DNA of 61,802 nucleotides, the filler included, from Catajapyx aquilonaris (Eukaryota), in NCBI GenBank assembly GCA_000934665.2. It is 2 parts of 2 records of this genome, joined end to end, with 100 filler letters (N's around TTAATTAATTAA, not from the genome) between each part and the next. Parts side by side here need not be neighbours in the genome. Positions count along the whole stretch, not along the records: positions 30,977 to 61,802 come from KZ539182.1; 1 more part is not named here. One strand, given 5' to 3'. The notes beneath the pieces are model-generated. The model was given only the letters and a program-made list of their open reading frames with translations. It was not told the origin of the DNA and ran no database searches. This document shows positions 1 through 61,802 of the stretch, piece after piece. The position numbers and the translations under genes were made by a program. Position 1 is the stretch's first letter. Every line of letters begins with the position of its first letter.

Positions 1-1189
1 CCCCCAGCCCCACCCCTCCAGTTGCCCTATCTCACGACCGATAAGTCCGGGCAGAGATTGAGGGAAATATTCAGCTCCATCCTTAATGCTACCTGCCAGT
101 CAAGGTGGCCAGGTGGCGACAAAATGGCGCCTCTGATTTTTTAATATGTGGTCGCTTCCTTATTTTTTGCGCTCTCCAGCAGCAGCATGTGACGTGGAGC
201 ATAAAAAATGTAAACAAGCCAACCTCCCACCCACCCACTCCAAGATGGAGGATGCCTTTTCCCGCCATACACAAACCCCCCTACACCAGCACCACCGCCG
301 CCGCCGCCGCCCACCCCTCCCGCACACACGCACACACTAACCCTATTAGTTTTTTCTGCATGTACTTTGGAACTGTTCCTAAAGCCTGCACATTTTTCCC
401 TTGGCTGGTGGCCTCTTCGACCTTTCCTATCTCCCCCCCTCCAAGATAGATAAGGGCCGGCAAGAGATATTCCCAGAAAATATTCTAGTAGCTTGCAAAA
501 TGGGGTGCCCCTCTACTGCTCCCCCACCCCTGTCTACGTCACAGGGCACCTGCGACAGGTGTTGTCACACAGGCGTGCCAATAGGTATGTCCCAGGCAGG
601 TAGGGGTGTCACGTGGGGCCCTGTGGGGGTGTCCTGGTGACGTAGGGGGCCCCATGCTGCCTGTCTAATTAGTCAAGGTGACCAGGTGAGGGGCCAGGTG
701 GGTGCCCAGGTGTGTCCAGGGGGTGGTGGGGGTGGCCACAGGCCCTCTGGGGGACTCCAACTCACGCTCTGGCCCTTTTTTCACCGCTCTACTGATATGG
801 CACGCGCCCAGGCGTGTGCCGGCAATTAGTAACCAATTAGTAGAGGGCAGGGGTCAACTGATAAGGGCAGCAGTCCACTGATAAGGGCATATCTCATAGA
901 TAGCTGCAGTTTACATGAGCCAGTCTCGCCAGTCCCGACCAATCACAGCGCAGCTTCAGATTTTCTCGACCAATCAGAGACAAGCCCAGGGTGACTTGCA
1001 CATGTAGTCGAATTTTCTGGTGTCAGACACCCACTATCAACCTACTTTAATTTTAGTGGGGATTTTCCAATTGAATGTGGGTGTCGCATAGACTGTAACA
1101 ACAAGACGCAACTTGTTACAAAAAAAGTATTGCACTCTGGTATTATTTTTGTGTGTAATTATAGGAGACAATGACACACACACACACCC

Positions 1190-1430
1190 AGGCGCGCATT
1201 CCTATCCTTGTGAGGTTTTCCCAAAATTTAAAATTTAAAACTAACCTAACCTAACCTAACCTAACCTAACCTACGGAAACACACGAAATTTTGGTGAAAT
1301 ATATTTTTACTGTCTTTATGAGGTATCGTTTCGATTTTACCCTATCCTTGTGAGGCGTATGTTCACTATGAGGTACAGGAAAACTACCTCGTAATGACAA
1401 AATTCCTCACAAGGATAGCAAGACGCGTCC
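1190..1430. mobile_element. Small inverted-repeat element carrying (TAACC)n
   Basis: CTATCCTTGTGAGG near 1202 is inverted as CCTCACAAGGATAG near 1404; (CTAAC)x6 lies at 1241-1272. Confidence 0.5.
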
Positions 1431-1494
1431 AATGAGGATGGCACAATATTTTCAAACTTCTCCTTTTACCCTTGACTCTGGTAAAGATATTGGG

Positions 1495-1725
1495 GGATGT
1501 AGACAATCTTCCTGTCCTACGAGTCGTACACCATGCCAGCATTCGCACTGAAGATATATAGGAGGATTAACTGTCCAATCTAAAATATCACCCCATTCTC
1601 TCCCAGATTGCGGAGGCTGCAGCAATAAAATCAGACGTCTATTCATTACTGTACGATATTCACATCACTCCGTGTCTTACCTTGAACCTGAGATGTCCAA
1701 CGGGAGGGTGATGCACAAAAAGTGA
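1495..1725 (-). pseudogene. Carboxylesterase paralog fragment (remnants of exons 1-2)
   Basis: Minus strand reads PPVGHLRFK|gtaag, then after an intron PPQSGREWGDILDWTVNPPIYLQC...VGQEDCL. This parallels PPVGNLRFQ / PPKTFKEWNGILDGTSQPPMCIQC...GQEDCL of the gene at 4016. No further exons seen. Confidence 0.75.
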
Positions 1726-2443
1726 TTTGAAGTACACGGCAGGATTCAGATTATTGATATCATTACTGTTTCGGTGAATTTGCATACTTTGGCCTTATTC
1801 TCCTTGCCTTTTTAGAGTATAGTTGTTACCCATGTAATCCATTCCCTCAATGATTTATTGAAAGTAGGGTAATTAAGAGCGAGGATAAAATCAGTGTACG
1901 CAGAATATTCAACTGCACGGATATCATTTCTGAAACACAGACGTGCTAAATGTGAACAGTTCAGGGCCGTACGCAGGATTTTTGTTCGGAGGGTTCGAAG
2001 ACTGATGATGGATCAGGGGTTTTACAAAGTCATAGGGCCACTTGCAAAAAGCGGTTGGAATTTCGTGTCTGTTTTATTCAAAAACTGGAAAAGTTACAAA
2101 GGTGACTTTTACAGGGCGTTGAAGCTCTGTCGATGTACATTTGTTGAGGTATGCAGATTTAACAAAAGTCACAACAGGAAGGGAGAGAAACAAAACACGA
2201 ATGACATCCCCCCCAGTCCCCACGTTTAACCAAATGTGTCCCACCCTTTTCATTAGAAAACGAAACCAGTTACAGATATGGGCTTGACTGGGTTTTGAAT
2301 CTCTATCGAGGCAACTTTTTGTGGTATACAGATGGACCAATAATTACGTGAAGGAGTGAGGGGGGGGAGAGAGAGAGAGAGGAGAAAAACGACAAACCAC
2401 CCTGGGGCACTGCTTTAAAAATAATAGGATGAGTGTATACGTA

Positions 2444-2727
2444 CAGTGGGCTGGACAAAATAATGGAAACCTACCATTACAATTTCTTTATTAATATGGT
2501 GTTGCACCACATTTTTCCTTCAGTGCAGCCCCAGGTCCTTTTTGGAATACAAACCATGGAAACAAGCTATGCAGTACATATACCTCGACAAAATAACGCA
2601 CATCGACAGAGCTTCATCCCCCTGTACAAGTCATCTTTGTAACTTTTCGGGTTTTAGAATAAGCCAGAGGCGAAATTTTAATCGCTTTTTGTAGGGGGCC
2701 CTATTACTGTATTTTGTCCAACCCCTG
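2444..2727. mobile_element. Tc1/mariner-type MITE
   Basis: TA|CAGTGGGCTGGACAAAATA ... TATTTTGTCCAACCCCTG|TA; related to the element at 22091-22301. Confidence 0.6.
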
Positions 2728-4015
2728 TATTTGCGGCCTTGTAACAGTTGGTAGATTTATCCTTCACCTAGCGGACAAGACTCCACGTTCTAGTATTTGA
2801 AGAGTGCACTACAGTTGCATCAAGTTTCGCTTGTGACAGTAACCAAGATAAGGACAAGAAGCGCTAAATGCCAAGAGGATGGTATTTTCTCTCGTCACTA
2901 ATCGGATCACTATACACTACACTGCTGTGTTAGGACTTAGGAGAATATATTGCCCGACACAGTCATGTAGGCCTATACTACGATTATATTCAACTCCACA
3001 CTAATTGCGCCGAAACAGGAGTTTTATATAGTTTTGTATGAACCGTATGAACTCATAAACGTCACATATGGACAGTGATCATTTTGTAAAAGGGAAAAAT
3101 GACTGACCACTGTCTTCCAGTTGGGCCACCTTGCAGTAGTGTATATCGTCCACAAAATAACGAGTTATATCATGTCTTTAAAACAGTCAGAAAGTAGCCC
3201 GTTTTAATGAAACAATTTTTCTTAGGGTGTATGTAGTTATTATTTTACTGATTATTATTTATCCACTGCGTCTGAGGTGTATAGACCTACAATGCAATAC
3301 GATGGCCATGCATTTATCCCCGACTATGCCGACATCTCAAACGATGTATCGCGAGCTTGATGCTATAAAAGGCGCACCATTTTGTGGAGAAACAATATTA
3401 TTTCAGCTGGTAATTGAGAGAGTGTGTAATTTCTCCACCACCTAGGGTCCCAGCACTCCCAGGCCTACAACATGTAGCCCCGGTCAGGCCACGGTTCAAT
3501 CGCAGAGGCTGATCTTCAGCAATTATTATTGACACCAGTCAGAAGGGACTCTGTTACTTATTTGCATGCATTAAACATGCTACAAAATGCGCGACTGTGG
3601 GGCAGTAATGCATGAAATTGTACTAGGCCTACATTAAAAATAATTATATTGTACAATTTTTGATTAAAAGGAAACGTTGAATACTCTTCTTTGCAGTGAC
3701 GTAATCGCGTAGTACAGATAATATTGCGTGATAAATTGATTTTCAGATTTATGATTTTAACCGGACCCTGACACCATAATCTCATCACTTAACTGATTTT
3801 CCATCCGGTAAGAGACAAACACAAGTTTTCCCAACAAGGTCACATTAATGGATGTGATTAAACGATAAGTGCTTATGTAACAAGGTGAAAGCTCCGTTGC
3901 CATTGTATTGTCCGTCATTGGCACCAATCCAATATCGAGATAACTAATCCTATTCTCGGTTAGTGTAAAAGCCTTGTGATATTTTTATCAGTCTGTTGTG
4001 ATCGTTCCTGCAGGC

Positions 4016-6577
<2,562 letters not shown>

Positions 6578-8984
6578 AAAAAATGTGTGCGAAATTGGTG
6601 TGAACCCTTCTTTTGTCGCTGCAGAATGTAATGAAACACGAGATTTTAATAAGTGATAAAATAAATACATTTGATATGATAATGATAACATTTATAATTC
6701 AAACGGCTATGTAATGTGTTTTTGTGTTTAAGCACTTGTTTGGATTTACTCATGCACAAACTGCCCTTACACAGAACTGACTTCTAAACTTTAATTGATT
6801 CGGATTCTTCATTTAGATTCTTCATACATTTTCATCCTGGTTGCTCATCTGGTTGAATTGCTGTGAATAGAAGATTGTAATGCAGGGAAAACAAGTCGCT
6901 TTGCTTTTGTTCTTGCGGCCGGAAGGAAAACTATACAGTACTGAATTTCTGGGTATGTGTTGTATCATGTGAAGTTGGTTCGATTGTATTACAAATACCA
7001 TGAAGTTTATAAAATTCATACACACATTTATGGGATTATTTAAAATTCTCCGTACTTGTTGTGCATGGAATATACGCTGCAATTTTCCTGCACTTGAAAG
7101 ACTGTTACAGAAGGTGATCATAGAGTATAATTTCATTTTAAAAAGACAATAGTCAGTAAGATTTTGACTCCAATTCATATGACATCTCAGGGTAAAAAAG
7201 AAGGTTTCTTTGTGACGTGTTCAGAGTTTAGATTGGCTCTTGGGCTGAGTTTTGTAAGTCCTAAAGGGACCCTATGCCTTACATTTGAGACGGCCTGGCA
7301 GGTGTATCCAAGTTCATTTTTCTCATATAAGGATTATTATTCAAAGATTATAAAAATATTTCATTCCATCAGGGCCATTCCACGGTAGCGGAGCGGACAA
7401 AAGATCTTGATTTTTTTTTTCCAAATCTGGATTTTGTAGATATAAAGGCGTTTTTTTAACGTAATGTAACATTCCAATGGCAGCATTGTCATGATTTATG
7501 AAACTTCGGAAGTGGATAATTTATGCTGAATGGCTCCCAGGTGGCAGAACCACCCATAACTCATTTTCGACCAATAGTGGACTTATCCGGTTTTTGCACC
7601 AAGCCCTTCAATTTATATAAAACTACCTCCAGAGTTAATGTAACCACTATTTACATATGAATATCAATGTAGGCATTTGTCCGATCCCAAAGCTGTCCCA
7701 TAATAATGGGACGTCTATGAAGCAAAAACCTTGCCAACGGAACTTGCTGAAGGAAAAAAAACGTGATTTGAACATGAACTTCGAATGGTTCCACACCCAA
7801 TTTGTAGTTCAAAATTAAACATTAGACTTCTTAATCTAACGTTACTATTGTATGGGGTACGACCATTGATCAAACATTGGTTAAGAACCCCTGGTCTGCA
7901 TAGTATGCGATGACACATTTTGGTTATCCGCAAGTCTGTTGAGAAGTTCTGAGTTGGGGATCAGCAGAGTTGGTGTTGAGGTCGCGTCCCACTTGGACAA
8001 GCGTTAAATACTCCCGCATTACGTGTTATAATCGGTTGCTATTCAGTTGCACCTTATAAAACCAAGGAACAGTATACTTGAGTTATTTTCCAAAGTTGAC
8101 TGTCAGTGTTTTCCGTCCGAGTTTCCGTCTCAACGCACGATCCACCGACACCTTCCTGTAAGGGGTAAGCAGAGCTCGTTTTTTTGTTTGTTTGTTTAGA
8201 CCGTGTTTCTTAGAACAACACAGTGTGTTGTAGGTGCGTGACGTGCGTGTAGAGCTGAACATTATATAATTATGTGGCGACAGATCCAGCATTGGTTACC
8301 CAACTGGCTCAAGTACGGAAGCCCTGATGAGTCACGACACACAACACTACCACTACACCCATATAGTCGATGTTACGTGCGCCCCTTTTGATGGTGTTGC
8401 ATTTGGACTCAAACTGATTGCGAGATTTCTGGGGACAGATTCAGCCCAGTTTTCGGAGTCGTACAGTGTTGGACATTATTGAGGCATACTGCCAGCGACA
8501 TTTTCCGAAGAGGCAGAAGAAGGAATCTTGCTAGCAAATGCCTCGATTTATGTCCAACATTGGTACTGCTTGACCTGTTATTTTTTGAGTCATGATACAT
8601 GTACTTTCTTCCGACTGTTGTGTGGTGTGTGAAGGTTAAACCCACATAGTGCAAGAGTCTTGCGTTTACTTCCGTTTGGGGTAACCTTGTAAGTGGATGG
8701 ACTCTTGTGGCGGATGAAAAGACCTTTTGTAGCGTGGACCACGATTATCGGTATCCCGTTCTGCAATTCTACGTGGATCCACTTGATGTCGACGAGCCTC
8801 TTTTCATCGTTGACTGTCGTCGATGTTACGAGACCTTTCCGTGCCAATCTTAGGCCAGATTATTGGAACCGTCAAGTGCAACGGAAAGACTCTGTTTCAT
8901 GGTTAGTGAAATGTGCCGTTATGGTAACCCCACGAACACATATACATGATTATCCTGAGTGTGATAATTACTGTCTAGTTCAGG

Positions 8985-9810
8985 GAACCACCCTGCACTT
9001 CCCTGGGCTGAAAAACAAAAAACCACGCATTGGCATGGAAGAGACTTTGATTATGAGGTCAGCAGACAGCTTCACTTGCCTTTTCTGCCTCAGTCTCTCA
9101 CTTCTGCTTACCACAAGCAAGTCACAGCTAGACCACACCTGAATCATGATTTTGAGTCGTGTAATGGTCATGAGATTGCCTGGCTTGGAGATAGAGAGGG
9201 TTCTTCTGCTTGTATACCTTTAAAGCCATGGAGCAGACCACTCTGCACTTCCCTGGGCTGGAAAACAAGAGGTCACGCATTGGAATGGAAGAGACTTTGA
9301 TTATGATGTCAGCAGACAGCTTCACTTGGCTTTTCTGCCTCAGTCTCTCACTTCTGCTTACCACAAGCAAGTCACAGACCCCACCTGAATCATGATTTTG
9401 AGTCGTGTAATGGTCCTGACATTGCCTGGCTTGGGGATAGGGAGGGTTCTTCTGCTTGTATACCCTTAAACCCATGGAGCAGACCACTCTGCACTTCCCT
9501 GGGCTGGAAAACAAGAGGTCACGCATTGGTATGGAAGACACTTTGATTATGATGTCAGCAGACAACTTCACTTGCCTTTTCTGCCTCAGTCTCTCACTTC
9601 AGCTGACCACAAGCAGGTTACAGACCTCACCTGTATCATGATTTTGAGTCGTGTAATGGTCCTGACATTGCCGGGCTTCGAGAGGGAGAGGCTTCTTCTG
9701 CTTGTATACCCTTAAACCCATGGAGCAGACCACTCTGCACTTCCCTGGGCTGGAAAACAAGAGGTCACGCATTGGTATGGAAGACACTATGATTATGATG
9801 TCAGCAGACA
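8985..9810. repeat. Tandem repeat, 246-250 bp unit, about 3.3 copies
   Basis: CTGCACTTCCCTGGGCTG recurs at about 8993, 9243, 9489 and 9735; the duplicated short ORFs in the track reflect this. Confidence 0.9.
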
Positions 9811-10689
9811 GAAAGTAGCAAGAAAATGAGCAGTCTACTCTAAAGGCTCATACTGGGATGTTACCTCAGTTTTGTCAGTACTGTGGCTCTCTCGTCTTGT
9901 GTCACCACGACTATGGAGGAAGAAATTATTCAAATAAAATATAACATTGCTCTTAAATGAAGCAGTTCTCCATACCGTATAATTATAATCTGCACCTAAT
10001 ACTTCCCCCGGCTTACCGTTTTAGCCAGTGCCAGTGCGAAACGAAGGCAGAGAGAGCGTTGAATGTGAGGCCCGATTGTCGCAGCCGCTAATCTTCTCTC
10101 CGTACTTATCCCTATCTTCTCGGAGAGAAAAACTAATCCCAATGGCTCTCCTGCCTGTCCGCCATACACAAAGTATCCACCGCCGCTGAACGGATTGTTT
10201 GGCTTCTGATATATCGCCGCCATCTTCCCTGAAATAAATAGTGAGTCGATTGATTTCACTTACTCTATGTGCGCCGCAATCGCACACGTTGATCGTGACG
10301 TCACATGCGAAGTGATGCTCCCCTTCATGCCAGTTAAGACACGTGCCTGCTGGCTTAGGTAGGCAGTGAGTGCGAGGGACGTACATGTAGCTGTGTTGGG
10401 GGGTATCATGCAGCAACATATCCGACAGTGGTAGCAGCAGTCTTGGATGCGCTTGGATGGGCCCGCTTCAGGCACCACAGCCCGCACCGTACGGACAAGG
10501 CCCCATGCTTCCCGCCCTTACTTCCGCCAATGTCCGGTGAATAAGTCCCCCCCACCCCCCACCCCCTTTCCCCGGAATAAAAGCGAACGCAACCCTCGCA
10601 CGTGTCGCAGTGACGCCCCCATAGGGTCTTTGATTGACACCTGAGTCTCTTGAATAAAACCCCAAATTAACCTTCGTCTTCCACCGAAC

Positions 10690-10771
10690 GGTAGTGTGGC
10701 CGAGTGGTCTAAGGCGCTGGGTTTAGGCTCCAGTCTCTTCGGAGGCGAGGGTTCGAATCCCTCCACTGCCA
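10690..10771 (+). tRNA. tRNA-Leu (anticodon TAG)
   Basis: 82 nt, GGTAGTG...CACTGCC-A acceptor stem, A box TGGCCGAGTGG, anticodon arm CTGGG-TTTAGGC-TCCAG, long variable arm, B box GGTTCGAATCC, oligo-T Pol III terminator immediately downstream. Confidence 0.95.
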
Positions 10772-11470
10772 AACTTTTTTTTTTCTTTTCTTTTCTTTTT
10801 TAAATAATTTGAAGTGATTGGAATATTGGTCATTGCATTGAAATTTATAATTCATGACAAAGAGTAGGCTCAAGTGGTGTCCCATTCGTGCCATAACGAC
10901 TTTCATTTCATCCCTCAGGAAAGCTCCTGAAAAAGGTAAATACTATTAGGAATAATTGTCATTCATGTACTAGTTTCCTAACAAATACAGTAGTATCATT
11001 TAATGATGGACAATCCTGATTAGGTTTTAGTTCTCTTACAAATATATTGAAATTTGTTGTGAATAAATAATTGTTACATTTTTTTTGTTTTTGTTTTTTT
11101 TGTGTGTGTTTTTTTTTAGTGGGCCCAACGACTACGGGGCAATTGATCAGCTTGCACCATGGCTTGCACCCACACCTTGCTTAAACACCACCACGGCCAA
11201 TGCTGATGCTCAAGTGAATCGCTCCTTGAGGGAGGTTCTTCACGAGTACAAGGATCTTTTTCTGCATCCAAAGTTTTGCAGGAATGGTTAGCATTTTCTT
11301 CTCTTCATTGAGTTTGATGGGGAGAAAACAGAGTCCTCCATGAGGCAGAAACATAGTGACCAAGTACAGTGTAAGATACAGGTAAAATATTTAGCGGGTA
11401 ACATGCGATGATGCGATGATCAGAACTGATAGTCACAGTGGGCAATGAGGTATTTATTTGTATCCTCATA

Positions 11471-12134
11471 TGAGGGGGTGAAAATCAAAAACCGACAGCT
11501 CCGTCATAAACGTAACGGAGAAAAACGAGAAAAACCTACAGTTTCGCCGTATGTCAACGTAGACACCTGAATGTAGCGGCTATAGATTCCTTTACTAGCA
11601 ACTCAACCATTGGTAAGTTATTATGAAATCATCCGCCATAACCCCATGAGCTGTGGACCGTCCATTCCACCACTGGCCGGTTTTTGATTTGCAACAGGCT
11701 GGAGTTGGCGCTTTTTGATGCAAAATTGAGTGAGGGAAACATGAAACACAGGTTTATCCGGCGTGTAAATGTTTAAGTTTATTCCACGCTTACATACCAA
11801 CGTTCCATTACATTACGCAAGGTGTTCTGTTAAATGCTCATCTCATTCGCACCGTCGTTATCCGTACGAGCTTCGCAGTATGTACTGTCTCCCATGTCAG
11901 CTTTAGTTTCGTGGGAGCTGGCGGTTTTTTATCTGTGATTTTCTGCGAGTGGGGATGGAGCTGGCGGTTTTTGTTACAGAGGTCGCTTTTCACCCCTGAA
12001 TTTGACGGCTTCGTTGTAGGGTTTTAAATACCATATTCAGGTATTATGTACTCCATGGCATGAGGAATGCATTGCCGGCGCTAACTCATTTTTTTGGTTT
12101 TTGGAGCTGTCGGTTTTTGATTTTCACCCCCTCA
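11471..12134. mobile_element. Tc1/mariner-type MITE
   Basis: Perfect 32 bp TIR TGAGGGGGTGAAAATCAAAAACCGACAGCTCC with TA on both flanks. Confidence 0.85.
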
Positions 12135-12629
12135 TATACCTGATATGTAACCTAAATTTCAATTTGCATAGTCATGCTGCGAGGTTCAACAATTGCTGCT
12201 AACAAGACAGTACCGTGTAGTGGGGAAATTTTAAGCCACTAGTATCTAAGTATGGAAGTGGGATGCAGGAAAACACGCCTTTAGAAGGGATTAAAAGACA
12301 GGTTCCTTCTTTTGTGATAATAACTAAAATTAGCTTACATCACGCTTTCTAAGTTGTGACTTTCAATTTAGCACTCAGTCTTCTTCATGTTATGAGTGTT
12401 AAATATTCTGGTCAAGTTTGACTTGACCTGAGGCTTTCATAATTATAGTTTCATCAGAAAATTTTTTGCTTGCATATTTATCACACTCTTATTGACAGAC
12501 AAAGCAAAATATCTTTATGTAGTTTGTGTGGATGTTTTGCCAAGAACAGCACTGATCGTCACATACCCGTTCTATATGCTGTTTGCTGTATACCAGTATG
12601 TAGGGAGTTATTATGGAAAGACGGTATTG

Positions 12630-15003
12630 AGTACTCCAGTGTACTCTTTTCAGTCACCCTTGTATACCCCCTTGTATAGAACATTACAGTATTTAATGAA
12701 AAACCAGATTTATTGCTAGTGCTACTGTCGGATAATCGGGATTATACTGGACTGTCTGAGGGGAACTTGGAAATCTTGGAACCTATCTCACTTACTTCCA
12801 TTATCATTTTGTCTCGTTTTACGCTTTTTCACTTTACGCCGCGTTCTAAACCTGATGATAGTGGTAAACTGACTTCCACAAGTCTACAGGGTGAAGGAAT
12901 TTTCGCGCCCAATCGCCAGGTAGGCAACTGCACATGTTGACAATCCTTTATTCGAAATGCTTGGGACAGGCAATTTTTCGGATTTCGCAATAGTTTACTC
13001 TATACTGCATGTATATTCGAATCTAAACGTAAAATGGGACGGATTTGGGTTGGGATAAATGACCTAAAACATTTTCAGTATACCCTGTACGGGTAAATTT
13101 CTTAATAAAGGTTAACTTATACAGTCATAAACCCTGTAGCTGTAGGCAGTTTTATATACATTTTAAATGTTTTTTTTTATACATGCAGATGCAGGTAATG
13201 ACGCTATTCTTGTCACACTCGGAACATGGAAATTTTATTTGTGATGGATCATTTCATAACTTTTATAACCAGGATTGTCAGCATATGGATTCGATGGTCA
13301 TAACAACGATTCTTTTTCGCAAACCATTCCGGATGACTAACGGCAATGACTTTTTTCAGGATGTCAATCATTGTGGCTTTAATGGATGTCTTGTGCCTTT
13401 TTTGTGGGTAGACATACAGAAAAGTTTGTAACTGCTTTCTGACCACTGCACTGGCACGAAAATTTCACTCTGTGCCACCAGATTCCTGAAGTCCGAGTCA
13501 GATCAATTGACGGAGAAAGCACGGAAGAACATTAACAATTGCTCATCCCTGGAAATATTGTTTTCGTGGGGTTCACCAACGTGGAATCGCAGTCAGGGCA
13601 CGAAGGAAACCTATTCAGGCATTTTTGGGCCACGTAGCCCGCGATGTACTCCATAGTGTTTTTCTCCAGACCAGTCAAAGTCAATGAAGCATCCGTTTCT
13701 GCGATCTCCCTCAAATCGTTGTGCATGTCTTCCTCCTCCACCTCCTCTTCCATCACCTCCTCTTCACTGCCTCTTCATTCCATATTCTGGGGCTGCTGGA
13801 GTCCTGGCAAGGGGAGAGGTTGGCCCGAATCCAGGTGGGTAACGAGCATGATGTACTCGTCCAGTTCATAGAACTTTTGAAGTTTCTGGAGGCTACAGCA
13901 TGCGTCCACACATTGCGTGTTGCAGTGCACAGCGAAACTGGCTGGCGGATGGGTGGAGATTAAATTCCATTTGTCCCCTCAGGACTGAAAACACATGAAA
14001 AATGTAAAGATGTATTATGGAAAACATCTGATAAACCATAATTTTGGGGGAATGGAATGAAACATTTCCTAAGGTAGGAAGGTTTCTGAAATGTTTTATT
14101 ATTGCAGTCCAGGCACAGAGTCATGCATTACAGCAATCATCATGCGGTGATGCACATATCTGTCATATTATTTTCTTTTGATCTACATGATTTTGTCACC
14201 TGGACCTGGACAATTTTGATTAGGTTCTATTATCAGCTAAGGCAGCTTATGTGCGTTAAACACAGCTATTATGGTTTATCAGATGTTTTCCATAATACAT
14301 CTTTACATTTTTCATGTTTTTTCAGTCCTGAGGGGACAAGTGAAAGACTAGCGTCATTACCTGCATCTGCATGTATAAAAAAACATTTAAAATGTATATA
14401 AAACTGCCTACAGCTACAGGGTTTATGACTGAAAATGTTTTAGGCCATTTATCCCAACCCAAATCTGTCCCATTTTACGTTTAGATTATGACGTTAGAAA
14501 TGACGTTAGACATGCAGTATAGAGTAAACTATTGCGAAATCCGAAAAATTGCCTGTCCCAAGCATTTCGAATAAAGGATTGTCAGCATGTGCAGTTGCCT
14601 ACCTGGCGATTGGGCGCGAAAATTCCTTCACACTGTAGACTTGGAAGTCAGTTTACCTATCATCAGGTTTAGAACGCGGTCTTCCGACACTCACGTTACA
14701 GCTTTCAACGCCCTGTATGGTTCATTTGAGTCTACAGTTAGTACCCCGTTTTACGCCGTTAATTGGTTTCAGCAAAATGCGGCGTAAAGTGAAAAGGCGT
14801 AAAACGAGACAAAATTATAATGGAAGTAAGTGAGATAGGTTCCAAGATTTCCCAGTTCCCCTCAGACAGTCCAGTATAATCCCGATTATCCGACCTCTGA
14901 TTATCCGACAGTAGCACTAGCAATAAATCTGTTTTCTGATTAAATACTGTAATGTTCTATACAAGGGGGTAATCACTTGACTGAAAAGTGTACACTGGAG
15001 TAC
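12630..15003. repeat. Long nested inverted repeat (foldback-like)
   Basis: 12630-13206 is the reverse complement, with indels, of 14349-15003; an inner pair lies at 13973-14042 and 14268-14338. Confidence 0.85.
13249..13965 (-). pseudogene. P-element/THAP9-type transposase C-terminal remnant
   Basis: HPSASQFRCAL and EYIAGYVAQK...CPDC motifs typical of P-superfamily transposase C-termini, broken by stops and frameshifts. Confidence 0.7.
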
Positions 15004-16470
15004 CAAATTCAAGGAGTACCAAGGAGTAATAACGAGTGAGGTACCTGAGGAGTACCAGGGAGTACCACTCGCAGGTGTACACCGGAGTACCTACCGAAGT
15101 GGTTACCCCATTTGTTCTATACGCATTTGATTTGTGTTGTCGTAATCGCAAATACAGTACAATAGAGTGTGTATGTAAAAGATAAATATTTTCATATTTC
15201 TTATAAAACCCTATGTACATTATTTCGTGTTTTTTTGTTGTTTTGTTGTTTTTCCGTATAGTTTTCTTTAATCCTTGGATTATCCGACCTTTTCGGTTAT
15301 CCGGATGACGATGCCCCAGTCCTGTTGGTGATGGATAATCGGGGTTTTGCTGTACTTGAATTGCAGCGCTGTTTTTAATGCTGACTATTTGAAACATTTA
15401 TTATGCACATTTAATGGTTGAGGGTCATCGGGTTCTGAGGCCTCTTTTCCCTTTCTTTGGCAAGAATGGCAGTATACGTAGGGTATTTAACAGACTTCTG
15501 AGAGTGCCGAGACCAACAATACGGTACTGTATTTATCCACAGACCCCGCCACAAGGCACCTCGAAGCACAAAAACGAAGGGTCGTGTGTTTGGACTCAGA
15601 AGTGTTGCAGTGATGTGTTGTTATTGTCAAATTTTTCAAATTTTTCAATTATAAAAAATATTTAAATATCATTTTCAAACCGGCGTTAATGTGAAATGGC
15701 GTAAAATGGAACGGCGTAAAACGGGCACTTACTGTAATTGGTAACGCCATTTGGATTATGTAAGTGATGGATATTTGTAATGACTTATCTAGAATTCTAG
15801 ATGATTTATTGGTATTCCGTAAGACCAAGGAAAAGCATGGAACATTTGAGACGGGTTTTTCACATACCATGTGAGATAAATTGTACGCCAAGATATACAC
15901 ATGTGAGTTCGTGAGAAATGAAGCAGACCTAACAATTTTTGGGAATTACCATTTCAGATAAGGGCATTTGGTTGTTGATAAAAATATATAATTAATAAGT
16001 ATAATGCCAAAAACGTGAGATAATTATTGCCAATAGTTCGAGTTATGAAAACCTTTGAGTAAGAGATGTGAGAGGTGAGACGTGAGAAATTCCACAGTAA
16101 AATACACTCCATCTGTCAACTCATTGCCGGATACGTTTTTATAAAAGTCACAACTAAAAACAACGACTGTCATAGCAGATGTTTGGACCGGCTCATGGCA
16201 CTGGTATACTGATAGAGTGATAGTTAATACTATTCATAGAATTTTCTTCTACAGGCATGGATATACAGTACTGCATGTATATTTGGACCTATTCGTATAA
16301 TGGGACAGATTTCGGATGGGATAAATGCCTTTTACATTATCCGTATATCCATACATGTCTAATAGAGGTTATACCTTGGGTTACACATAAACCGACATAA
16401 ACCCTGTAGGTAGTTTCATATACATTTCTTAAATATACCGTCATTTATATGTGCAGATGCAGGTAACGAC

Positions 16471-17815
16471 CGACGGCAAGCCGCAGGTGCTAAAGGTGTA
16501 AATTTTGGTCCAGGACAAGAGGAAATATTGCTTTTGGCTTACGCGGATGATATAATACTGCTTACAGACAACTCATGTTATATGCAGAGAAATATAAATA
16601 TGTTAGTTGAATATTTTAGAGAGAACGAGCTACAAATAAACTTAGACAAAACCAAACTTGCTTGCTTCCACAAGGGTGGAAGAAAACCCGGGAAAATTTT
16701 CTTCTGGCAAGATCAAAAAATTAAAAACGAATCATCCTCTACATATCTAGGGGTCCCTTTTAAGTGCTCCGGCAAAATGAACGAGGCAGCGGAATTTTTC
16801 AAAAGAAAGGCTATAGCCGCAATAAATTCACTCTGGCCGGTCTTCATCAAATTGAAACTTAGAGACCTCACGGTGGCATTGAAACTTTTCAATGCTCACA
16901 TTGTGCCAGTCCTACTGTACGCATGCCCAATATGGGGACCCCAGCACTTAGCAGAGATACTCCAGGTCCAAACTTACGTCCTAAAGAAGTTTTTGAACCT
17001 ACCACGGACGACAGCAGCATACTTTGTATATTTAGAAACAGGAGTAATCCCACTTACTTTAAATGTTGCCAGAGCAACACTAAAATTTATACTTAATATA
17101 GAAACAAACTCAAAAAATGAACTCCTTAAAGCAGCATACTTATACACCACACAAAAAGAATTAAGCCCGAAAAACAGGTTAAATTGGCTGGCAAGTTGTT
17201 CGAAAACCTTCCAACCCGGTTCCAACCTCTAGCAGCAAATTGGAAAAAGTCAGCAGATGAGCTCCCAAAGATCCTTGAAACAATTGAACTGGCGCTTAAA
17301 AATGATCTAATAAACAGACTACAAAAAACTAGTAGATATATAAGCTACAAAGAGGTAAAAGACGAATTCCAGAGAGAAAGTTATTTTAACATAGACCTGC
17401 CAATATCCCACATTCGGTTGTTAGCAAATTTGCGAAATAACTCCTGCTATATAAAATTAAAACAAAACGAGCAACTTAAAATAGAATCAGAGGAACAGTG
17501 TGTATGGTGCAATTGGCAGGTAAACTGTTCAATTTTTCACATAATCTACGAGTGTCCCTTGTTCATACCTCCAAGACGGAAACACCTGTTTGATATACCT
17601 AAATTTCCACCTGACCAGATCCTGATGCTCTTCACTAATAGTCAAAAACCAGATGTTCATAAATTGTTCTCCTTTTTTCAAAACGTGATCAAAATTGTAA
17701 ATACAAATGAGCATTAATGCACACATACCTAATCTGTATGTAATACACATGTGGTTTTGTCCCCCAAAACGAGCCAAAGGCTCGAACACGGGGTAAATTA
17801 AATAAAAATAAAAAT
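16471..17815 (+). mobile_element. 5'-truncated non-LTR retrotransposon (RT plus C-terminal CCHC), frameshifted
   Basis: LLAYADDII RT motif in ORF 16528-17232, continuing in ORF 17184-17717 with CVWC...HIIYEC. It has a (TAAAAA)n tail and a TSD AGGTAACGAC at 16461-16470 and 17816-17825. Confidence 0.9.
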
Positions 17816-18558
17816 AGGTAACGACGGCAATCATGTCTCACACACCCGTGGAATTTCCCATGTGTGATGAGTCATTTCAGTACTCAATCCCCCCNNNNNN
17901 NNNNNNNNNNNNNNNNNNNNNNNNNNNNNNNNCCCCCCCCCCCCCCCCGGATCACAACCAAAAAGTGTTGTCTTTGACCTGAAATGGACGGCGGAAAGAG
18001 TTAGGTTGGTTAGTTCATTTTTCCTGACGCGAACGTAACGACAGGACTCCTGAGGTAGACTACTGTAGTTTTGATTGGACCAAGATGATGTTCCATATAT
18101 AGGAGTTTCGGTGAATAAACCTAAGCTGCCAGATTAAGTCCGCCTCCATGAATCCGTACTATTACTGGCAATTTCATCCGTTAGTGGAAGCTTTTCCAAT
18201 GAAAAAATACCTATAGGCATGGTATGTTTCATGTTAATGCCAAATTACACTCATATTTCCGGAAAATATATGCCGCTGGGCATGTTATGATTCTCTCGGC
18301 ACATTGTTAAGTATTGATGTTCATCGACGTGTTTGAGAACATGTCTGTAAGGTGGTTAAATGCAGAATACTGAAATAGAGTTTTGGCTGGTGTATTTTGA
18401 GAATTATAAAATGGCATAAAACGATGAAATCTGCAAAAGTGTTACTTGACTTCGAGTGTAAATTTTTGTTCCAATATCTACATATCTATAAAATTAGGAT
18501 GTTTGTGAGTGTACGGGTCTTCAATTAGCTCTGGGAACGGAAATGGGAGTTTTAACTG

Positions 18559-19006
18559 TAACTGTGGGGACATTTTCAAATTGTGGGGACATTTCTGGTC
18601 CCCACAATTGATTTCACCTGTTGGATCCAGCCTTAGTGGGGACATGTTCCCATAATTGGGTCTCTTTAAAAACCATTTATCTCAGCCTAGGTTAGTTAGG
18701 GTAGAGTAGGTTAGGTAGGATAGGATAGGTTAGGTTGGCTTGGGTTAGGTTAGCATAGTTTATGTTAGGATAAACTAGGTTAGGTAGGATAGGTTAGGTT
18801 GGCTTGGGTTAGGTTAGCATAGTTTATGTTAGGATAAACTAGGTTAGGTAGGATAGGTTAGGTTGGCTTGGGTTAGGTTAGCATAGTTTATGTTAGGATA
18901 AACTAGGTTATGTAGGATAGGTTAGGTTGGCTTGGGTTAGGTTAGCATATTTTATGTTAGGATAGACTAGGTTTCAAAAGTTGTGTTAGCCATGTCCCCA
19001 CAGTTA
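18559..19006. mobile_element. MITE-like element containing a 64 bp TTAGG-rich tandem array
   Basis: TIR TAACTGTGGGGACAT / ATGTCCCCACAGTTA; repeat units start at 18721, 18785, 18849 and 18913. Confidence 0.7.
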
Positions 19007-19793
19007 ATGGCGTGCAAGCATATGTGTTGTCTCATATAATTACACACAAAAATAATACCAGAGTGCAATACCTTTTTGTAATAAGTTGCGTCTTGTTGTT
19101 ACAGTCTATATGACACCCACATTCAATTCTTGGAAAACCCCCACTAAAATTAATACGCGAGACTGTGCACGCCATTTTACCTTTTCCAGTCCACTTTGGG
19201 AACAACTGCTCAAATCTCCCCCCGCCTCTCAATTTGAACTATACAGTGGAGCCAAATGCTATTAGGGGACATTCCTGTAGCATGTGGCTACACTGTGTAG
19301 TTCAATTTGCTCTTGCCATCACATTTAATATAATATTATAATTAACGGCAGGTATAAATGAGGTCAAAAATTAACGAAACGATTGAGTGTGGCCCACCGA
19401 TAGATGGCGGAAATGTATCGGAAACTGATCGGAAATGACCGTTGGAGATGCCTTTGTCTGAGGCCCCAGCCGCGCCACTCATGCCTAGCCACGGGTGCCA
19501 CGCTAGTGTTTATTTGTGAATCGGATCAGATCGGACGTACTTAGACGAGGTAAGTACCGTGTGCATGACTACGGCATGACTTGCTAGTGCATGGCTTGCA
19601 GATATGTTGAGCACTAAAGGCTCGTATTCAACGATCATTGCAGCTGGTAATGAGTGATCCACAACCCCCTGAACGGCCGGAAGGAAAGATGAAGGTTGGA
19701 TTTCCATGGGGGTAAGCTAGCTCATGTCTCCTTCTCTGAACATTTGGGTAACGATCACAACGGCGTTGCAGGGAGCGTCCTGCCTACTCGGAT

Positions 19794-20354
19794 ATGTCGT
19801 GGTGTTTGCCAAAGCGCAAGTCGCCACCAGCAACGCCTGGCAGCCCCAAGTTCCAGGAACCATTCCTGGAACCGTCGAGTCCTTATGGAGACCAAGTCCG
19901 AGACCATCCGAGACCAGAATATGAACCACTGGCCGACGACCAGGCTTCTAGCCAGCAGAGCGGGCTGTCCGAAGTTGAATGCAAGAAGGATCAGTTCAGG
20001 GGCCCCCTGGATGACCAGCACTTTGCTCCACAGGAACTGAGGGTTATTAAGGTCGTGGACAACTTTGTGTTGGAGGAAGGAAAGCACGAGGAGAAGCAGG
20101 ACCAGCACGGATTCATATCCCGCCTGTTTGTGAGCAGGTACGCCATCCCAGATGAAGCAGAGGTGGAGAAGCTGGAGTCCTACCTGAGCTCGGATGGAGT
20201 CCTGACTGTGGTGGCACCCAGGAAGATGCCCCAGCTGGCAGACAAGTACGCGAGCATCATTCAGATCACCTTCACTGGGCAGCCTGCAACTGCACAGGTT
20301 GACCAGAAGGAAGACACCAAGTCTGACAGCCAGGAAGGCCAGCATCAGCAGTAG
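19794..20354 (+). CDS. Small heat-shock protein (alpha-crystallin domain), intronless, possibly degenerate
   Basis: QHFAPQEL...EGKHEEKQDQHGFISR.F..RY.IP...LSSDGVLTVVAP; the N-terminus looks atypical and the start is uncertain. Confidence 0.75.
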   Translation: MSWCLPKRKSPPATPGSPKFQEPFLEPSSPYGDQVRDHPRPEYEPLADDQASSQQSGLSEVECKKDQFRGPLDDQHFAPQELRVIKVVDNFVLEEGKHEEKQDQHGFISRLFVSRYAIPDEAEVEKLESYLSSDGVLTVVAPRKMPQLADKYASIIQITFTGQPATAQVDQKEDTKSDSQEGQHQQ

Positions 20355-20989
20355 ACCACGTCAATGAGTAGTTTTTTACTGTGCTAATATTTTTTAAATA
20401 TGTTAATTTCTTTAGCCTTATTAAAGTAATATTGTCATTTCATTTTTGTTCAGTTCCGTTAACCTGATGTGTAATAAACAGCCTAAATATCTATTTTGTA
20501 GCTGCTTTGACAAAAAAATGTTAATAAAGAATCATGATTAAAAATATTATTTCTTCCTTTTCACTTTTTCCTCATTACAATGCCTCGACCTCTTGCCATT
20601 GAGTGCTGGTGTCGTTTTTTGTCAATCTCTCAAATATTTACTCAAATTTCCCAGGGTTACTCTAATTTTTAAACGATTGTACAGTCACCAGGTAGAAGAC
20701 AGGAATGGCAATGGTCAGCAGCTGAAATGAAGAGAAAGAAAAGGAATTCCATATCACTATACCATCTGATTGGCTTTAAAAAGCAGACTGGCTAGCCTGC
20801 GCAGCATTATAAATGGAATTACACAATGGAACTTGCATACGTCGAATGTCCAAGGCGCTAGAAAAGGGAACAGCGCAGCAGCAGCACCCCAACAATAATA
20901 GACAACCGCAAAACCCTTTCTCAGGGCTGTTCAAAGGGCATGAATAAAATCAAGGTGATGGTATCAACTATCAACATTGTACCGAAGCA

Positions 20990-21170
20990 GTGGCGGCGGA
21001 GGGGATATGGTATCCGACTGCTAATCGGGAGGGCCTGGGTTCGATCCCCGGGGCCGGCAACCCTAACCGTGGTTTTCTGCTGTTTCCCACGGTCCCTCCA
21101 GGTAAATGCCGGGGTTGTTTCCTAAAATAATAGGCCCCAGCCGCTTCCTTCCGTCCCTATCCTATCCCCA
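20990..21170 (+). mobile_element. tRNA-derived SINE
   Basis: Degenerate A box and B box GGTTCGATCCC followed by a non-tRNA body. Confidence 0.6.
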
Positions 21171-22090
21171 AAAGCGAAGTAAAAATGCAAAGAAAGAGTT
21201 CCAGTCAAAACAAAAACTCCCCCCTGAAGAGCCTCTGGCTGATATAACGGGGTATGATATTATTACTATCAACATGGTAAGAATCATGAGGCCAGAATTT
21301 GGAGCTCATAACACTCTTGTGTGTCAAAATAATGTTTTGGACAAAAGTCTCCTGGAGACATGCAGTCTTTCCTTAGTACCCTTTGACAGTATTTTCGTTT
21401 AATGTTTGTGACATTTCCGAACACAATTTGCACAATTTTTCATATGATTCTGACATTACAAACACAATGGAACGGAATCGTTGGAAAAATGAAGCAATTC
21501 CCCCCAATTCTGGGGAATGTTTTTGAAAAATTAATATCGACATTTTCTGGTATCTTTTCAGGACATTTGAGTCACAAAAAATGAATATGGGTTTTAATAA
21601 TAATTAAAACTATTATTGTGACAAAAGCAATGGACCCACACATATTCTTAAGTTTTTATTATAATAATCCTCCAGAGTCAAGATCACTTTGGCACTTTGG
21701 CTGGGATAGATGTGAACGAAGGAGATGCATTATTTATCGTGCTTCTAATCTTCATCAAAGACACCCTCCTTTTCCTCCTTGTCTATGTCGTTCTCATCCT
21801 CGTCCGCGTTGTCCTCGTTATTCGCCTCCTCTAGAGCATCCTGTAATGAATTATAAAGCATTAAGTCTCTTTCATTTCTTTCTTTAATAAAAATAGAACA
21901 TAATATTATTGAAAGCAATAATAACGTGTAAAAAAAACATGATGAATGATGAGAAAAGGCATGTCCCAATTCCCAATAATCTCACTGATTCAAATTCTGA
22001 CAAGCATTAAATGATTCTCTATTATCCTCAATATTGCTTGCATTGTAATTGCTATCACAACTTTTGTTTGCTCTCCGGCATCATAAAGTA

Positions 22091-22301
22091 CAGGGGTTGG
22101 ACATACGAGACAATAGGAACACCTGCAAAAAGCGGTTGAAAACTTCGCGTCTGTTTTATTCCAAAACTGGAAAAGTTACAAAAATGACCTTTACCAGGTT
22201 ATGAAGAAGGTCATTTTTGTAACTTTTCCCGTTTTTGAATAAAACACGCGAAATTTTCAACCGCTTTTTGCAGGTGTTCCTATTATTTTGTCCAACCCCT
22301 G
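22091..22301. mobile_element. Tc1/mariner-type MITE
   Basis: TA|CAGGGGTTGGACA ... TGTCCAACCCCTG|TA, largely palindromic inside. Confidence 0.75.
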
Positions 22302-22853
22302 TATGTTAAACCGCAACACAGTGAGAACCTACTTCCATGGATGAGTTTTGGCAGTGCAGTACTGCTATATAATAATGGCTGGTGCCTATAGCACAGCCAC
22401 TGCAATATTTTTCTTGTACTGAACAATTATTCCATTGTACTGTATGTGAAAAAAGTTGACTAAACATGTTGCGCTGGAACAAACTCATGTTCCATAATAG
22501 GCTACTGCCCTACGTCTGTTACAGCCAGATATTACAGCACCACAATAATCTTGAGTGGAGGTTCCTCATAAGCATATAGCCTATTTGAAAGTGAAACCAG
22601 TTTTAGTTTAGATTATCCAGAAGGTTTCAAGAACTGTCAAAATTGATGTAATACTGCCTAATTCCTTAAGTTGTCAACACCAGTCATTGAGCTTGAACAC
22701 GTGAGAAGTGGAAGTGTGGCACAGCTCATAATATTGACACAGAAATAAAATATTACTGCCATTTTACACTGCAGTTTAATGAGAATGGGCATTAGAAGAT
22801 AGATTGGTTTCATTTTAAATGTGGCTTGAATATAAACATAATTATATCAATTA

Positions 22854-23305
22854 TTATTTCCTCACTTTATTTTCCTTCTTTGGAGCCTCAGAACCCTGGG
22901 ATCCTAAGTTGCCTCCGTCCTTGTCAGTGTCACCTCCTCTCCTTCGGCCGAACCTGACACTCTGATGCCGTCCATTTAATTGCAGGTTGCTGTGCTCCTC
23001 GAAAGCCTTGAATGCAGTCTCAGGAGTTGGGAAGTGAATAACTGCCGATTGATACATGAGGGGTCTCCCATTAGTGATGCGGATGGCTTTGGCCTCGGTG
23101 AAGATGCCCTCAAGCGTTGTTTTTTTAATATTTCGTGAGAGGCCACTCACAAAAAGTGTGTATGGGTCAAGTGACTTTGGAATGACCTCAACAATCTCAG
23201 TCTCGGACTTCTCGACATGAAGCCCCCACCAAAGTCCATCTTGTTCATTTCCTCTATGACTTTTTCCAAGTCAGCGTCTGGCTTTATCTTGACAAAGCAG
23301 GACCT
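22854..23305 (-). pseudogene. RRM-domain (nucleolin-like) gene fragment with frameshift
   Basis: SGLSRNIKKTTLEGIF.EAKAIRI...AVIHF.TPETAFKAFEEH.NLQLNGR..SVRF. A splice-acceptor-like site lies near 23305 and an acidic exon-like piece at about 21745-21840. Confidence 0.55.
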
Positions 23306-23484
23306 GAACATAAAAGGAAGAGGAAGGTTAAAGAAGGAAGAGACAAAATAATATTGGTTGCAAATATGAACTTTGTAGTATCCATAACTTGCATTTGGGT
23401 CATTCCATGTCAATTCACCGAGCTTTTAAGGAAAATTGACTCTTGGGTTGTCAGATCATGACGAAAATCGGCGGATCGCTTTAA

Positions 23485-24134
23485 TTACGTCTTACAAAAA
23501 TACCATTTGTGCGGTTTTGCGATTTACCCCCTCCCCCGAGATAGGCCTACCGAAAAAAACCGGCCTTTTCGAAAGGTAGGGTTTCAAAAATCGGTCATAT
23601 CTCGTGAACCAATTTGGCTACAGATATCGTCCACCACTCTATTTGAAGGGATTCGAGAGCCCAATCTAGGTAACCATTAAAAATTTGTATTTTCACTTTT
23701 TTGACAATTTTGTCATATTTTAAAAATTTCAATATTTCTTTTGAAAAATTCCTCCCAATTTAAAAATCAGATTTTTATATCATGTTATAACACAGACCCT
23801 TTCCTTGACATGGAAAAATATCCAAGTAGGAGATTTTTGATTCAAGGAAAATAATTGCATTTGAAGGAGAGCATGCGTGTCCAAATTACACCAGGCGCCA
23901 GAAAAGCGAAAATACAAATTTTTAATGGTTAGCTAGATTGGGCTATCGAATCCCTTCAAATAGAGTGGTCGACGACGTCTGTAGCTAAATCGGTTCACGA
24001 GATATGACCAATTTTTGAAACCCTACCTTCCGAAAAGGCCGTTTTTTTCGGTGGGCCTATCTCCGGGGNNNNNNNNNNNNNGGGGGGGGGGGTAAATCGC
24101 AAAACCGCACAAATGGCATTTTTGTAAGACGTAA
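23485..24134. mobile_element. Palindromic MITE flanked by TTAA
   Basis: Arms of about 210 bp beginning TTACGTCTTACAAAAA and ending TTTTTGTAAGACGTAA; TTAA at 23481-23484 and 24135-24138. Confidence 0.8.
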
Positions 24135-27100
24135 TTAAACCCTGATAACCAAATCGGGCATGGCAAAAGCCAACACAGGGAGATGCTCATACATGACACG
24201 TGAAGCTCCCTTTACCACTATCTGCTGCAGCTCGTGCAGGTACCTCGGTATAACATCCAGGCACGTTCCGTTCAGAGATGTATTTCCGCTGAGGTTCAGC
24301 TTGGTTATCAGAGGGCACCTGGCAAGGACATGCTTCAGGCCCAAGTCAGTCAGTCCTGTGTTGGACTCCAGACCCAGGTAGACTAGATTAGGGCAGTTGG
24401 CCCCAATGGCAAACAGGACATCCTGATCTACACCAGGGCTGTGCGACAGGTCAAGGTGTTCCAAGGAGGCACCAATGCCCACGAAAAGGGGGCAGAATGA
24501 CTCCGATGTCAGTAGAAGAATACACGAGAGCTTCAGATCTGTGATTCCCTTCAACCACGTCAATCCCTCGCAGACCCCAACATCAGTCACAGCTGGGGAA
24601 CCCCTCACGCGGAGTGCACGGAGTTTCGTGCACCGACGCAGGGCAATGAAGGTCCTGTTTGTTAACAACCTTCCAGGCAGGCACAACTTGACTATTCGTC
24701 CACTCAAGGCCTCCAAACCGGCCACGATTTGGTCTTCTGTCGCCGGGTTCAAGCCTGACAGCTCAATCTCAGTCAGAAGTGGACAATTTCGGGCCATCCG
24801 AACGAAGCTCTCTCCGTCTGATGGCAAGTTGCGGTCCTTCACTGTCAATGTGCGAAGGTTGGCCATCTTGGACAGGGGTCCCTGCCTGCATTGGCGTCCA
24901 TGGAGGCGCAGGGGAAGCCCTTCCACATGCAGGTGGGCCAGTTGCTTGCACCCGGCACACAGTGGGCCGGGAAGCGCATTTAGGCGGACATGATTCGTAA
25001 CGTTGATTTTCTTGAAAATTAACAACTGTATTGTGCAAATTGATCTAAGAGAAGGTTAGAATAAGCATATGGATGTACTTCATGTAGCCTAAATGCAATA
25101 AAACAGGTGCATTTTGCATTTAGTGGTCGGGCATTCCAACCTGCTTACCAGAGAATAACACCATACTATATATATTCCTTGTATTGTGATGCAATAAACA
25201 GCGAACAATTCGTCATTGAAAGAAATACTGTACCGTGTACAATCAAATCAAGTAAAATCCATCAATGTACAATCAAATCAAAATATCAAATCCATGAATG
25301 TACAAATAAACCAAAATATCAAATCCACCAATGTACAATCAGCTCAGAGTATCAAATTAAATCTCTGTATGTGCGTAATTTTACATTCGACCCTCTAATT
25401 ACATCCTAATTTAATTACAATAAAATCAAATCCATCAATGCAAAATCAAAACAAAAAAATCAAATCGATCAACGTACAGTCAAATCAGAATATTAAATTA
25501 TAAATGCATCAATGTAGCTACTGTACGATCAAATCAGAATATTAAATCAAATCTACATATGTGCCTAATTACATACGTACATATACATACTGCCGCAGGA
25601 TGTGAAATATTTTCAAGACCTTCATTGAAACGTGGACGCAACAGCGCCAATAACACTATCACTGTGCATCATCTATCTGCATTTCTATCTCTCTCCAGCC
25701 GACAACCTCGCCGACAACAGGTTTGAAAGGGGGCCCGTTTGGCCGAATGCAAGTGTCAAACATGTGTGACACTCCCGACTACCAATTTTTCCAGGATTAG
25801 GAACACCTGGCGCGATATGAGCGATGACGCGTTACCTTACTACGTGGTAGCCGGGTCACGAAATGATTCCAGAAACCCGTGTTGACTTCTCTGCACCAAA
25901 GATGCTCTGCACAGCAGAAGCCAATTTTTGCCAGCTCTGGGTAAACGGAGCAATTTGAGAAACTTTTACCTCGACAGAGAGTATTGGCGCCAGCAGGTGG
26001 GGTGCCAGTATTTTGGAAATAGCTGCACTTGTTGGCTGTTCCCTTACCACAGTGTGTACCACGAGTGGTTGAACCACGAAAAACATCGACCATGCGGTTA
26101 CACATGCATATATAGCGCGCAGTGATGTAGCAAGCAGTCAGAGTTGAGGCTAGTTCGAACGTCGCGCCAACGCCCTCGTACCGGAAGTGAGATCAGGAAA
26201 CGCGGATTCGCAGGTATTCGCAGCTAGTTTCCCTTGCCTCGTGTTCTGCACAATGCCAGTGATCGATTGCAACAAGACAGAATAGAGGGCGACATAGGGG
26301 GGATTTTGTAGCTCAAGATAAACATAACTCTTACTAACTTTTTTACGTGCCTTTTATAACGCGCAGCAGTGTCCACACATAAACGTTGGAGAGATGTGCA
26401 CCTACGCAATGAGAAGCCAATAACACGATGATTCCAGTGCATAATAGCAAACACCCCTCCACAGACTTCATTGACTTGAATTAGCGGGTGTTGACTAGAA
26501 GACAAAACTGCACTTTTTCTCGATAATTAGAAGGGACAAGTTCAGGGAGTGAAAATCGAGGTTTCTCAGATCCACACTCGCTAAATTTATTCGGGGCTTG
26601 TCACTTTGGACTATTCCTCGTGCATTCACACTATTTTCACGCATTTCCGATGAACTTCATAAAATGGTGACGTGGCCGCCTAAATGGGCTTCCCGGCCCA
26701 CTGTGCGGCAGCCACCTTCTCCAGAAGCGACTCACTGATATCAGCACAGCGGAGAAGTGTGAGGGACCTCAGTTGGGGGCAGTGATTGGACACCACTTTG
26801 CCAAACACTTTCTCAAGGTCGAACCGGTCCTCCAGCACCAGCTCTCTCAGCATGGGAGCCTTTCTTAGCATGGCTCGAACCTGAGAAGTGGGCTTGTGGT
26901 AATCTCGGATGGAAATCTTGAGCCAGCGGACCGGGTGGCTGATCAGAGTGTGCCACTCGGAGCACATCCAATATGATCCACGAAGGAGCTCCTGCACAGT
27001 CAGGAGGGAGAAGATGTACTGCTTAATCTCAGGCGGGAGGTCCACAAAGCCTGCGGGGGGAGGCTGAGGAGGCACTGCTGCGGCCGCGTCCCCTTGCTGC

Positions 27101-27212
27101 CCCTGCTCGGCCACTGCAGCTGGAGAGGGCCCCTGGACATCCTTCTTCCTCACCCTAGTCTTCCGCTTGGGACGCTTGGGGGGCTGGGAGTGTTCACGTT
27201 TGTGTTAGCCAT
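24135..27212 (-). pseudogene. F-box/LRR (FBXL-type) gene disrupted by a transposon insertion
   Basis: F-box DLPPEIKQYIFSLL in ORF 26680-27153 and LRRs in ORF 24135-25025. Removing 24958-26705 and one TSD copy restores the frame (EKVAAGCKQL). The upstream ATG at 27212 is one base out of frame. Confidence 0.85.
24958..26705. mobile_element. Non-autonomous Transib-like DNA transposon
   Basis: TIRs CACAGTGGGCCGGGAAGC(G/C)CATTTAGGCGG and 5 bp TSD CGGCA at 24953-24957 and 26706-26710. No transposase ORF; degenerate ~29 bp tandem repeats at about 25240-25560. Confidence 0.85.
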
Positions 27213-28143
27213 CAGAAGAGTAAAAATATAGTTGCAATGTTTTTGATTCTGACCTGTAACTGCACGCACATATCACCACGGTGCATTTAACTGCCAACTT
27301 CAACAGCAAAGGAGAAAGTGTTATTTAACCAGCCCTTGACAATTCGTCAATGCCAGATTCTGAAGAGCATCACTATGGCAGTGGGTATCCATTCACTGCA
27401 CTAGAAATATGCCCAACTACCCACTTGCCCATAATGAAATAACAAATCCAATCTGATCAGTTCCGCAGCTTTAATTCTGCAATCATACACTATACTAACG
27501 GCATTAACGCAAGAAAAGAGAGAAAGGAACACACCATGCTGAAAATTAACCTTGGCAACACCAATCAATCACTTACATTTCACGTCATGACCCAGCACTC
27601 CCAATTATTCAAAAGGAAGTCATAATAATCGGTAATATCTGGTAATATATTTGTATCACTTTAATTAATCACTCCAAGGGCCTTATACTGCATCTCATCA
27701 TCATGCATAAGAAGACCTTTGCTATGTGAAACAGTACTGAAACTTTCTTCCTTTATAAATGGCTGCATATAAATACTGACATAACATAATTGCCTTTCTC
27801 ACTTGGCACAGTACTGTAGTAGTGAATACACATAACAGTATCCCCATTTTACCCTAACAAAATGCAGCTTCGGACTATCCAGCAATGTGGCATCTGCCAT
27901 TGAGAAATCACATTCACATTGATTATTACCGGAACATAACACATACACTTTGAAAGAAAATCAGGAATAAAAAAAACAGGTGGAATGTACGGTACTACTT
28001 CAATGGGCAATGCCAGGATGACCTGACACCTGCATGCAGTCCCAACACTGAAATCACCATCGACTTCCAACAACCTGCAAGTTGTTTGGTGTACAATCCT
28101 AGAGCGTGACGTGCATGAATGCATCAGGTGCATCACTGGCAAA

Positions 28144-29415
28144 TCATATCTGATGCAAGTGCACAATGAGTTGGGGCATGTCCCTGGCAAGACCCTGCAG
28201 GACCTCCTGTGCAACCCCTGCCCTCTTCAGCAAGTAGAGGTGCTTCAGGTGCGGGGTGTGCTGCGGGATCAGTCTGAAGGCCTCCCCTGTGATGTTCAAG
28301 ATCCCGTACAGCCTGAGTGTGCGCAGTTGTGGGCACCCCCTCACCACCTTCTCCAAGCCCTTGTCTGTCACCAGATGACAGCCACCCAGATCCAAGTGGG
28401 CCAGGCGAGGGCAGTTGGCCCCAATGCGGGAGAGACAGAAGTCGCTCACATGCAGGCACAGGGACAGATCCAGGTGAGTCAGTGTGCCGACCAGGCCTCG
28501 GATCCCTAGTATAGTGGCCAACGCCACCCCACTCAGCTTTCCGCCCCACTGCAGGCACAGCCGTCGCAGCCCACGGATCCGCCCAATCCCCTGAAGCAGA
28601 CCCCGATCTGTCATCATATCCGCACTGCATATGTCAAGTTCACGCAGGCTTTCCCTGCAGTTGGCCAAAGCTTTGAAGGAGATGTCGTGCAGCCCTTCAC
28701 CCCTCAGAACCAGCCTCTTTAACCTCCCCCCAACCTCTTCAATCAGTTGCACAACGACACTCTCCTCTGACACGTGCAAGAACCTGAAGAAACCCAGTTC
28801 AAGTTCCTCCAGCAGAGGGCAGCTGCGCCCCACTTCCACCAGGTCACGACTCTCAGCAGAAGTCCACTTGCTCCACAGGCTGAGGCGTCTAAGCTGTGAA
28901 AGGGATGCCACAGCGCGGTACGTGCTTCCCTTCTTCAGCCCCACTCCTTCCAGCTTCAACTGACGGAGGTTAGGGCAACCTTTGGCCACGGCAGTCAGGC
29001 ACTCCTCACTGAGCCAGAAGCACCAGCTGAGATTTAGAACTTGGAGGAACGGACAATGCGCAGAGACACGCATCAACACGGCATGCACATCCCGACGGCA
29101 CTCCAAAGTCAGGTCGCTGAGAAGGCGCGACCTGGTGACAAACTTAAGAACCTTGGATGTGGATGCAGATGTCCCAGAAAAAGTCATGCGCCTCCAGACG
29201 AATGGATCAAGAGCCATTGCACGCCATTCGCGGCACACTGGGGATGCGCGGGTCAGGAGGTCATGCAGGCTCAGGTATGAGAGAATCTCCATCTGGATCT
29301 CCCGGGGTAGAACAGAGGAGAACAAGGAAGGTGGGGGACTGGGTTGGAGTGGAGCATCAAGAGGGGCATCCAGGCCCCCGCCCTTCTCCCGCCTTCCTCC
29401 CTGGCGCCCTCGCAT
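28144..29415 (-). CDS. F-box/LRR-repeat protein (FBXL-type), intronless ORF
   Basis: F-box VLPREIQMEILSYL...VCREWR followed by cysteine-containing LRRs (CPRLAHLDLGGCHLVTDKGL). First in-frame ATG is at 29415. Confidence 0.9.
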   Translation of the reverse strand: MRGRQGGRREKGGGLDAPLDAPLQPSPPPSLFSSVLPREIQMEILSYLSLHDLLTRASPVCREWRAMALDPFVWRRMTFSGTSASTSKVLKFVTRSRLLSDLTLECRRDVHAVLMRVSAHCPFLQVLNLSWCFWLSEECLTAVAKGCPNLRQLKLEGVGLKKGSTYRAVASLSQLRRLSLWSKWTSAESRDLVEVGRSCPLLEELELGFFRFLHVSEESVVVQLIEEVGGRLKRLVLRGEGLHDISFKALANCRESLRELDICSADMMTDRGLLQGIGRIRGLRRLCLQWGGKLSGVALATILGIRGLVGTLTHLDLSLCLHVSDFCLSRIGANCPRLAHLDLGGCHLVTDKGLEKVVRGCPQLRTLRLYGILNITGEAFRLIPQHTPHLKHLYLLKRAGVAQEVLQGLARDMPQLIVHLHQI

Positions 29416-29639
29416 CCTCTTCAAATACTGCGGCTGCGGACACCATCATGCAAAACCCCATTAGGCTATACGTCCAAATGTAAGTGGACAGAACACAACC
29501 CTTGCTTTTAAACTTGGCAAGCACACTTTTTTTGGTCACTTCCTCCAGCTGTTAAAGTTGCCAGTTAACTCAAACCCAGGCTATTTGAAAATGTATAGAA
29601 ATTGATGAAATAACCAAACCCAACCACAGGAAGGCACAC

Positions 29640-30053
29640 CTCTGAGTGCATTTGACAACCAATTTGTGCATGGAACGACCGTTGCTGTTCCGGTGGTAAT
29701 GTGGGTGTGCAATAGGTTTGATCAAGCGAGTGGATACGCACCGGCAGTGGCTGTGCGGCTTCGGCCTGAGGGTTGTTCATCAGGCGGTAGTAGCTCTTGA
29801 TGAGCCTGCGCTTGGGTAGCGGTGGCGACGAAGGTGGAGCTGACGAAGACGGCTGCGGCTCAGGCGGCTCATCTGATGCGGAGGGTGCAGGCGGCTGCTC
29901 TGGGACTGCCTCCGCACCTTCCGCTGCAGCCGCTCCTTCACCCTGTGCCGCCACAGCCTCCTCATCCTGCCCTCTCTCCTCCGGCTGGGCTGGCTCCACC
30001 TTCTCCTCCTGGCTGCTGCCTGCCTCCCCACCCCTCCTCTTCCTTCCAGACAT
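29640..30053 (-). CDS. Probable coding exon, low-complexity E/A/P-rich, product unknown
   Basis: MSGRKRRGG...EQPPAPSASDEPPEPQ with coding-like GC content and a possible donor near 29639; its link to the F-box gene is unresolved. Confidence 0.4.
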
Positions 30054-30920
30054 TCTTGTTTGCACCTGGCAGGACAATGGGCAATGCAACAATGCATCAG
30101 TGTAGTCCTCAGCCCCACCCACCCAACTACAAAAGGTGCTTGGGGGCCTCAAGCACCTTTTGTATGTGCAGCCACACATGGGCAAAAATGATCACTACTT
30201 TCACTACACGCATTAATATAAATAAGATTACCGTCACTCGGGGTTACTTAAGCCACTTTTCAATTTCAGACATCTGCCAATTCAAGAGCATTGATTTTAG
30301 AGATTAGCTAATTGTTGTAAAACATGGGTCTACAGTTACTGTCGACGTATACATGGATGAAAGTTTCCTACATCATGTATGATAAAAACAAAAAAAAAGA
30401 GCTTAAGAGCGCGCTCTAGGCTACGCGATCCATTGTTGCGGGGAGCCCGTCGCGGCCCGGCCCGTGAGTTTGACACTTCTTCCTCTCGCTGTCACGGTTG
30501 CAAATATGGAGGTATCGGCATGAAACTGGAGTATATGGACGCGAAAGAGTTGCACTTTGAGATGGTGCGTTTATTTTTCTCCTGGGGCAATATTTGCGGC
30601 CGCCGCGGCCCGGTACAGTTTTTGATTTTGACCCGCAATCACTCCTTTCCATGTCGGTACCTGTGAGATTCGAGACCATGACAAGGTTTTTACGTCGAAT
30701 TACCGTAAGTGTGTGAAAGGGCACGAGTGTGGCAGTCTTGGTTTGGCCAAACTTTGGGATCGAAAATACCCCCCTTCATGAACAATAACAACTCGCACGA
30801 AGAACGCGACGATCTGGCAGCGCCGCGCTGACTGCCAGTTCCGCAACCACTGCGACGGGGATAAAGTAGTAATAAANNNNNNNNNNNNNNNNNNNNNNNN
30901 NNNNNNNNNNNNNNNNNNNN

Positions 30921-30932
30921 TTAATTAATTAA
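30921..30932. other. Artificial contig linker TTAATTAATTAA between N runs
   Basis: A 12-mer stop-rich palindrome isolated between two N blocks. Confidence 0.85.
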
Positions 30933-31569
30933 NNNNNNNNNNNNNNNNNNNNNNNNNNNNNNNNNNNNNNNNNNNNACTTCACGGGTCTCAACAATTAAC
31001 TTACATAAACATCAAAAAGCAATATATCAATTCACATTCCCATGGAAATTCCCTTATGCAACAATACCTATAGTAAATTAAAGCATTGCCGTAAATTCAA
31101 CGCATCCACCAATTGCGCTAATTGGCCACCTCACGTGAGTTCGTATCGTATGGTCATTCCGAGATTTTGTGGTATTTGCAACTAGACTTCCAGACGAAAA
31201 TAAGTACAATAAAATATCAGTAAAACTCCCATAAGTCGAACTTCCCTAAGTCGAACTTCTCTATAAGTCGAAGAAAATGATGAGCTTGGTTGGTCACAAT
31301 GCAAAAGGTATAGGAAATAAACTTCCCTAACTCGAATTTCTGTAACTCGAAGTTCTCCATACCCACCATGCATCTGTACCGAGATCTGTACGTACATTTC
31401 TAAATTTCATCAGAGCAAACATATGGAACGAGGTGGGGGTGTGAAGTTGGGTTGGGGGGGTGGGGTCAAGGGGTCAAAAATGCAGGGGGGAAAACACATG
31501 GCTGTGTAGTCTTTCTCTGGTCCAGCAACTCCATCTGCATTCCTCTTTTTACACATCCAATCAGAATAT

Positions 31570-31800
31570 CTGTGTCGACTATACACTTGCTATAAGACAA
31601 GCAGGTAATCTATCACAGACATATAGTGACAAACTTTGGCTTATTGCAACTTTTAGGGTCTATTTTAAGACATATCGAGTTTCGAGTGTATGGAAGGGAA
31701 ATTTTTACAAACAAGTACACTTCCTAAAATACTGTATATTATGTACCCCTATCTTTACCAGCACCCCAACATACCCGGGCAACGCCGGGTAACCTGCTAG
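31570..31800 (+). mobile_element. Helitron-type 3' terminus
   Basis: GC hairpin CCCGGGCAACGCCGGG at about 31774-31789, then CTAG at 31797-31800 and T; the 5' boundary is uncertain. Confidence 0.65.
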
Positions 31801-31899
31801 TTATATTATATAATAGCAGAACTCTTTGAGACTTCTTGAGGCTAGACGTGTCTTTCTCTCACTCCCTGTTCCAAACCAAACTCTTGATGCTGTTGGGTC

Positions 31900-32235
31900 T
31901 GTAGCCAGTGTTACATACCACCCCGATTAGCCAAAAAAAAAGTTAAATCCGTAAGAATTACATTTCCTTTCGGTCAAGCGTTAATACTGGTTAAAACCGA
32001 TCAAGAGCAAATTTCAGATTATGGCAAACGCATTCATCCATAGGAAACAGTTCCCCTGAACAACAGCTGACGGCATCACGATTCATAAGAGCCAGGGTTT
32101 GAGCTTAGACAGTGCCCTTCTGGTCAACAATTTCCGTTGTGGTGAAGCGTATGTGGCCTTGTCTCGAGTCAAAAAATTGGATGGAATTCATCTAACCAAC
32201 TTTGATCCCACTCAAGTTAAAGCTAACCATATGAA
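31900..32235 (+). pseudogene. PIF1-family helicase C-terminal fragment (probably Helitron RepHel derived)
   Basis: Hand translation from 32042 gives RKQFP*TTADGITIHKSQGLSLD...EAYVALSRVKKLDGIHL, with an in-frame TGA at 32057. Confidence 0.85.
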
Positions 32236-32529
32236 GCCAATTAACGGAATATAACAGACTAAGACTTGCCGGACCTTTGCAGTTTCCGATTCACTCATTC
32301 TAAGAGGCATCCAAAGGTCCCGGACCAAGTCTGGGCTACATCCGAATATGTACATCGGGTTCAAGAGGATAACCAAACAGATCTCCAATGTCAAGTCTCA
32401 GACCATGCTGCCAGTGGTCGGGGGGGGGGGGGGNNNNNNNNNNNNNNNNNNNNNNNNNNNNNNNNNNNNNNNNNNNNNNNNNNNNNNNNNNATTCATTCA
32501 ACCTTGATTCACCTTAACAAAAAGTGGTG

Positions 32530-33267
32530 AGATCTCCTCAAAAACGCACTCGTAAAAAACGCGCCAAGTCTTCCGCCGAAAAAACCTGTGAGATAGTGTC
32601 TGGGAGCCAAGCCTTGTCCACTCCGCCGTACAAAGTCGTGAGATCGTGGTGGACGCCAAGCCTTTCTTCGAGGCTATAAGCTAAGTGAGATGACTTGGCC
32701 GGACTTGGTTCACGTGCATGGGGAACAATGCGATGCGTGGTTTAATACAATAGGAAGTAAACTTTTAACACTCATTGGTAGAGCCATTACCCAAAAATGT
32801 GACATTCGAATGGAATATTTACTTTTAACTGTCCATGGTGGAGCAGTAACGTAACACCTCCACCTTAAAAGCACGTATATAGTTCCTTTATTCATTAGGG
32901 CCTAATTATAAATATACTTGGACCTCTTATTCGTATCACAGGAACTTCAAAATGTCACCTTCGAACCGCACATGATTACAATCGCGGTTAATTAGACTTG
33001 AAAGTCGTACAGCTATAAAATAGGGAGAACAGTAACTTCACCAAATTCCAGCGAACTGAACGCGTATTGTTCCTCGTGCCCGTGAACGAAGTCCGGCCAA
33101 GTCATCTCACTTAGCTTATAGCCTCGAAGAAAGGCTTGGCGTCCACCACGATCTCACGACTTTGTACGGCGGAGTGGACAAGGCTTGGCTCCCAGACACT
33201 ATCTCACAGGTTTTTTCGGCGGAAGACTTGGCGCGATTTTTACGAGTGCGTTTTTGAGGGGATTTCT
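32530..33267. mobile_element. MITE with ~180 bp terminal inverted repeats
   Basis: 32530-32707 is a near-perfect reverse complement of 33088-33267. Confidence 0.8.
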
Positions 33268-33549
33268 CTTAAAGTGTGCGGGATTGGAACCCAAACGATC
33301 ATGCGAGGTCAACATGCCACCTTCAGGTCAAGGGGGCCATGAAAATGACGCCCAGTTTGAATGTTTCGCCTCGCACTTCAAAAACATCAAAATAATACGT
33401 CCTGCGCAACTGACTCTACAAATGTGTAGGGCCTAAAAGAAAGTATATAGTGGTTTAGTATGAACTCTCGTTCAGTTTCCACTTATGAAGCGGAATAAGG
33501 ATTCATTTTTTCCTGATTGGTTCCACTAAAACAAGTAGAAAATGATATA

Positions 33550-33860
33550 GGGGAAGAGTGGTTGGCCGAGTTGGTAATGACTCGGCTTGCTGATGGGAAG
33601 GTCCAGGGGTTCGATCCCCGCCCGGGAGTTCCCTTCACTCCGCCTGCGCTGGATCCACTTGTGTAACGGCTACACTACACTACTCACTACATATTAAAAG
33701 CCAATTACATCCGTAACTATGCTGCAGAGACTACATTAGTGACCCATGTCACACGTAAGGTGATCCTTTGTCTCCCAACGGGGTTGATCCTGAAAGGCGG
33801 TCTATTTCTTTCCTAAGAGACCATGTACGTATGCATAGGTTACCTCATACAAAAAATATG
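33550..33860 (+). mobile_element. tRNA-derived SINE
   Basis: A box TGGCCGAGTTGG and B box GGTTCGATCCC without a cloverleaf; the 3' end is approximate. Confidence 0.55.
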
Positions 33861-34161
33861 CCTGATGATAAAGAAAAGTATGTTGGGTGAGAATCAGGCA
33901 AGAACAAATAAACTATATTATTCAGATCACTTGAGTGTGTCACGAACACCTGTGCTAAAAAAAACACAGCTTTCACCCCTGTCCTGAAGCAAGGAGACAC
34001 TTGACATTGCACAAGGTCATTGAGCATTTAGGGCTTCGATTACTAAATAATCATTATAGGCATTTTCATTGATTTCATATCATCATTATTTTAAGGGCGA
34101 TAGCCCTTAAGTAAGACCGTAGCATGGATTTCAACAATGTTTCAACAATGAATTTTTCCTA

Positions 34162-34166
34162 CTTCT

Positions 34167-34198
<32 letters not shown>

Positions 34199-34222
34199 TT
34201 CTTCTTCTTCTTCTTCTTCTTC
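34162..34222. repeat. (CTT)n microsatellite
   Basis: Seen directly. Confidence 0.95.
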
Positions 34223-35404
34223 TTCTTCTTCTTCTTCTTCTTGTTACGTTTTTTTTATTCGCCCTAACTCAAGTTCTGCTGTAGGTAGAGCTTCCAAATT
34301 TTGAACACAGATCCCCACCGTCGTGACTTTATTTCCTACCATTTACACTTTTACTTAACTCCTCTTCAAAACGCCGCAAAAAATTTAAAACAACCAAAAA
34401 ATACGTTTTAATTTTTTTGCTCAATAACTATTCGGAATTTGGTTTCTTCGTCAAAGGGCCGAAAGTGCAGTGGGATGGTGCGGATCTATGTTCAAAATCT
34501 CACAGTTCCCACTGCTACAGGATTGGAGCTGTGATTTCTTTACCTCGTATTTTTTGTGTCATTACTTCATTTGTTCGTTACGCCATCACCTAGAAACGTC
34601 AGTTGTTGTTTACCACCTCACATATTGTTGTGGGTCAAAGGAGGACAAGATGAGCGACGCCGAGTCGTACTGTCGCCATTGGGTTTTCACCCAACTTTAA
34701 TGTGCCTTTGTGTTTTTTGTATCGTCTGGTACAGTTCTCAATGTACATACTCCGTATATTTTAGCGTATAGGCTTTTCATAATAATTAAATCAGACTAAC
34801 CTTTGGCTGGTAGCACTCGACTTTCGTTTTTTTACGACTGTCTCTGTGAAAATAATTTTAGGGACTTCTAAGCGACGAAAATCGTCTCCATTGCATTCAT
34901 AGTGCAGACTGTATAGTGTAGACACTGTAGAGCATAAGTTATGTGTACTGTCAAAAAAGAACTGAAATTATATCAAAAACTTTCCCTTCAGTAAAAAAAA
35001 GAGAAGTAAGACCTCCGCGGCGGAATGAAGGTACTGAAACAAGGCAGGCGCACGTATGACCTTCACCAATTGCTTTAAGCTGTACAGTACCATAGGTCTT
35101 ACTCAAGCAATTCTCAAGTACGGTACGGAACGGCTCGTAAAAATTACTGCTGCAAACTACTCAGAGCAGTATAGGTAGGGTTTTATTTTGAAAAGAAAAA
35201 AATTGGGGAAAAAGACTAAACCCATTCTAACAGACTTGGTCCAATCGAAAAAGACCCTCTAAAATTCACCAATTAACCATTATATGTGAAAAATTAAACG
35301 TTAGAGTTAAAATCAGCATCTAAAAGGGGTGCGCCGATTCTGCATGAATGTTTCATGGCAATAATTCGCACTAATCGCATAGAAATTCAATGCGCTTAAT
35401 ATTG

Positions 35405-37577
35405 AAGTGGGAATGTCCTATGGTGGTGAGTCACGACGTGGGAAAGTCTCTTCCTGCAAGTGTCCAGACGCTTCTGGCCAACATATCCAGGGTGGGGAGA
35501 CCCGTGCTCATCTCCAGATCAGAATCGAAAAGGACCTGGACCTGCGATGATTCAATTGAAAGAGGAGAATATTATGAGAGAATGGATTTGGATTCCACAT
35601 CAAAACAAGCCAAGTGCGCATTACACGTGGTTATGACCTGTGCCGATAATTATGGGGATATCATGGATGTGCATTTGGATCCAGACGAGGCCCTCACTGG
35701 GTCAAAAACCACTCGCGACCCGTTCGTCTTTTGGATCAGAGATTCGGATGACAGCAAATTCCTCTCTGAAAAACCTGCATCGAACATCAGGTTCAAGGTG
35801 TCCCTCACTCCAGCAGATGACGACAGCATTCAGGTCAATTCTGTTTGCCTTTTCTGCAATGGACCTACCTTCGAACACGTCATGTTCAATGCCACCACAA
35901 ATGTTACATTGAACAGAGAGCTGTTTCGCGACACATCAAACGACTTCAGAGGTTCTACACTTGAAAGAGTTCATTACGATGAACTGGACAACACTATGTG
36001 CGGGCCTTTTTTTCAGTTCAGTGACTTTTGTTTTGTAGCAGACGCCCTGAACTTTAGATGGCATGCAATGGCCATCGACGGGACTGAAGCCGCGCAAAAT
36101 CTGACCTACTTGCTGCAGCTCATTGATGATTTCACGAAGCCACGAAGGGAAAGCTTTCCTTTATGCTATCCTCCCCGATAGTTGAAATTTTGTTTCCTTT
36201 GGTTCACTTTGTGCCGAAAAACAGTGTCCAACGTATAACCTTTCTCGGCAGGACTCCTCGCGAATTGCAAACTCCGCTCATCATAGTGTATGCCTATGAC
36301 ACGTTATGTTGGTGTGCCATAAGGGAGACGGAGTGGCGCCGCGGTAACGTGCGCGCCCACGGATGTTAAGGTCCCGGGTTCGATCCCAGCCCGGGGACAC
36401 CCCCTTCATCTCGTGCAGAGTTCAGGGTCACCTCTGGTCTCGGGTGGTATTTCCTACAGACTAAACCACCCGGGGGAGTTCACTAAAAATGACCACAGCG
36501 TCAGATTCACTGCACTTTGCACATCCCCTCCTGTCATCCTGCCCGTGGGCCCGGGCGCTTCGTTCAAGGCTCCAAATGTACGAATTGAAAATAAAGGTCC
36601 GTGCAAAACACCTTCTCGGTGAGCACTACCCCCACAATTATTACATTATATTATTATTATATATTATGTTGGTGTGCCTTTGGCGTAGGGTTTTTTGTGT
36701 CTGGTTTGTTCCTGTGCGCATTTGCAAAGTTGCAAACTGATGTTTTAAGTGCACGTTCTCTATTCCGTTCAGCATGGTATCGATACACCTTGAGATACCT
36801 TGGACTCTCTTAGGACAATTCTCCGACAACCTTTCTACGAGGCATCTTCTTCAAAGGCGTTTGTATCGACGTGGACGTTTTTTGTTATCATCGTTACAAC
36901 CGGATACACGAGCAAACTTTATTACTTTATCACTTTCCCTCCAAAAGAGATAGTTCCCTCAAATTTCCAAGAATTGATGAATTCTAATGTAAGTTTAATG
37001 TCCTGATAGGGGCTTTTCTTTACGATCTTATTATGCAGGATTTGACTGATGATATGCGGCAGAAATACAAACCATTGTTCGATAAATGTACTAAAATAAT
37101 ACCACTCGTGGAAGAATGCGTAAATGACTTTATGCTCTATGACAGAGTGTGCCTGGGCGCCGAGGATGACTTGAACCTTTGAAAGACATGTCTGACATAA
37201 TTGACGTGTACGGGCAGGGCAACACGTTCATATCCACAGACACTTTCGCCTTAGCCCATAACGCAGTTCTTCTTACCAGAGACAGAGTGTATCAGGATAA
37301 CATTGATTACTGGATGGGAATATATCACAGCACTGGTATTTCGACGAGGATAACCGCATTCCATTATCACATGCAGATGCTGAGAAAGTTTAAGAGGAGG
37401 CGAGAGGATGGGATAGTGGACGAGGACAATGTGGCCATCACTTTGGAAAGCCTCGGGGGAGCTTTCTATGTTATTGTCGCTGGTAGTGTCCTCTCTTCCG
37501 CTGCATTCGTGACTGAAATATTAGTTAAAAAGTTCATGGTACGCAATAAAAGCCGGCCTTATCCATTTTTAAAGTAA
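35405..37577 (+). pseudogene. Divergent ionotropic receptor pseudogene (5'-truncated, frameshifts, SINE insertion)
   Basis: ORF pieces 35390-36181, 36800-37006 and 37179-37577 align with the intact paralog at 42715-44664 (ECPMVVSHDVGKSLPASVQ; TGYTSKLY; ITLESLGGAF). Confidence 0.85.
36319..36663 (+). mobile_element. tRNA-derived SINE with 15 bp TSD
   Basis: A/B boxes, (TTA)-rich tail, TSD TTATGTTGGTGTGCC at 36304-36318 and 36664-36678. Confidence 0.9.
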
Positions 37578-37862
37578 ATAACTTATGAATGCAATATGTC
37601 CAGCTTTGATTACATTAAGATTACGGGATTTCGCAACTGCAATTAAAATATTCAATATGAAGCTCCTGACAACGGGGCTATCTTGGTTAGCGCTCGTAAA
37701 TAATCTCCTAAATATTGAGACGTTTCCGTTTTTTGACTACAATCGTCGACTAATAGATTATACGACAGCGACTGTGCAGACTTGCCTAAGTCCCGTAGGT
37801 ATTGCATAGGCTAAGGTTTGACCCACCCCAACAATCATACCTACATAATCGCTACCCCTTAA

Positions 37863-38806
37863 GGTAGTTCTTGCGCTAAGACGAAATGGTGGCAGAGAAT
37901 TTATAATTACACCAGTTGTTCCCTGTTATGTGACTAATGAGCCTGTAAAATATAAAGGACTTCTACTAAATACTTTCGGAGATATTCATCTCTGAACTTG
38001 AGGTCTTATACATGGCGGCTTATGGAGAGGGGCATCCAGGAACCGATATTTCCCCCCGCAGATCCCGTGAAAATGGTGCCACGATCACAAAAAACTAATC
38101 ACTGTGTAGCCACAATCGTACCAAATTATTTTGTCACAAGAAACCAATACGTCACCAGGCCCGTTCTTCCACAATCCCTTCAAAACTGCGGGGTAGTCGC
38201 GGCTCCCAGCGATGACTTGGCAACGCAGCTACAACAATATAGTAGGGGGCGCGCGTTTTGAAAGTCCCAGGCATCGCGCTGAGCTCGTTTTAAGAGTATA
38301 AAATTAATATATAGGGCTCGTTTTACGATATTGGGATGTGCAAGAGTTAAAAGGGGCAATAATAATAATATTAATAATATATTTTAATAACAATAACAAT
38401 GACAATAATTTCATTAAAATATCGATATACTGTAATATCGATAGTTGGGCTAACTATCGAGTACTCGATATATCGCTGGGGGGAAATATCGATACATCGA
38501 TAAGTTGTTGACAAGTGCTGCCAACGTGTGCAACGTTGTCGGATTTCCCGCACTTTTTCCGGTATTTGGAAGAGCCATATTTCTGCTCTTCTCCGGGACA
38601 AAAGTGCACGAGGGAATTATTATCCCCCAAATAAATGTTCATGTAACGTATCCGACGCGAAACACGCACTCAAAACTCTGTTTCAGAGAAATACTAGCAG
38701 AAATGTCTTACAATCGCAGAAGTTGGTACTAGCCAGCTCGCCCCATGTATAAACATAGGCTCAACCCCCCTCCCCCATCCCCCCGTTTCCAAGCGCAAGA
38801 ACTACC
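37863..38806. mobile_element. TTAA-targeting non-autonomous DNA transposon (Kolobok-like termini)
   Basis: TTAA|GGTAGTTCTTGCGCT ... AGCGCAAGAACTACC|TTAA. Confidence 0.75.
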
Positions 38807-38810
38807 TTAA

Positions 38811-38942
38811 GGTAGTTCTTGCGCTTGGAAACGGAGGGAAGGGGGTGGGGTGTTGAGCCTATGTTTAGCCAGCTCGCCCCATGTATAAACATAGGCTCAA
38901 CCCCCCTCCCCCATCCCCCCGTTTCCAAGCGCAAGAACTACC
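38811..38942. mobile_element. 132 bp mini-element of the same family, abutting at a shared TTAA
   Basis: Same termini; TTAA at 38807-38810 and 38943-38946. Confidence 0.7.
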
Positions 38943-39822
38943 TTAATGTCAATCGATTAGTAGCAAATTTGAGAAATGCATCACAGCAGTTTTGGATAGA
39001 CGGTTATAATATAAGTTTTGAACATGAAGATTCAGAGGAGTACTGCAATCTGTGCAATGAGAAGGAGAAAAGAAGAGTATCCACCACATAGTCTACAGCA
39101 GAAGTGCTCATTCTTAAAGATTCCGAGGGGGAAATATATTAGAGAGATGGTCTTCAAATATTCATGAATCATGATGGTCCCTACATTGTTATGGCGACCG
39201 TTGTCTGCAGGTTGCAGTAGACCTCATGATGATGATGGTTAAACGCACTTACTCGCACTTACTTATTTGTATACTTATAATAATGAAAAGGTAAAGTGCA
39301 TAACTTACATCTTAAAAGTATCTCGGATGTTGGCTTTTTTCCCAATAACTGCTGTCTTGAATTGTGAAGAAGCTGTATGTAGACGATGTACCGGTATTCG
39401 GAGAGTTTGGTATTTCTGAGTTTAGAGTATACACGATGATTTTGTTTTACTGGTACCTCGTACCTTTTACGAGTAGGCTATATGACATTATTTTGTACGC
39501 GTTTTCCCCCTGAAATCGTTTTTAAATATTATGTAGCAAAACTAAACATTTTGATGGACTTAATTTTTTTATTTTATGCAGTGCATTCTTGTACTCATAC
39601 AACACGTCGGAGAGCAACTAAACGTACGGCCACTTGGAAGTGCAAATCAAATGTAACACTTTGAAAATTTATTTCTGCGAATTTATAATGATGTCAAGAT
39701 GGAATTTTTTAGGTATAGTTGAAAGAAAATCTACAGTTATGAATAAGATTTTTTTTACACTTATACATTAAAGTCGTACTTCCAAAATATTTAAAACTAG
39801 CTATCACGTATGTGACAGAGTA

Positions 39823-40207
39823 CAGTACCCTGCATTAATGGCCATGCACAGACATCGCCACCTGTCCAAGAACGAGCGGAAATAGGCGCCTGTGGGGTGC
39901 GTCCAAAATACTTGGACAGCTCAAGATATATATAGCGGTAGATTCAAACTCTTGCTACAAAGATGGATCACGGATATATCTGTGGGATGAATTATAAGGC
40001 CATTGCGATTCCTATCAATGTATTGAGGTTGTGAGCCAGTTATTACACGGACCGAGCGAATGCCTGTTAATCCACCGCGATATCTTGAGCCGTCTAGAGT
40101 GGACTTGTAAGCAGTCTTGATTTTTGGACACAGCCCACCAGACGCCTAGTTCCGCTCAATCTGGCCAGATGGCGATGTCTGTGCATGGCCATTAATGCAG
40201 GGTACTG
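39823..40207. mobile_element. Tc1/mariner-type MITE
   Basis: TA|CAGTACCCTGCATTAATGGCCATGCACAGACATCGCCA and its exact reverse complement|TA. Confidence 0.85.
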
Positions 40208-41451
40208 TACGAATTACATGTGTATTTTACGTATATTGTAGAATTTATTTGTGTAAATGGTTACTCCATACACATAATAAGTGTACACGTGTACTACAGA
40301 TGAACCCTGATATAACAGACTCGTCTGTAACGTATACTTTCGGTTATAAGAGACTCTAAAAACCGGTCCCGGCATATTTCCATATAATTATGGCTTTTGT
40401 ACTCGGCTTATATAACAGATCTCGGTTTATATAACAGATTGATTTCCCCTATCCCTTGAAGTCTGTTAAATATATCCTGGTTCAACTGTACTACCTTTAG
40501 TTTTTAGTAGGTGTAATTTGAGCAAAACTCTGTTACAAAATACAAGTTAAATAGAGTTCAGGATTAATGCAATTATTTAAAGTTAATTACAAAACCGTAC
40601 TTTTAAAGAGCATAAGATATTCTACAGGCCGGTAATATCTAAATAGTCCTACTTGTGTGCATCAACGGATTCACTAAAATATAACCAGTCTGCCTCAAAT
40701 TATAAGGCAATGCAAAAGTATGAGACAACAAGACTGCACGTGATAACTGCTACACAACCATTGCTCTATTGAACCTTCTGAGAAAAACATTTAATTCAGT
40801 TATAGCCAAAAATCATATTAATCCTTAATATTTTTTTGCCATATTTGGATGCTCACATTAAAATTGACAGGATGAAACAATTAGATGCTTGAATAATGAA
40901 AATATTTTGCACTAGGCATAGAAAAACTGCTCAAAAATCTGTGCCTACGCGATTGTCTCAGGTGGTCTCGTGATATTGGGCATATGACCGGATTCAGAGA
41001 GTTGTAAAATCATAGCTCCTTGTTTTAAGTACTTGTCATTACCCTGGTCGATGTGTGTATGATCATTTTTCATGTGTTCGTTCAAGTTGTGGACTGCAAA
41101 CATTTATTGTCTCATCACATGATAGTTTTCGACGTTGTTAATTGCTTTGTAACATAGATTAAGTTTATGGAAAATTCCTGTGTATGGTCTGCTCTGTTCA
41201 CACTTATTTCAGAGACCCATCCAAATGCTCCAGAACCCCCGTAATGGTTTCGGTTGGTTTAAAAATGTCTATGATATCTTGATGATATGTTGTATTTTAG
41301 CAGTCAGAAAAGAGTGGATCACAAATCATTTAACTCCTGACATCCAGATTATAATAATAATAATTGATTGATTGGGTATATTCGGCTAGCCCCTAGAGGG
41401 GCCTTCTGCCAGACCTTTATTAAGATGGTATACAATTTTGGAATTCTATTT

Positions 41452-41699
41452 TTGAAGCGCCCGGGCCCACGGGCAGGATGACAGGAGGGGATGTGCAAAG
41501 TGCAGTGAATCTGACGCTGTGGCCATTTTTAGTGAACTCCCCCGGGTGGTTTAGTCTGTAGAAAATACCACCCGAGACGAAGCCAGAGGTGACCCTGAAC
41601 TCTGCACGAGATGAAGGGGGTGTCCCCGCGCTGGGATCGAACCCGGGACCTTAACATCCGTGGGCGCGCACGTTACCGCGGCGCCACTCCGTCTCCCTT
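41452..41699 (-). mobile_element. Second copy of the SINE at 36319
   Basis: Near-identical reverse complement of about 36321-36562. A more distant relative with an (AAT)n tail lies at about 44770-45125. Confidence 0.85.
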
Positions 41700-42714
41700 G
41701 TGACATCCAGATTACGTCTACTGATGCCTAAGCTAAACGAGACTATGAGGGTTTGAATAGAAATCGAATGTATAAAAAATTGTCACCCCCTTTTTGGATG
41801 TCACTTCCGGGAGTCACACCCAGAAAAGTGGATGTTCATACTATGATGTTCAACTACACCCAGACAAGATACAGGTCTACAGATGTTTCGTAGTTGGCAT
41901 TGCTCCATATTGGAATTTTCCCATGTTACCCTATTCCAGGCTCCAAATTAATGCTAATGGTTGAGGGGGGGGGGGGTTATTTTATTTTATGAGATTTCTG
42001 ATATACAGAATGCAATTTTGACGGATAATGAGGCATAAACATTTTTAAAGCCATGTACTAATACGATTGGATTTCACTAAAAACTGTAAAGTGNGCAATT
42101 TTGACGGATAATGAGGCATAAACATTTTTAAAGCCATGTACTAATACGATTGGATTTCACTAAAAACTGTAAAGTGCTATAAACTTACTTCTACTTACAA
42201 TAAAATTATGATGCATGTTTTACATAGTTCCGACGTTCAATTAACCCCACGATTATTCCGTGATATTGCATGCTGCTGGAATAGCCCCGTAATTTCGACA
42301 TCTGTTGAGGAAATGTTTAAATATTGTTATCGGCTATTTTCTTTTTAACATACATCAGCCATACAAAAAGGAATGCTTACCTGCCAAAGTTATTAGAAAC
42401 TTGCTTATGAATATCGGCACATAATCCCTACAGCCCTACAGGACATAAAATAACACCAAAGGTCATCCCATGCAATAAGCAAGGAGGAAAATACGTGAGC
42501 TTGTGTACAAGGTTGCTAAGTATTGACAAGTTCAATTACAAGTCTGTACATCGATATCGACATTTTCACTGTGGCAACGTATGAAATGCGTGAATTCAAA
42601 AGCACTTCTGTCTTATTTCATATATGATGCATGTTTCCGCACTCATAACGAGTTGGCGTGTCGGACTGTCGGAAAGCAGTCTGGACATTAGAGCAGTGCC
42701 AAGTCGACATAGCA

Positions 42715-44664
42715 ATGGGTATGCGTACAATTATGAAGATTCATATTAGTACTTGGCTAGTATTTCTCGCATTCAGAGTGACATCTGCCAGCGTTTCTAT
42801 GACAGACCAGACGGTGAACGGACATGTCGAGTCTCAGTTCGTGTGGAGAGCATTCAACAATGAGAGAGTTGTGGAGCTGGAATGTCCTTTGGTGGTGAGT
42901 CACGACGTGGGAAAATCTCTTCCTGCAAGTGTCCAGACGCTTCTGGCCAACATGTCCAGAGTGGGGAGACCAGTGGTCATCTCCAGATCAGAATCAAAAA
43001 GCACCTGGACCTGCGATGACTCAGTAGATGAAGGAGAAGTATATGGGGGGATGGATGTGGAATCTGCATCGAAGCAAGCCAAGTGCTCAGTACACCTGGT
43101 CATAACGTGTGCAGACAACTACGAGGATGTCATGGAGGCGCATTTGGATCCAGATGTGGCCCTGATAGGGGCAAAAACCACTCGCGACCCCTTCGTCTTT
43201 TGGATCAGGGATTGGGATGGCAACGAATTCCTGGCTGAAAAACCTGCATCCAACATCAAGTTGAAGGTGTCCCTCACTGCTGGAGATGACAATAGTATTC
43301 AGGTCAATTCAGTATGCCTTTTCTGCGATGGACCTACCTTCGACCATGTCATGTTCAATGTGACCACAAATGTTACATTGGACAAATATCTGTTTCGAAA
43401 CACAGCAAACGATCTGGGTGGTGTGAAACTTGAAGGATTGTATCTCCGTGAAATGGACGACACTATGTGCGATCCATATTTTCATTTCGCTGACATTTGT
43501 TTTATTGCCGAAGCCCTGAACTTCAAGTGGCATGTCAGCATCATCGACGTAGCTCAACTTATTAAAAATATGAGCCACGCTGCTCTGGTGTTGGAAGATT
43601 ACAGGCAAGGGAAACTCTCATTTTCGCCAATAAGTCCGTTGGTAGAGATTGTATACTCCTTATTTCACGTCGCACCCAAACACCTTCCGTTTCGTGTGTC
43701 TTTTCTCGCCAGGACCCCACGAGATTTGCAAACTCCGCTAATAATAGTGTATCCCTATGACACGTTATGTTGGTGTGCGTTTGCCATCGGCTTTTTTCTG
43801 TCTGGCTTGTTCCTTTGTACCTTCGCAAAGTTGCAGTTTAAAGTGATAGGATCACAGTCTCCTTTTCGCTCAGCATTGTATACCTCGAAATATCTTGCAC
43901 GCCATATCATTGCACAAATCTCCAACGACCTTTCTCGCGAGTTGTCGTCTTCAAGGGCATTTGTATCGATGTGGATATTTTTTGTACTAATTATAATGAC
44001 CGGATACGTGAGCAAGCTATATAGCTTCATAGCTTTCCCTCCGACGGAGGAGGTCCCAGCCAATATCCAGGAACTGGAGGATTCCAAGTTTGATATATAC
44101 ATAGAGGAATATATTTATGAAAACCTTATGCAGGATGTGACCTGGCGACAGCATTACAAACCACTGATCAAAAAATTAATTCAAGTACACGCGATATCTG
44201 GTTGTGTTCCTAACTTTATGCTCTATGACAGAGTCTGCCTGGGAGTTGACTTTATGTTGCAGAACATATCTCACGACATCGACGTGTACGGCAGGGGCAA
44301 CACGTTCATATCCACCGACAGTTTCGCCTCACTGAACTACGCTGCTCTTCTTGCCAAAGGCAAAGTCTACCAGGACGACTTCGATTACTGGATGGAAATA
44401 TATCACAGCTCGGGTCTTGAGACGATGAAAACCCCATTTATAAATCACCTGCATATGCTGCAGAAGTTTAGGAAGAGGCGAGAGGATGGCGTAGCTCTAG
44501 TGGAGGAAGGCACTGTGGCCATCACTTTGGAAAGCGTCGGGGGGCCTTTCTGGATTCTAGTCTTTGGTAGCGCAGCTTCTCTCGCTGCTTTTGTCAAAGA
44601 AACTCTAGTTCAAAATTTACTGTCTCGCTACACCAACAGCCTGCATTATCCGTATTTAAATTGA
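42715..44664 (+). CDS. Divergent ionotropic receptor (IR, iGluR-related chemoreceptor), intronless
   Basis: Signal-peptide-like N-terminus. TM-like segments IVYPYDTLCWCAF, SRAFVSMWIFFVLIIMTGYVSKLYSFIAFP..EVPANIQEL and ITLESVGGPFWILVFG..SLAAFVKE match the IR architecture. Confidence 0.8.
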   Translation: MGMRTIMKIHISTWLVFLAFRVTSASVSMTDQTVNGHVESQFVWRAFNNERVVELECPLVVSHDVGKSLPASVQTLLANMSRVGRPVVISRSESKSTWTCDDSVDEGEVYGGMDVESASKQAKCSVHLVITCADNYEDVMEAHLDPDVALIGAKTTRDPFVFWIRDWDGNEFLAEKPASNIKLKVSLTAGDDNSIQVNSVCLFCDGPTFDHVMFNVTTNVTLDKYLFRNTANDLGGVKLEGLYLREMDDTMCDPYFHFADICFIAEALNFKWHVSIIDVAQLIKNMSHAALVLEDYRQGKLSFSPISPLVEIVYSLFHVAPKHLPFRVSFLARTPRDLQTPLIIVYPYDTLCWCAFAIGFFLSGLFLCTFAKLQFKVIGSQSPFRSALYTSKYLARHIIAQISNDLSRELSSSRAFVSMWIFFVLIIMTGYVSKLYSFIAFPPTEEVPANIQELEDSKFDIYIEEYIYENLMQDVTWRQHYKPLIKKLIQVHAISGCVPNFMLYDRVCLGVDFMLQNISHDIDVYGRGNTFISTDSFASLNYAALLAKGKVYQDDFDYWMEIYHSSGLETMKTPFINHLHMLQKFRKRREDGVALVEEGTVAITLESVGGPFWILVFGSAASLAAFVKETLVQNLLSRYTNSLHYPYLN

Positions 44665-45033
44665 GCTATTCAATAGGAATATGTAATATAGTCTGACAAA
44701 AGAATGTTTCAAACTCACCCTCGCCCTACTGAATTATCCAAACTATTAATACATATAAATAAATTAGGGAGTCCCGGGATCGAACCCAACCCGGGGTTTT
44801 CCACTTCATCTCGTGCAGAGTTGGGCCATGTCTGTCTTTGTCTCGGGTGGAAATTTCCGCTTGACTAATCCACCCGGGGGAGTTCACAAAATGACCAAGA
44901 AACGACATTGCACTTGTACTTTGCACATCCCCTCCTACCTACCCTTGGAACAATTGAATAATATAAATATGATATGGTTCCAAAAAATTGTGGTATTCCA
45001 CCCACTTTGCCTACGGCCATTGCACGGTGCACC

Positions 45034-45125
<92 letters not shown>
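45034..45125. repeat. (AAT)n microsatellite / SINE tail
   Basis: Seen directly. Confidence 0.9.
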
Positions 45126-48100
45126 TATCAATAAATAAGTGCAGTATACTGTATAGTGTCTACATATTCAATGGGACGAACAACTACAGGGATAGCTGCT
45201 CAGGTAAGAAGATTAGTGATCTATTATGCACCATGACATCATTGCGGAATGCAATGAGTTTGGAGTTTTCTAAATCTAGGGTTCAATTAGCATTAGGCGT
45301 GAAAATACCCACCAATATTATGTTCTAAGAGCTGAGTAATTGGTGTGATACAGAAAATATAAACACTTCATAGTTGATGGTAAATAACTAGTTCGACGTA
45401 CGTTTTTTCGAAACACTTATTCTTTTTGATAGTATGTTAATGTACAGTAAGATGTTTTCCAACGATCGACCTATCTCTATGCTTCAATCGGGGATGAAAA
45501 ATAAACTAAACAAAAATAACAACTTTGGCCGAAATTTCCCCGATAATTACAAAGACCCCAATACTTGGAATTCTCTCTATGTACGTAGTATATGAATGCC
45601 ACTGCCTTGATTGATTGTTAGAGTCAACAATGGCGAATTCGAAAGCGTCATGCAAAAATAATGAGACAACAAGACTGTGCCTAATGAAGCTCATACAATC
45701 ATCGCAATATTGAGCGGAGATGATAAGAGATACAATTTAATTTATTTTGCCAAAATCATATTACTATGCTACTGTATTATATGCTCATGTGAACTCTGAA
45801 GTTATCCCTGCAACGTCTACATTCATTATGCACGTTTAACATGAATGTTGGACTGACATAATTATTTTGGGGGCCGGAATTTTAGCCGTAATGATATAGT
45901 TGGAAAATTTCTATTTCTTATTTACATGTCAGGTACCGCCAAATGAGGTGAACTGGGCCGCGGCGCCGGCGGGTTGAACTTGACCACCATTCCTGAAGTG
46001 TCATTAATGATTATTGCTTCCTTATTTTTTATTTTACTTACCCAATGGGGTAAGTAAAAATCAAAATCAAAATCATGAATGACATTTTTGGATGATTGTG
46101 TGGCCAAGCAAGTTCACCTCGGCCGGCCACCTTTAACCAATTTGACGTTATGTTGCCGTTGGAAGCAACAATCAGTGCCAGATTCACTTGTGGTGATTAT
46201 TATTATTTTCCAGTAAACGGGTGTGCCTATAGATTCCAAAAGTTTAAAAAAACCCCAAGCCGTTTATAAATTCTTGTTTCGCCATAAGTAATATTGATTG
46301 TCATTTTCTCACATTAAAAAAATAGTCATTCTCACAATTATTACCTCTCTGTACTTGGGTTGCCTAACGGTTGGGACAGGGTTGGGATTTGCGCTGTGGG
46401 GATCCCTGAATGGCACAGTGATGCGATTTTCTCGAGGATTTTCTCCGTGCTGATATCAAAATCCTGAAAATGCACTAAATATTTTGTCTTGGAATGTCGT
46501 AAGGAAGTGTAAGATCACCTGATATACGGAAATGGAGACCATTATTATGATTTGGCCCAGTGTGATGGAATTCGATAACCGTTCGAGAAGTATCCCAATA
46601 AATAATATATTCTCATAAAAACACAAGTCGTGAAGGAACTATACGATTATATTGGCACAATCCATGTAACTTGATTATTGTTGTATGCACTCATATTTGA
46701 ATAATAAATATCACATAAAACTTATCAAGCCGCAGGTCAACGCCGCGCCGTACCTCCGGAGGTACGTACCTGCATTCTGTATTGTGTTTACTGTTGTACT
46801 TGTATCATTACATAAATAAGCGCAATAAATATTGTTATTGACCAACGTTGCGTCTTGCTTCATTATTTCATGTTAAATTAGTTGAAATGAACTACAGGGT
46901 AGATGGGGAGGATCCCTAATTATGTAGCAGCAAGAATTAGCTCTTGATAGCAGTCAAAACATTTTGAGCACTTCTGCTGAACACACGAAACTATTTAGCC
47001 CAGGCATTTTAGGGTTTGACCCGGTAAAAAATAATGTTAATCTTAAAATTGGAGGAAATGTTCTGTGATGTCTGCTGAACAACATAGTAAAAGTCCTATA
47101 AGGGCTCCTATACCGGCGTTATGTTTTTTTGTCGGCGCAAGAAGTAGCCTACATAAGTGACACTCGCCGTGGGATTGGCTATAAAAGCAAAACTATCCCT
47201 CCTGTGATGACTTTGGTGATGACCTTGGGTCATGACCTGTTGAATAGTTTGCCCATGGTAATCCGTATTAACCCTGCAATAAATATTTAGTTCCTTTCTT
47301 TTGCCTAGGTATTGCCTTGCTCCTGCTGACGTAAGGTATTGTGTGCAGCATGAGAGAGAGTGGAATACCCTTGTATCTACTGTGGCGGGTCCACGTGCTG
47401 TCGAGTAGGCCTAACTACTCTTTTTTGCTTCTCTCTGTGTCGCTCAATAGCCAATAGGAATTAGTTAAGTATGTACGTAGTTGATGCGGTCACCAGTGGC
47501 CAACCAGGTTAATTGTAGGGGAGACTGGGGCACAGTGGACCACGGGGCACAGTGGACCTTTCCATTTTTAAAAATCGAAAAAGCCGCCAATTTTTTTTCA
47601 TCTGGTACCTCGTGAAACAAGTCACTGCCATGCTCCTGCCAACATGGCTGGCAACGGCTAGCGATCGATCGATCAATAGATATCCAGCGAAATCGATTTG
47701 AAGATAAGTGAAGTAAATTACTAACCCACAGTATAAATGCCACTTCAGGCGTAGATGTTGGGCATGAGCCTGATATAAAAATCTTGTGGAATAGTGCCGC
47801 CCTTTGCCCATGAATTACCGCAAGTTTGGTAAGCCTAACTTGCAATCGAAGTTACAATCATAGCATTATGTCAGTTGCTGCTGTCCGGGGCACAGTGGTC
47901 CAGTCGTTTGCGGGGTACAGTGGTCCATGTACAGCTGTGCCCCGCAATGCACACTGTGTCCCGAAATGAACAGCTGTAAAAAAATGTGAGACAATGATTT
48001 TTAAAATGTGAATTAGGTAGAAAAAGGGCAAAACTGTGATGTTGACACATCCTCAAATTCAACAGCTGTAAAAAAATGTTAGGCAATGATAATAAACTTC

Positions 48101-48301
48101 TTGTGTGAATTAGGGGTCCCAATCACTTCCGGACCACTGTGCCCCACCTATCGGGGTACAGTGGACCATTTGCAGGGGGTCGCTTCTAAATTTTTTAAAG
48201 CCAAAAGGATGGCACTGCCTGTGAATATAGTAGTGACTTATATTACCAAGGAGTATCTCCACCATGCAAGGTCACATCCTGCATAACGATTTCATAAAGG
48301 C

Positions 48302-48852
48302 TTTATGAAAACGTTATGCAGGATGTGACCTTGCGACAGCATTACAAACCACTGATAAAAAAATTAATTCAAGTACACGCTTCATCTGGTTGTGCTCCTA
48401 ACTTTATGCTCTATGACAGAGTCTGCCTGGGAGCTGACTATATCTTGCAGAACATATCTCACGACATCGACGTGTACGGCCGGGACAACACATTCATATC
48501 CACCGACAGTTTCGCCTCACTGCACTACGCTGCTCTTCTTGCCAAAGGCAAAGTCTACCAGGACAACTTCGATTACTGGATGGGAATATATCACAGCTCG
48601 GGTCTTGAGACGAAGAAAACCCCATTTATAAATCACCTGCATATGATGCAGAAGTTTAGGAAGAGGCGAGAGGATGGCGTAGCTCTAGTGGAGGAAGGCA
48701 CTGTGGCCATCACTTTGGAAATCGTCGGGGGTGCTTTCTGGACTCTAGTCTTTGGTAGCGCAGCTTCTCTCGCTGCTTTTGTCAAAGAAACTTTAGTTCA
48801 AAATTTACTGTCTCGCTACACCAACAGCCTGCCTTATCCGTATTTAAATTGA
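48302..48852 (+). pseudogene. 3' fragment of a third ionotropic receptor copy
   Basis: Near-identical to 44115-44664; homology extends into the 3' flank to about 48937. The 5' part is replaced by transposon-like DNA with GGGGCACAGTGGACC repeats (about 47515-48170). Confidence 0.85.
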
Positions 48853-49215
48853 GCTATTCAATCGGAATATGTAACACAGTCTGACAAAAGAATGTTTCAA
48901 ACGAACCCTGACCCTATTGATTTATCAAAACTCTTAACCAGCCCCTGGACACTTCTATCCAAGCGCAATAGAAAAGGCCGATCCGTTATTCCTTCCCGCA
49001 GCGGCGCTAGTAAAAACAATAGAATCTCGCTGTGCGTGTCGTTCATTCGCCATAACAACTAGCGCAACTAGCGACCCTCCTTCCGATTACTAGGTTTATC
49101 CTTAGGGTTTATCAGCGACCCCCCTCCCGATTACTACCGATAGCTGACCGATAGCGTATACCAAGATGGCCGCAATATGGAGATGTTCACATCATGGCCA
49201 CCTCCAGTCAGCGCC

Positions 49216-50183
49216 AGTAGTATGAAAAATCGGAGTCCCATGCCAGGAGGGTGGTAAGATCTTTGAGGGGTATGCAACCCGCAATACATGTCAGGTCCTT
49301 GAAGGGTATGCACCCCGCAATACATGTGCAGATCCCCCAGGGGTATGCAACCATGCGATGGGTTGCGGGTTGCCTACCCCTCAAAGATCTGACCACCCTC
49401 CTGGCATGGGACTCCGTTTTTGGTCACCCTGATATAGTAGACCGGAGTCCTATGCCAGCAGGGTTACCACCATTGTTGTGAAGCAGTGTTGCCAATAGAT
49501 GCTAATAACGGCTATTAAAAATAGCATATAGCGGATAGCAGTCTTAATAGCTATTTTCTTAATAGCTATTTTGAGTGCATCCGAATGGCTAATAGCTATT
49601 TCGGGTGCGTTCGGATGGCTGTGCAAGGGGGTATGATTAAAAGCTATTTTGAGTGTATCCGAATGGCTAATAGCTATTTCGGGTGCATTCGGGTGGCTGT
49701 GCAAGGTTACTCCAGATTAATATTATTGTATAGTTAGAGTCTACAGCTTTATTTTGAACATTGTTGCCAGATGTAAATATTCTGATTTTACGTTCGAGTC
49801 CACAGCTTTATTTTGAGCATTGTTGCCAGATGTAAATATTCTGATTTTTAGTTATAATAGCTATTTTGAACATGTTTTACATAAGATGAATTCGGGCAGA
49901 TAAGGTAAGTACGTGTTGGGTTGCCAGATTTAATGTTAGGTTAATAACATCGTAATTAAACAATATATTGGCCTCCTCCAGTGCCAGGGGCTCATCACGG
50001 ATCGAGAGGTAGTAATCCCACACATGTACAGCGCACAGAGGAATATTGCTGAGTATGCTTGCATGCCATGGCAAGCAAGAGAGCTGGACTCTGACCGGGA
50101 AGGATGGCCGCCAGTTGTTTATGCTTTTTTTAATGCATTGGTGGCAGAGGGCGAAATAATAGAATAATGTTATAAGGCTTGTG
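49216..50183 (+). repeat. Left terminal inverted repeat of the Maverick
   Basis: Matches 61319-61802 in reverse complement; contains repeated AATAGCTATT palindromes and a subterminal hairpin. Confidence 0.8.
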
Positions 50184-50825
50184 ACCAGCGCCTTATTATA
50201 AAGGTTGCGGAAGGCTGTAAGCACATAATATTATGAATTACTAGAGTGGAAATGATGGTGTCATATAATCCATTAGGTATTGGTATTTTATGAATGTTGC
50301 GGAAGGCTAAATTTTTTTAAATGCATTGGTGGCAGACGGCGAAATAATAGAATAATGTTATAAGGCTTGTGACCAGCGCCTTATTATAAAGGTTGCGGAA
50401 GGCTGTAAGCACATCATATTATGAATTACTAGAGTGGAAATGATGGTTTCATATATTCCATTAGGTATGGGTATTTTATGAATGTTGCGGAAGGCTATAA
50501 AAATAATACTGTAGTTGAGGTTTAAAAATTCATTTATTACATCACGGCATAATCAGCTTTGCTCGATGAGACTGTGTACGTCACTGAAGCAGGCAAAAAA
50601 AAAGTCTAGTCGCGTCTAGATAATATCCGGTTTCTTTTTTCTTTCTCTTGCTTATTCAGTGTAAGCTAATGTGTGCCAACTTACAAGGTAAAGATAATAA
50701 TGGGAAGTCATTTATTATTCGGTTTTTTTAAATAATATAGATGGCTATAGAAGCATGTAAAATAATAGTTTTTTAAAAATAATATAAATTCATGAACATA
50801 ACACCTTCTCAATTACCATCTCATC

Positions 50826-50878
<53 letters not shown>

Positions 50879-51289
50879 GCTAAGGCTTGCTTTTATGCCA
50901 ACGCCTTATTATGAAGGTTGCGGAAGGCTGTAAAATAATACTGTAAATAATATTAATAATAACAATATCAAGAACAATAATAAAAAATTATTTTTATTCG
51001 TTCATAAGAAAGGAATAATGCGGCCTTTGTTCGAATAGCTACAACATCATCAAAGAGAAGGAGCCAGCTTGAGCATTTTGCGCGCAAGCAGGCTGCAGCA
51101 AAGTCCAACCACGTCTAGCCAATATCCTGTTTATTTTAAACCTCATTTTTCCAGGAAACAAAATAGGTTCTTTATTTTGAATGATGCGGAAGACTATAAA
51201 GATGAACGACGGGTAATAATAATGACAATATAAAGGAAACTCTTATCAAATTATAATGTTATTCCAATCTAACATTGATAGAAGACAGA

Positions 51290-52723
51290 ATGAGTAACAA
51301 TTCCTCATCCTCATCACATCGAAAGTGGATTACTTTTGACTCATTAAAGAACGAAACTACTCGCTTGCACACCTTTAAGCGATGGCCTGTATCGTTTCTG
51401 ACGCCTGAAGAGTTGGCCAGTGCAGGGTTTTTCTTCCTACAGAAGAAAGATTATGTCGAATGTGCTTTTTGTCGCGGCGTTGTTGGAGAGTGGCAAGAAG
51501 GGGATAAAGCAATCACAGAGCATAAAAAACACTTTGGATGGTGTCCATTTGTGAATGAACTACCTGTGGGAAACACCATGAGAGGTGAGGAGGAAGAGGA
51601 GGAGGAGGAGGAGGAACTAGAACTAAATGTATCACATCTTGGAAGGGGGTATGACACCTGCCAACGTGTTGTTACTGAAAGAAGACCAAATTCTGCACCT
51701 GAGCGAGGTGAGTAATGAGTCATGCTCATGTCGAAGAATATTCATTAAGTTACTTTCTCTTCACAGCAAAAAGCATGAATGGGAACATAAAATTGAGGGA
51801 AGGAGCCCACATTAAGTCCCTTGGACTGATTCGCATAGGGCATCAAGGTCCTCGCTTTCCAGAATTCATCGCTCTAGAAGTCAGATTGTCATCGTTCAAG
51901 GAATGGCCTTCAGAGATGAAACAAACCCCAGAGGAAACGGCATCTGCTGGATTTTATTATACAGGGCTATCAGATCATGTTAAGTGTTTCTCATGTTCCG
52001 GAGGTTTACGTAATTTTGACGAAGATGATGACCCATGGAAGGAACATGCGTACTGGTTCTTCCGTTGCGCATACGTGACACACGTCAAGGGAATATAGTA
52101 TATAAAATCAGTCCGACTGTCCGAGGCGAAGCAGGAATACAGAATATTGTGAAAAAACCCATAACGCTAGAAAGGTGTATGCAATCAGCTATGGTGAGGA
52201 GGGTTATGGAGATGGGATTTGAGGGTCGGTTGACTCGGCAAGTTATTCAAAAGCGCTTAGAAGAACGAGGAAGAATGTTTGGAAGCTTGGACAGTTTAGC
52301 TGAAGCATTGATGGATGAAGAGGACCGGTTAGAGAGAGAGTCAATGGGATCTCATGAGGTTAATGGCATTACGTAGGTGTCTACTTATTCATCACCACTC
52401 TTTATCGGATTTTTTTCCTGTAACTATATGATTTTTTTTACAGGCTTCAGAATGCTATGTCCACCTGTCCTCCTCCTCCTACAAAATTGGATCCACTAGA
52501 GCCACCCTCTTACAATGAGCATGTCGAGAGTATATGTCCCATCGAAAGCAATGACTTCATTGCAAAAAACATCCTCAACGCTTGCAACGTGTGCTTCAAT
52601 GAGGAGATGAATATAGCAATAATGCCATGTGGTCATATTTGTGGGGAGCGATGCTCATCATTGTTATCTACATGCCACATATGTCGCGCTCGCATTGAAG
52701 CAACCTTCAACATCTACATGTAG
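51290..52723 (+). pseudogene. iap: Inhibitor of apoptosis (BIR-BIR-UBA-RING), 3 exons, with premature stop and frameshift
   Basis: BIR1 RLHTFKRWP...CAFC...EHKKHFGWCPFV, BIR2 RLSSFKEWP...CFSC...EHAYWFFRCAYV, UBA-like VMEMGF, RING CNVC...PCGH...CHICR. Introns 51708-51766 and 52373-52443 keep phase. TAG at 52096-52098 and a frame change precede the UBA. Confidence 0.88.
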
Positions 52724-52857
52724 TCTGAGTCCCTATAACGAAACATCATGCGACTCAACCATCGTCAATGTCGGTCCGTCAATAGTGAACGTCGACTCGA
52801 CGAACATCATGTCGTTCATTGAGATTGACCAATTGACTATGATGTTATTTCACTCAT

Positions 52858-53255
52858 TAAAAGTCGTTTAAAATAACATCATGGTCGTAAGGTCGACGTA
52901 ACGTTCGACATTGACGTGGGGACGAACGACATGTCGCTCGATGGCTCGTGTAGACCGATCGTCATGTCGATGATTTAACGTTAAATTATCGTTAAAAGTC
53001 GTTAAAAATAACGTCCTGGTTGTATGATTTCGTTAAAATAAGGTCCTGGTCGTAAGGTCGACGTAACGTTCGACATTGACGTAGGGACGAACGACATGTC
53101 GCTCGATGGTTCGTGAAGGCCGTTCGTCATGACGACGATGTAACGTTAAATTATCGTTAAAGTCGTTTAAAATAACATCATGGTCGTATGGTCGACGCAA
53201 CGTTTGTCATTGACGTGGGGATGAACGGCATGTCGCTCGATGGCTCGTGAAGGTT
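52858..53255. repeat. CpG-rich tandem array, three copies (165 and 134 bp spacing)
   Basis: GGTCGTAAGGTCGACGTAACGTTCGACATTGACGT-like units at 52883, 53048 and 53182. Confidence 0.9.
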
Positions 53256-53407
53256 GATGGTCTACAAATTTTATACCTGAAATTTATGTACCTTAGGGAA
53301 ATAAAACTTTAAGTGAAACATTTTATTTCATTTCTAGTCATTTTATTTTTTACATGTCCCGAAGCATTGATGGTTCAACTAATATTCATTATACTGATAC
53401 GTTGAGA

Positions 53408-54061
53408 TTAGAGCGTCTCCTTATCAAAGCATTTCCTATATTTTCCATGGCGGGTACGGGTTTTATCAATGGTGAGAAACCCAAATGGTTTATGCCAACT
53501 TTTCAAGCACATTCTTTTAAATTCATCAAAACTGTCTAAGTCATTCGTACAATGATCCCGAAATATCATATTTAAATTACGATCACACTGAGGGAAAGCA
53601 ATAATCAAATTAGCATTATCTCTGATTAAGGCTGCAGGTATTTTGTTATATGTTTGAGCTAAATATACACAGTTTATATTTTTGTGACGTCCATGTGTGA
53701 ATATATCTTGAATTATGCGTTGCTTGTGAAGCATTACATCATCAAAAATAACAAGATGCGACATGCATGGGTCCAGCTCTCCTAACACACTTTCGTCTTG
53801 AGTAAAAATCAATCGGCTCTCTTCTCCGACTCTTGCAAAGGCCTCTCGCAGTTTTCGGTACATGGACTGATCAGCTGTAGAAGTAAAAATGATTAAACTA
53901 TCATAATCGATGTAACCAGGAATCAGGATTAAGTTGACGATCAAATTGGTTTTCCCACAGTTGCTAGGACCAACAATAATGCCTCGAATACTTTGAGGCA
54001 ATATTTTATGGTGCTTTTGCGTTTTCTGTTTGACAACGCCCATCATATTAAAGACTTCCAT
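53408..54061 (-). CDS. A32/FtsK-like DNA packaging ATPase
   Basis: Walker A GPSNCGKT, Walker B LVIFDD, and GRHKNINCVYLAQ...IP...IRDN. Confidence 0.92.
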   Translation of the reverse strand: MEVFNMMGVVKQKTQKHHKILPQSIRGIIVGPSNCGKTNLIVNLILIPGYIDYDSLIIFTSTADQSMYRKLREAFARVGEESRLIFTQDESVLGELDPCMSHLVIFDDVMLHKQRIIQDIFTHGRHKNINCVYLAQTYNKIPAALIRDNANLIIAFPQCDRNLNMIFRDHCTNDLDSFDEFKRMCLKSWHKPFGFLTIDKTRTRHGKYRKCFDKETL

Positions 54062-54098
54062 TCGAAAAAAATGCTGTTATGTGAACCGATGCTGACCT

Positions 54099-54916
54099 TT
54101 ATATATCTTCGTTCATATTTTCATCCCAGGAAAACCCCTGCGGATGCCAATTAGGATCATCATCATCAGGTGCCATCCACTTTCCTTTGGGAGTTTCTGC
54201 TGTTGGATCGAAGACAATCTCCCCTTCCTCCTCTTCTTCCAGGATAGGTGTTACTGACTCTCCTACAGGATCTGTTACCGTATCCATATGTTTATTTCCC
54301 GGAACGAACCATTCGAAAGAGTCCGGAGTGCCAACCTCATCGTCTGTTTCATAACATTCCTCAGCATCGGAAGTCACTTTCTTTGCATTAATCCAGTTGC
54401 TAATCATCATGACTTTTTTCATGCTACACTCATGATGGAGATAGCATTGCATCAAGGCATCAGAATAGTATTCCTTTAGAGAAATATAGTTAGGACATCC
54501 TAGAGTTTCCAGATTAACAACTTCACGCTGCAAGTAACTGGAAAACATATGACATTGTTCTGCACCTGAAATGAACGATAAAAAATGACATATATACGGT
54601 ATTTCATATTTTCATATATCTCACCTTTGGCGTAAATAGTTTTATAGTTCATTGTAGCGGCCGTTAGACACTTGCAAGTGTATTTATGGGGTATGCATCC
54701 AGCGGAGAAAGGAATACCGGTCAAATAATTCCTTATGTATAAATTTTCATCCATAATATTACTAGGCCAATGCTCCTTAGGCGAGTGAAACAGGAAGTGA
54801 TTCAATTCTGGAGTCTCAGCTCCATTCGCAACTGCTAGTGTTGTCACTTCCTTCGGAAATAGATGTCCCTCAGCATCCTTGTAGCAATTGGAAGCGATTA
54901 TTACACCTGGCTCCAT
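54099..54916 (-). CDS. Polinton DEDD-exonuclease-like protein, 2 exons
   Basis: A GT-AG intron at 54624-54566 joins TIYAKG-AEQCHMFSSYLQREVVNLETLGCP in frame. Motifs FPKE, HFLF and NLETLGCP; the expected first acidic motif appears absent. Confidence 0.65.
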
Positions 54917-54977
54917 TCTGTCGAGTGAGAAATAAATCGGAAAATTCGCGACTTTATATAAATGCAATTTACACACC

Positions 54978-56240
54978 ATGATCGTGTTAAATATGCGCGC
55001 GCATGCATCCGGGTCGGGTAATCTGCTTAACAAACTTATCGATAAGTTACCGCTGGAATTGCACATTCCAGGTTACCGTTTCTGCGGACCTGGAACACGA
55101 TTAGAAAAGAGATTGCAAAGTGGAGATGTTGGGATTAATGATTTGGACGAAGCCTGTCGGGAACATGACATTGCTTATGCCAGAGGCGATGATAAGGGGG
55201 AGGCGGATAAAATATTAGCAGAAAAGGCCTGGCGCTTGGTTAAGAGAAGCGATGTATACCTGAAACAGAAGGTGGCTGCAGTGGCCGTAGCTGCTGCAAT
55301 GAGGCTAAAGCGACTTATCGAGGGCCGTGGGGTCATGGCTAGGATAGCAGAAGAAGTCCATCGTTCGGCCAGGCATAATTTTTCTAGGCGTCATGTGATA
55401 ACCAAGGGCCCGAATGATTTGTGGCAGGCTGACCTGGTCGAGATGATACCTTACTCACGATCTAATAAGGGATATAAATATATTCTAATGATAATAGACA
55501 CCTTTACGAAATACGCATGGGCAGTGGCATTGAAGAAAAAGACCGGTGCGGAAGTAACTGCTGGTATCAAGAGGGTTGTGGGGAAAATGTATAAACCTGC
55601 ACACTTACAGACCGACAAGGGAAAGGAATTTTTTAATCGAGAATTTTCCAAGCTGATGCGAGAGCTGAACATTAATCATTATGCCACCAATTCTGACCTG
55701 AAGGCGTCGATTGTTGAGAGATTGAACCGAACAATAAAGAATCGCATGTATAGACGGTTCACCGCTCTCGGTCATTACCGTTGGGTTGATTTATTGCCAA
55801 GTATAATGAAAAACTATAATCAAAGTTATCATCGTACTATAGGCACAACACCTGATAAAGCATATGAATGCGTAGAGAGTGTGGGGAAAAAAATAGCTTC
55901 CTCTCTTAGAGTCCAACTGAAGAAACCTAAATATAAAGTGGGGGATCTAGTACGTGTGTCAAAAATTAGGGGAAAATTTCACAAAGGCTATTTGCCGAAT
56001 TGGAGTCATGAATTATTTCGGATTGAAACGGTGAGACGTAAATCAACGGATCCTGTTACATACACATTGCGTGGGGTGGACGGCTCATTTTATGAGCAGG
56101 AACTCCTGAGAACAAGCATTCCAGACGTGTATTTAGTTGAAAAAGTGCTCAGAAGAAAGGGGGATAAACTTTTTGTTAAATGGAAAGGATTTAGTTCCAC
56201 GTACAACAGCTGGATATCAAAGAGTGACGTAGAGGTATAA
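54978..56240 (+). CDS. Parvovirus-type phospholipase A2 fused to rve integrase and chromodomain
   Basis: PGYRFCGPG...LDEACREHDIAY (PLA2); WQADL, QTDKGKEF, IVERLNRT (DDE triad); YLVEKVLRRKGDKLFVKWKGF...NSWI (chromodomain). One uninterrupted ORF. Confidence 0.92.
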   Translation: MIVLNMRAHASGSGNLLNKLIDKLPLELHIPGYRFCGPGTRLEKRLQSGDVGINDLDEACREHDIAYARGDDKGEADKILAEKAWRLVKRSDVYLKQKVAAVAVAAAMRLKRLIEGRGVMARIAEEVHRSARHNFSRRHVITKGPNDLWQADLVEMIPYSRSNKGYKYILMIIDTFTKYAWAVALKKKTGAEVTAGIKRVVGKMYKPAHLQTDKGKEFFNREFSKLMRELNINHYATNSDLKASIVERLNRTIKNRMYRRFTALGHYRWVDLLPSIMKNYNQSYHRTIGTTPDKAYECVESVGKKIASSLRVQLKKPKYKVGDLVRVSKIRGKFHKGYLPNWSHELFRIETVRRKSTDPVTYTLRGVDGSFYEQELLRTSIPDVYLVEKVLRRKGDKLFVKWKGFSSTYNSWISKSDVEV

Positions 56241-56293
56241 ATAGGGGGTACATATTCCTGACCTTGGTCACATATTCCTGACATTGGTCACAC

Positions 56294-57349
56294 ATGGATC
56301 AGATTCGCAAGTACGCTAAAGCAGATCAGCTGGAAGAATTAGTGCGACTAAAATTTCGGGAGAAGGGTGAGCGCAAAGCTAAAGGCGATGAACAATTAGG
56401 TGATTTTTTTAACCCGTTGACCAAAAAATTAGACGAGCAGCAGCAGCAGCTACTGAAAAGAGAGGAGGTGTCGTACATTGACTTGGAGCCACAGTACGAA
56501 TCTCCCATGATGTACGAATCTCCCATGATAAAAGAAGAGCGAGTCTCTATTAAACAAGCTTCCCCAAGTAGCAAGCGTAGGAGACTTTCATGGCAACCTA
56601 CTCCTACTCATAACACTTCTTTAGAGCAATATATTACTATCCCCCCTACTCTGAATATTGATCATATTCTCACTTCTATGGATCCTATTCCCACCACTAG
56701 CACACACCCTTCTCCCACTGCGAGTAGTAGGTGTCCTTCTCCCTCCTCAAGCACTTCTAGTTTCAGTGTGCATTCTAAGCCTAAGCACATGTTGAGTGAA
56801 GCATTTAGGAGTCAGAATGACCCGGACATAGTATTTGGTGTGAGAGACGTAGAGGATGGGTACAAAATTGGCAGTGAACTTATAACGCTTCTACCAGATG
56901 GAAATTCTATTCAAATCAAGAAAAAGAGGTATGAATTAACACCAGGATTGGTTGAGCTTCTGATTGACCGTAATCCTCATATTTATACTAAGGAGGACTT
57001 TACTAATTATAGCGTCATTTTACACGATACCAATGCCATGAGGCAGGGAAATGATGCTGAAAATTCTAAACCAAAATCTAGCGTCAGCACGAAATGGAGC
57101 CAGTTAGTTAAACCCATATGGCAGGATATGAAATCGGTAACAGGAGAAGGTGTGAAAACTCTTCGAGAAGTTGATTTCTTGCCTTATAAAAGTCCGGATG
57201 ATCTACTTTATCGTTTGCGGGATATTTTAGCTTCACGCAATGCGGGCAACACCTCTCATTTCAACGAGGCCATCTCAATAGCGGAGGAACTACAAAAAAA
57301 TAATTACATAACCTCACATCAGTTCATCATTTTACGTAAAATTATTTGA
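56294..57349 (+). CDS. Conserved Polinton protein of unknown function
   Basis: 351 aa ORF between integrase and capsid genes, with YELTPGLVELL and a C-terminal LLYRLRDILASRNAGNTSH.NE pattern I associate with arthropod Polinton ORFs. Confidence 0.65.
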   Translation: MDQIRKYAKADQLEELVRLKFREKGERKAKGDEQLGDFFNPLTKKLDEQQQQLLKREEVSYIDLEPQYESPMMYESPMIKEERVSIKQASPSSKRRRLSWQPTPTHNTSLEQYITIPPTLNIDHILTSMDPIPTTSTHPSPTASSRCPSPSSSTSSFSVHSKPKHMLSEAFRSQNDPDIVFGVRDVEDGYKIGSELITLLPDGNSIQIKKKRYELTPGLVELLIDRNPHIYTKEDFTNYSVILHDTNAMRQGNDAENSKPKSSVSTKWSQLVKPIWQDMKSVTGEGVKTLREVDFLPYKSPDDLLYRLRDILASRNAGNTSHFNEAISIAEELQKNNYITSHQFIILRKII

Positions 57350-57422
57350 TTTATTGTGGAAGCATATAATTATATGGTATATATTATATATGCACATAAA
57401 GAATGATACTATTATCATTACA

Positions 57423-58130
57423 ATGTTTTTGGAGATTAGTGGCAGGTGTCCGTTAATTAAGGCTTCGTTCTCTCCACCCATACCTTTACATGGAAAATAT
57501 GAATTAGCGTTACTTGGGTTCAATACTCTTTATTCTTCCCCAAATATCGATAACTCGAATTGTGAGTTACAATATTCCAAAGACAATAGAAACCCTGAAA
57601 CAATTAAGTTCCCCTACGGTCACTGGGAAGCGAAGGAAATTGCGGATTACATTAACAAAAAATTACCCGAAATATATATTTCCATAAATGATAACACTGG
57701 ACGGACAGAAATAACATCAAGTAATTCTCGTAAACTTGTTCTATTTTTTTCCGAGCCTAATTCGATTGGAAAAGTGTTGGGTTTCCGTGACAACGTATCC
57801 ATAAACCAGGAATCGCCTCTGGTAGTAAGCAAATATCTCATTAATATCACCAAGGTCTCTTCGTTTCAATTTCACTGTAATATTGTGAGTCAGGGGTATG
57901 TCAATGGGAAGGAAACAAACTTGTTATATTCATATTATCCCGATGTTGCACCCCACTATTCAATAGTCAAGGAAATTGTCAACCCCATTTACCTACCGTT
58001 ATCAGCCTCATTTATTGACGAGATTTACATAAATTTAACTGATCAGGAGGGTCAAAATCTATATAATAGTAGGGATGTGATCACATTTCGCATTCACATT
58101 CAACCTGTGAAACGAGATGTTGTCACGTAA
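57423..58130 (+). CDS. Minor capsid (penton-like) protein
   Basis: FSPPIPLHGKYELALLGF...CNIV..GYVNG...IYLPL...I.INLTDQEG, directly upstream of the major capsid gene. Likely start is MFLEISG at 57423. Confidence 0.8.
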   Translation: MFLEISGRCPLIKASFSPPIPLHGKYELALLGFNTLYSSPNIDNSNCELQYSKDNRNPETIKFPYGHWEAKEIADYINKKLPEIYISINDNTGRTEITSSNSRKLVLFFSEPNSIGKVLGFRDNVSINQESPLVVSKYLINITKVSSFQFHCNIVSQGYVNGKETNLLYSYYPDVAPHYSIVKEIVNPIYLPLSASFIDEIYINLTDQEGQNLYNSRDVITFRIHIQPVKRDVVT

Positions 58131-59406
58131 AGCTCAAAATGTCCTGCATGGATTAATTTCATCACCACTTGGCGATGGGGAGGGAGACGGAGACGTATTT
58201 AAAAGAAGAGAATTAATCGAGTATCAACCAGACACTTCCGATTCAAATTTTCCTAATACTGACATTGTACACCGTTTACCACGACTTGATAGCTACGTAG
58301 ACCTATCAAATTCGTATTATTACTTTAGGGGATCCATTGTGAAAAATGTTGAAGGTGTAGACGTTAGGTTAGACCCAGCTGACAAGATTCATCCTGTAAA
58401 CAACTTTATTTTGTATCATTTCGATAGATTTTCTTGTACTGTGAATGGGTCAGAGGTGGCCTACTTACAGAATTTGGGTCGTGCTTCGACTCTCAAATAC
58501 ATATCATGCTTGCATGAGAAAAATTTGGATATGGAGGGATGGAACCTTTCTGTGAATAGGACCTCCGACTCCCGCATAAGCCCAGACGGTCAATTCTCTT
58601 ACATTATTCCTCTAAAACGTTTTTCTGGATTTTTCGAGGATTTAAACCAGATATTTTACGGACCTTCCATGAAATGCGTTTTGAGTCGAAACGATTTGGT
58701 GCGAGATACGTTACATGTGTATGAAGGTGATGCTGAAGATACTCATAATGCTTACAGGATAAATTTCGAGCAGATTTCATTATTCATTCCTCACCTAGAG
58801 CCGACTCTGGCCACTCACACTAAGTACCTGTCTCTCCTACAACAGGAGGTTCCTTTGGAATTAAAATATAGGGATTTCAGGTGTGGAACTCTTCCATTGA
58901 CTAAGGGAGAAAGCGTGTTTTCGTTCAACGTACCTATTAGCGGTTTGATGGTAAATGTACCGCGGTATGTGGTCATTGGATTCCAAACTGGAAGAGAAAA
59001 TGAATTGAAAAAAGAAACCTCTGAATTTGATCATATATTTCTCCGAGATATAAGTTTATTGTTGAATAATCAACGCTTTCCAGGTAAAGATTTGAATCTG
59101 AACTGGGAACGAATGGAATGTCAGAAATTATACTTTATGTTAATGAAGTTTAAAGACTCTTACTATGGAAGGGAGCTCGAAACGCAGGTGAGCCTCGACG
59201 AATTTAAGAAAAAATGTCCCATAGTAGCATTTGATTGTAGTCATCAGAATAGTGAGCTAACCACTTCTAGTTCCAATATGACACTGGACATACGGTTGAG
59301 CAAGCCCTTAGTAGCTGCTACTCGAATGTATTACCTTTTGATATATGGGAGAACATTTCACATGACTTTTGGGGCGTCCCAAATGATGGAGGTCACAATA
59401 CTATAA
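58117..59406 (+). CDS. Double-jelly-roll major capsid protein
   Basis: 429 aa, beta-rich, with IPLKRFSGFFED, PRYVVIGFQT.R, FDH..LRDI.L.LN.QRFP and PIVAFDCS.Q patterns typical of Polinton MCPs. Confidence 0.85.
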   Translation: MLSRKAQNVLHGLISSPLGDGEGDGDVFKRRELIEYQPDTSDSNFPNTDIVHRLPRLDSYVDLSNSYYYFRGSIVKNVEGVDVRLDPADKIHPVNNFILYHFDRFSCTVNGSEVAYLQNLGRASTLKYISCLHEKNLDMEGWNLSVNRTSDSRISPDGQFSYIIPLKRFSGFFEDLNQIFYGPSMKCVLSRNDLVRDTLHVYEGDAEDTHNAYRINFEQISLFIPHLEPTLATHTKYLSLLQQEVPLELKYRDFRCGTLPLTKGESVFSFNVPISGLMVNVPRYVVIGFQTGRENELKKETSEFDHIFLRDISLLLNNQRFPGKDLNLNWERMECQKLYFMLMKFKDSYYGRELETQVSLDEFKKKCPIVAFDCSHQNSELTTSSSNMTLDIRLSKPLVAATRMYYLLIYGRTFHMTFGASQMMEVTIL

Positions 59407-59439
59407 ATTTCATACGCAATTTACTCATCACTGTCAATT

Positions 59440-59721
59440 ATGCCTAAGAGAAAGAATGCGAAGGTTGTGCGAAAGTCTACATCTCTAAAAAAAAAAGGCG
59501 GATTCCTTCCTCTTCTGATACCCGCCATAGGAGCCCTCGTTTCCGCAATCACAGGAGTGACCAGCGTGGCGTTAAATGCGAAGGCCAATCAGAGAAGATT
59601 GCAGGCTATAGAAAAACAGACCGAAATACTGTCTCAGTTGCGGAAGGGTCAGGGTCTACGCCTAAAACCTTATCCCAAGAAAGGCTCTGGTACGAAGAAA
59701 AAAAAGAGATTAGTCCGCTAA
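59440..59721 (+). CDS. Small basic virion core/membrane-active precursor (adenovirus pX/pVII-like)
   Basis: K/R-rich, with KKGG|FLPLLIPAIGALVSAITG hydrophobic segment and further GxG sites. Confidence 0.7.
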   Translation: MPKRKNAKVVRKSTSLKKKGGFLPLLIPAIGALVSAITGVTSVALNAKANQRRLQAIEKQTEILSQLRKGQGLRLKPYPKKGSGTKKKKRLVR

Positions 59722-60134
59722 CAAATGAAGACATTATATATTTGGCTAGATGGTTACAAGTTAAAGGATTTAAGGGTGTATTTATGCGGGACGAACTCAA
59801 GGGTCGCGTTTCCCAGCAAGAATGTGCCATTGTTAATCTAGATAATAGCAGAGGTGATGGAACACATTGGGTGACCTATTGGAAAAATGGGGAAGATATA
59901 TTTTATTTTGATAGTATAGGTGATATAAAGCCTCCCAACGAGGTGATCAAACATCTTGGACCCAATATAATATATAATACCAGTCGATTGCAAAATCCAG
60001 AAGACGGCGAACCGTCTTGCGGACACCTTTGTCTGATTATCCTCTCGGATTTGAGCCAAGGTCACATCTACGAGGATATTTTACATAGATATGAATCGGT
60101 TTGGAAAGTGTTGCTCCCATCGAGAAGTGAATAG
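59700..60134 (+). CDS. Adenain-like cysteine protease
   Basis: GTHWV, YFDSIG, RLQ and CGHLC catalytic motifs. The frame is open upstream through SPLTNEDI with no ATG before 59784. Confidence 0.88.
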   Translation, partial: KKEISPLTNEDIIYLARWLQVKGFKGVFMRDELKGRVSQQECAIVNLDNSRGDGTHWVTYWKNGEDIFYFDSIGDIKPPNEVIKHLGPNIIYNTSRLQNPEDGEPSCGHLCLIILSDLSQGHIYEDILHRYESVWKVLLPSRSE

Positions 60135-60609
60135 GATGGGGTTGATGAGCCAGTTTGGAGTGGGTATGAATTTTGTGGAGTTTCGGGGGAAGCGATTGAA
60201 TAATGTTGCAGCCCCGGAAGGAGATACGGATTGTGTGACCCTGGGACATCTCAAATCAGTGGCACTACTTAATGAAGAAGATACATATTACAATGCTGGA
60301 GGGAAACGCATAGGTCAAGTGCAAGCCCCAGAAAATGATGCCGACGTGGTCACGCTATCGCACATGCATAGGCTATGTCTAACTATGAATAAACATCACT
60401 ATGCAGCTAATAAACGAAAAATTATTCAATTAGGACCACCAAAGGAGTCCGAAGATGCTGTAAATAAGGATTACGTCGATTCATTAATTCGTACTATGCT
60501 CGAATTAATGATGAATATTGTTAATGAAGAAAAGGATGTAAAAAATCAGATATATAAATTGTTGCACGACCCCCCTATCCATGATGATAATATTCTTATG
60601 AACGAATAA
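60091..60609 (+). CDS. Fibre-like repeat protein
   Basis: Three repeats KRLNNVAAP..DTDCVT, KRIGQVQAP..DADVVT and RKIIQLGPP...EDAVNKDYV; AATAAA overlaps the stop. Confidence 0.6.
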   Translation: MNRFGKCCSHREVNRMGLMSQFGVGMNFVEFRGKRLNNVAAPEGDTDCVTLGHLKSVALLNEEDTYYNAGGKRIGQVQAPENDADVVTLSHMHRLCLTMNKHHYAANKRKIIQLGPPKESEDAVNKDYVDSLIRTMLELMMNIVNEEKDVKNQIYKLLHDPPIHDDNILMNE

Positions 60610-61318
60610 AAATAATTATTTTTATTATAGTTGTTGATGTTGTTATTATTATTTATAGTATTATTTTACAGCCTTCCGCAACCTTAACAGGATATTGGCT
60701 AGACGTGGTTGGACTTTGCTGCAGCCTGCTTGCGCGCAAAATGTTCAAGCGGGCTCCTTCTCCTTGATGATGACGTAGCTATTCGAACAAAGTCGGCATT
60801 ATTCCTCATGTGCTGCACTCAAAAATATAAATCTTAATTATTATTTACAGTATTATTTTACAGCCTTCCGCAACCTGCATAATAATTATTTTTTTACGGA
60901 CTTCCGCAACGAATAGCTACATCTGGCATCAATGTTCAAAATAAAGATCTAGACTGTAACTATACGATATGGTGACATAAATCGGGGTCCCATGCATGGA
61001 GGGTGGTCAAATTTTTGAGGGGTAGGCAACCTGCAACCCATCGCATGATTGCATACCCCTGGGGGATCTGCACATGTATTGCGGGGTGTATACCCTTCAA
61101 GGACCTGACATGGACATGTTATTAATAATAACCCCTTGCATAGCCGTCTGAACGCACCCAAAATAGCTATTAGCCATGTAAAACATGTCCAAAATAGCTA
61201 TTTTATATCAACTAAAAATCAGAATAGTTACATCTAGCAACAATGCTCAATTTTTCCATGCTTCAACATCCATCATAAATAATAATAATTATTATTATTA
61301 ATAAACCTGTACTCGCCT

Positions 61319-61802
61319 TCACAAGCCTTATAACATTATTCTATTATTTCGCCCTCTGCCACCAATGCATTAAAAAAAAAACATCAATAACTGGCGGCCA
61401 TCCTTCTCGGTCAGAGTCCAGCTCTCTTTTCCTGCGATGGCATGAAAGCTTACTCAGCATTATTCCTCTGTGCGCTGTACATGTGTGGGATTACTACCTC
61501 TCGATCCGTGATGAGCCCCTGGCACTTGAGGAGGCCAATATATTGTTTAATTACGATGTTATTAACCTAACATTAAATCTGGCAACCCAACACGTACTTA
61601 CCTTATCTGCCCGAATTCATCTTATGTAAAACATGTTCAAAATAGCTATTATAACTCAAATTCTGAATATTTACATCTGGCAACAATGCTCAAAATAAAG
61701 CTGTGGACTCTAACTATACAATAATATTAATCTGGAGTAACCTTGCACAGCCACCCGAATGCACCCAAAATAGCTATTAGCCATTCGAATGCGCCCAAAA
61801 TA
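61319..61802 (-). repeat. Right terminal inverted repeat (partial, cut by window edge)
   Basis: Reverse complement of about 49646-50183. Confidence 0.85.

Follow-up and report, generated by a model that had tools for sequence, protein, structure and literature searches.

A Maverick/Polinton-type endogenous virus in Catajapyx aquilonaris with a complete virion module and integrase and no detected family B DNA polymerase

Our results support the identification of an element beginning at position 49,216 of the window (the whole stretch of DNA analyzed, 61,802 nt, filler included, from the genome of Catajapyx aquilonaris) as a Maverick/Polinton-type endogenous virus that comprises a complete virion module and an integrase and that has no family B DNA polymerase of the protein-primed type (pPolB). 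A mosaic inverted repeat encloses approximately 9.5 kb that is nearly all coding, and the sole gap of more than 100 nt between genes is a repeat-bearing spacer of 684 nt (52,724–53,407). Encoded between the arms are an A32-type ATPase, a double jelly roll (DJR) major capsid protein (MCP), a penton, an adenain-like protease, a pX-like core protein, and a chromodomain-bearing rve integrase, along with two spliced genes, one for an IAP and the other possibly Maelstrom-like (Table 1). The first four of these, together with the rve-type integrase and long terminal inverted repeats (TIRs; the right arm is incomplete), are features of Polintons/Mavericks. The element retains 11 genes, and its longest frame is 434 aa. 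The identity proposed in the initial annotation is thus upheld; the two origins that it offered, a deletion derivative or a polymerase-less lineage, are not separated by these data. We favor, at a probability of roughly 0.55, an interpretation of the element as an integrated, non-autonomous representative of the adintovirus/Maverick group of animals that has lost its protein-primed polymerase, has no substitute replicase, and would depend on a helper to multiply.

Table 1. Features of the element, in positions of the window.
Feature	Coordinates	Strand	Basis or remark
Candidate target-site duplication copy AGCGCC	49210..49215		Read from sequence; adjoins left terminus, right-hand copy beyond window
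Left TIR	49216..51131		Mosaic of sub-repeats, begins AGTAGTATG
IAP-like gene (BIR, BIR, UBA, RING)	51290..52723	+	4-exon model
Tandem repeat, about 3 copies of 134–165 nt	52868..53306		Inside the only long non-coding spacer
Genome-packaging ATPase (FtsK/HerA, A32 type)	53408..54061	-	Pox_A32 2.2e-8
Two-exon gene, 252-aa Cys/His-rich protein, possibly Maelstrom/DEDDh-like	54099..54916	-	Splice model
Fusion ORF: parvovirus-type PLA2-like domain and rve integrase with C-terminal chromodomain	54978..56240	+	Pfam
Conserved adintovirus-type gene (ORF355), 351 aa	56294..57349	+	Homologs in relatives
Penton (minor capsid protein, single jelly roll)	57423..58130	+	Sequence relatives and fold match
MCP (double jelly roll)	58117..59406	+	PF21738 (DJR-like_dom) 2.6e-42
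Adenovirus pX/mu-like basic core protein, hydrophobic segment	59440..59721	+	Adeno_PX 2.2e-8
Adenain-like cysteine protease frame	59448..60134	+	Overlaps pX frame, in -1 frame relative to pX
Short fiber-like protein, 172 aa	60091..60609	+	Repeated matches to 446-aa fiber-like ORF of relative L002, E 6e-11
Right TIR	60593..61802		Ends at window edge, incomplete

Both TIR arms reported previously were recovered, with the left arm pairing with the right in blocks of 28–396 nt at 82–97% identity (e.g., 49,792–50,184 with 61,714–61,319, 95.5% identity over 396). Sub-repeats of 36, 59, 78, and 188 nt make up the arms, and the order of blocks differs between them. The window edge faces position 49,567 or 49,645 of the left arm, which leaves 351–429 nt to the right terminus and gives an element of about 12.9–13.0 kb, in line with the earlier prediction of an overhang of about 430 bp and a length of roughly 13 kb. 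At the left junction (...CAGTC AGCGCC|AGTAGTATG), a raw-read contig tracks the flank to 49,216 and then continues into unrelated letters in four of four runs from one sample. This loose contig end supports a boundary at 49,216 and fits a copy of the flank without the insertion. Polintons/Mavericks characteristically generate a target-site duplication of about 6 bp.

The arms are 3–18% divergent and their blocks reordered, yet the ORFs are open, which is odd for an old neutral insert. The high-copy TIRs may be partly chimeric in the assembly.

Homologs and predicted folds both inform the virion module. The ATPase is 36–40% identical to those of five relatives (L001–L005; E 1e-44 to 1e-54), and the penton is 50% identical to that of a sixth (L006) and 28–37% identical to those of L001–L005. 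The predicted penton structure (pLDDT 80) has the mavirus penton (6g41, E 1.7e-7) and atadenovirus and Sputnik pentons as top Foldseek matches. A search of 1.84 billion representatives with the MCP returned 756 relatives at E ≤ 1e-3, and identity reaches 26–32% in the best that are full-length; the MCP of L006 is 58% identical. BLASTP against the MCPs of IMG/VR contigs whose gene sets are adintovirus-like gave E values of 1e-32 to 1e-37. In L001, L003, and L005, the pX-like protein matches C-terminal parts of PLA2 proteins, and in L006 it matches a pX that is a separate protein. The overlapping protease frame, with a run of eight A's at 59,698–59,705 in the overlap, is 39–47% identical to protease ORFs of L001–L006, and conserves H, D, Q, and C; its profile matches adenain (1avp, 6.6e-5) and ASFV S273R (9e-5). 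The fiber-like ORF of L002 matches Phage_T7_tail at 4e-22; the window ORF has its own match at 3.7e-4, below cut-off. ORF355 has homologs in L002, L003, L004, and L005 (E 1e-17 to 1e-31); its model (pLDDT 57 overall) is predicted to be folded in the C-terminal half, and a fold search with it gave no informative match (best Z 6.2, on a helical end). The claim that these ORFs are uninterrupted was confirmed for the ATPase, integrase, penton, and MCP, and the protease frame is likewise open, with no ATG before its conserved N-terminal part. Catalytic motifs are legible in the translations of the ATPase (Walker A/B), integrase (D-D-E), PLA2 domain (HD), and protease (H/D/Q/C).

The integrase (PF00665, 5.8e-16; 48–54% identity to its best 120 relatives) is joined to a PLA2-like domain. 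The latter spans residues of about 15–111 (Phospholip_A2_4, 1.7e-9), the integrase begins at about residue 122, and a C-terminal chromodomain lies at residues 405–433 (Chromo, 4e-4, below cut-off); the rve and Chromo pair also occurs in L003, L004, L005, and L008. The two halves correspond to separate genes in relatives, and the same fusion was found in none of the best 120 integrase relatives and in none of six IMG/VR loci that match the fusion protein (four integrase loci and two with PLA2 only). A raw-read contig of 1,109 nt bridges the junction with 1–8 differences. The fusion suggests carriage of the integrase within the particle.

Only two genes have introns, from which we infer that both were derived from a host. 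The exons of the IAP model (51,290–51,707, 51,767–52,083, 52,143–52,372, and 52,444–52,723) are separated by introns of 59, 59, and 71 nt and give an open frame of 414 codons with two BIR domains (3.9e-20 and 7.6e-23), UBA_BIRC2-3 (3.9e-6), and zf-C3HC4_3 (1.2e-9). The middle donor is weak (GTCAAG), the alternative being a frame break there. The Cys/His-rich gene has exons at 54,916–54,625 and 54,565–54,099 (stop included), separated by an intron of 59 nt (GTGAG..TTTCAG). Its protein has no Pfam match; exon 1 retrieved from the ESM Atlas, at rank 2 (score 0.87), a cluster that is 80% PF13017 Maelstrom, followed by clusters of DEDDh exonucleases, and a Maelstrom/DEDDh-like identity is possible as a lead. 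A convincing counterpart was not found in L001–L006, where exon 1 gave two weak blastp matches (E about 4e-4), one of 106 aa at 23% identity to an unannotated frame of L005 and one of 19 aa.

No polymerase was detected. Among 115 stop-to-stop frames of at least 40 aa in 49,137–61,802, none matched a DNA polymerase family in Pfam at E ≤ 1, and tblastn of the whole window with a PolB fragment and a 1,295-aa probable PolB from relatives returned nothing better than E = 0.7. The profile and tblastn searches thereby bear out the earlier claim that the element lacks PolB. Elsewhere in the window, none of 22 long frames matched a family B polymerase, and the sole polymerase-type match there is a reverse-transcriptase fragment (RVT_1, 16,414–17,229). 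Helicase or primase families matched no frame of at least 40 aa in Pfam, the only P-loop protein being the packaging ATPase; thus an alternative replication protein of the kind found in polinton-like viruses (PLVs; helicase, primase, or PolA fusion) was not found in place of pPolB. Because it has no PolB, the element falls outside the polymerase-based definition of a Polinton/Maverick in the strict sense and, as set out in PMC11071296, that of an adintovirus.

The relatives, distant IMG/VR contigs fetched via the MCP and integrase, suggest that this absence is derived. A polymerase or a large probable one is present in four of four relatives whose contigs extend past the integrase or capsid block, as PF03175 matches (L005/L009 and L008) or as large ORFs with an Endonuclease_7 insert that are probably PolB (L004, 1,295 aa; L010, 622 aa). 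Possession of a polymerase is therefore ancestral for the group. Four further contigs bearing an MCP or integrase (L001–L003 and L007) end too early to judge, and L011 is an unrelated RNA-virus contig.

Relative to five MCP relatives, gene order is rearranged, with the integrase and ORF355 displaced, PLA2 joined to the integrase, and pX separate. The only close relative found, L006 (a 2.4-kb contig from another record), has the penton-MCP-pX-protease order of the element and no polymerase between pX and protease. Together with the confirmation of most junctions by independent raw-read contigs, these orders argue against a plain one-step deletion or misassembly, and an old independent lineage fits this layout as well as a recent derivative does. 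The element could accordingly represent a distinct lineage with its own capsid and integrase that relies on host polymerases, or replicates only as a provirus, rather than on a helper polymerase. We consider this quite unlikely: the several independent differences in architecture, the unshared PLA2-integrase fusion, the L006 order, the divergent MCP, and the open state of every core ORF speak for it, whereas L006, at 2.4 kb, is too short to judge for a polymerase, no second full copy was seen among the contigs, and small dsDNA virus groups without any replication protein are not known to have been described. A satellite-type adintovirus lineage spread over more than one species is also unlikely, if somewhat less so. 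Such a lineage would have given up its polymerase for good and would combine its own capsid, a virion-borne PLA2-integrase for membrane breach and insertion, an apoptosis inhibitor of host origin, and a Maelstrom-like protein by which piRNA silencing may be dampened, with copying by a helper adintovirus or the host.

Related copies are present in the same sample. In run X1, 496 related raw-read contigs were aligned, 121 of them at 99% identity or more, 143 at 95–99%, 131 at 90–95%, and 101 below 90%. Summed contig depth, which is uncalibrated for copy number, is 10–40 times higher in most TIR bins than in virion-gene bins, and a joint (49,867->61,378) connects both arms without the interior. 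Collectively, these observations indicate a multi-copy family that yields internal-deletion derivatives. One diverged contig matches in collinear patches that begin in the PLA2 domain and extend as far as the MCP. The contig tables show that related copies exist rather than what they encode, and a sister copy combining a polymerase with identical TIR ends was not seen among them. Exact-match contigs in X1 have depths of 55, 51, and 46 in the ATPase-integrase part versus 15 in the protease-fiber part, a contrast of about threefold which suggests that parts are common to more than one copy.

These data bear on two further explanations. A dead relic, that is, a single copy that lost its polymerase in a one-off recent deletion after insertion and has since been immobile, would be in keeping with the internal-deletion derivatives, and the repeat-bearing spacer that separates the IAP gene from the ATPase could have been left by a deletion. 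We assign it a low probability given the open genes, intact catalytic motifs, and depth contrast, and a gene order that more than one event separates from that of relatives. An assembly artefact, in which the polymerase gene of this copy collapsed out of the short-read assembly at repeats, is very improbable. The assembly has N gaps elsewhere, the family is multi-copy, and 52,395–53,534, which holds the tandem repeat and variable joints (53,250->53,342 and 53,299->53,442), is uncovered among the contigs listed, the spacer repeat being the one stretch unconfirmed there. However, the element contains no Ns, and independent contigs confirm seven stretches (51,840–52,395, 53,534–54,461, 54,525–55,633, 55,695–56,579, 56,660–57,326, 57,902–58,340, and 59,081–60,649), with the remaining inter-contig gaps, the spacer aside, lying within continuous ORFs that align end to end with relatives.

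Under the favored interpretation of a helper-dependent member of the group, the element would have kept a kit for building and filling capsids (MCP, penton, ATPase, protease, pX core protein, and short fiber), a kit for chromosome insertion (integrase and long TIRs), and two spliced accessory genes probably taken from a host. While integrated, it would be copied along with the chromosome. Multiplication and the formation of infectious particles would presumably require that the cell also contain a related autonomous element, whose polymerase and terminal protein would act on the shared TIR ends, in a manner analogous to the helping of a satellite virus or non-autonomous transposon. Any present activity of the element is likewise presumptive. 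Helper-dependent viruses and non-autonomous DNA transposons, a functional analogy, retain their ends and part of their functions while relying on a helper for replication, and most such transposons lose coding capacity. Unlike most of those transposons, this element retains its 11 genes, and its own helper dependence is putative.

Replication and spread of Mavericks/adintoviruses in animals are still mostly inferred from gene content. A replicase-less element with a full capsid and integration kit would offer a natural test of a polymerase acting in trans on shared TIR ends, and of satellite-like parasites within the group in animals. The spliced IAP and possible Maelstrom-like genes may have been taken up from a host and could act against cell death and the silencing of transposons. 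If merely a local deletion copy, the element would be an ordinary non-autonomous derivative of a known type.

The element resembles alpha-class adintoviruses/arthropod Mavericks (Starrett et al., 2021, PMC8502044; Buck et al., 2024, PMC11071296) in its DJR hexon, penton, FtsK/HerA ATPase, adenain, PLA2-like membrane-active domain, pX-like basic domain, rve integrase with C-terminal chromodomain, IAP-type accessory gene, long TIRs, and animal host. It differs in lacking the OTU-PolB that is part of that group's definition, in having PLA2 joined to the integrase rather than to the pX-like domain, in having pX and protease after the MCP, and in its additional spliced, possibly Maelstrom-like gene. 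Novelty is reduced by two precedents: adintoviruses are known to have IAP homologs, PLA2 genes, and integrases with a chromodomain (PMC8502044), and TIR-flanked polintons that lack polB, retain the other hallmark genes, and apparently amplified and stayed mobile are reported from the butterfly Pieris mannii (10.1101/2025.02.07.637071), in a preprint (Pannagram) that also describes mael-associated polintons in moths. In P. mannii, loss of polB goes together with cargo of LINE or LTR type, and there are near-identical copies that bear polB, whereas the present element is compact, with no transposon where polB would be. Where PLVs and virophages are without PolB, they have fusions of a helicase or primase instead (Krupovic et al., 2016, PMC5499653; 2024, PMC11161782). 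The element shares a capsid module with Tlr1 and PLVs; as in Tlr1, its rve integrase is not accompanied by a canonical pPolB bearing an exonuclease. Those elements usually lack a protease and encode a helicase, pPolB-S1H, or another replicase, whereas this one has a protease and no replicase.

Beyond the sequence switch at position 49216, the window carries a Maverick/adintovirus-like insert ("the element"), whose genes and other features are collected in the table. The penton, homologous to the ORF in the equivalent place in each of six relatives, gave a model of pLDDT 80; Foldseek matched it best to the pentons of mavirus (E = 1.7e-7), atadenovirus, and Sputnik. The protease shares 39-47% identity with the relatives' ORFs, conserves the H, D, Q, and C residues, and, as a family profile against the PDB, matched adenain (6.6e-5) and the ASFV S273R protease (9e-5). 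Together with the other gene calls, from Pfam and homology, these results confirm the full virion module and integrase proposed in the initial annotation. In the model of ORF355, a conserved adintovirus-type gene, just the C-terminal half is folded, and a wide VIA-align fold search with it returned only generic helical matches (Z ≤ 6.2).

Features of the element and its surroundings (window positions unless a contig is named; numbers give gene order from left to right)
Feature	Coordinates	Strand	Content or position
Reverse-transcriptase fragment	16414-17229		RVT_1
Ion-channel frame	42649-44661		intronless, 671 codons
Left flank	48654-49215		very high-copy repeat
Left TIR arm	49216-51131		inverted counterpart of right arm
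Outward TIR frame, left	49877-50230	minus
1. IAP-like gene			two BIR domains, UBA, RING; over four frames
2. Spacer, 684 nt			contains tandem repeat
Tandem repeat	52868-53306
3. Packaging ATPase, A32-type		minus
4. Maelstrom-like two-exon gene		minus	252-aa Cys/His-rich protein; predicted clean 59-nt intron, GTGAG...TTTCAG
5. PLA2-integrase ORF		plus	420 codons; parvovirus-type PLA2 domain, then rve integrase with chromodomain
PLA2-integrase linker	55290-55400
6. ORF355	56294-57349	plus	conserved 351-aa protein, right of PLA2-integrase ORF
7. Penton			right of ORF355
8. Double-jelly-roll MCP			PF21738, 2.6e-42
9. Adenovirus pX-like basic protein			after MCP
10. Adenain-like protease			after pX
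11. Short fibre-like protein			after protease
pX-protease overlaps	window 59448-59721; L001 2334-2394; L002 3425-3509; L003 4424-4527; L005 5247-5349; L006 1906-2155
Right TIR arm	60593-61802		incomplete at window end
Outward TIR frame, right	61279-61629	plus

Three predicted introns of 59, 59, and 71 nt would join the IAP-like gene into a single 414-codon frame; the middle intron has a weak donor, the alternative being a frame break at the same point. The tandem repeat is flanked by the IAP and ATPase genes' convergent poly(A)-signal-like motifs, and every unit of it contains TGACGT (CRE-like) and the palindromes AACGTT/GTCGAC; it may be an enhancer, an origin, or a deletion scar. Maelstrom identity for the two-exon gene comes from an ESM Atlas score of 0.87, next to a PF13017 cluster, and is a lead only. 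Pfam gave no Maelstrom match, none of the 28 candidates in a word-seeded exon 1 search was a match, and a PDB sequence search with exon 2 returned only a chance match (E = 0.74). No convincing counterpart was identified on the related contigs L001-L006, where blastp gave two weak exon 1 matches (E ~4e-4). Polintons linked to mael are reported from moths (10.1101/2025.02.07.637071).

All 115 stop-to-stop frames of at least 40 aa between 49137 and 61802 were scanned against Pfam (14 frames at E ≤ 0.01 and 107 at E ≤ 1, with 6 in both sets), and none matched a DNA polymerase, helicase, or primase family. When the PolB fragment of contig L005 and the 1295-aa probable PolB of contig L004 were used as tblastn queries, the best match anywhere in the window had E = 0.7. 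The lack of a DNA polymerase noted initially is thus borne out for the element. Its longest frame is 434 aa, its annotated genes are adjacent or overlapping except at the 684-nt spacer, and there is no room in it for a polymerase of ~1000 codons. Elsewhere in the window, 22 long frames included no family B DNA polymerase in Pfam, and the reverse-transcriptase fragment was the only polymerase-type match outside the element.

Independent contigs from raw reads match the assembly with 0-15 differences over 51840-52395, 53534-54461, 54525-55633 (across the PLA2-integrase junction), 55695-56579, 56660-57326, 57902-58340, and 59081-60649 (from the end of the MCP to the right TIR). This bears on whether the missing polymerase is an assembly artefact, hidden by collapse at 52395-53534, the one possible hiding place. 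That stretch, a repeat-bearing spacer whose small joints vary between copies, is the only one unconfirmed among the contigs listed; we consider such an artefact very improbable.

In one of the four sequencing runs, all from one sample, 496 related contigs were identified, of which 121 had ≥99% identity and 101 less than 90%. Most TIR bins had a summed depth 10-40 times that of virion-gene bins, these contig depths being uncalibrated and not copy numbers. One contig joins 49867 to 61378, linking the TIR arms without the interior; a diverged contig has collinear patches from the PLA2 domain via ORF355 and the penton to the MCP, and a 5-kb contig carries an ATPase ~81% identical to that of the element. 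The family is thus multi-copy and forms deletion derivatives.

At the left boundary, high-copy flank gives way to AGTAGTATG... In all four runs, a contig tracks the flank to 49216 and then diverges elsewhere, which is compatible with a flank copy lacking the insertion and backs this boundary. Summed contig depth over the left flank exceeds 2000, versus 15-80 within the element, indicating that the element sits in repetitive DNA. The window is of eukaryotic character, containing N gaps and short spliced genes, with HSP20, F-box/LRR, and ionotropic-receptor genes among the neighbours; 4.5 kb upstream of the element, the ion-channel frame, which has a ligand-gated ion channel domain (PF00060, 5.6e-8), probably encodes an ionotropic receptor variant.

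Block alignment upheld the earlier view that both TIR arms are present and the right one incomplete: blocks of 28-396 nt align at 82-97% identity, in an order that is unequal between the arms, and the arms consist of sub-repeats of 36, 59, 78, and 188 nt. The window end faces left-arm position 49567 or 49645, so that the right arm lacks 351-429 nt and the expected length of the complete element is ~13 kb. An internal copy of the terminal palindrome (60971-61112) was rejected as the true right end; the outermost ~70 nt of the left terminus are absent there in either orientation. Both arms also hold an open frame of ~116 codons that reads outward, is ~96% identical in nucleotides between arms, lacks a Met at any residue but possibly the last, and has no Pfam match.

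With the MCP as query, none of the 3768 candidates in a word-seeded search reached E ≤ 1e-3; relatives emerged from a full HMMER scan of 1.84 billion representatives, 756 of them at E ≤ 1e-3, with just 26-32% identity for the best full-length ones. Two fragments were closer, one of them (58% identity) on L006, a 2367-nt public contig; close-clade MCP searches gave no match in IMG/VR and, in a metagenome scan, L006 only. ESM Atlas clusters closest to the capsid protein are mostly arthropod.

Layout was compared across five IMG/VR contigs obtained through MCP alignment and four through the integrase. With the capsid block oriented rightward, the relatives share an Alpha-adintovirus-like layout: PolB rightward; integrase, ORF121, ORF373, and ATPase leftward; then PLA2-pX, protease, penton, and MCP rightward. 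A polymerase, or a large ORF that is probably one, is present in 4 of 4 contigs reaching far enough (L005/L009, L008, L004, and L010), a count that leaves aside L001-L003 and L007, which bear MCP or integrase and end too early. PF03175 matches occur in L005/L009 and L008. The large ORFs of L004 (9885-13769) and L010 (10623-12488) lie beside capsid or integrase genes, match no polymerase family in Pfam, and contain an Endonuclease_7 domain (3.4e-7 and 6.6e-6). Both probably belong to the divergent class of PolB that bears an endonuclease insert. L011 was rejected as a relative, being an unrelated RNA-virus contig that matched the PLA2 part only.

PLA2 (residues 15-111 in the element) and integrase (from residue 122) are separate genes in all relatives, and among the 120 top-ranked integrase relatives (48-54% identity, ~70% of the query covered) not one is listed with a PLA2 domain. 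In the element, pX is a separate gene between MCP and protease, whereas its counterpart in the relatives is the C-terminus of PLA2 proteins; L006 shares the penton-MCP-pX-protease order of the element. The ORF355 homologue and the integrase also differ in position. The altered order, fusion, and separate pX indicate that several rearrangements, rather than one deletion, separate the element from its polymerase-bearing relatives, which argues against a dead one-off deletion, an unlikely account. The rearrangements say little about when the polymerase was lost, the capsids being so diverged.

The PLA2-integrase linker contains LIEGRG, in keeping with the (M/I/L)XGX-G consensus of the adenovirus protease, and a Met after this motif might also initiate a stand-alone integrase; for a protein this long, we estimate that chance alone would supply ~0.2-0.3 motifs of this type.

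In the element and five relatives, the last part of the pX-bearing frame is overlapped by the protease frame, which lies at -1 in five of the six and at +1 in L003. No ATG precedes the protease's conserved N-terminal part in at least four (the element, L001, L002, and L006), and an uninterrupted run of 8-14 A lies within the overlap, at its start in L006 and at 59698-59705 (A8) in the element. To judge from sequence, the pattern resembles programmed -1 frameshifting or slippage during transcription, either of which would yield a pX-protease fusion. Neither "slippage" nor "homopolymer" appears in the main text of PMC8502044.

We consider the element a non-autonomous, polymerase-less adintovirus/Maverick derivative, at a probability of roughly 55%; that it belongs to a truly polymerase-less lineage seems distinctly unlikely. 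From the gene content, which is observed directly, we infer a cycle in which the element would ride passively in the chromosome and encode its own particle and integrase, depending on the polymerase and terminal protein of a related element acting on shared ends. The IAP may delay death of the producing cell, and the Maelstrom-like protein, if the Atlas lead holds, might interfere with piRNA silencing. The PLA2-integrase fusion suggests that integrase is packaged together with a membrane-active domain.

In the literature covered, of which the supplements may hold more PolB-less cases, we found no description of a compact element combining a whole virion kit, a PLA2-fused integrase, and zero replicase. 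The accessible text of PMC11071296 defines adintoviruses by OTU-PolB, hexon, and chromodomain integrase, and that of PMC8502044 lists among their accessory genes homologues of IAP or Bcl2, as well as PLA2 genes whose C-terminal domain is adenovirus-like. Genomes pairing adenovirus-class virion genes with other replicases are already described (PMC11071296). Amplifying polintons that lack PolB are likewise known: as far as the available text of 10.1101/2025.02.07.637071 relates, TIR-flanked polintons without PolB kept amplifying in Pieris mannii, where near-identical polB-bearing copies exist.

Follow-up and report, generated by a model that had tools for sequence, protein, structure and literature searches.

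A strong fold-back of 196 bases was identified close to the left edge of an integrated Maverick/adintovirus-like provirus, about 12.9 kb long, in a 61,802-nucleotide stretch of Catajapyx aquilonaris DNA (hereafter the window, along which all positions are counted). Our preferred explanation, to which we give about an even chance, is that the fold-back is an inverted duplication within a modular array of terminal repeats, in which the repeated boxes matter and not the hairpin, and that the polymerase comes from an autonomous relative of the element. The evidence contained in the window favours such a by-product of the repeat array over a dedicated priming hairpin.

The first-pass annotation had claimed a hairpin of about 185 bp at the left end (49225..49421), and this was confirmed as a fold-back, the arms of which (49226-49289 and 49358-49421, 64 nt each) form an inverted repeat matched at 59 of 64 positions (92%, 5 mismatches) and separated by a spacer of 68 nt. 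The nearly perfect pairing noticed there from 49231 onwards was also recovered, the 54-mer at 49231-49284 being complementary to 49363-49416 with 2 of 54 positions mismatched. Folding of 49216-49460 as single-stranded DNA gave -84.7 kcal/mol, compared with -33.5 +/- 3.9 kcal/mol for 200 dinucleotide-preserving shuffles (z -13.1), none of which was as stable (0/200). Fold-backs as such are common in the window: 13 inverted pairs (arms of at least 40 nt, at most 600 nt apart) were detected, of which one is an N-run artefact, and the remaining pairs form 8 loci, one in the element and the other 7 in the ~49 kb of host DNA.

The palindrome is composed of short repeated units. The outer (left) arm (49226..49289, plus strand) comprises an A-run, an X box (CGGAGTCCCATGCCAGGAGGGT...) and a unit named U1, the spacer (49290..49357, plus strand) comprises two direct units of ~36 nt, U2 (at 49290) and U3 (at 49326), and the inner (right) arm (49358..49421, minus strand) comprises an inverted unit, U1', and an inverted X box. 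The outer part of each arm is thus an X box (CGGAGTCCCATGCCAGGAGGGT) with the A-run before it, and the inner part is U1 on the left and U1', the fourth and inverted copy, on the right. Further GGGTATGCA(A/C)CC repeats had been reported from the loop, and two such units were indeed found in the spacer as direct copies, with the cores AGGGTATGCACCC at 49303 and GGGGTATGCAACC at 49340. Taken alone, the spacer (49290-49357) did not fold significantly (-10.8 kcal/mol, z -1.2, 21/200 shuffles as stable). With a tolerance of 2 mismatches, the 13-mer core was counted 9 times in the window (1.09 expected): 4 times in the palindrome, twice in a second, partial copy of it (61019/61047) and 3 times, weakly, in the interior of the element; none was found in the 49 kb of host DNA of the window. 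The outer 19 nt of U1 differ at 1 position from U1' and at 4 from U2, and so resemble the inverted unit, while the inner 17 nt differ at 1 position from U2 and at 3 from U1'; judged from these differences, U1 looks chimeric (U1'-like outside and U2-like inside). Three of the five arm mismatches fall within the 17 loop-proximal nt, a clustering that is not significant (Fisher p 0.11). A third X box (49444..49464, plus strand, 2/21 mismatched) is able to pair with the inverted one, and the alternative small hairpin of these two boxes (fold of 49390-49470) reached -21 kcal/mol (z -5.2, 0/200 shuffles as stable). Adenovirus packaging 'A-repeats' have the consensus TTTG-N8-CG; the U units were considered as repeats of this kind and the idea was dropped, as they misfit the consensus by eye.

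The location of the palindrome at the left end, as proposed in the first-pass annotation, held in part: the strong fold-back lies about 10 nt from a probable terminus, whereas the terminus itself is deduced from the motif AGTAGT (49216..49221, plus strand), which matches the published (AGT)2 end motif of Mavericks. As described in PMC8097293, (AGT)2 at the 5' end and (ACT)2 at the 3' end form the conserved end motif found most often in vertebrate Mavericks and are thought to serve the jumping-back step in protein-primed replication. Plus-strand AGTAGT occurs 9 times in 61.8 kb, which corresponds to 0.042 expected in the 288-bp interval 48938-49225, and on this ground the left terminus of the element was placed at 49216, with a confidence of roughly two-thirds. 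Such a terminus would predict the TSD AGCGCC (49210..49215), 6 bp being the TSD length given for Mavericks (PMC8097293), and would make the element about 12.9 kb long. The palindrome would then begin 10 nt inside the end, or would be exactly terminal if the end were at 49226. Host-like sequence, traced by comparison with the flank of a paralogous receptor gene, reaches 48937, and the interval 48938-49225 shares no excess of 10-mers with the element (8 observed, about 7 expected by our own calculation). A duplicated terminus at 49438, where AGTAG stands ahead of the third X box, was also considered and dropped, since its upstream match was equalled by 692 of 2000 shuffles.

The terminal inverted repeats (TIRs) of the element are modular. 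The left one (49216..51131, plus strand) includes a repeated 185-nt unit (50125-50497, period of 188 nt) and a segment specific to this arm (50498-50905), and the right one (60593..61802, minus strand) is cut by the end of the window, its position 61802 pairing with left 49567 or 49645. The pairing thus runs between left 49567-51131 and right 61802-60593, and the counterpart of left 49216-49566, which would include any equivalent of the palindrome at the right terminus, would fall beyond 61802. In the best block (49792-50184 versus 61714-61319) the arms are 95.5% identical over 396 columns; they diverge by ~4.5% plus indels. Two types of short modules were distinguished in the outer part of the left arm: 'A' modules (49546..49706, plus strand; a 78-nt unit present twice), which contain the 10-bp palindrome AATAGCTATT, and 'B' modules (49733..49850, plus strand; a 59-nt unit present twice), one of which also occurs in the outer part of the right arm. 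All nine window copies of the 10-mer AATAGCTATT are situated within the two TIR arms, with 0.09 expected. Since the arms differ in the copy number of the B units (2 vs 1) and of the 185-nt unit, and also in module order, the terminal 2 kb form a recombination-prone mosaic of short modules. An ORF of 116-117 aa present inside both arms has no family and no convincing start.

A second, partial copy of the palindrome module was found in the right arm (60971..61112, minus strand), where it is 92% identical to 49287-49428 and consists of U2-U3-U1'-X'. It has partners for U2, U3, U1' and X' and lacks the outer arm X-U1, and it folds no better than shuffles (z -0.18). Its orientation is TIR-mirrored, as expected without flip/flop. 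A and B modules flank this copy in an order other than that of the left arm, and the 433-bp segment that holds it (60886-61318) replaces the unrelated 408-bp segment of the left arm (50498-50905). Past the palindrome's inner end the two copies stay homologous for another 24 nt, and on the other side their homology stops inside the palindrome; given this overrun, the palindrome has no boundaries of its own and is no discrete unit.

Within the element, the left TIR is followed by an IAP-like cargo gene (51290..52723, plus strand) recognised with Pfam (BIR, BIR, BIRC2/3-type UBA and RING, at 51257-52723), the reading frames of which are joined across short GT..AG introns (51708-51766 and 52373-52443). 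On the minus strand there are an A32/FtsK-type packaging ATPase (53411..54076; Pox_A32 E 2.2e-8, Walker A-like GPSNCGKT) and two overlapping orphan ORFs, P0003 and P0004 (54102..55072), without a Pfam match. P0003 has 2 short relatives at E<=1e-3 among 1.84 billion representatives, no match in PDB sequences and none usable in Atlas, and P0004 was compared with Pfam only; by the tests run on each, neither appears to be a polymerase. The plus-strand integrase gene (54936..56240) encodes a PLA2-like domain of the parvovirus type, an rve core and a chromodomain (Pfam Phospholip_A2_4 E 1.7e-9, rve (PF00665) E 5.8e-16 and Chromo E 4e-4, respectively); among 8000 scored candidates it has 2559 relatives at E<=1e-5, the best being 53-54% identical over 68% of the query. 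Two further plus-strand ORFs, P0001 and P0002 (56282..58130), have no significant Pfam family. The former is a conserved eukaryotic hypothetical protein, with a C-terminal half resembling unnamed eukaryotic Atlas clusters and no match in the PDB search, and the latter, matching only Flagellin_IN at E 0.046 (below the cut-off), is by its position and size a candidate minor capsid protein.

The DJR major capsid protein (58111..59406, plus strand) was recognised at E 2.6e-42 (DJR-like_dom, profile positions 4-314 of 316). It is followed on the same strand (59407..60609) by ORFs assigned with Pfam and with motifs seen by eye: a pX/mu-like core ORF (59407-59721; Adeno_PX E 2.2e-8), an ORF which reached only E 0.2 for Peptidase_C5 and which, given adenain-like His/Cys motifs seen by eye, is probably an adenain-like protease, and a fibre-like ORF (Phage_T7_tail E 3.7e-4, below the cut-off). 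The capsid protein had no match among 3768 word-sharing candidates at E<=1e-10, which was too strict a threshold. In bacterial and archaeal contigs, 92 stretches matched the capsid pattern, of which 0 were confirmed, and a degenerate X-box pattern gave 0 matches.

The element had been called polymerase-less, and this description stands at the sensitivity of Pfam: no pPolB or other family B polymerase was detected among the 119 stop-to-stop ORFs of at least 40 aa in the interval 48900-61802 (92 of which were scanned at E<=1, 20 at E<=0.1 and 7 at E<=0.01). The same scan of the same ORFs revealed no Rep/NS1 HUH nickase, no primase-helicase and no resolvase. With its rve integrase, DJR capsid, A32 ATPase, pX-like ORF and probable adenain, the element resembles Mavericks/Polintons of the adintovirus type, with which it also shares long TIRs and the (AGT)2 end motif (PMC8097293). 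IAP and PLA2 homologues are reported for adintoviruses (PMC8502044), and TIRs of ~2 kb for butterfly polintons (bioRxiv 10.1101/2025.02.07.637071). Unlike Mavericks/Polintons, the element has no pPolB, a 196-bp palindrome stands directly after its end motif, short modules in shuffled order make up its TIR and its cargo gene contains introns. As the integrase, capsid, ATPase and TIRs are present but pPolB is not, we refer to it as a polymerase-less Maverick-like element rather than a strict Polinton. In the accessible portions of the literature, nothing specific was found on polymerase-less or non-autonomous animal Mavericks.

Elements with capsid and integrase genes but without pPolB sharpen the question of the replication mode. 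Protein priming of Mavericks is deduced from pPolB and from the reiterated end motifs, and, to our knowledge, replication of a Maverick/polinton-like element has never been shown experimentally. In our preferred reading the palindrome is part of the left terminal repeat of an integrated, polymerase-less Maverick/adintovirus-like element, the terminal 2 kb of which are a mosaic of X boxes, ~36-nt U units (GGGGTATGCAACC core), A modules (AATAGCTATT) and B modules. One X-U block would have been copied in inverted orientation into the array of direct U units, through a template switch or a snap-back event in the course of replication or repair; the chimeric U1 and the pattern of mismatches may, weakly, be taken for the expected trace of such an event between diverged units. 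The repeated boxes would be the candidate functional parts, to which the integrase and the factor that starts replication or packaging at the end might bind. Having retained the canonical (AGT)2 end motif, the element would be copied passively in the chromosome and, in a mobile phase, would borrow the protein-priming polymerase of an autonomous relative among the Mavericks, which would act in trans. Extrusion of a hairpin or cruciform would be physically possible, yet it would not act as a primer.

Several observations argue for this origin by inverted duplication. The units that make up the palindrome are also found, directly repeated, in its spacer and once more inside the right arm, and the second copy lacks the outer arm X-U1 and does not fold. 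U1 is apparently a chimera, and the mismatches lie mostly (3/5) near the loop. The identity of the palindrome arms (92%) is no better than that of the TIR arms (95.5%). AGTAGT, linked to protein-primed jumping-back in PMC8097293, is located outside the palindrome. Neither a nickase nor a resolvase was found, the spacer is unstructured, the palindrome is not discrete and the modules of the two arms are reshuffled. Some points weigh against it: the family is represented in the window by one full and one partial copy, the clustering of the mismatches lacks significance, and P0001, P0003 and P0004 have no assigned function. Moreover, the absence of pPolB together with a large palindrome near the end repeats an association seen in protists, which favours a role specific to the hairpin. 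The virion and integrase ORFs are open despite the divergence of the TIRs (~4.5% plus indels), so the element may represent a working polymerase-less lineage and not a defective copy.

Long inverted termini made of short tandem subrepeats are known as Foldback-type ends (Drosophila FB elements; Tetrahymena Tlr1). The termini described here are likewise built of subrepeats that vary in copy number and are rearranged between the arms, but they stand on a virus-like element with capsid genes, and the palindrome is local, within a single arm.

The main rival, unlikely in our opinion, though not to be neglected, is a role in replication, for which the palindrome at the end would fold back once the element has been excised, or within the virion genome. 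The fold-back might prime DNA synthesis, carried out by a host or helper polymerase in the rolling-hairpin manner of parvoviruses, or it might shape a 3' overhang or an end-filling origin; the rve integrase or the product of an unassigned ORF would resolve the concatemer junctions. The very stable fold (-84.7 kcal/mol, z -13), its start no more than 10 nt from the inferred end, and the absence of pPolB from an element in which the virion and integrase genes are nevertheless open are consistent with a replicative hairpin, and the X boxes, in the order +, -, +, permit alternative hairpins. On the other hand, the arms are matched at only 92%, the second copy of the module is non-palindromic, and a terminus at AGTAGT would leave the folded 3' end with an unpaired tail of 10 nt.

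The closest precedent for hairpin-dependent replication comes from a protist. According to a 2026 preprint (bioRxiv 10.64898/2026.07.28.741278), endogenous virophages and PLVs of Halocafeteria seosinensis have palindromes of 52 nt at the extremities of their TIRs, adjoining the TSDs, and these occur preferentially in elements with replication genes other than pPolB. The authors of that preprint put forward hairpin priming as a model and name accidental annealing as the alternative explanation. In the Halocafeteria elements, as described there, and in the element studied here alike, the palindrome occupies the outermost part of the TIR and is associated with a lack of pPolB and with integrases of the rve type. 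The protist palindromes are, however, 52 nt long, they are present in all complete copies of the subtypes concerned, and the elements encode other replication genes. The palindrome of C. aquilonaris measures 196 bp, has a 68-nt spacer filled with repeats, lies 10 nt from the inferred end and is present in one copy of an animal-type Maverick in which no replication gene was recognised. The Halocafeteria preprint was the sole direct precedent found for palindromic or hairpin Polinton/Maverick ends, and no report of such ends in animal Mavericks was found, in a literature that was covered incompletely.

Parvovirus and AAV genomes end in palindromes of 100-200 nt, and parvoviral hairpins have internal T/Y arms, a Rep/NS1 nickase and flip/flop. 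The palindrome described here falls into the same size range at an end, would stay whole in an integrated copy, and belongs to an element with a PLA2 domain of the parvovirus type. Unlike in parvoviruses, the spacer has no internal arms of the T/Y hairpin kind (z -1.2) and no Rep/NS1 nickase accompanies it; neither HUH nickase, nor resolvase, nor primase was detected with Pfam among the 119 ORFs, which argues against a hairpin used for replication. Furthermore, the element is of a virus type with a dsDNA-packaging ATPase, and a tail of 10 nt possibly extends outside the palindrome. Neither T/Y internal arms nor a Rep nickase, as features of a parvovirus-like terminus, were thus found. As for a telomere of the poxvirus type, no resolvase family was present among the 119 ORFs (Pfam). 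In the telomeres of linear Streptomyces replicons, tightly packed terminal palindromes occur together with end synthesis primed by a terminal protein (PMC4513846), which shows that palindromic ends are compatible with protein priming and lends some support to a functional fold-back. These telomeres are bacterial and depend on Tap/Tpg proteins, none of which was detected in the element.

Carried further, the hairpin would define a lineage of animal Mavericks that dropped its protein-primed polymerase, kept a complete virion module and the integrase, and replicates from terminal fold-backs of ~200 bp by means of a host or helper polymerase, the junctions being resolved by the rve integrase or an orphan ORF. 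We regard this scenario as improbable; if true, animals would have their own version of the hairpin priming recently put forward for virophages and PLVs of protists. Should palindromes regularly accompany the loss of pPolB in animals and protists, the association would point towards a second replication mode in this class of viruses and would supply a simple sequence marker for it. If the palindrome is instead a mere rearrangement in a repeat-rich TIR, the element would still be a useful example of a polymerase-less Maverick with a spliced IAP gene, probably dependent on a helper.

There is only a small chance that an independent MITE-like or fold-back element, unrelated to Maverick biology, inserted at or beside the Maverick end and makes up the palindrome. 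Fold-back loci are frequent, the host DNA (about 49 kb) containing 7 others (arms of at least 40 nt), and the position of the module relative to the A and B modules varies between the TIR arms, as it would for a mobile piece. Yet neither the X box nor the U core was found in the 49 kb outside the element, and no dispersed copies of the palindrome module were present in this flanking host DNA of the window. The flanks of the palindrome (GTATGA and GGTCAC) are not duplicated and hence there is no TSD, the sequence shared by the two copies overshoots one edge of the palindrome by 24 nt and stops short of the other edge, its limits thus differing from those of the palindrome, and the second copy retains the TIR-mirrored orientation.

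A slim chance is left to a hairpin RNA, in which read-through transcription would yield a double-stranded stem of ~64 bp that feeds small-RNA silencing of the element, a role that is compatible with the other explanations. The length and stability of the stem would suit a Dicer substrate. The search of Rfam returned sub-threshold matches only, among them a weak match in the shape of a miRNA precursor (MIR946, 32 bits, E 4e-4), whose score is far below the gathering threshold of 190 bits. Finally, it is very improbable that the fold-back is an artefact of mis-joining among repeated terminal modules in a draft assembly, for although there are six N runs in the window and the repeated TIR modules are ordered differently on the two sides, no N lies within 49-61.8 kb, the arms differ at 5/64 positions, unlike those of a chimeric-read palindrome, and a structure of 196 bp is near the length of a single read. 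The DNA flanking the element contains genes of animal type, namely for F-box/LRR proteins, of which the ORF searched gave only 8 distant matches at 23-30% identity, for HSP20 and for paralogues of a Lig_chan receptor.

The integrase ORF of the Maverick/adintovirus-like provirus (54936-56240, + strand) encodes a phospholipase A2 (PLA2)-like domain followed by an rve core and a chromodomain. The N-terminal domain is of the parvovirus type (PF08398, E-value of 1.7e-9) and its HD motif is visible. The best relatives covered only 68% of the integrase query, a portion that probably leaves out the PLA2 part. A short ORF on the + strand (59407-59721), which has a match to the pX/mu core proteins of adenoviruses (PF05829, E-value of 2.2e-8), lies immediately 3' of the capsid gene and overlaps the 5' start of the protease-like ORF. 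Between the ATPase and integrase genes, two overlapping orphan ORFs, P0003 and P0004, were found on the - strand (54102-55072). P0003 had only 2 short relatives among 1.84 billion representative proteins, and these two ORFs are the only unexplored candidates left for a replication role.

The element also carries an IAP-like gene (51290-52723, + strand) with the domain order BIR, BIR, UBA and RING. Its coding sequence contains at least two short introns with canonical GT..AG ends (51708-51766, 59 nt, and 52373-52443, 71 nt, both on the + strand), across which the reading frames are joined; one more frame change, from BIR2 to UBA, is not accounted for by these two introns. Since intact vertebrate Mavericks are described as intronless (PMC8097293), the presence of introns makes this gene look like a captured host gene. 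Between the IAP-like gene and the ATPase lies a tandem array (52868-53306) of three copies of a 140-nt unit.

The terminal inverted repeat (TIR) arms differ by approx. 4.5%, plus several indels, when 49792-50184 is compared with 61319-61714. Despite this divergence, the ORFs for the ATPase, the integrase and the capsid, like those next to them (53411-60609), are all open. Either the two arms already differed when the element inserted, or the open state of the genes has been maintained. The right arm contains a 433-bp block (60886-61318) composed of terminal modules in a permuted order (B, a partial palindrome module, A and the tail of B); the corresponding place in the left arm is occupied by an unrelated 408-bp segment (50498-50905) with a (GA)n run. 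The window contains 9 copies of a perfect 10-bp palindrome, AATAGCTATT, against 0.09 expected, and all of them are located inside the two TIR arms, at 49546-49865 and 61162-61778, respectively. The motif is a candidate protein-binding box.

In the host DNA, inverted repeats of the fold-back or MITE-like type are numerous, and their arms measure 40-204 nt (2028-2708, 12665-14971, 22105-22291, 23480-24139, 32529-33266, 38750-38949 and 39820-40210), those at 12.7-15.0 kb forming a nested set that spans 2.3 kb. A further large inverted pair is present at 36315-36561 and 41454-41705, and a 246-nt unit is repeated in tandem four times at 8880-9867. The Lig_chan (ligand-gated ion-channel) gene region is represented by three paralogous copies (35375-37577, 42649-44749 and 48298-48937), the third being only a 3' fragment that stops 279 nt short of the inferred Maverick terminus. 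A reverse-transcriptase fragment (16414-17232, + strand; RVT_1, E-value of 2.4e-9), which adjoins an assembly gap, is a remnant of an unrelated retroelement.

Follow-up and report, generated by a model that had tools for sequence, protein, structure and literature searches.

The stretch of DNA analysed, 61,802 nucleotides from Catajapyx aquilonaris (hereafter the window), carries two overlapping plus-strand reading frames near its right-hand end. The zero frame runs from ATG to TAA at 59440..59721 and encodes a protein-X-like polypeptide of 93 amino acids, which comprises a basic N-terminus, a GG/FLPLLIP hydrophobic segment, a GQGLRLKPY motif and a Lys-rich tail. The ORF scores 34.6 bits with Pfam PF05829, Adeno_PX, above the gathering cut-off of 25 (E 1.8e-8), with residues 11–48 aligned to profile positions 1–40 of 42, the hydrophobic C-terminal segment. 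An X-type HMM built for this analysis scores the ORF at E 2e-28, a value that is partly circular because the window ORF is among its nine seeds.

The second frame lies at -1 relative to X and is open for 228 codons over 59448..60134 on the plus strand, with its stop at 60132–60134. There is no ATG between 59448 and 59783; the first, at 59784..59786, encodes the M of GVFMRDEL. Translation of the window thus agreed with the original prediction on the extent of the upstream ORF, on the -1 frame being open from 59448 and on the position of its first ATG. Any shift from one frame into the other must take place before the TAA that ends X (59719..59721, plus strand). A Pfam search of the whole -1 frame product returned no family.

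The part of the -1 frame analysed as an adenain-like cysteine protease domain spans 59709..60134 on the plus strand (141 aa). An AlphaFold model of this domain had a mean pLDDT of 92.1. Its top Foldseek match was the adenovirus 2 proteinase 1nln_A (E 2.3e-7, TMq 0.66), and adenovirus proteinases made up five of the first seven matches. Homologs of the protease numbered 2791 at E<=1e-3 among 1.84 billion representatives. Residues H53, D68, Q95 and C104 are invariant across 47 aligned sequences, and by analogy we take them to be the catalytic His, Asp/Glu and Cys together with the oxyanion Gln. The Pfam Peptidase_C5 match, at 13 bits, does not reach the cut-off of 21.3 (E 0.083), and judged by its sequence the window protease is a short, divergent relative of that family.

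The N-terminus PLTNEDI...FKGVF, noted beforehand as conserved in appearance, proved to be truly so, the consensus in the 47-sequence alignment being PLSNxDI...NFKGVFMRDEL. The methionine encoded at 59784 is residue 26 and stands at the end of a strand. In the AlphaFold model the block of residues 1–25 that precedes it has a pLDDT of 93–98 and contains a helix (6–15) and most of that strand (21–26). According to this conservation and the model, the protease needs the residues encoded ahead of its first ATG. This bears on the possibility that the protease is translated separately from X, whether from a spliced AUG exon, from a non-AUG start such as ATT 59709, or from AUG 59784 as a shortened enzyme. 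The mRNAs of adenovirus-like late genes are spliced, and in the window an ATT stands directly before SPLTNEDI. Initiation at 59784, however, would lose the conserved helix and strand.

Host element

As judged by its gene content, the locus is part of a Polinton/Maverick (adintovirus-like) element. An element of this type occupies the last 12.5 kb of the window and is bounded by long inverted repeats. The right terminal inverted repeat (TIR; 60600..61802, without strand) continues past the end of the window, and the left arm lies at ~49.3–51.1 kb. The arms pair through the inverted repeats I1, I3, I6, I10, I14 and I16, which are 79–100% complementary, the longest arm at 96%. Directly upstream of the X ORF is a gene for a double-jelly-roll (DJR) major capsid protein (58117..59406, plus strand; Pfam DJR-like_dom E 2.5e-42). 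Between the TIR arms there are also an A32-type packaging ATPase on the minus strand (Pox_A32 E 2e-8), a single ORF in which a PLA2-like domain, an rve integrase core (E 5.6e-16) and a chromodomain are joined, the chromo match reaching 20.8 bits, under the cut-off of 25.1, and pieces of BIR/UBA genes, the BIR gene being broken across three frames. A 351-aa ORF and a 258-aa ORF in the same interval gave no hits in the Pfam search. The features by which a Polinton/Maverick is recognised are therefore present in the TIRs, the DJR capsid protein, the A32-type ATPase, the rve integrase and the adenain-like protease.

No protein-primed family B DNA polymerase (PolB) was found among the ORFs between the TIR arms, none of which has the necessary length or a match in Pfam, and the coding part of the element (51.1–60.6 kb) is wholly occupied by other ORFs. 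From these sequences the element appears to be a PolB-less derivative, unless a PolB gene lies beyond the window. Without PolB and with TIR arms 79–100% alike, this copy may be old or inactive. Decay would offer another account of the two frames: in a decaying, non-autonomous copy, a protease that once had its own start, or was joined to X in some other way, would now be untranslatable, and the A run at the end of X would belong to its Lys-rich tail. The missing PolB and the filled coding part, the BIR gene in pieces and the diverged TIR arms all agree with such a history. Both the X and the protease ORFs are nevertheless intact, all invariant protease residues are retained, and 228 stop-free codons in the -1 frame are unexpected under drift.

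Slip sites in the window

An A8 run at 59698..59705 (plus strand) is read AAG AAA AAA AAG in the phase of X. It provides the in-phase heptamer A_AAA_AAG (59700–59706), four codons ahead of the X stop, which is the proposed site of the shift. An A10 run (59487..59496, plus strand) with an in-phase A_AAA_AAA lies towards the 5' end of X, where the -1 frame is already open. Both runs had been named in the original prediction, and both were found to be present and in phase. Since eight A always hold a heptamer in some register, the in-phase status of A8 carries no weight for the window copy alone. Two of the 12 plus-strand runs of eight or more A in the 61.8-kb window fall within the 282-nt X ORF. 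A stop-free -1 frame over the X ORF was obtained in 87 of 20000 synonymous resamplings and in 30 of 20000 codon permutations.

At 274 nt, the X/protease overlap of the window is the longest of 51. Relatives do not share a long stop-free overlap with an in-phase A10 run. The combination of the two in the window would allow a second shift site farther upstream; a fusion shifted at A10 59487 would be without the hydrophobic X segment and would carry instead an Arg/Ser-rich linker from the alternative frame.

An error of homopolymer sequencing or assembly would also place two frames here, if X and protease were truly one in-frame ORF; homopolymers are error-prone, and in-frame fusions of X and protease exist elsewhere. 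A check of homopolymer length in raw reads had been proposed; the lengths were compared here with Logan contigs of four DNA runs, which come from one sample and are possibly the window's own source data. Among the sequencing runs found to contain 57300–60650, none was of RNA. Contigs of runs X1 and X2 span 59081/59085–60649 and those of X3 and X4 span 59457–60649, all with 0 gaps, and the contig alignments have no insertion or deletion row between 58900 and 60618. The length of A8 was reproduced in X1–X4 and that of A10 in X1 and X2. Because the contigs of the four runs agree, with 0 gaps, the A-run lengths are not an assembly slip, and no length variant was seen. The same -1 offset recurs in 49 of 63 clusters of relatives (described below), drawn from many assemblies and including sites of 6 A or 7 T. 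Sequencing error is accordingly the least credible of the explanations considered, and a very improbable one.

A pseudoknot-free stimulatory structure, of the kind expected 5–9 nt past a slippery heptamer, was sought in 59707–59800, and none was predicted: the minimum free energy was -12.9 kcal/mol (z +0.40), and shuffled sequences folded as well or better in 130 of 200 cases. A separate 75-nt folding test downstream of the heptamer gave z +1.03.

Related proteins and loci

Among 255 predicted proteins related to the protease, three forms were distinguished. In the first the protease stands alone, with a Met a few residues before the PLSNxDI motif. The second, called from the internal Met of FMRDEL, the start that a gene caller would choose in the window too, accounts for 41 of the 255; these calls are a gene-caller artefact, and they offer separate translation of the protease an apparent support rather than evidence. 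In the third (9 of 255), an X-type segment and the protease form one chain; six of the nine served as seeds for the X-type HMM. One natural fusion, P0118 (237 aa), matches both the window X (E 5e-10) and the window protease (E 2e-34) and has the architecture and size expected of a fusion of the two. The two closest protein relatives, P0002 (55%) and P0112 (45%), have a Met 8–11 residues before the conserved motif. The lineage of the window may for that reason normally start its protease independently, and the same two proteins speak for a protease that has lost its start in a decaying copy.

Viral contigs scanned with the single window protease protein yielded no locus. Related DNA loci comprised 4 from IMG/VR and 80 from metagenomes, the latter found with a protease alignment (A2) closer than the 47-sequence alignment (A1), giving 84 loci, or 85 sources with the window. 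The closest, L005 (55%), ends at the start of the protease. An X-type ORF lies directly upstream of the protease in 60 of the 85 sources, window included. Where the X-type HMM missed the upstream ORF, a PLA2-like domain with the same GxGL(Y/F)LxPY tail was present in 4 of 7 tested. The upstream ORFs of the relatives bear Phospholip_A2_4 and/or an X segment.

With an X match and a protease anchor to fix the two frames, the protease was at -1 to X in 51 of 59 loci, at +1 in 6 and in frame in 2. Clustering at 90% nucleotide identity reduced the 84 related loci to 69 clusters, six of which are cut by a contig end, leaving 63 decidable. The -1 relation with an in-phase X_XXY_YYZ heptamer was found in 49 clusters (49–50), of which 37 have no ATG upstream of the conserved motif and 12 have one. 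Two further clusters are -1 without a heptamer, seven are +1, four have no long overlapping upstream ORF, and in one, L002, PLA2, X and protease form a single 355-codon ORF in one piece. L033, one of the two -1 clusters without a heptamer, is a truncated twin of the heptamer-bearing L081. The poor fits to the scheme are the 7 of 63 clusters that need +1 and the 12 of 49 with an ATG in the protease frame.

Homologs with a single in-frame ORF had been named beforehand as evidence that would count against frameshifting. Some distant homologs do have such an ORF, whereas most relatives do not, 49 of 63 clusters being -1 with a heptamer. The start-less -1 layout is the majority state (37 of 63 clusters, under ~39 different record-name prefixes). 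Its recurrence in independent relatives argues against decay as the origin of the window's layout, and we regard that explanation as improbable.

The overlaps between X and protease have a median length of 43 nt and a minimum of 10 nt. In the shortest, that of L053, GGT AAA AAA AAA TAA is bracketed by the stops of both frames. Splicing would be indifferent to the relation of the frames, but -1 is found in 51 of 59 loci, and slip sites sit within overlaps as short as this one, with stops bounding both frames. These observations, added to the predicted loss of the N-terminal helix and strand, make separate translation of the protease quite unlikely, with only sequencing error less likely still.

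Slippery heptamers and hairpins in relatives

Conservation of the slip site in related Polintons was another check proposed, and its outcome was favourable: besides the shared -1 relation, an in-phase heptamer was present in 50 of 51 overlaps of cluster representatives, against 3 of 47 control windows of equal length taken farther upstream within the same ORFs. Motifs that can hold a heptamer in one register only were in phase without exception, [not-A]A6C in 12 of 12 and [not-T]T7[A/G] in 20 of 20 (32 of 32 in total). The stop-free -1 frame, the clustering of A runs and the layout kept in relatives exceed chance, above all the last.

Three types of slip site were seen. A_AAA_AAC is followed immediately by the zero-frame stop in nine clusters. 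U_UUU_UUA/G is embedded in the codons of a conserved G-L-F-L motif. The third type is a long run of 7–11 A, and this class includes the window. Where G-L-F-L is written with non-slippery codons, A_AAA_AAC is found downstream instead (e.g. L064). In L081 the motif occurs in non-slippery and slippery copies, and only the slippery copy is near the end of the overlap.

Thirteen loci that form one U_UUU_UUA clade have hairpins of 8–14 bp whose stems start 5–12 nt past the heptamer, with stem sequences that vary. Folding z-scores for 12 of the 13 were -5.2, -5.2, -4.6, -3.2, -3.1, -2.6, -2.4, -1.9, -1.6, -1.3, -1.0 and -0.9, compared with a mean of about +0.2 in the control windows of these loci. 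Covariation was counted on a crude alignment with a 14-pair structure given by hand from one row; 75.2% of cells were paired, against 35–45% with slid partners, and 22 cells had changed on both sides of the stem, against 5–9. The pairing score was matched by none of 500 shuffles. RNAalifold applied to a plain MAFFT alignment of the clade recovered 8 pairs only, three rows being misaligned. On this sequence evidence, U_UUU_UUA with its hairpin is in that clade a canonical -1 signal. Among pseudoknot-free folds, no consistent hairpin was detected in the other U-run clade, in the A_AAA_AAC class or in the A-run class.

A stuttering RNA polymerase could join the two frames as well, transcripts of altered length at A8 (perhaps also at A10) encoding X and protease together. 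The site in the window is a pure homopolymer of 8 A, a second run of 10 A lies in the X ORF, no downstream structure is predicted there, and relatives of the A-run class have 7–11 A; mammalian polymerase II is said, in work by Linton et al. in 1997, to restore frames at runs of about 8 A. In the DNA contigs the A8 and A10 runs of the window are homogeneous in length. Five relatives (L024, L037, L039, L057 and L078) have an A run whose length differs from that of their nearest -1 relatives and then require +1. As far as sequence goes, they fit dead copies, errors of assembly or a polymerase that stutters, and their run lengths would be tolerable to the last but not to a -1 slip. The absence of a predicted structure, the weakness of A_AAA_AAG as a site for animals and these five relatives make transcriptional slippage a serious alternative. 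On the other hand, six A offer little length for a polymerase to stutter on, and the A6C and U7 classes, in phase in all 32 cases, and the covarying hairpin are ribosomal hallmarks. The unique phase and the hairpin indicate that the family trait is ribosomal in those clades at least. We rank the ribosomal route above transcriptional slippage, which we think unlikely for the window.

A model for protease expression

On balance we consider it somewhat probable that the protease in the window is made as an occasional X-protease fusion by a -1 ribosomal slip on an A run. Ribosomes would begin at the protein-X-like AUG at 59440, and most would end at the UAA at 59719, yielding the 93-aa X precursor. 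A minority would slip back by one base on A_AAA_AAG (59700–59706) and read the protease frame to 60134, giving an X-adenain fusion of ~230 aa. By way of the X part, small numbers of protease molecules would enter the particle during assembly, and there the protease would release itself and then process other virion precursors, in the manner of retroviral gag-pro. The core of the original prediction, a transframe fusion of the protease with the upstream core protein by a -1 shift following gag-pro logic, is supported by the layout of the relatives and by their natural in-frame X-protease polypeptides.

It is established that the two frames exist, that the second has no start codon, that a slip site is present, that both domains are intact and that relatives retain the layout with canonical slip sites, in one clade with a covarying hairpin. 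From these we infer the shift in the window copy, its ribosomal nature and rate, its role in packaging and the place of cleavage. Release at KKGSG had been suggested. Adenain cleaves at (M/I/L)xGG-x and (M/I/L)xGx-G, and inspection of the X tail by eye found no exact fit to these patterns at KKGSG or at GG/FLP.

A broader reading would make the recoding old and family-wide in Polinton/adintovirus-like elements, which would have switched among three slip types, and the whole X ORF of the window dual-coding, with two slip sites and two fusions. The slip types in this reading are A_AAA_AAC, often abutting the stop, U_UUU_UUA with a hairpin, and long A runs. In its entirety we think it doubtful.

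RNA viruses, retroelements and phages are characterised by programmed -1 frameshifting. If the model is true, Polintons have arrived convergently at the same stoichiometry trick for dosing a maturation protease. The model would account for the truncated or overlooked protease genes in automatic annotation, as in the 41 of 255 calls at the internal Met, and would allow adintovirus and Polinton genomes to be annotated by a simple rule. The natural cassettes of heptamer and hairpin could be used for frameshift tests in invertebrate cells, and intact slip sites could mark copies still under selection.

Comparison with known systems

Adintoviruses have been described as carrying a PLA2 and protein-X-like virion gene (PLA2X) and an Adenain gene (Starrett et al. 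2021, PMC8502044); in the passages available from that paper, recoding between the two does not appear. In the window, by contrast with PLA2X, the PLA2-like domain is on the integrase ORF. In the part available, a preprint by Buck and co-workers (PMC11071296) gives KnotInFrame results that point to slippery sequences close to the 3' end of the Penton ORF in some adintoviruses. Its remark on Hexon/Penton-Adenain means that expression of adenain through -1 shifting is already in print as an idea, with Hexon or Penton as the partner and not X/PLA2X; no counts, phase test, structure or conservation analysis were found in that text. In the full-text literature, as far as the portions available extend, no X/PLA2X-adenain frameshift was found, the Hexon/Penton remark in PMC11071296 being the only related statement. 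In the accessible text of a 2016 review of frameshifting (PMC5009743) the terms 'polinton' and 'adenovir' are absent, and the eukaryotic DNA-virus cases given there are herpesvirus special cases. X/PLA2-adenain recoding therefore looks, from sequence comparison, like a real family-level use of the gag-pro type in eukaryotic dsDNA virus-like elements that is essentially undescribed.

The heptamer of the window, A_AAA_AAG, is identical to that of E. coli dnaX (as given in the available parts of PMC1851650 and PMC5009743). The dnaX site differs in being read with a single bacterial Lys tRNA and in yielding a shortened product, whereas the host of the window is an animal. AAG in the A site reportedly works poorly in reticulocyte lysate, a result attributed to Brierley in 1992. 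A_AAA_AAG is the E. coli optimum, and the accessible portion of PMC5009743 does not name it among the sequences on which mammalian ribosomes shift most readily. Potyvirus P3N-PIPO and bacterial IS elements share with the window a recoding site on an A run; in potyviruses the slippage is done by the viral RNA polymerase, according to the part of PMC4552492 available.

Resemblance to adenovirus lies in the proteins. The window X passes the Adeno_PX gathering score, and the protease has the adenain fold with its His/Asp/Gln/Cys set. Adenain cuts pX, the precursor of mu, in adenovirus, where X and adenain are encoded by distinct genes, each with an AUG of its own, and are not known to be linked by a frameshift. 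Unlike adenovirus adenain, the window protease has ~140 aa against ~204 and falls below the Pfam C5 cut-off.

In its layout the locus is closest to retroviral gag-pro and gag-pol, with a structural gene followed, after a short overlap, by a start-less protease at -1. A_AAA_AAC is the heptamer of beta- and deltaretroviruses, and U_UUU_UUA with a hairpin that of HIV-1. Both heptamers occur in the Polinton relatives, and one clade of these resembles HIV-1 further in having a hairpin a few bases downstream; the available parts of PMC5009743 and PMC2794165 present A_AAA_AAC as a top mammalian slip site and describe the HIV-1 frameshift hairpin, respectively. The window differs from retroviral sites in having A_AAA_AAG within A8 and no predicted structure. 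The elements themselves are dsDNA virus-like transposons, their protease is a cysteine enzyme of the adenain type (clan CE) and not an aspartic one, and a virion protein of the protein-X/PLA2 type stands upstream in place of Gag. With retroviruses they would nonetheless share the outcome, presumed for Polinton, of few protease copies per particle.

An open -1 frame across the X gene

In the window, the -1 frame that encodes the adenain-like protease is free of stop codons at 59448-59721, over the whole of the protein-X-like ORF. The resulting X/protease overlap of 274 nt is the longest among 51 related overlaps, for which the median is 43 nt. When codons were resampled synonymously, a stop-free -1 frame over the X ORF arose 87 times in 20000; when they were permuted, it arose 30 times in 20000. 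An A10 run at 59487-59496 also lies in phase with the X ORF. Because the -1 frame is open throughout and this run is in phase, the X ORF may hold a second shift site or be dual-coding.

Proposed shift sites in related loci

Overlap regions of the related X/protease loci were compared, grouped as clusters at 90% nucleotide identity. In nine clusters (L015, L031, L046, L060, L063, L064, L069, L076 and L082), a zero-frame stop codon directly follows the heptamer A_AAA_AAC, giving AAC TAA, AAC TAG or AAC TGA, and this tight arrangement of heptamer and stop may itself act as the stimulator in that class. In one clade with the heptamer U_UUU_UUA and no hairpin (L006, L007, L008, L066 and L077), the -1 open window begins with an ATG, a short way 5' of the heptamer. 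Frameshifting and a separate start of protease translation may therefore occur side by side in this clade.

In five loci (L024, L037, L039, L057 and L078) the frame would have to change by +1 instead of -1. In each, the length of the A run differs from that of its nearest -1 relative, the loci used for comparison being L023, L031 and L067. These five may be dead copies, homopolymer slips in assembly, or a sign of polymerase stuttering.

In the window itself, N runs at 17895-17949 and 32419-32473 border long C or G homopolymers and are assembly gaps. Their position flush with these homopolymers shows that the assembly was troubled by certain homopolymers; the A runs considered above are not among them.

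Ends, copy number and polymerase of the element

The element occupies 49287-61802 of the window and is bounded by TIR arms of >1 kb that contain internal repeats. Upstream of it are three diverged copies of a Lig_chan (ligand-gated ion channel) gene or gene fragment (35390-37534, 42658-44664 and 48302-48852), with pieces 72-95% identical. No protein-primed DNA polymerase gene was found in the element (49287-61802); as its 9.5-kb interior is already taken up by other ORFs, it looks like a PolB-less derivative. In the four DNA read sets X1-X4, summed word depth was >1000 for a piece of the right TIR (60608-60668) and 13-37 for the X and protease genes. The TIR piece is a high-copy repeat in the genome of these runs, and the coding part of the element looks low-copy. 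Over 59416-60459, these runs showed no variant contigs of at least 90% likeness.

Other genes inside the element

Adjoining the left TIR is an IAP-like passenger gene (51290-52376) with two BIR domains (E 3.6e-20 and 7.5e-23) and a BIRC2/3-type UBA domain (E 3.8e-6). The domains are spread over three ORF pieces in differing frames, and the gene is either broken or contains introns. At the other end, an ORF of 172 aa (60091-60609) begins with an ATG of its own and terminates at the right TIR. It lies in the +1 frame relative to the protease gene and shares 44 nt with the 3' end of that gene. Its likeness to the N-terminal domain of the T7 tail fibre is weak and below threshold (E 2.8e-4; 21 bits, cut-off 25.2).

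In a single 420-aa ORF (54978-56240), an rve integrase core is combined with a PLA2-like domain of the parvovirus type and, at the C-terminus, with a chromodomain whose hit scores under its Pfam cut-off. In seven relatives (L001, L002, L010, L023, L045, L049 and L070) the PLA2 domain is instead carried by an X-type gene upstream of the protease, whereas in the window the PLA2-like domain is joined to the integrase.
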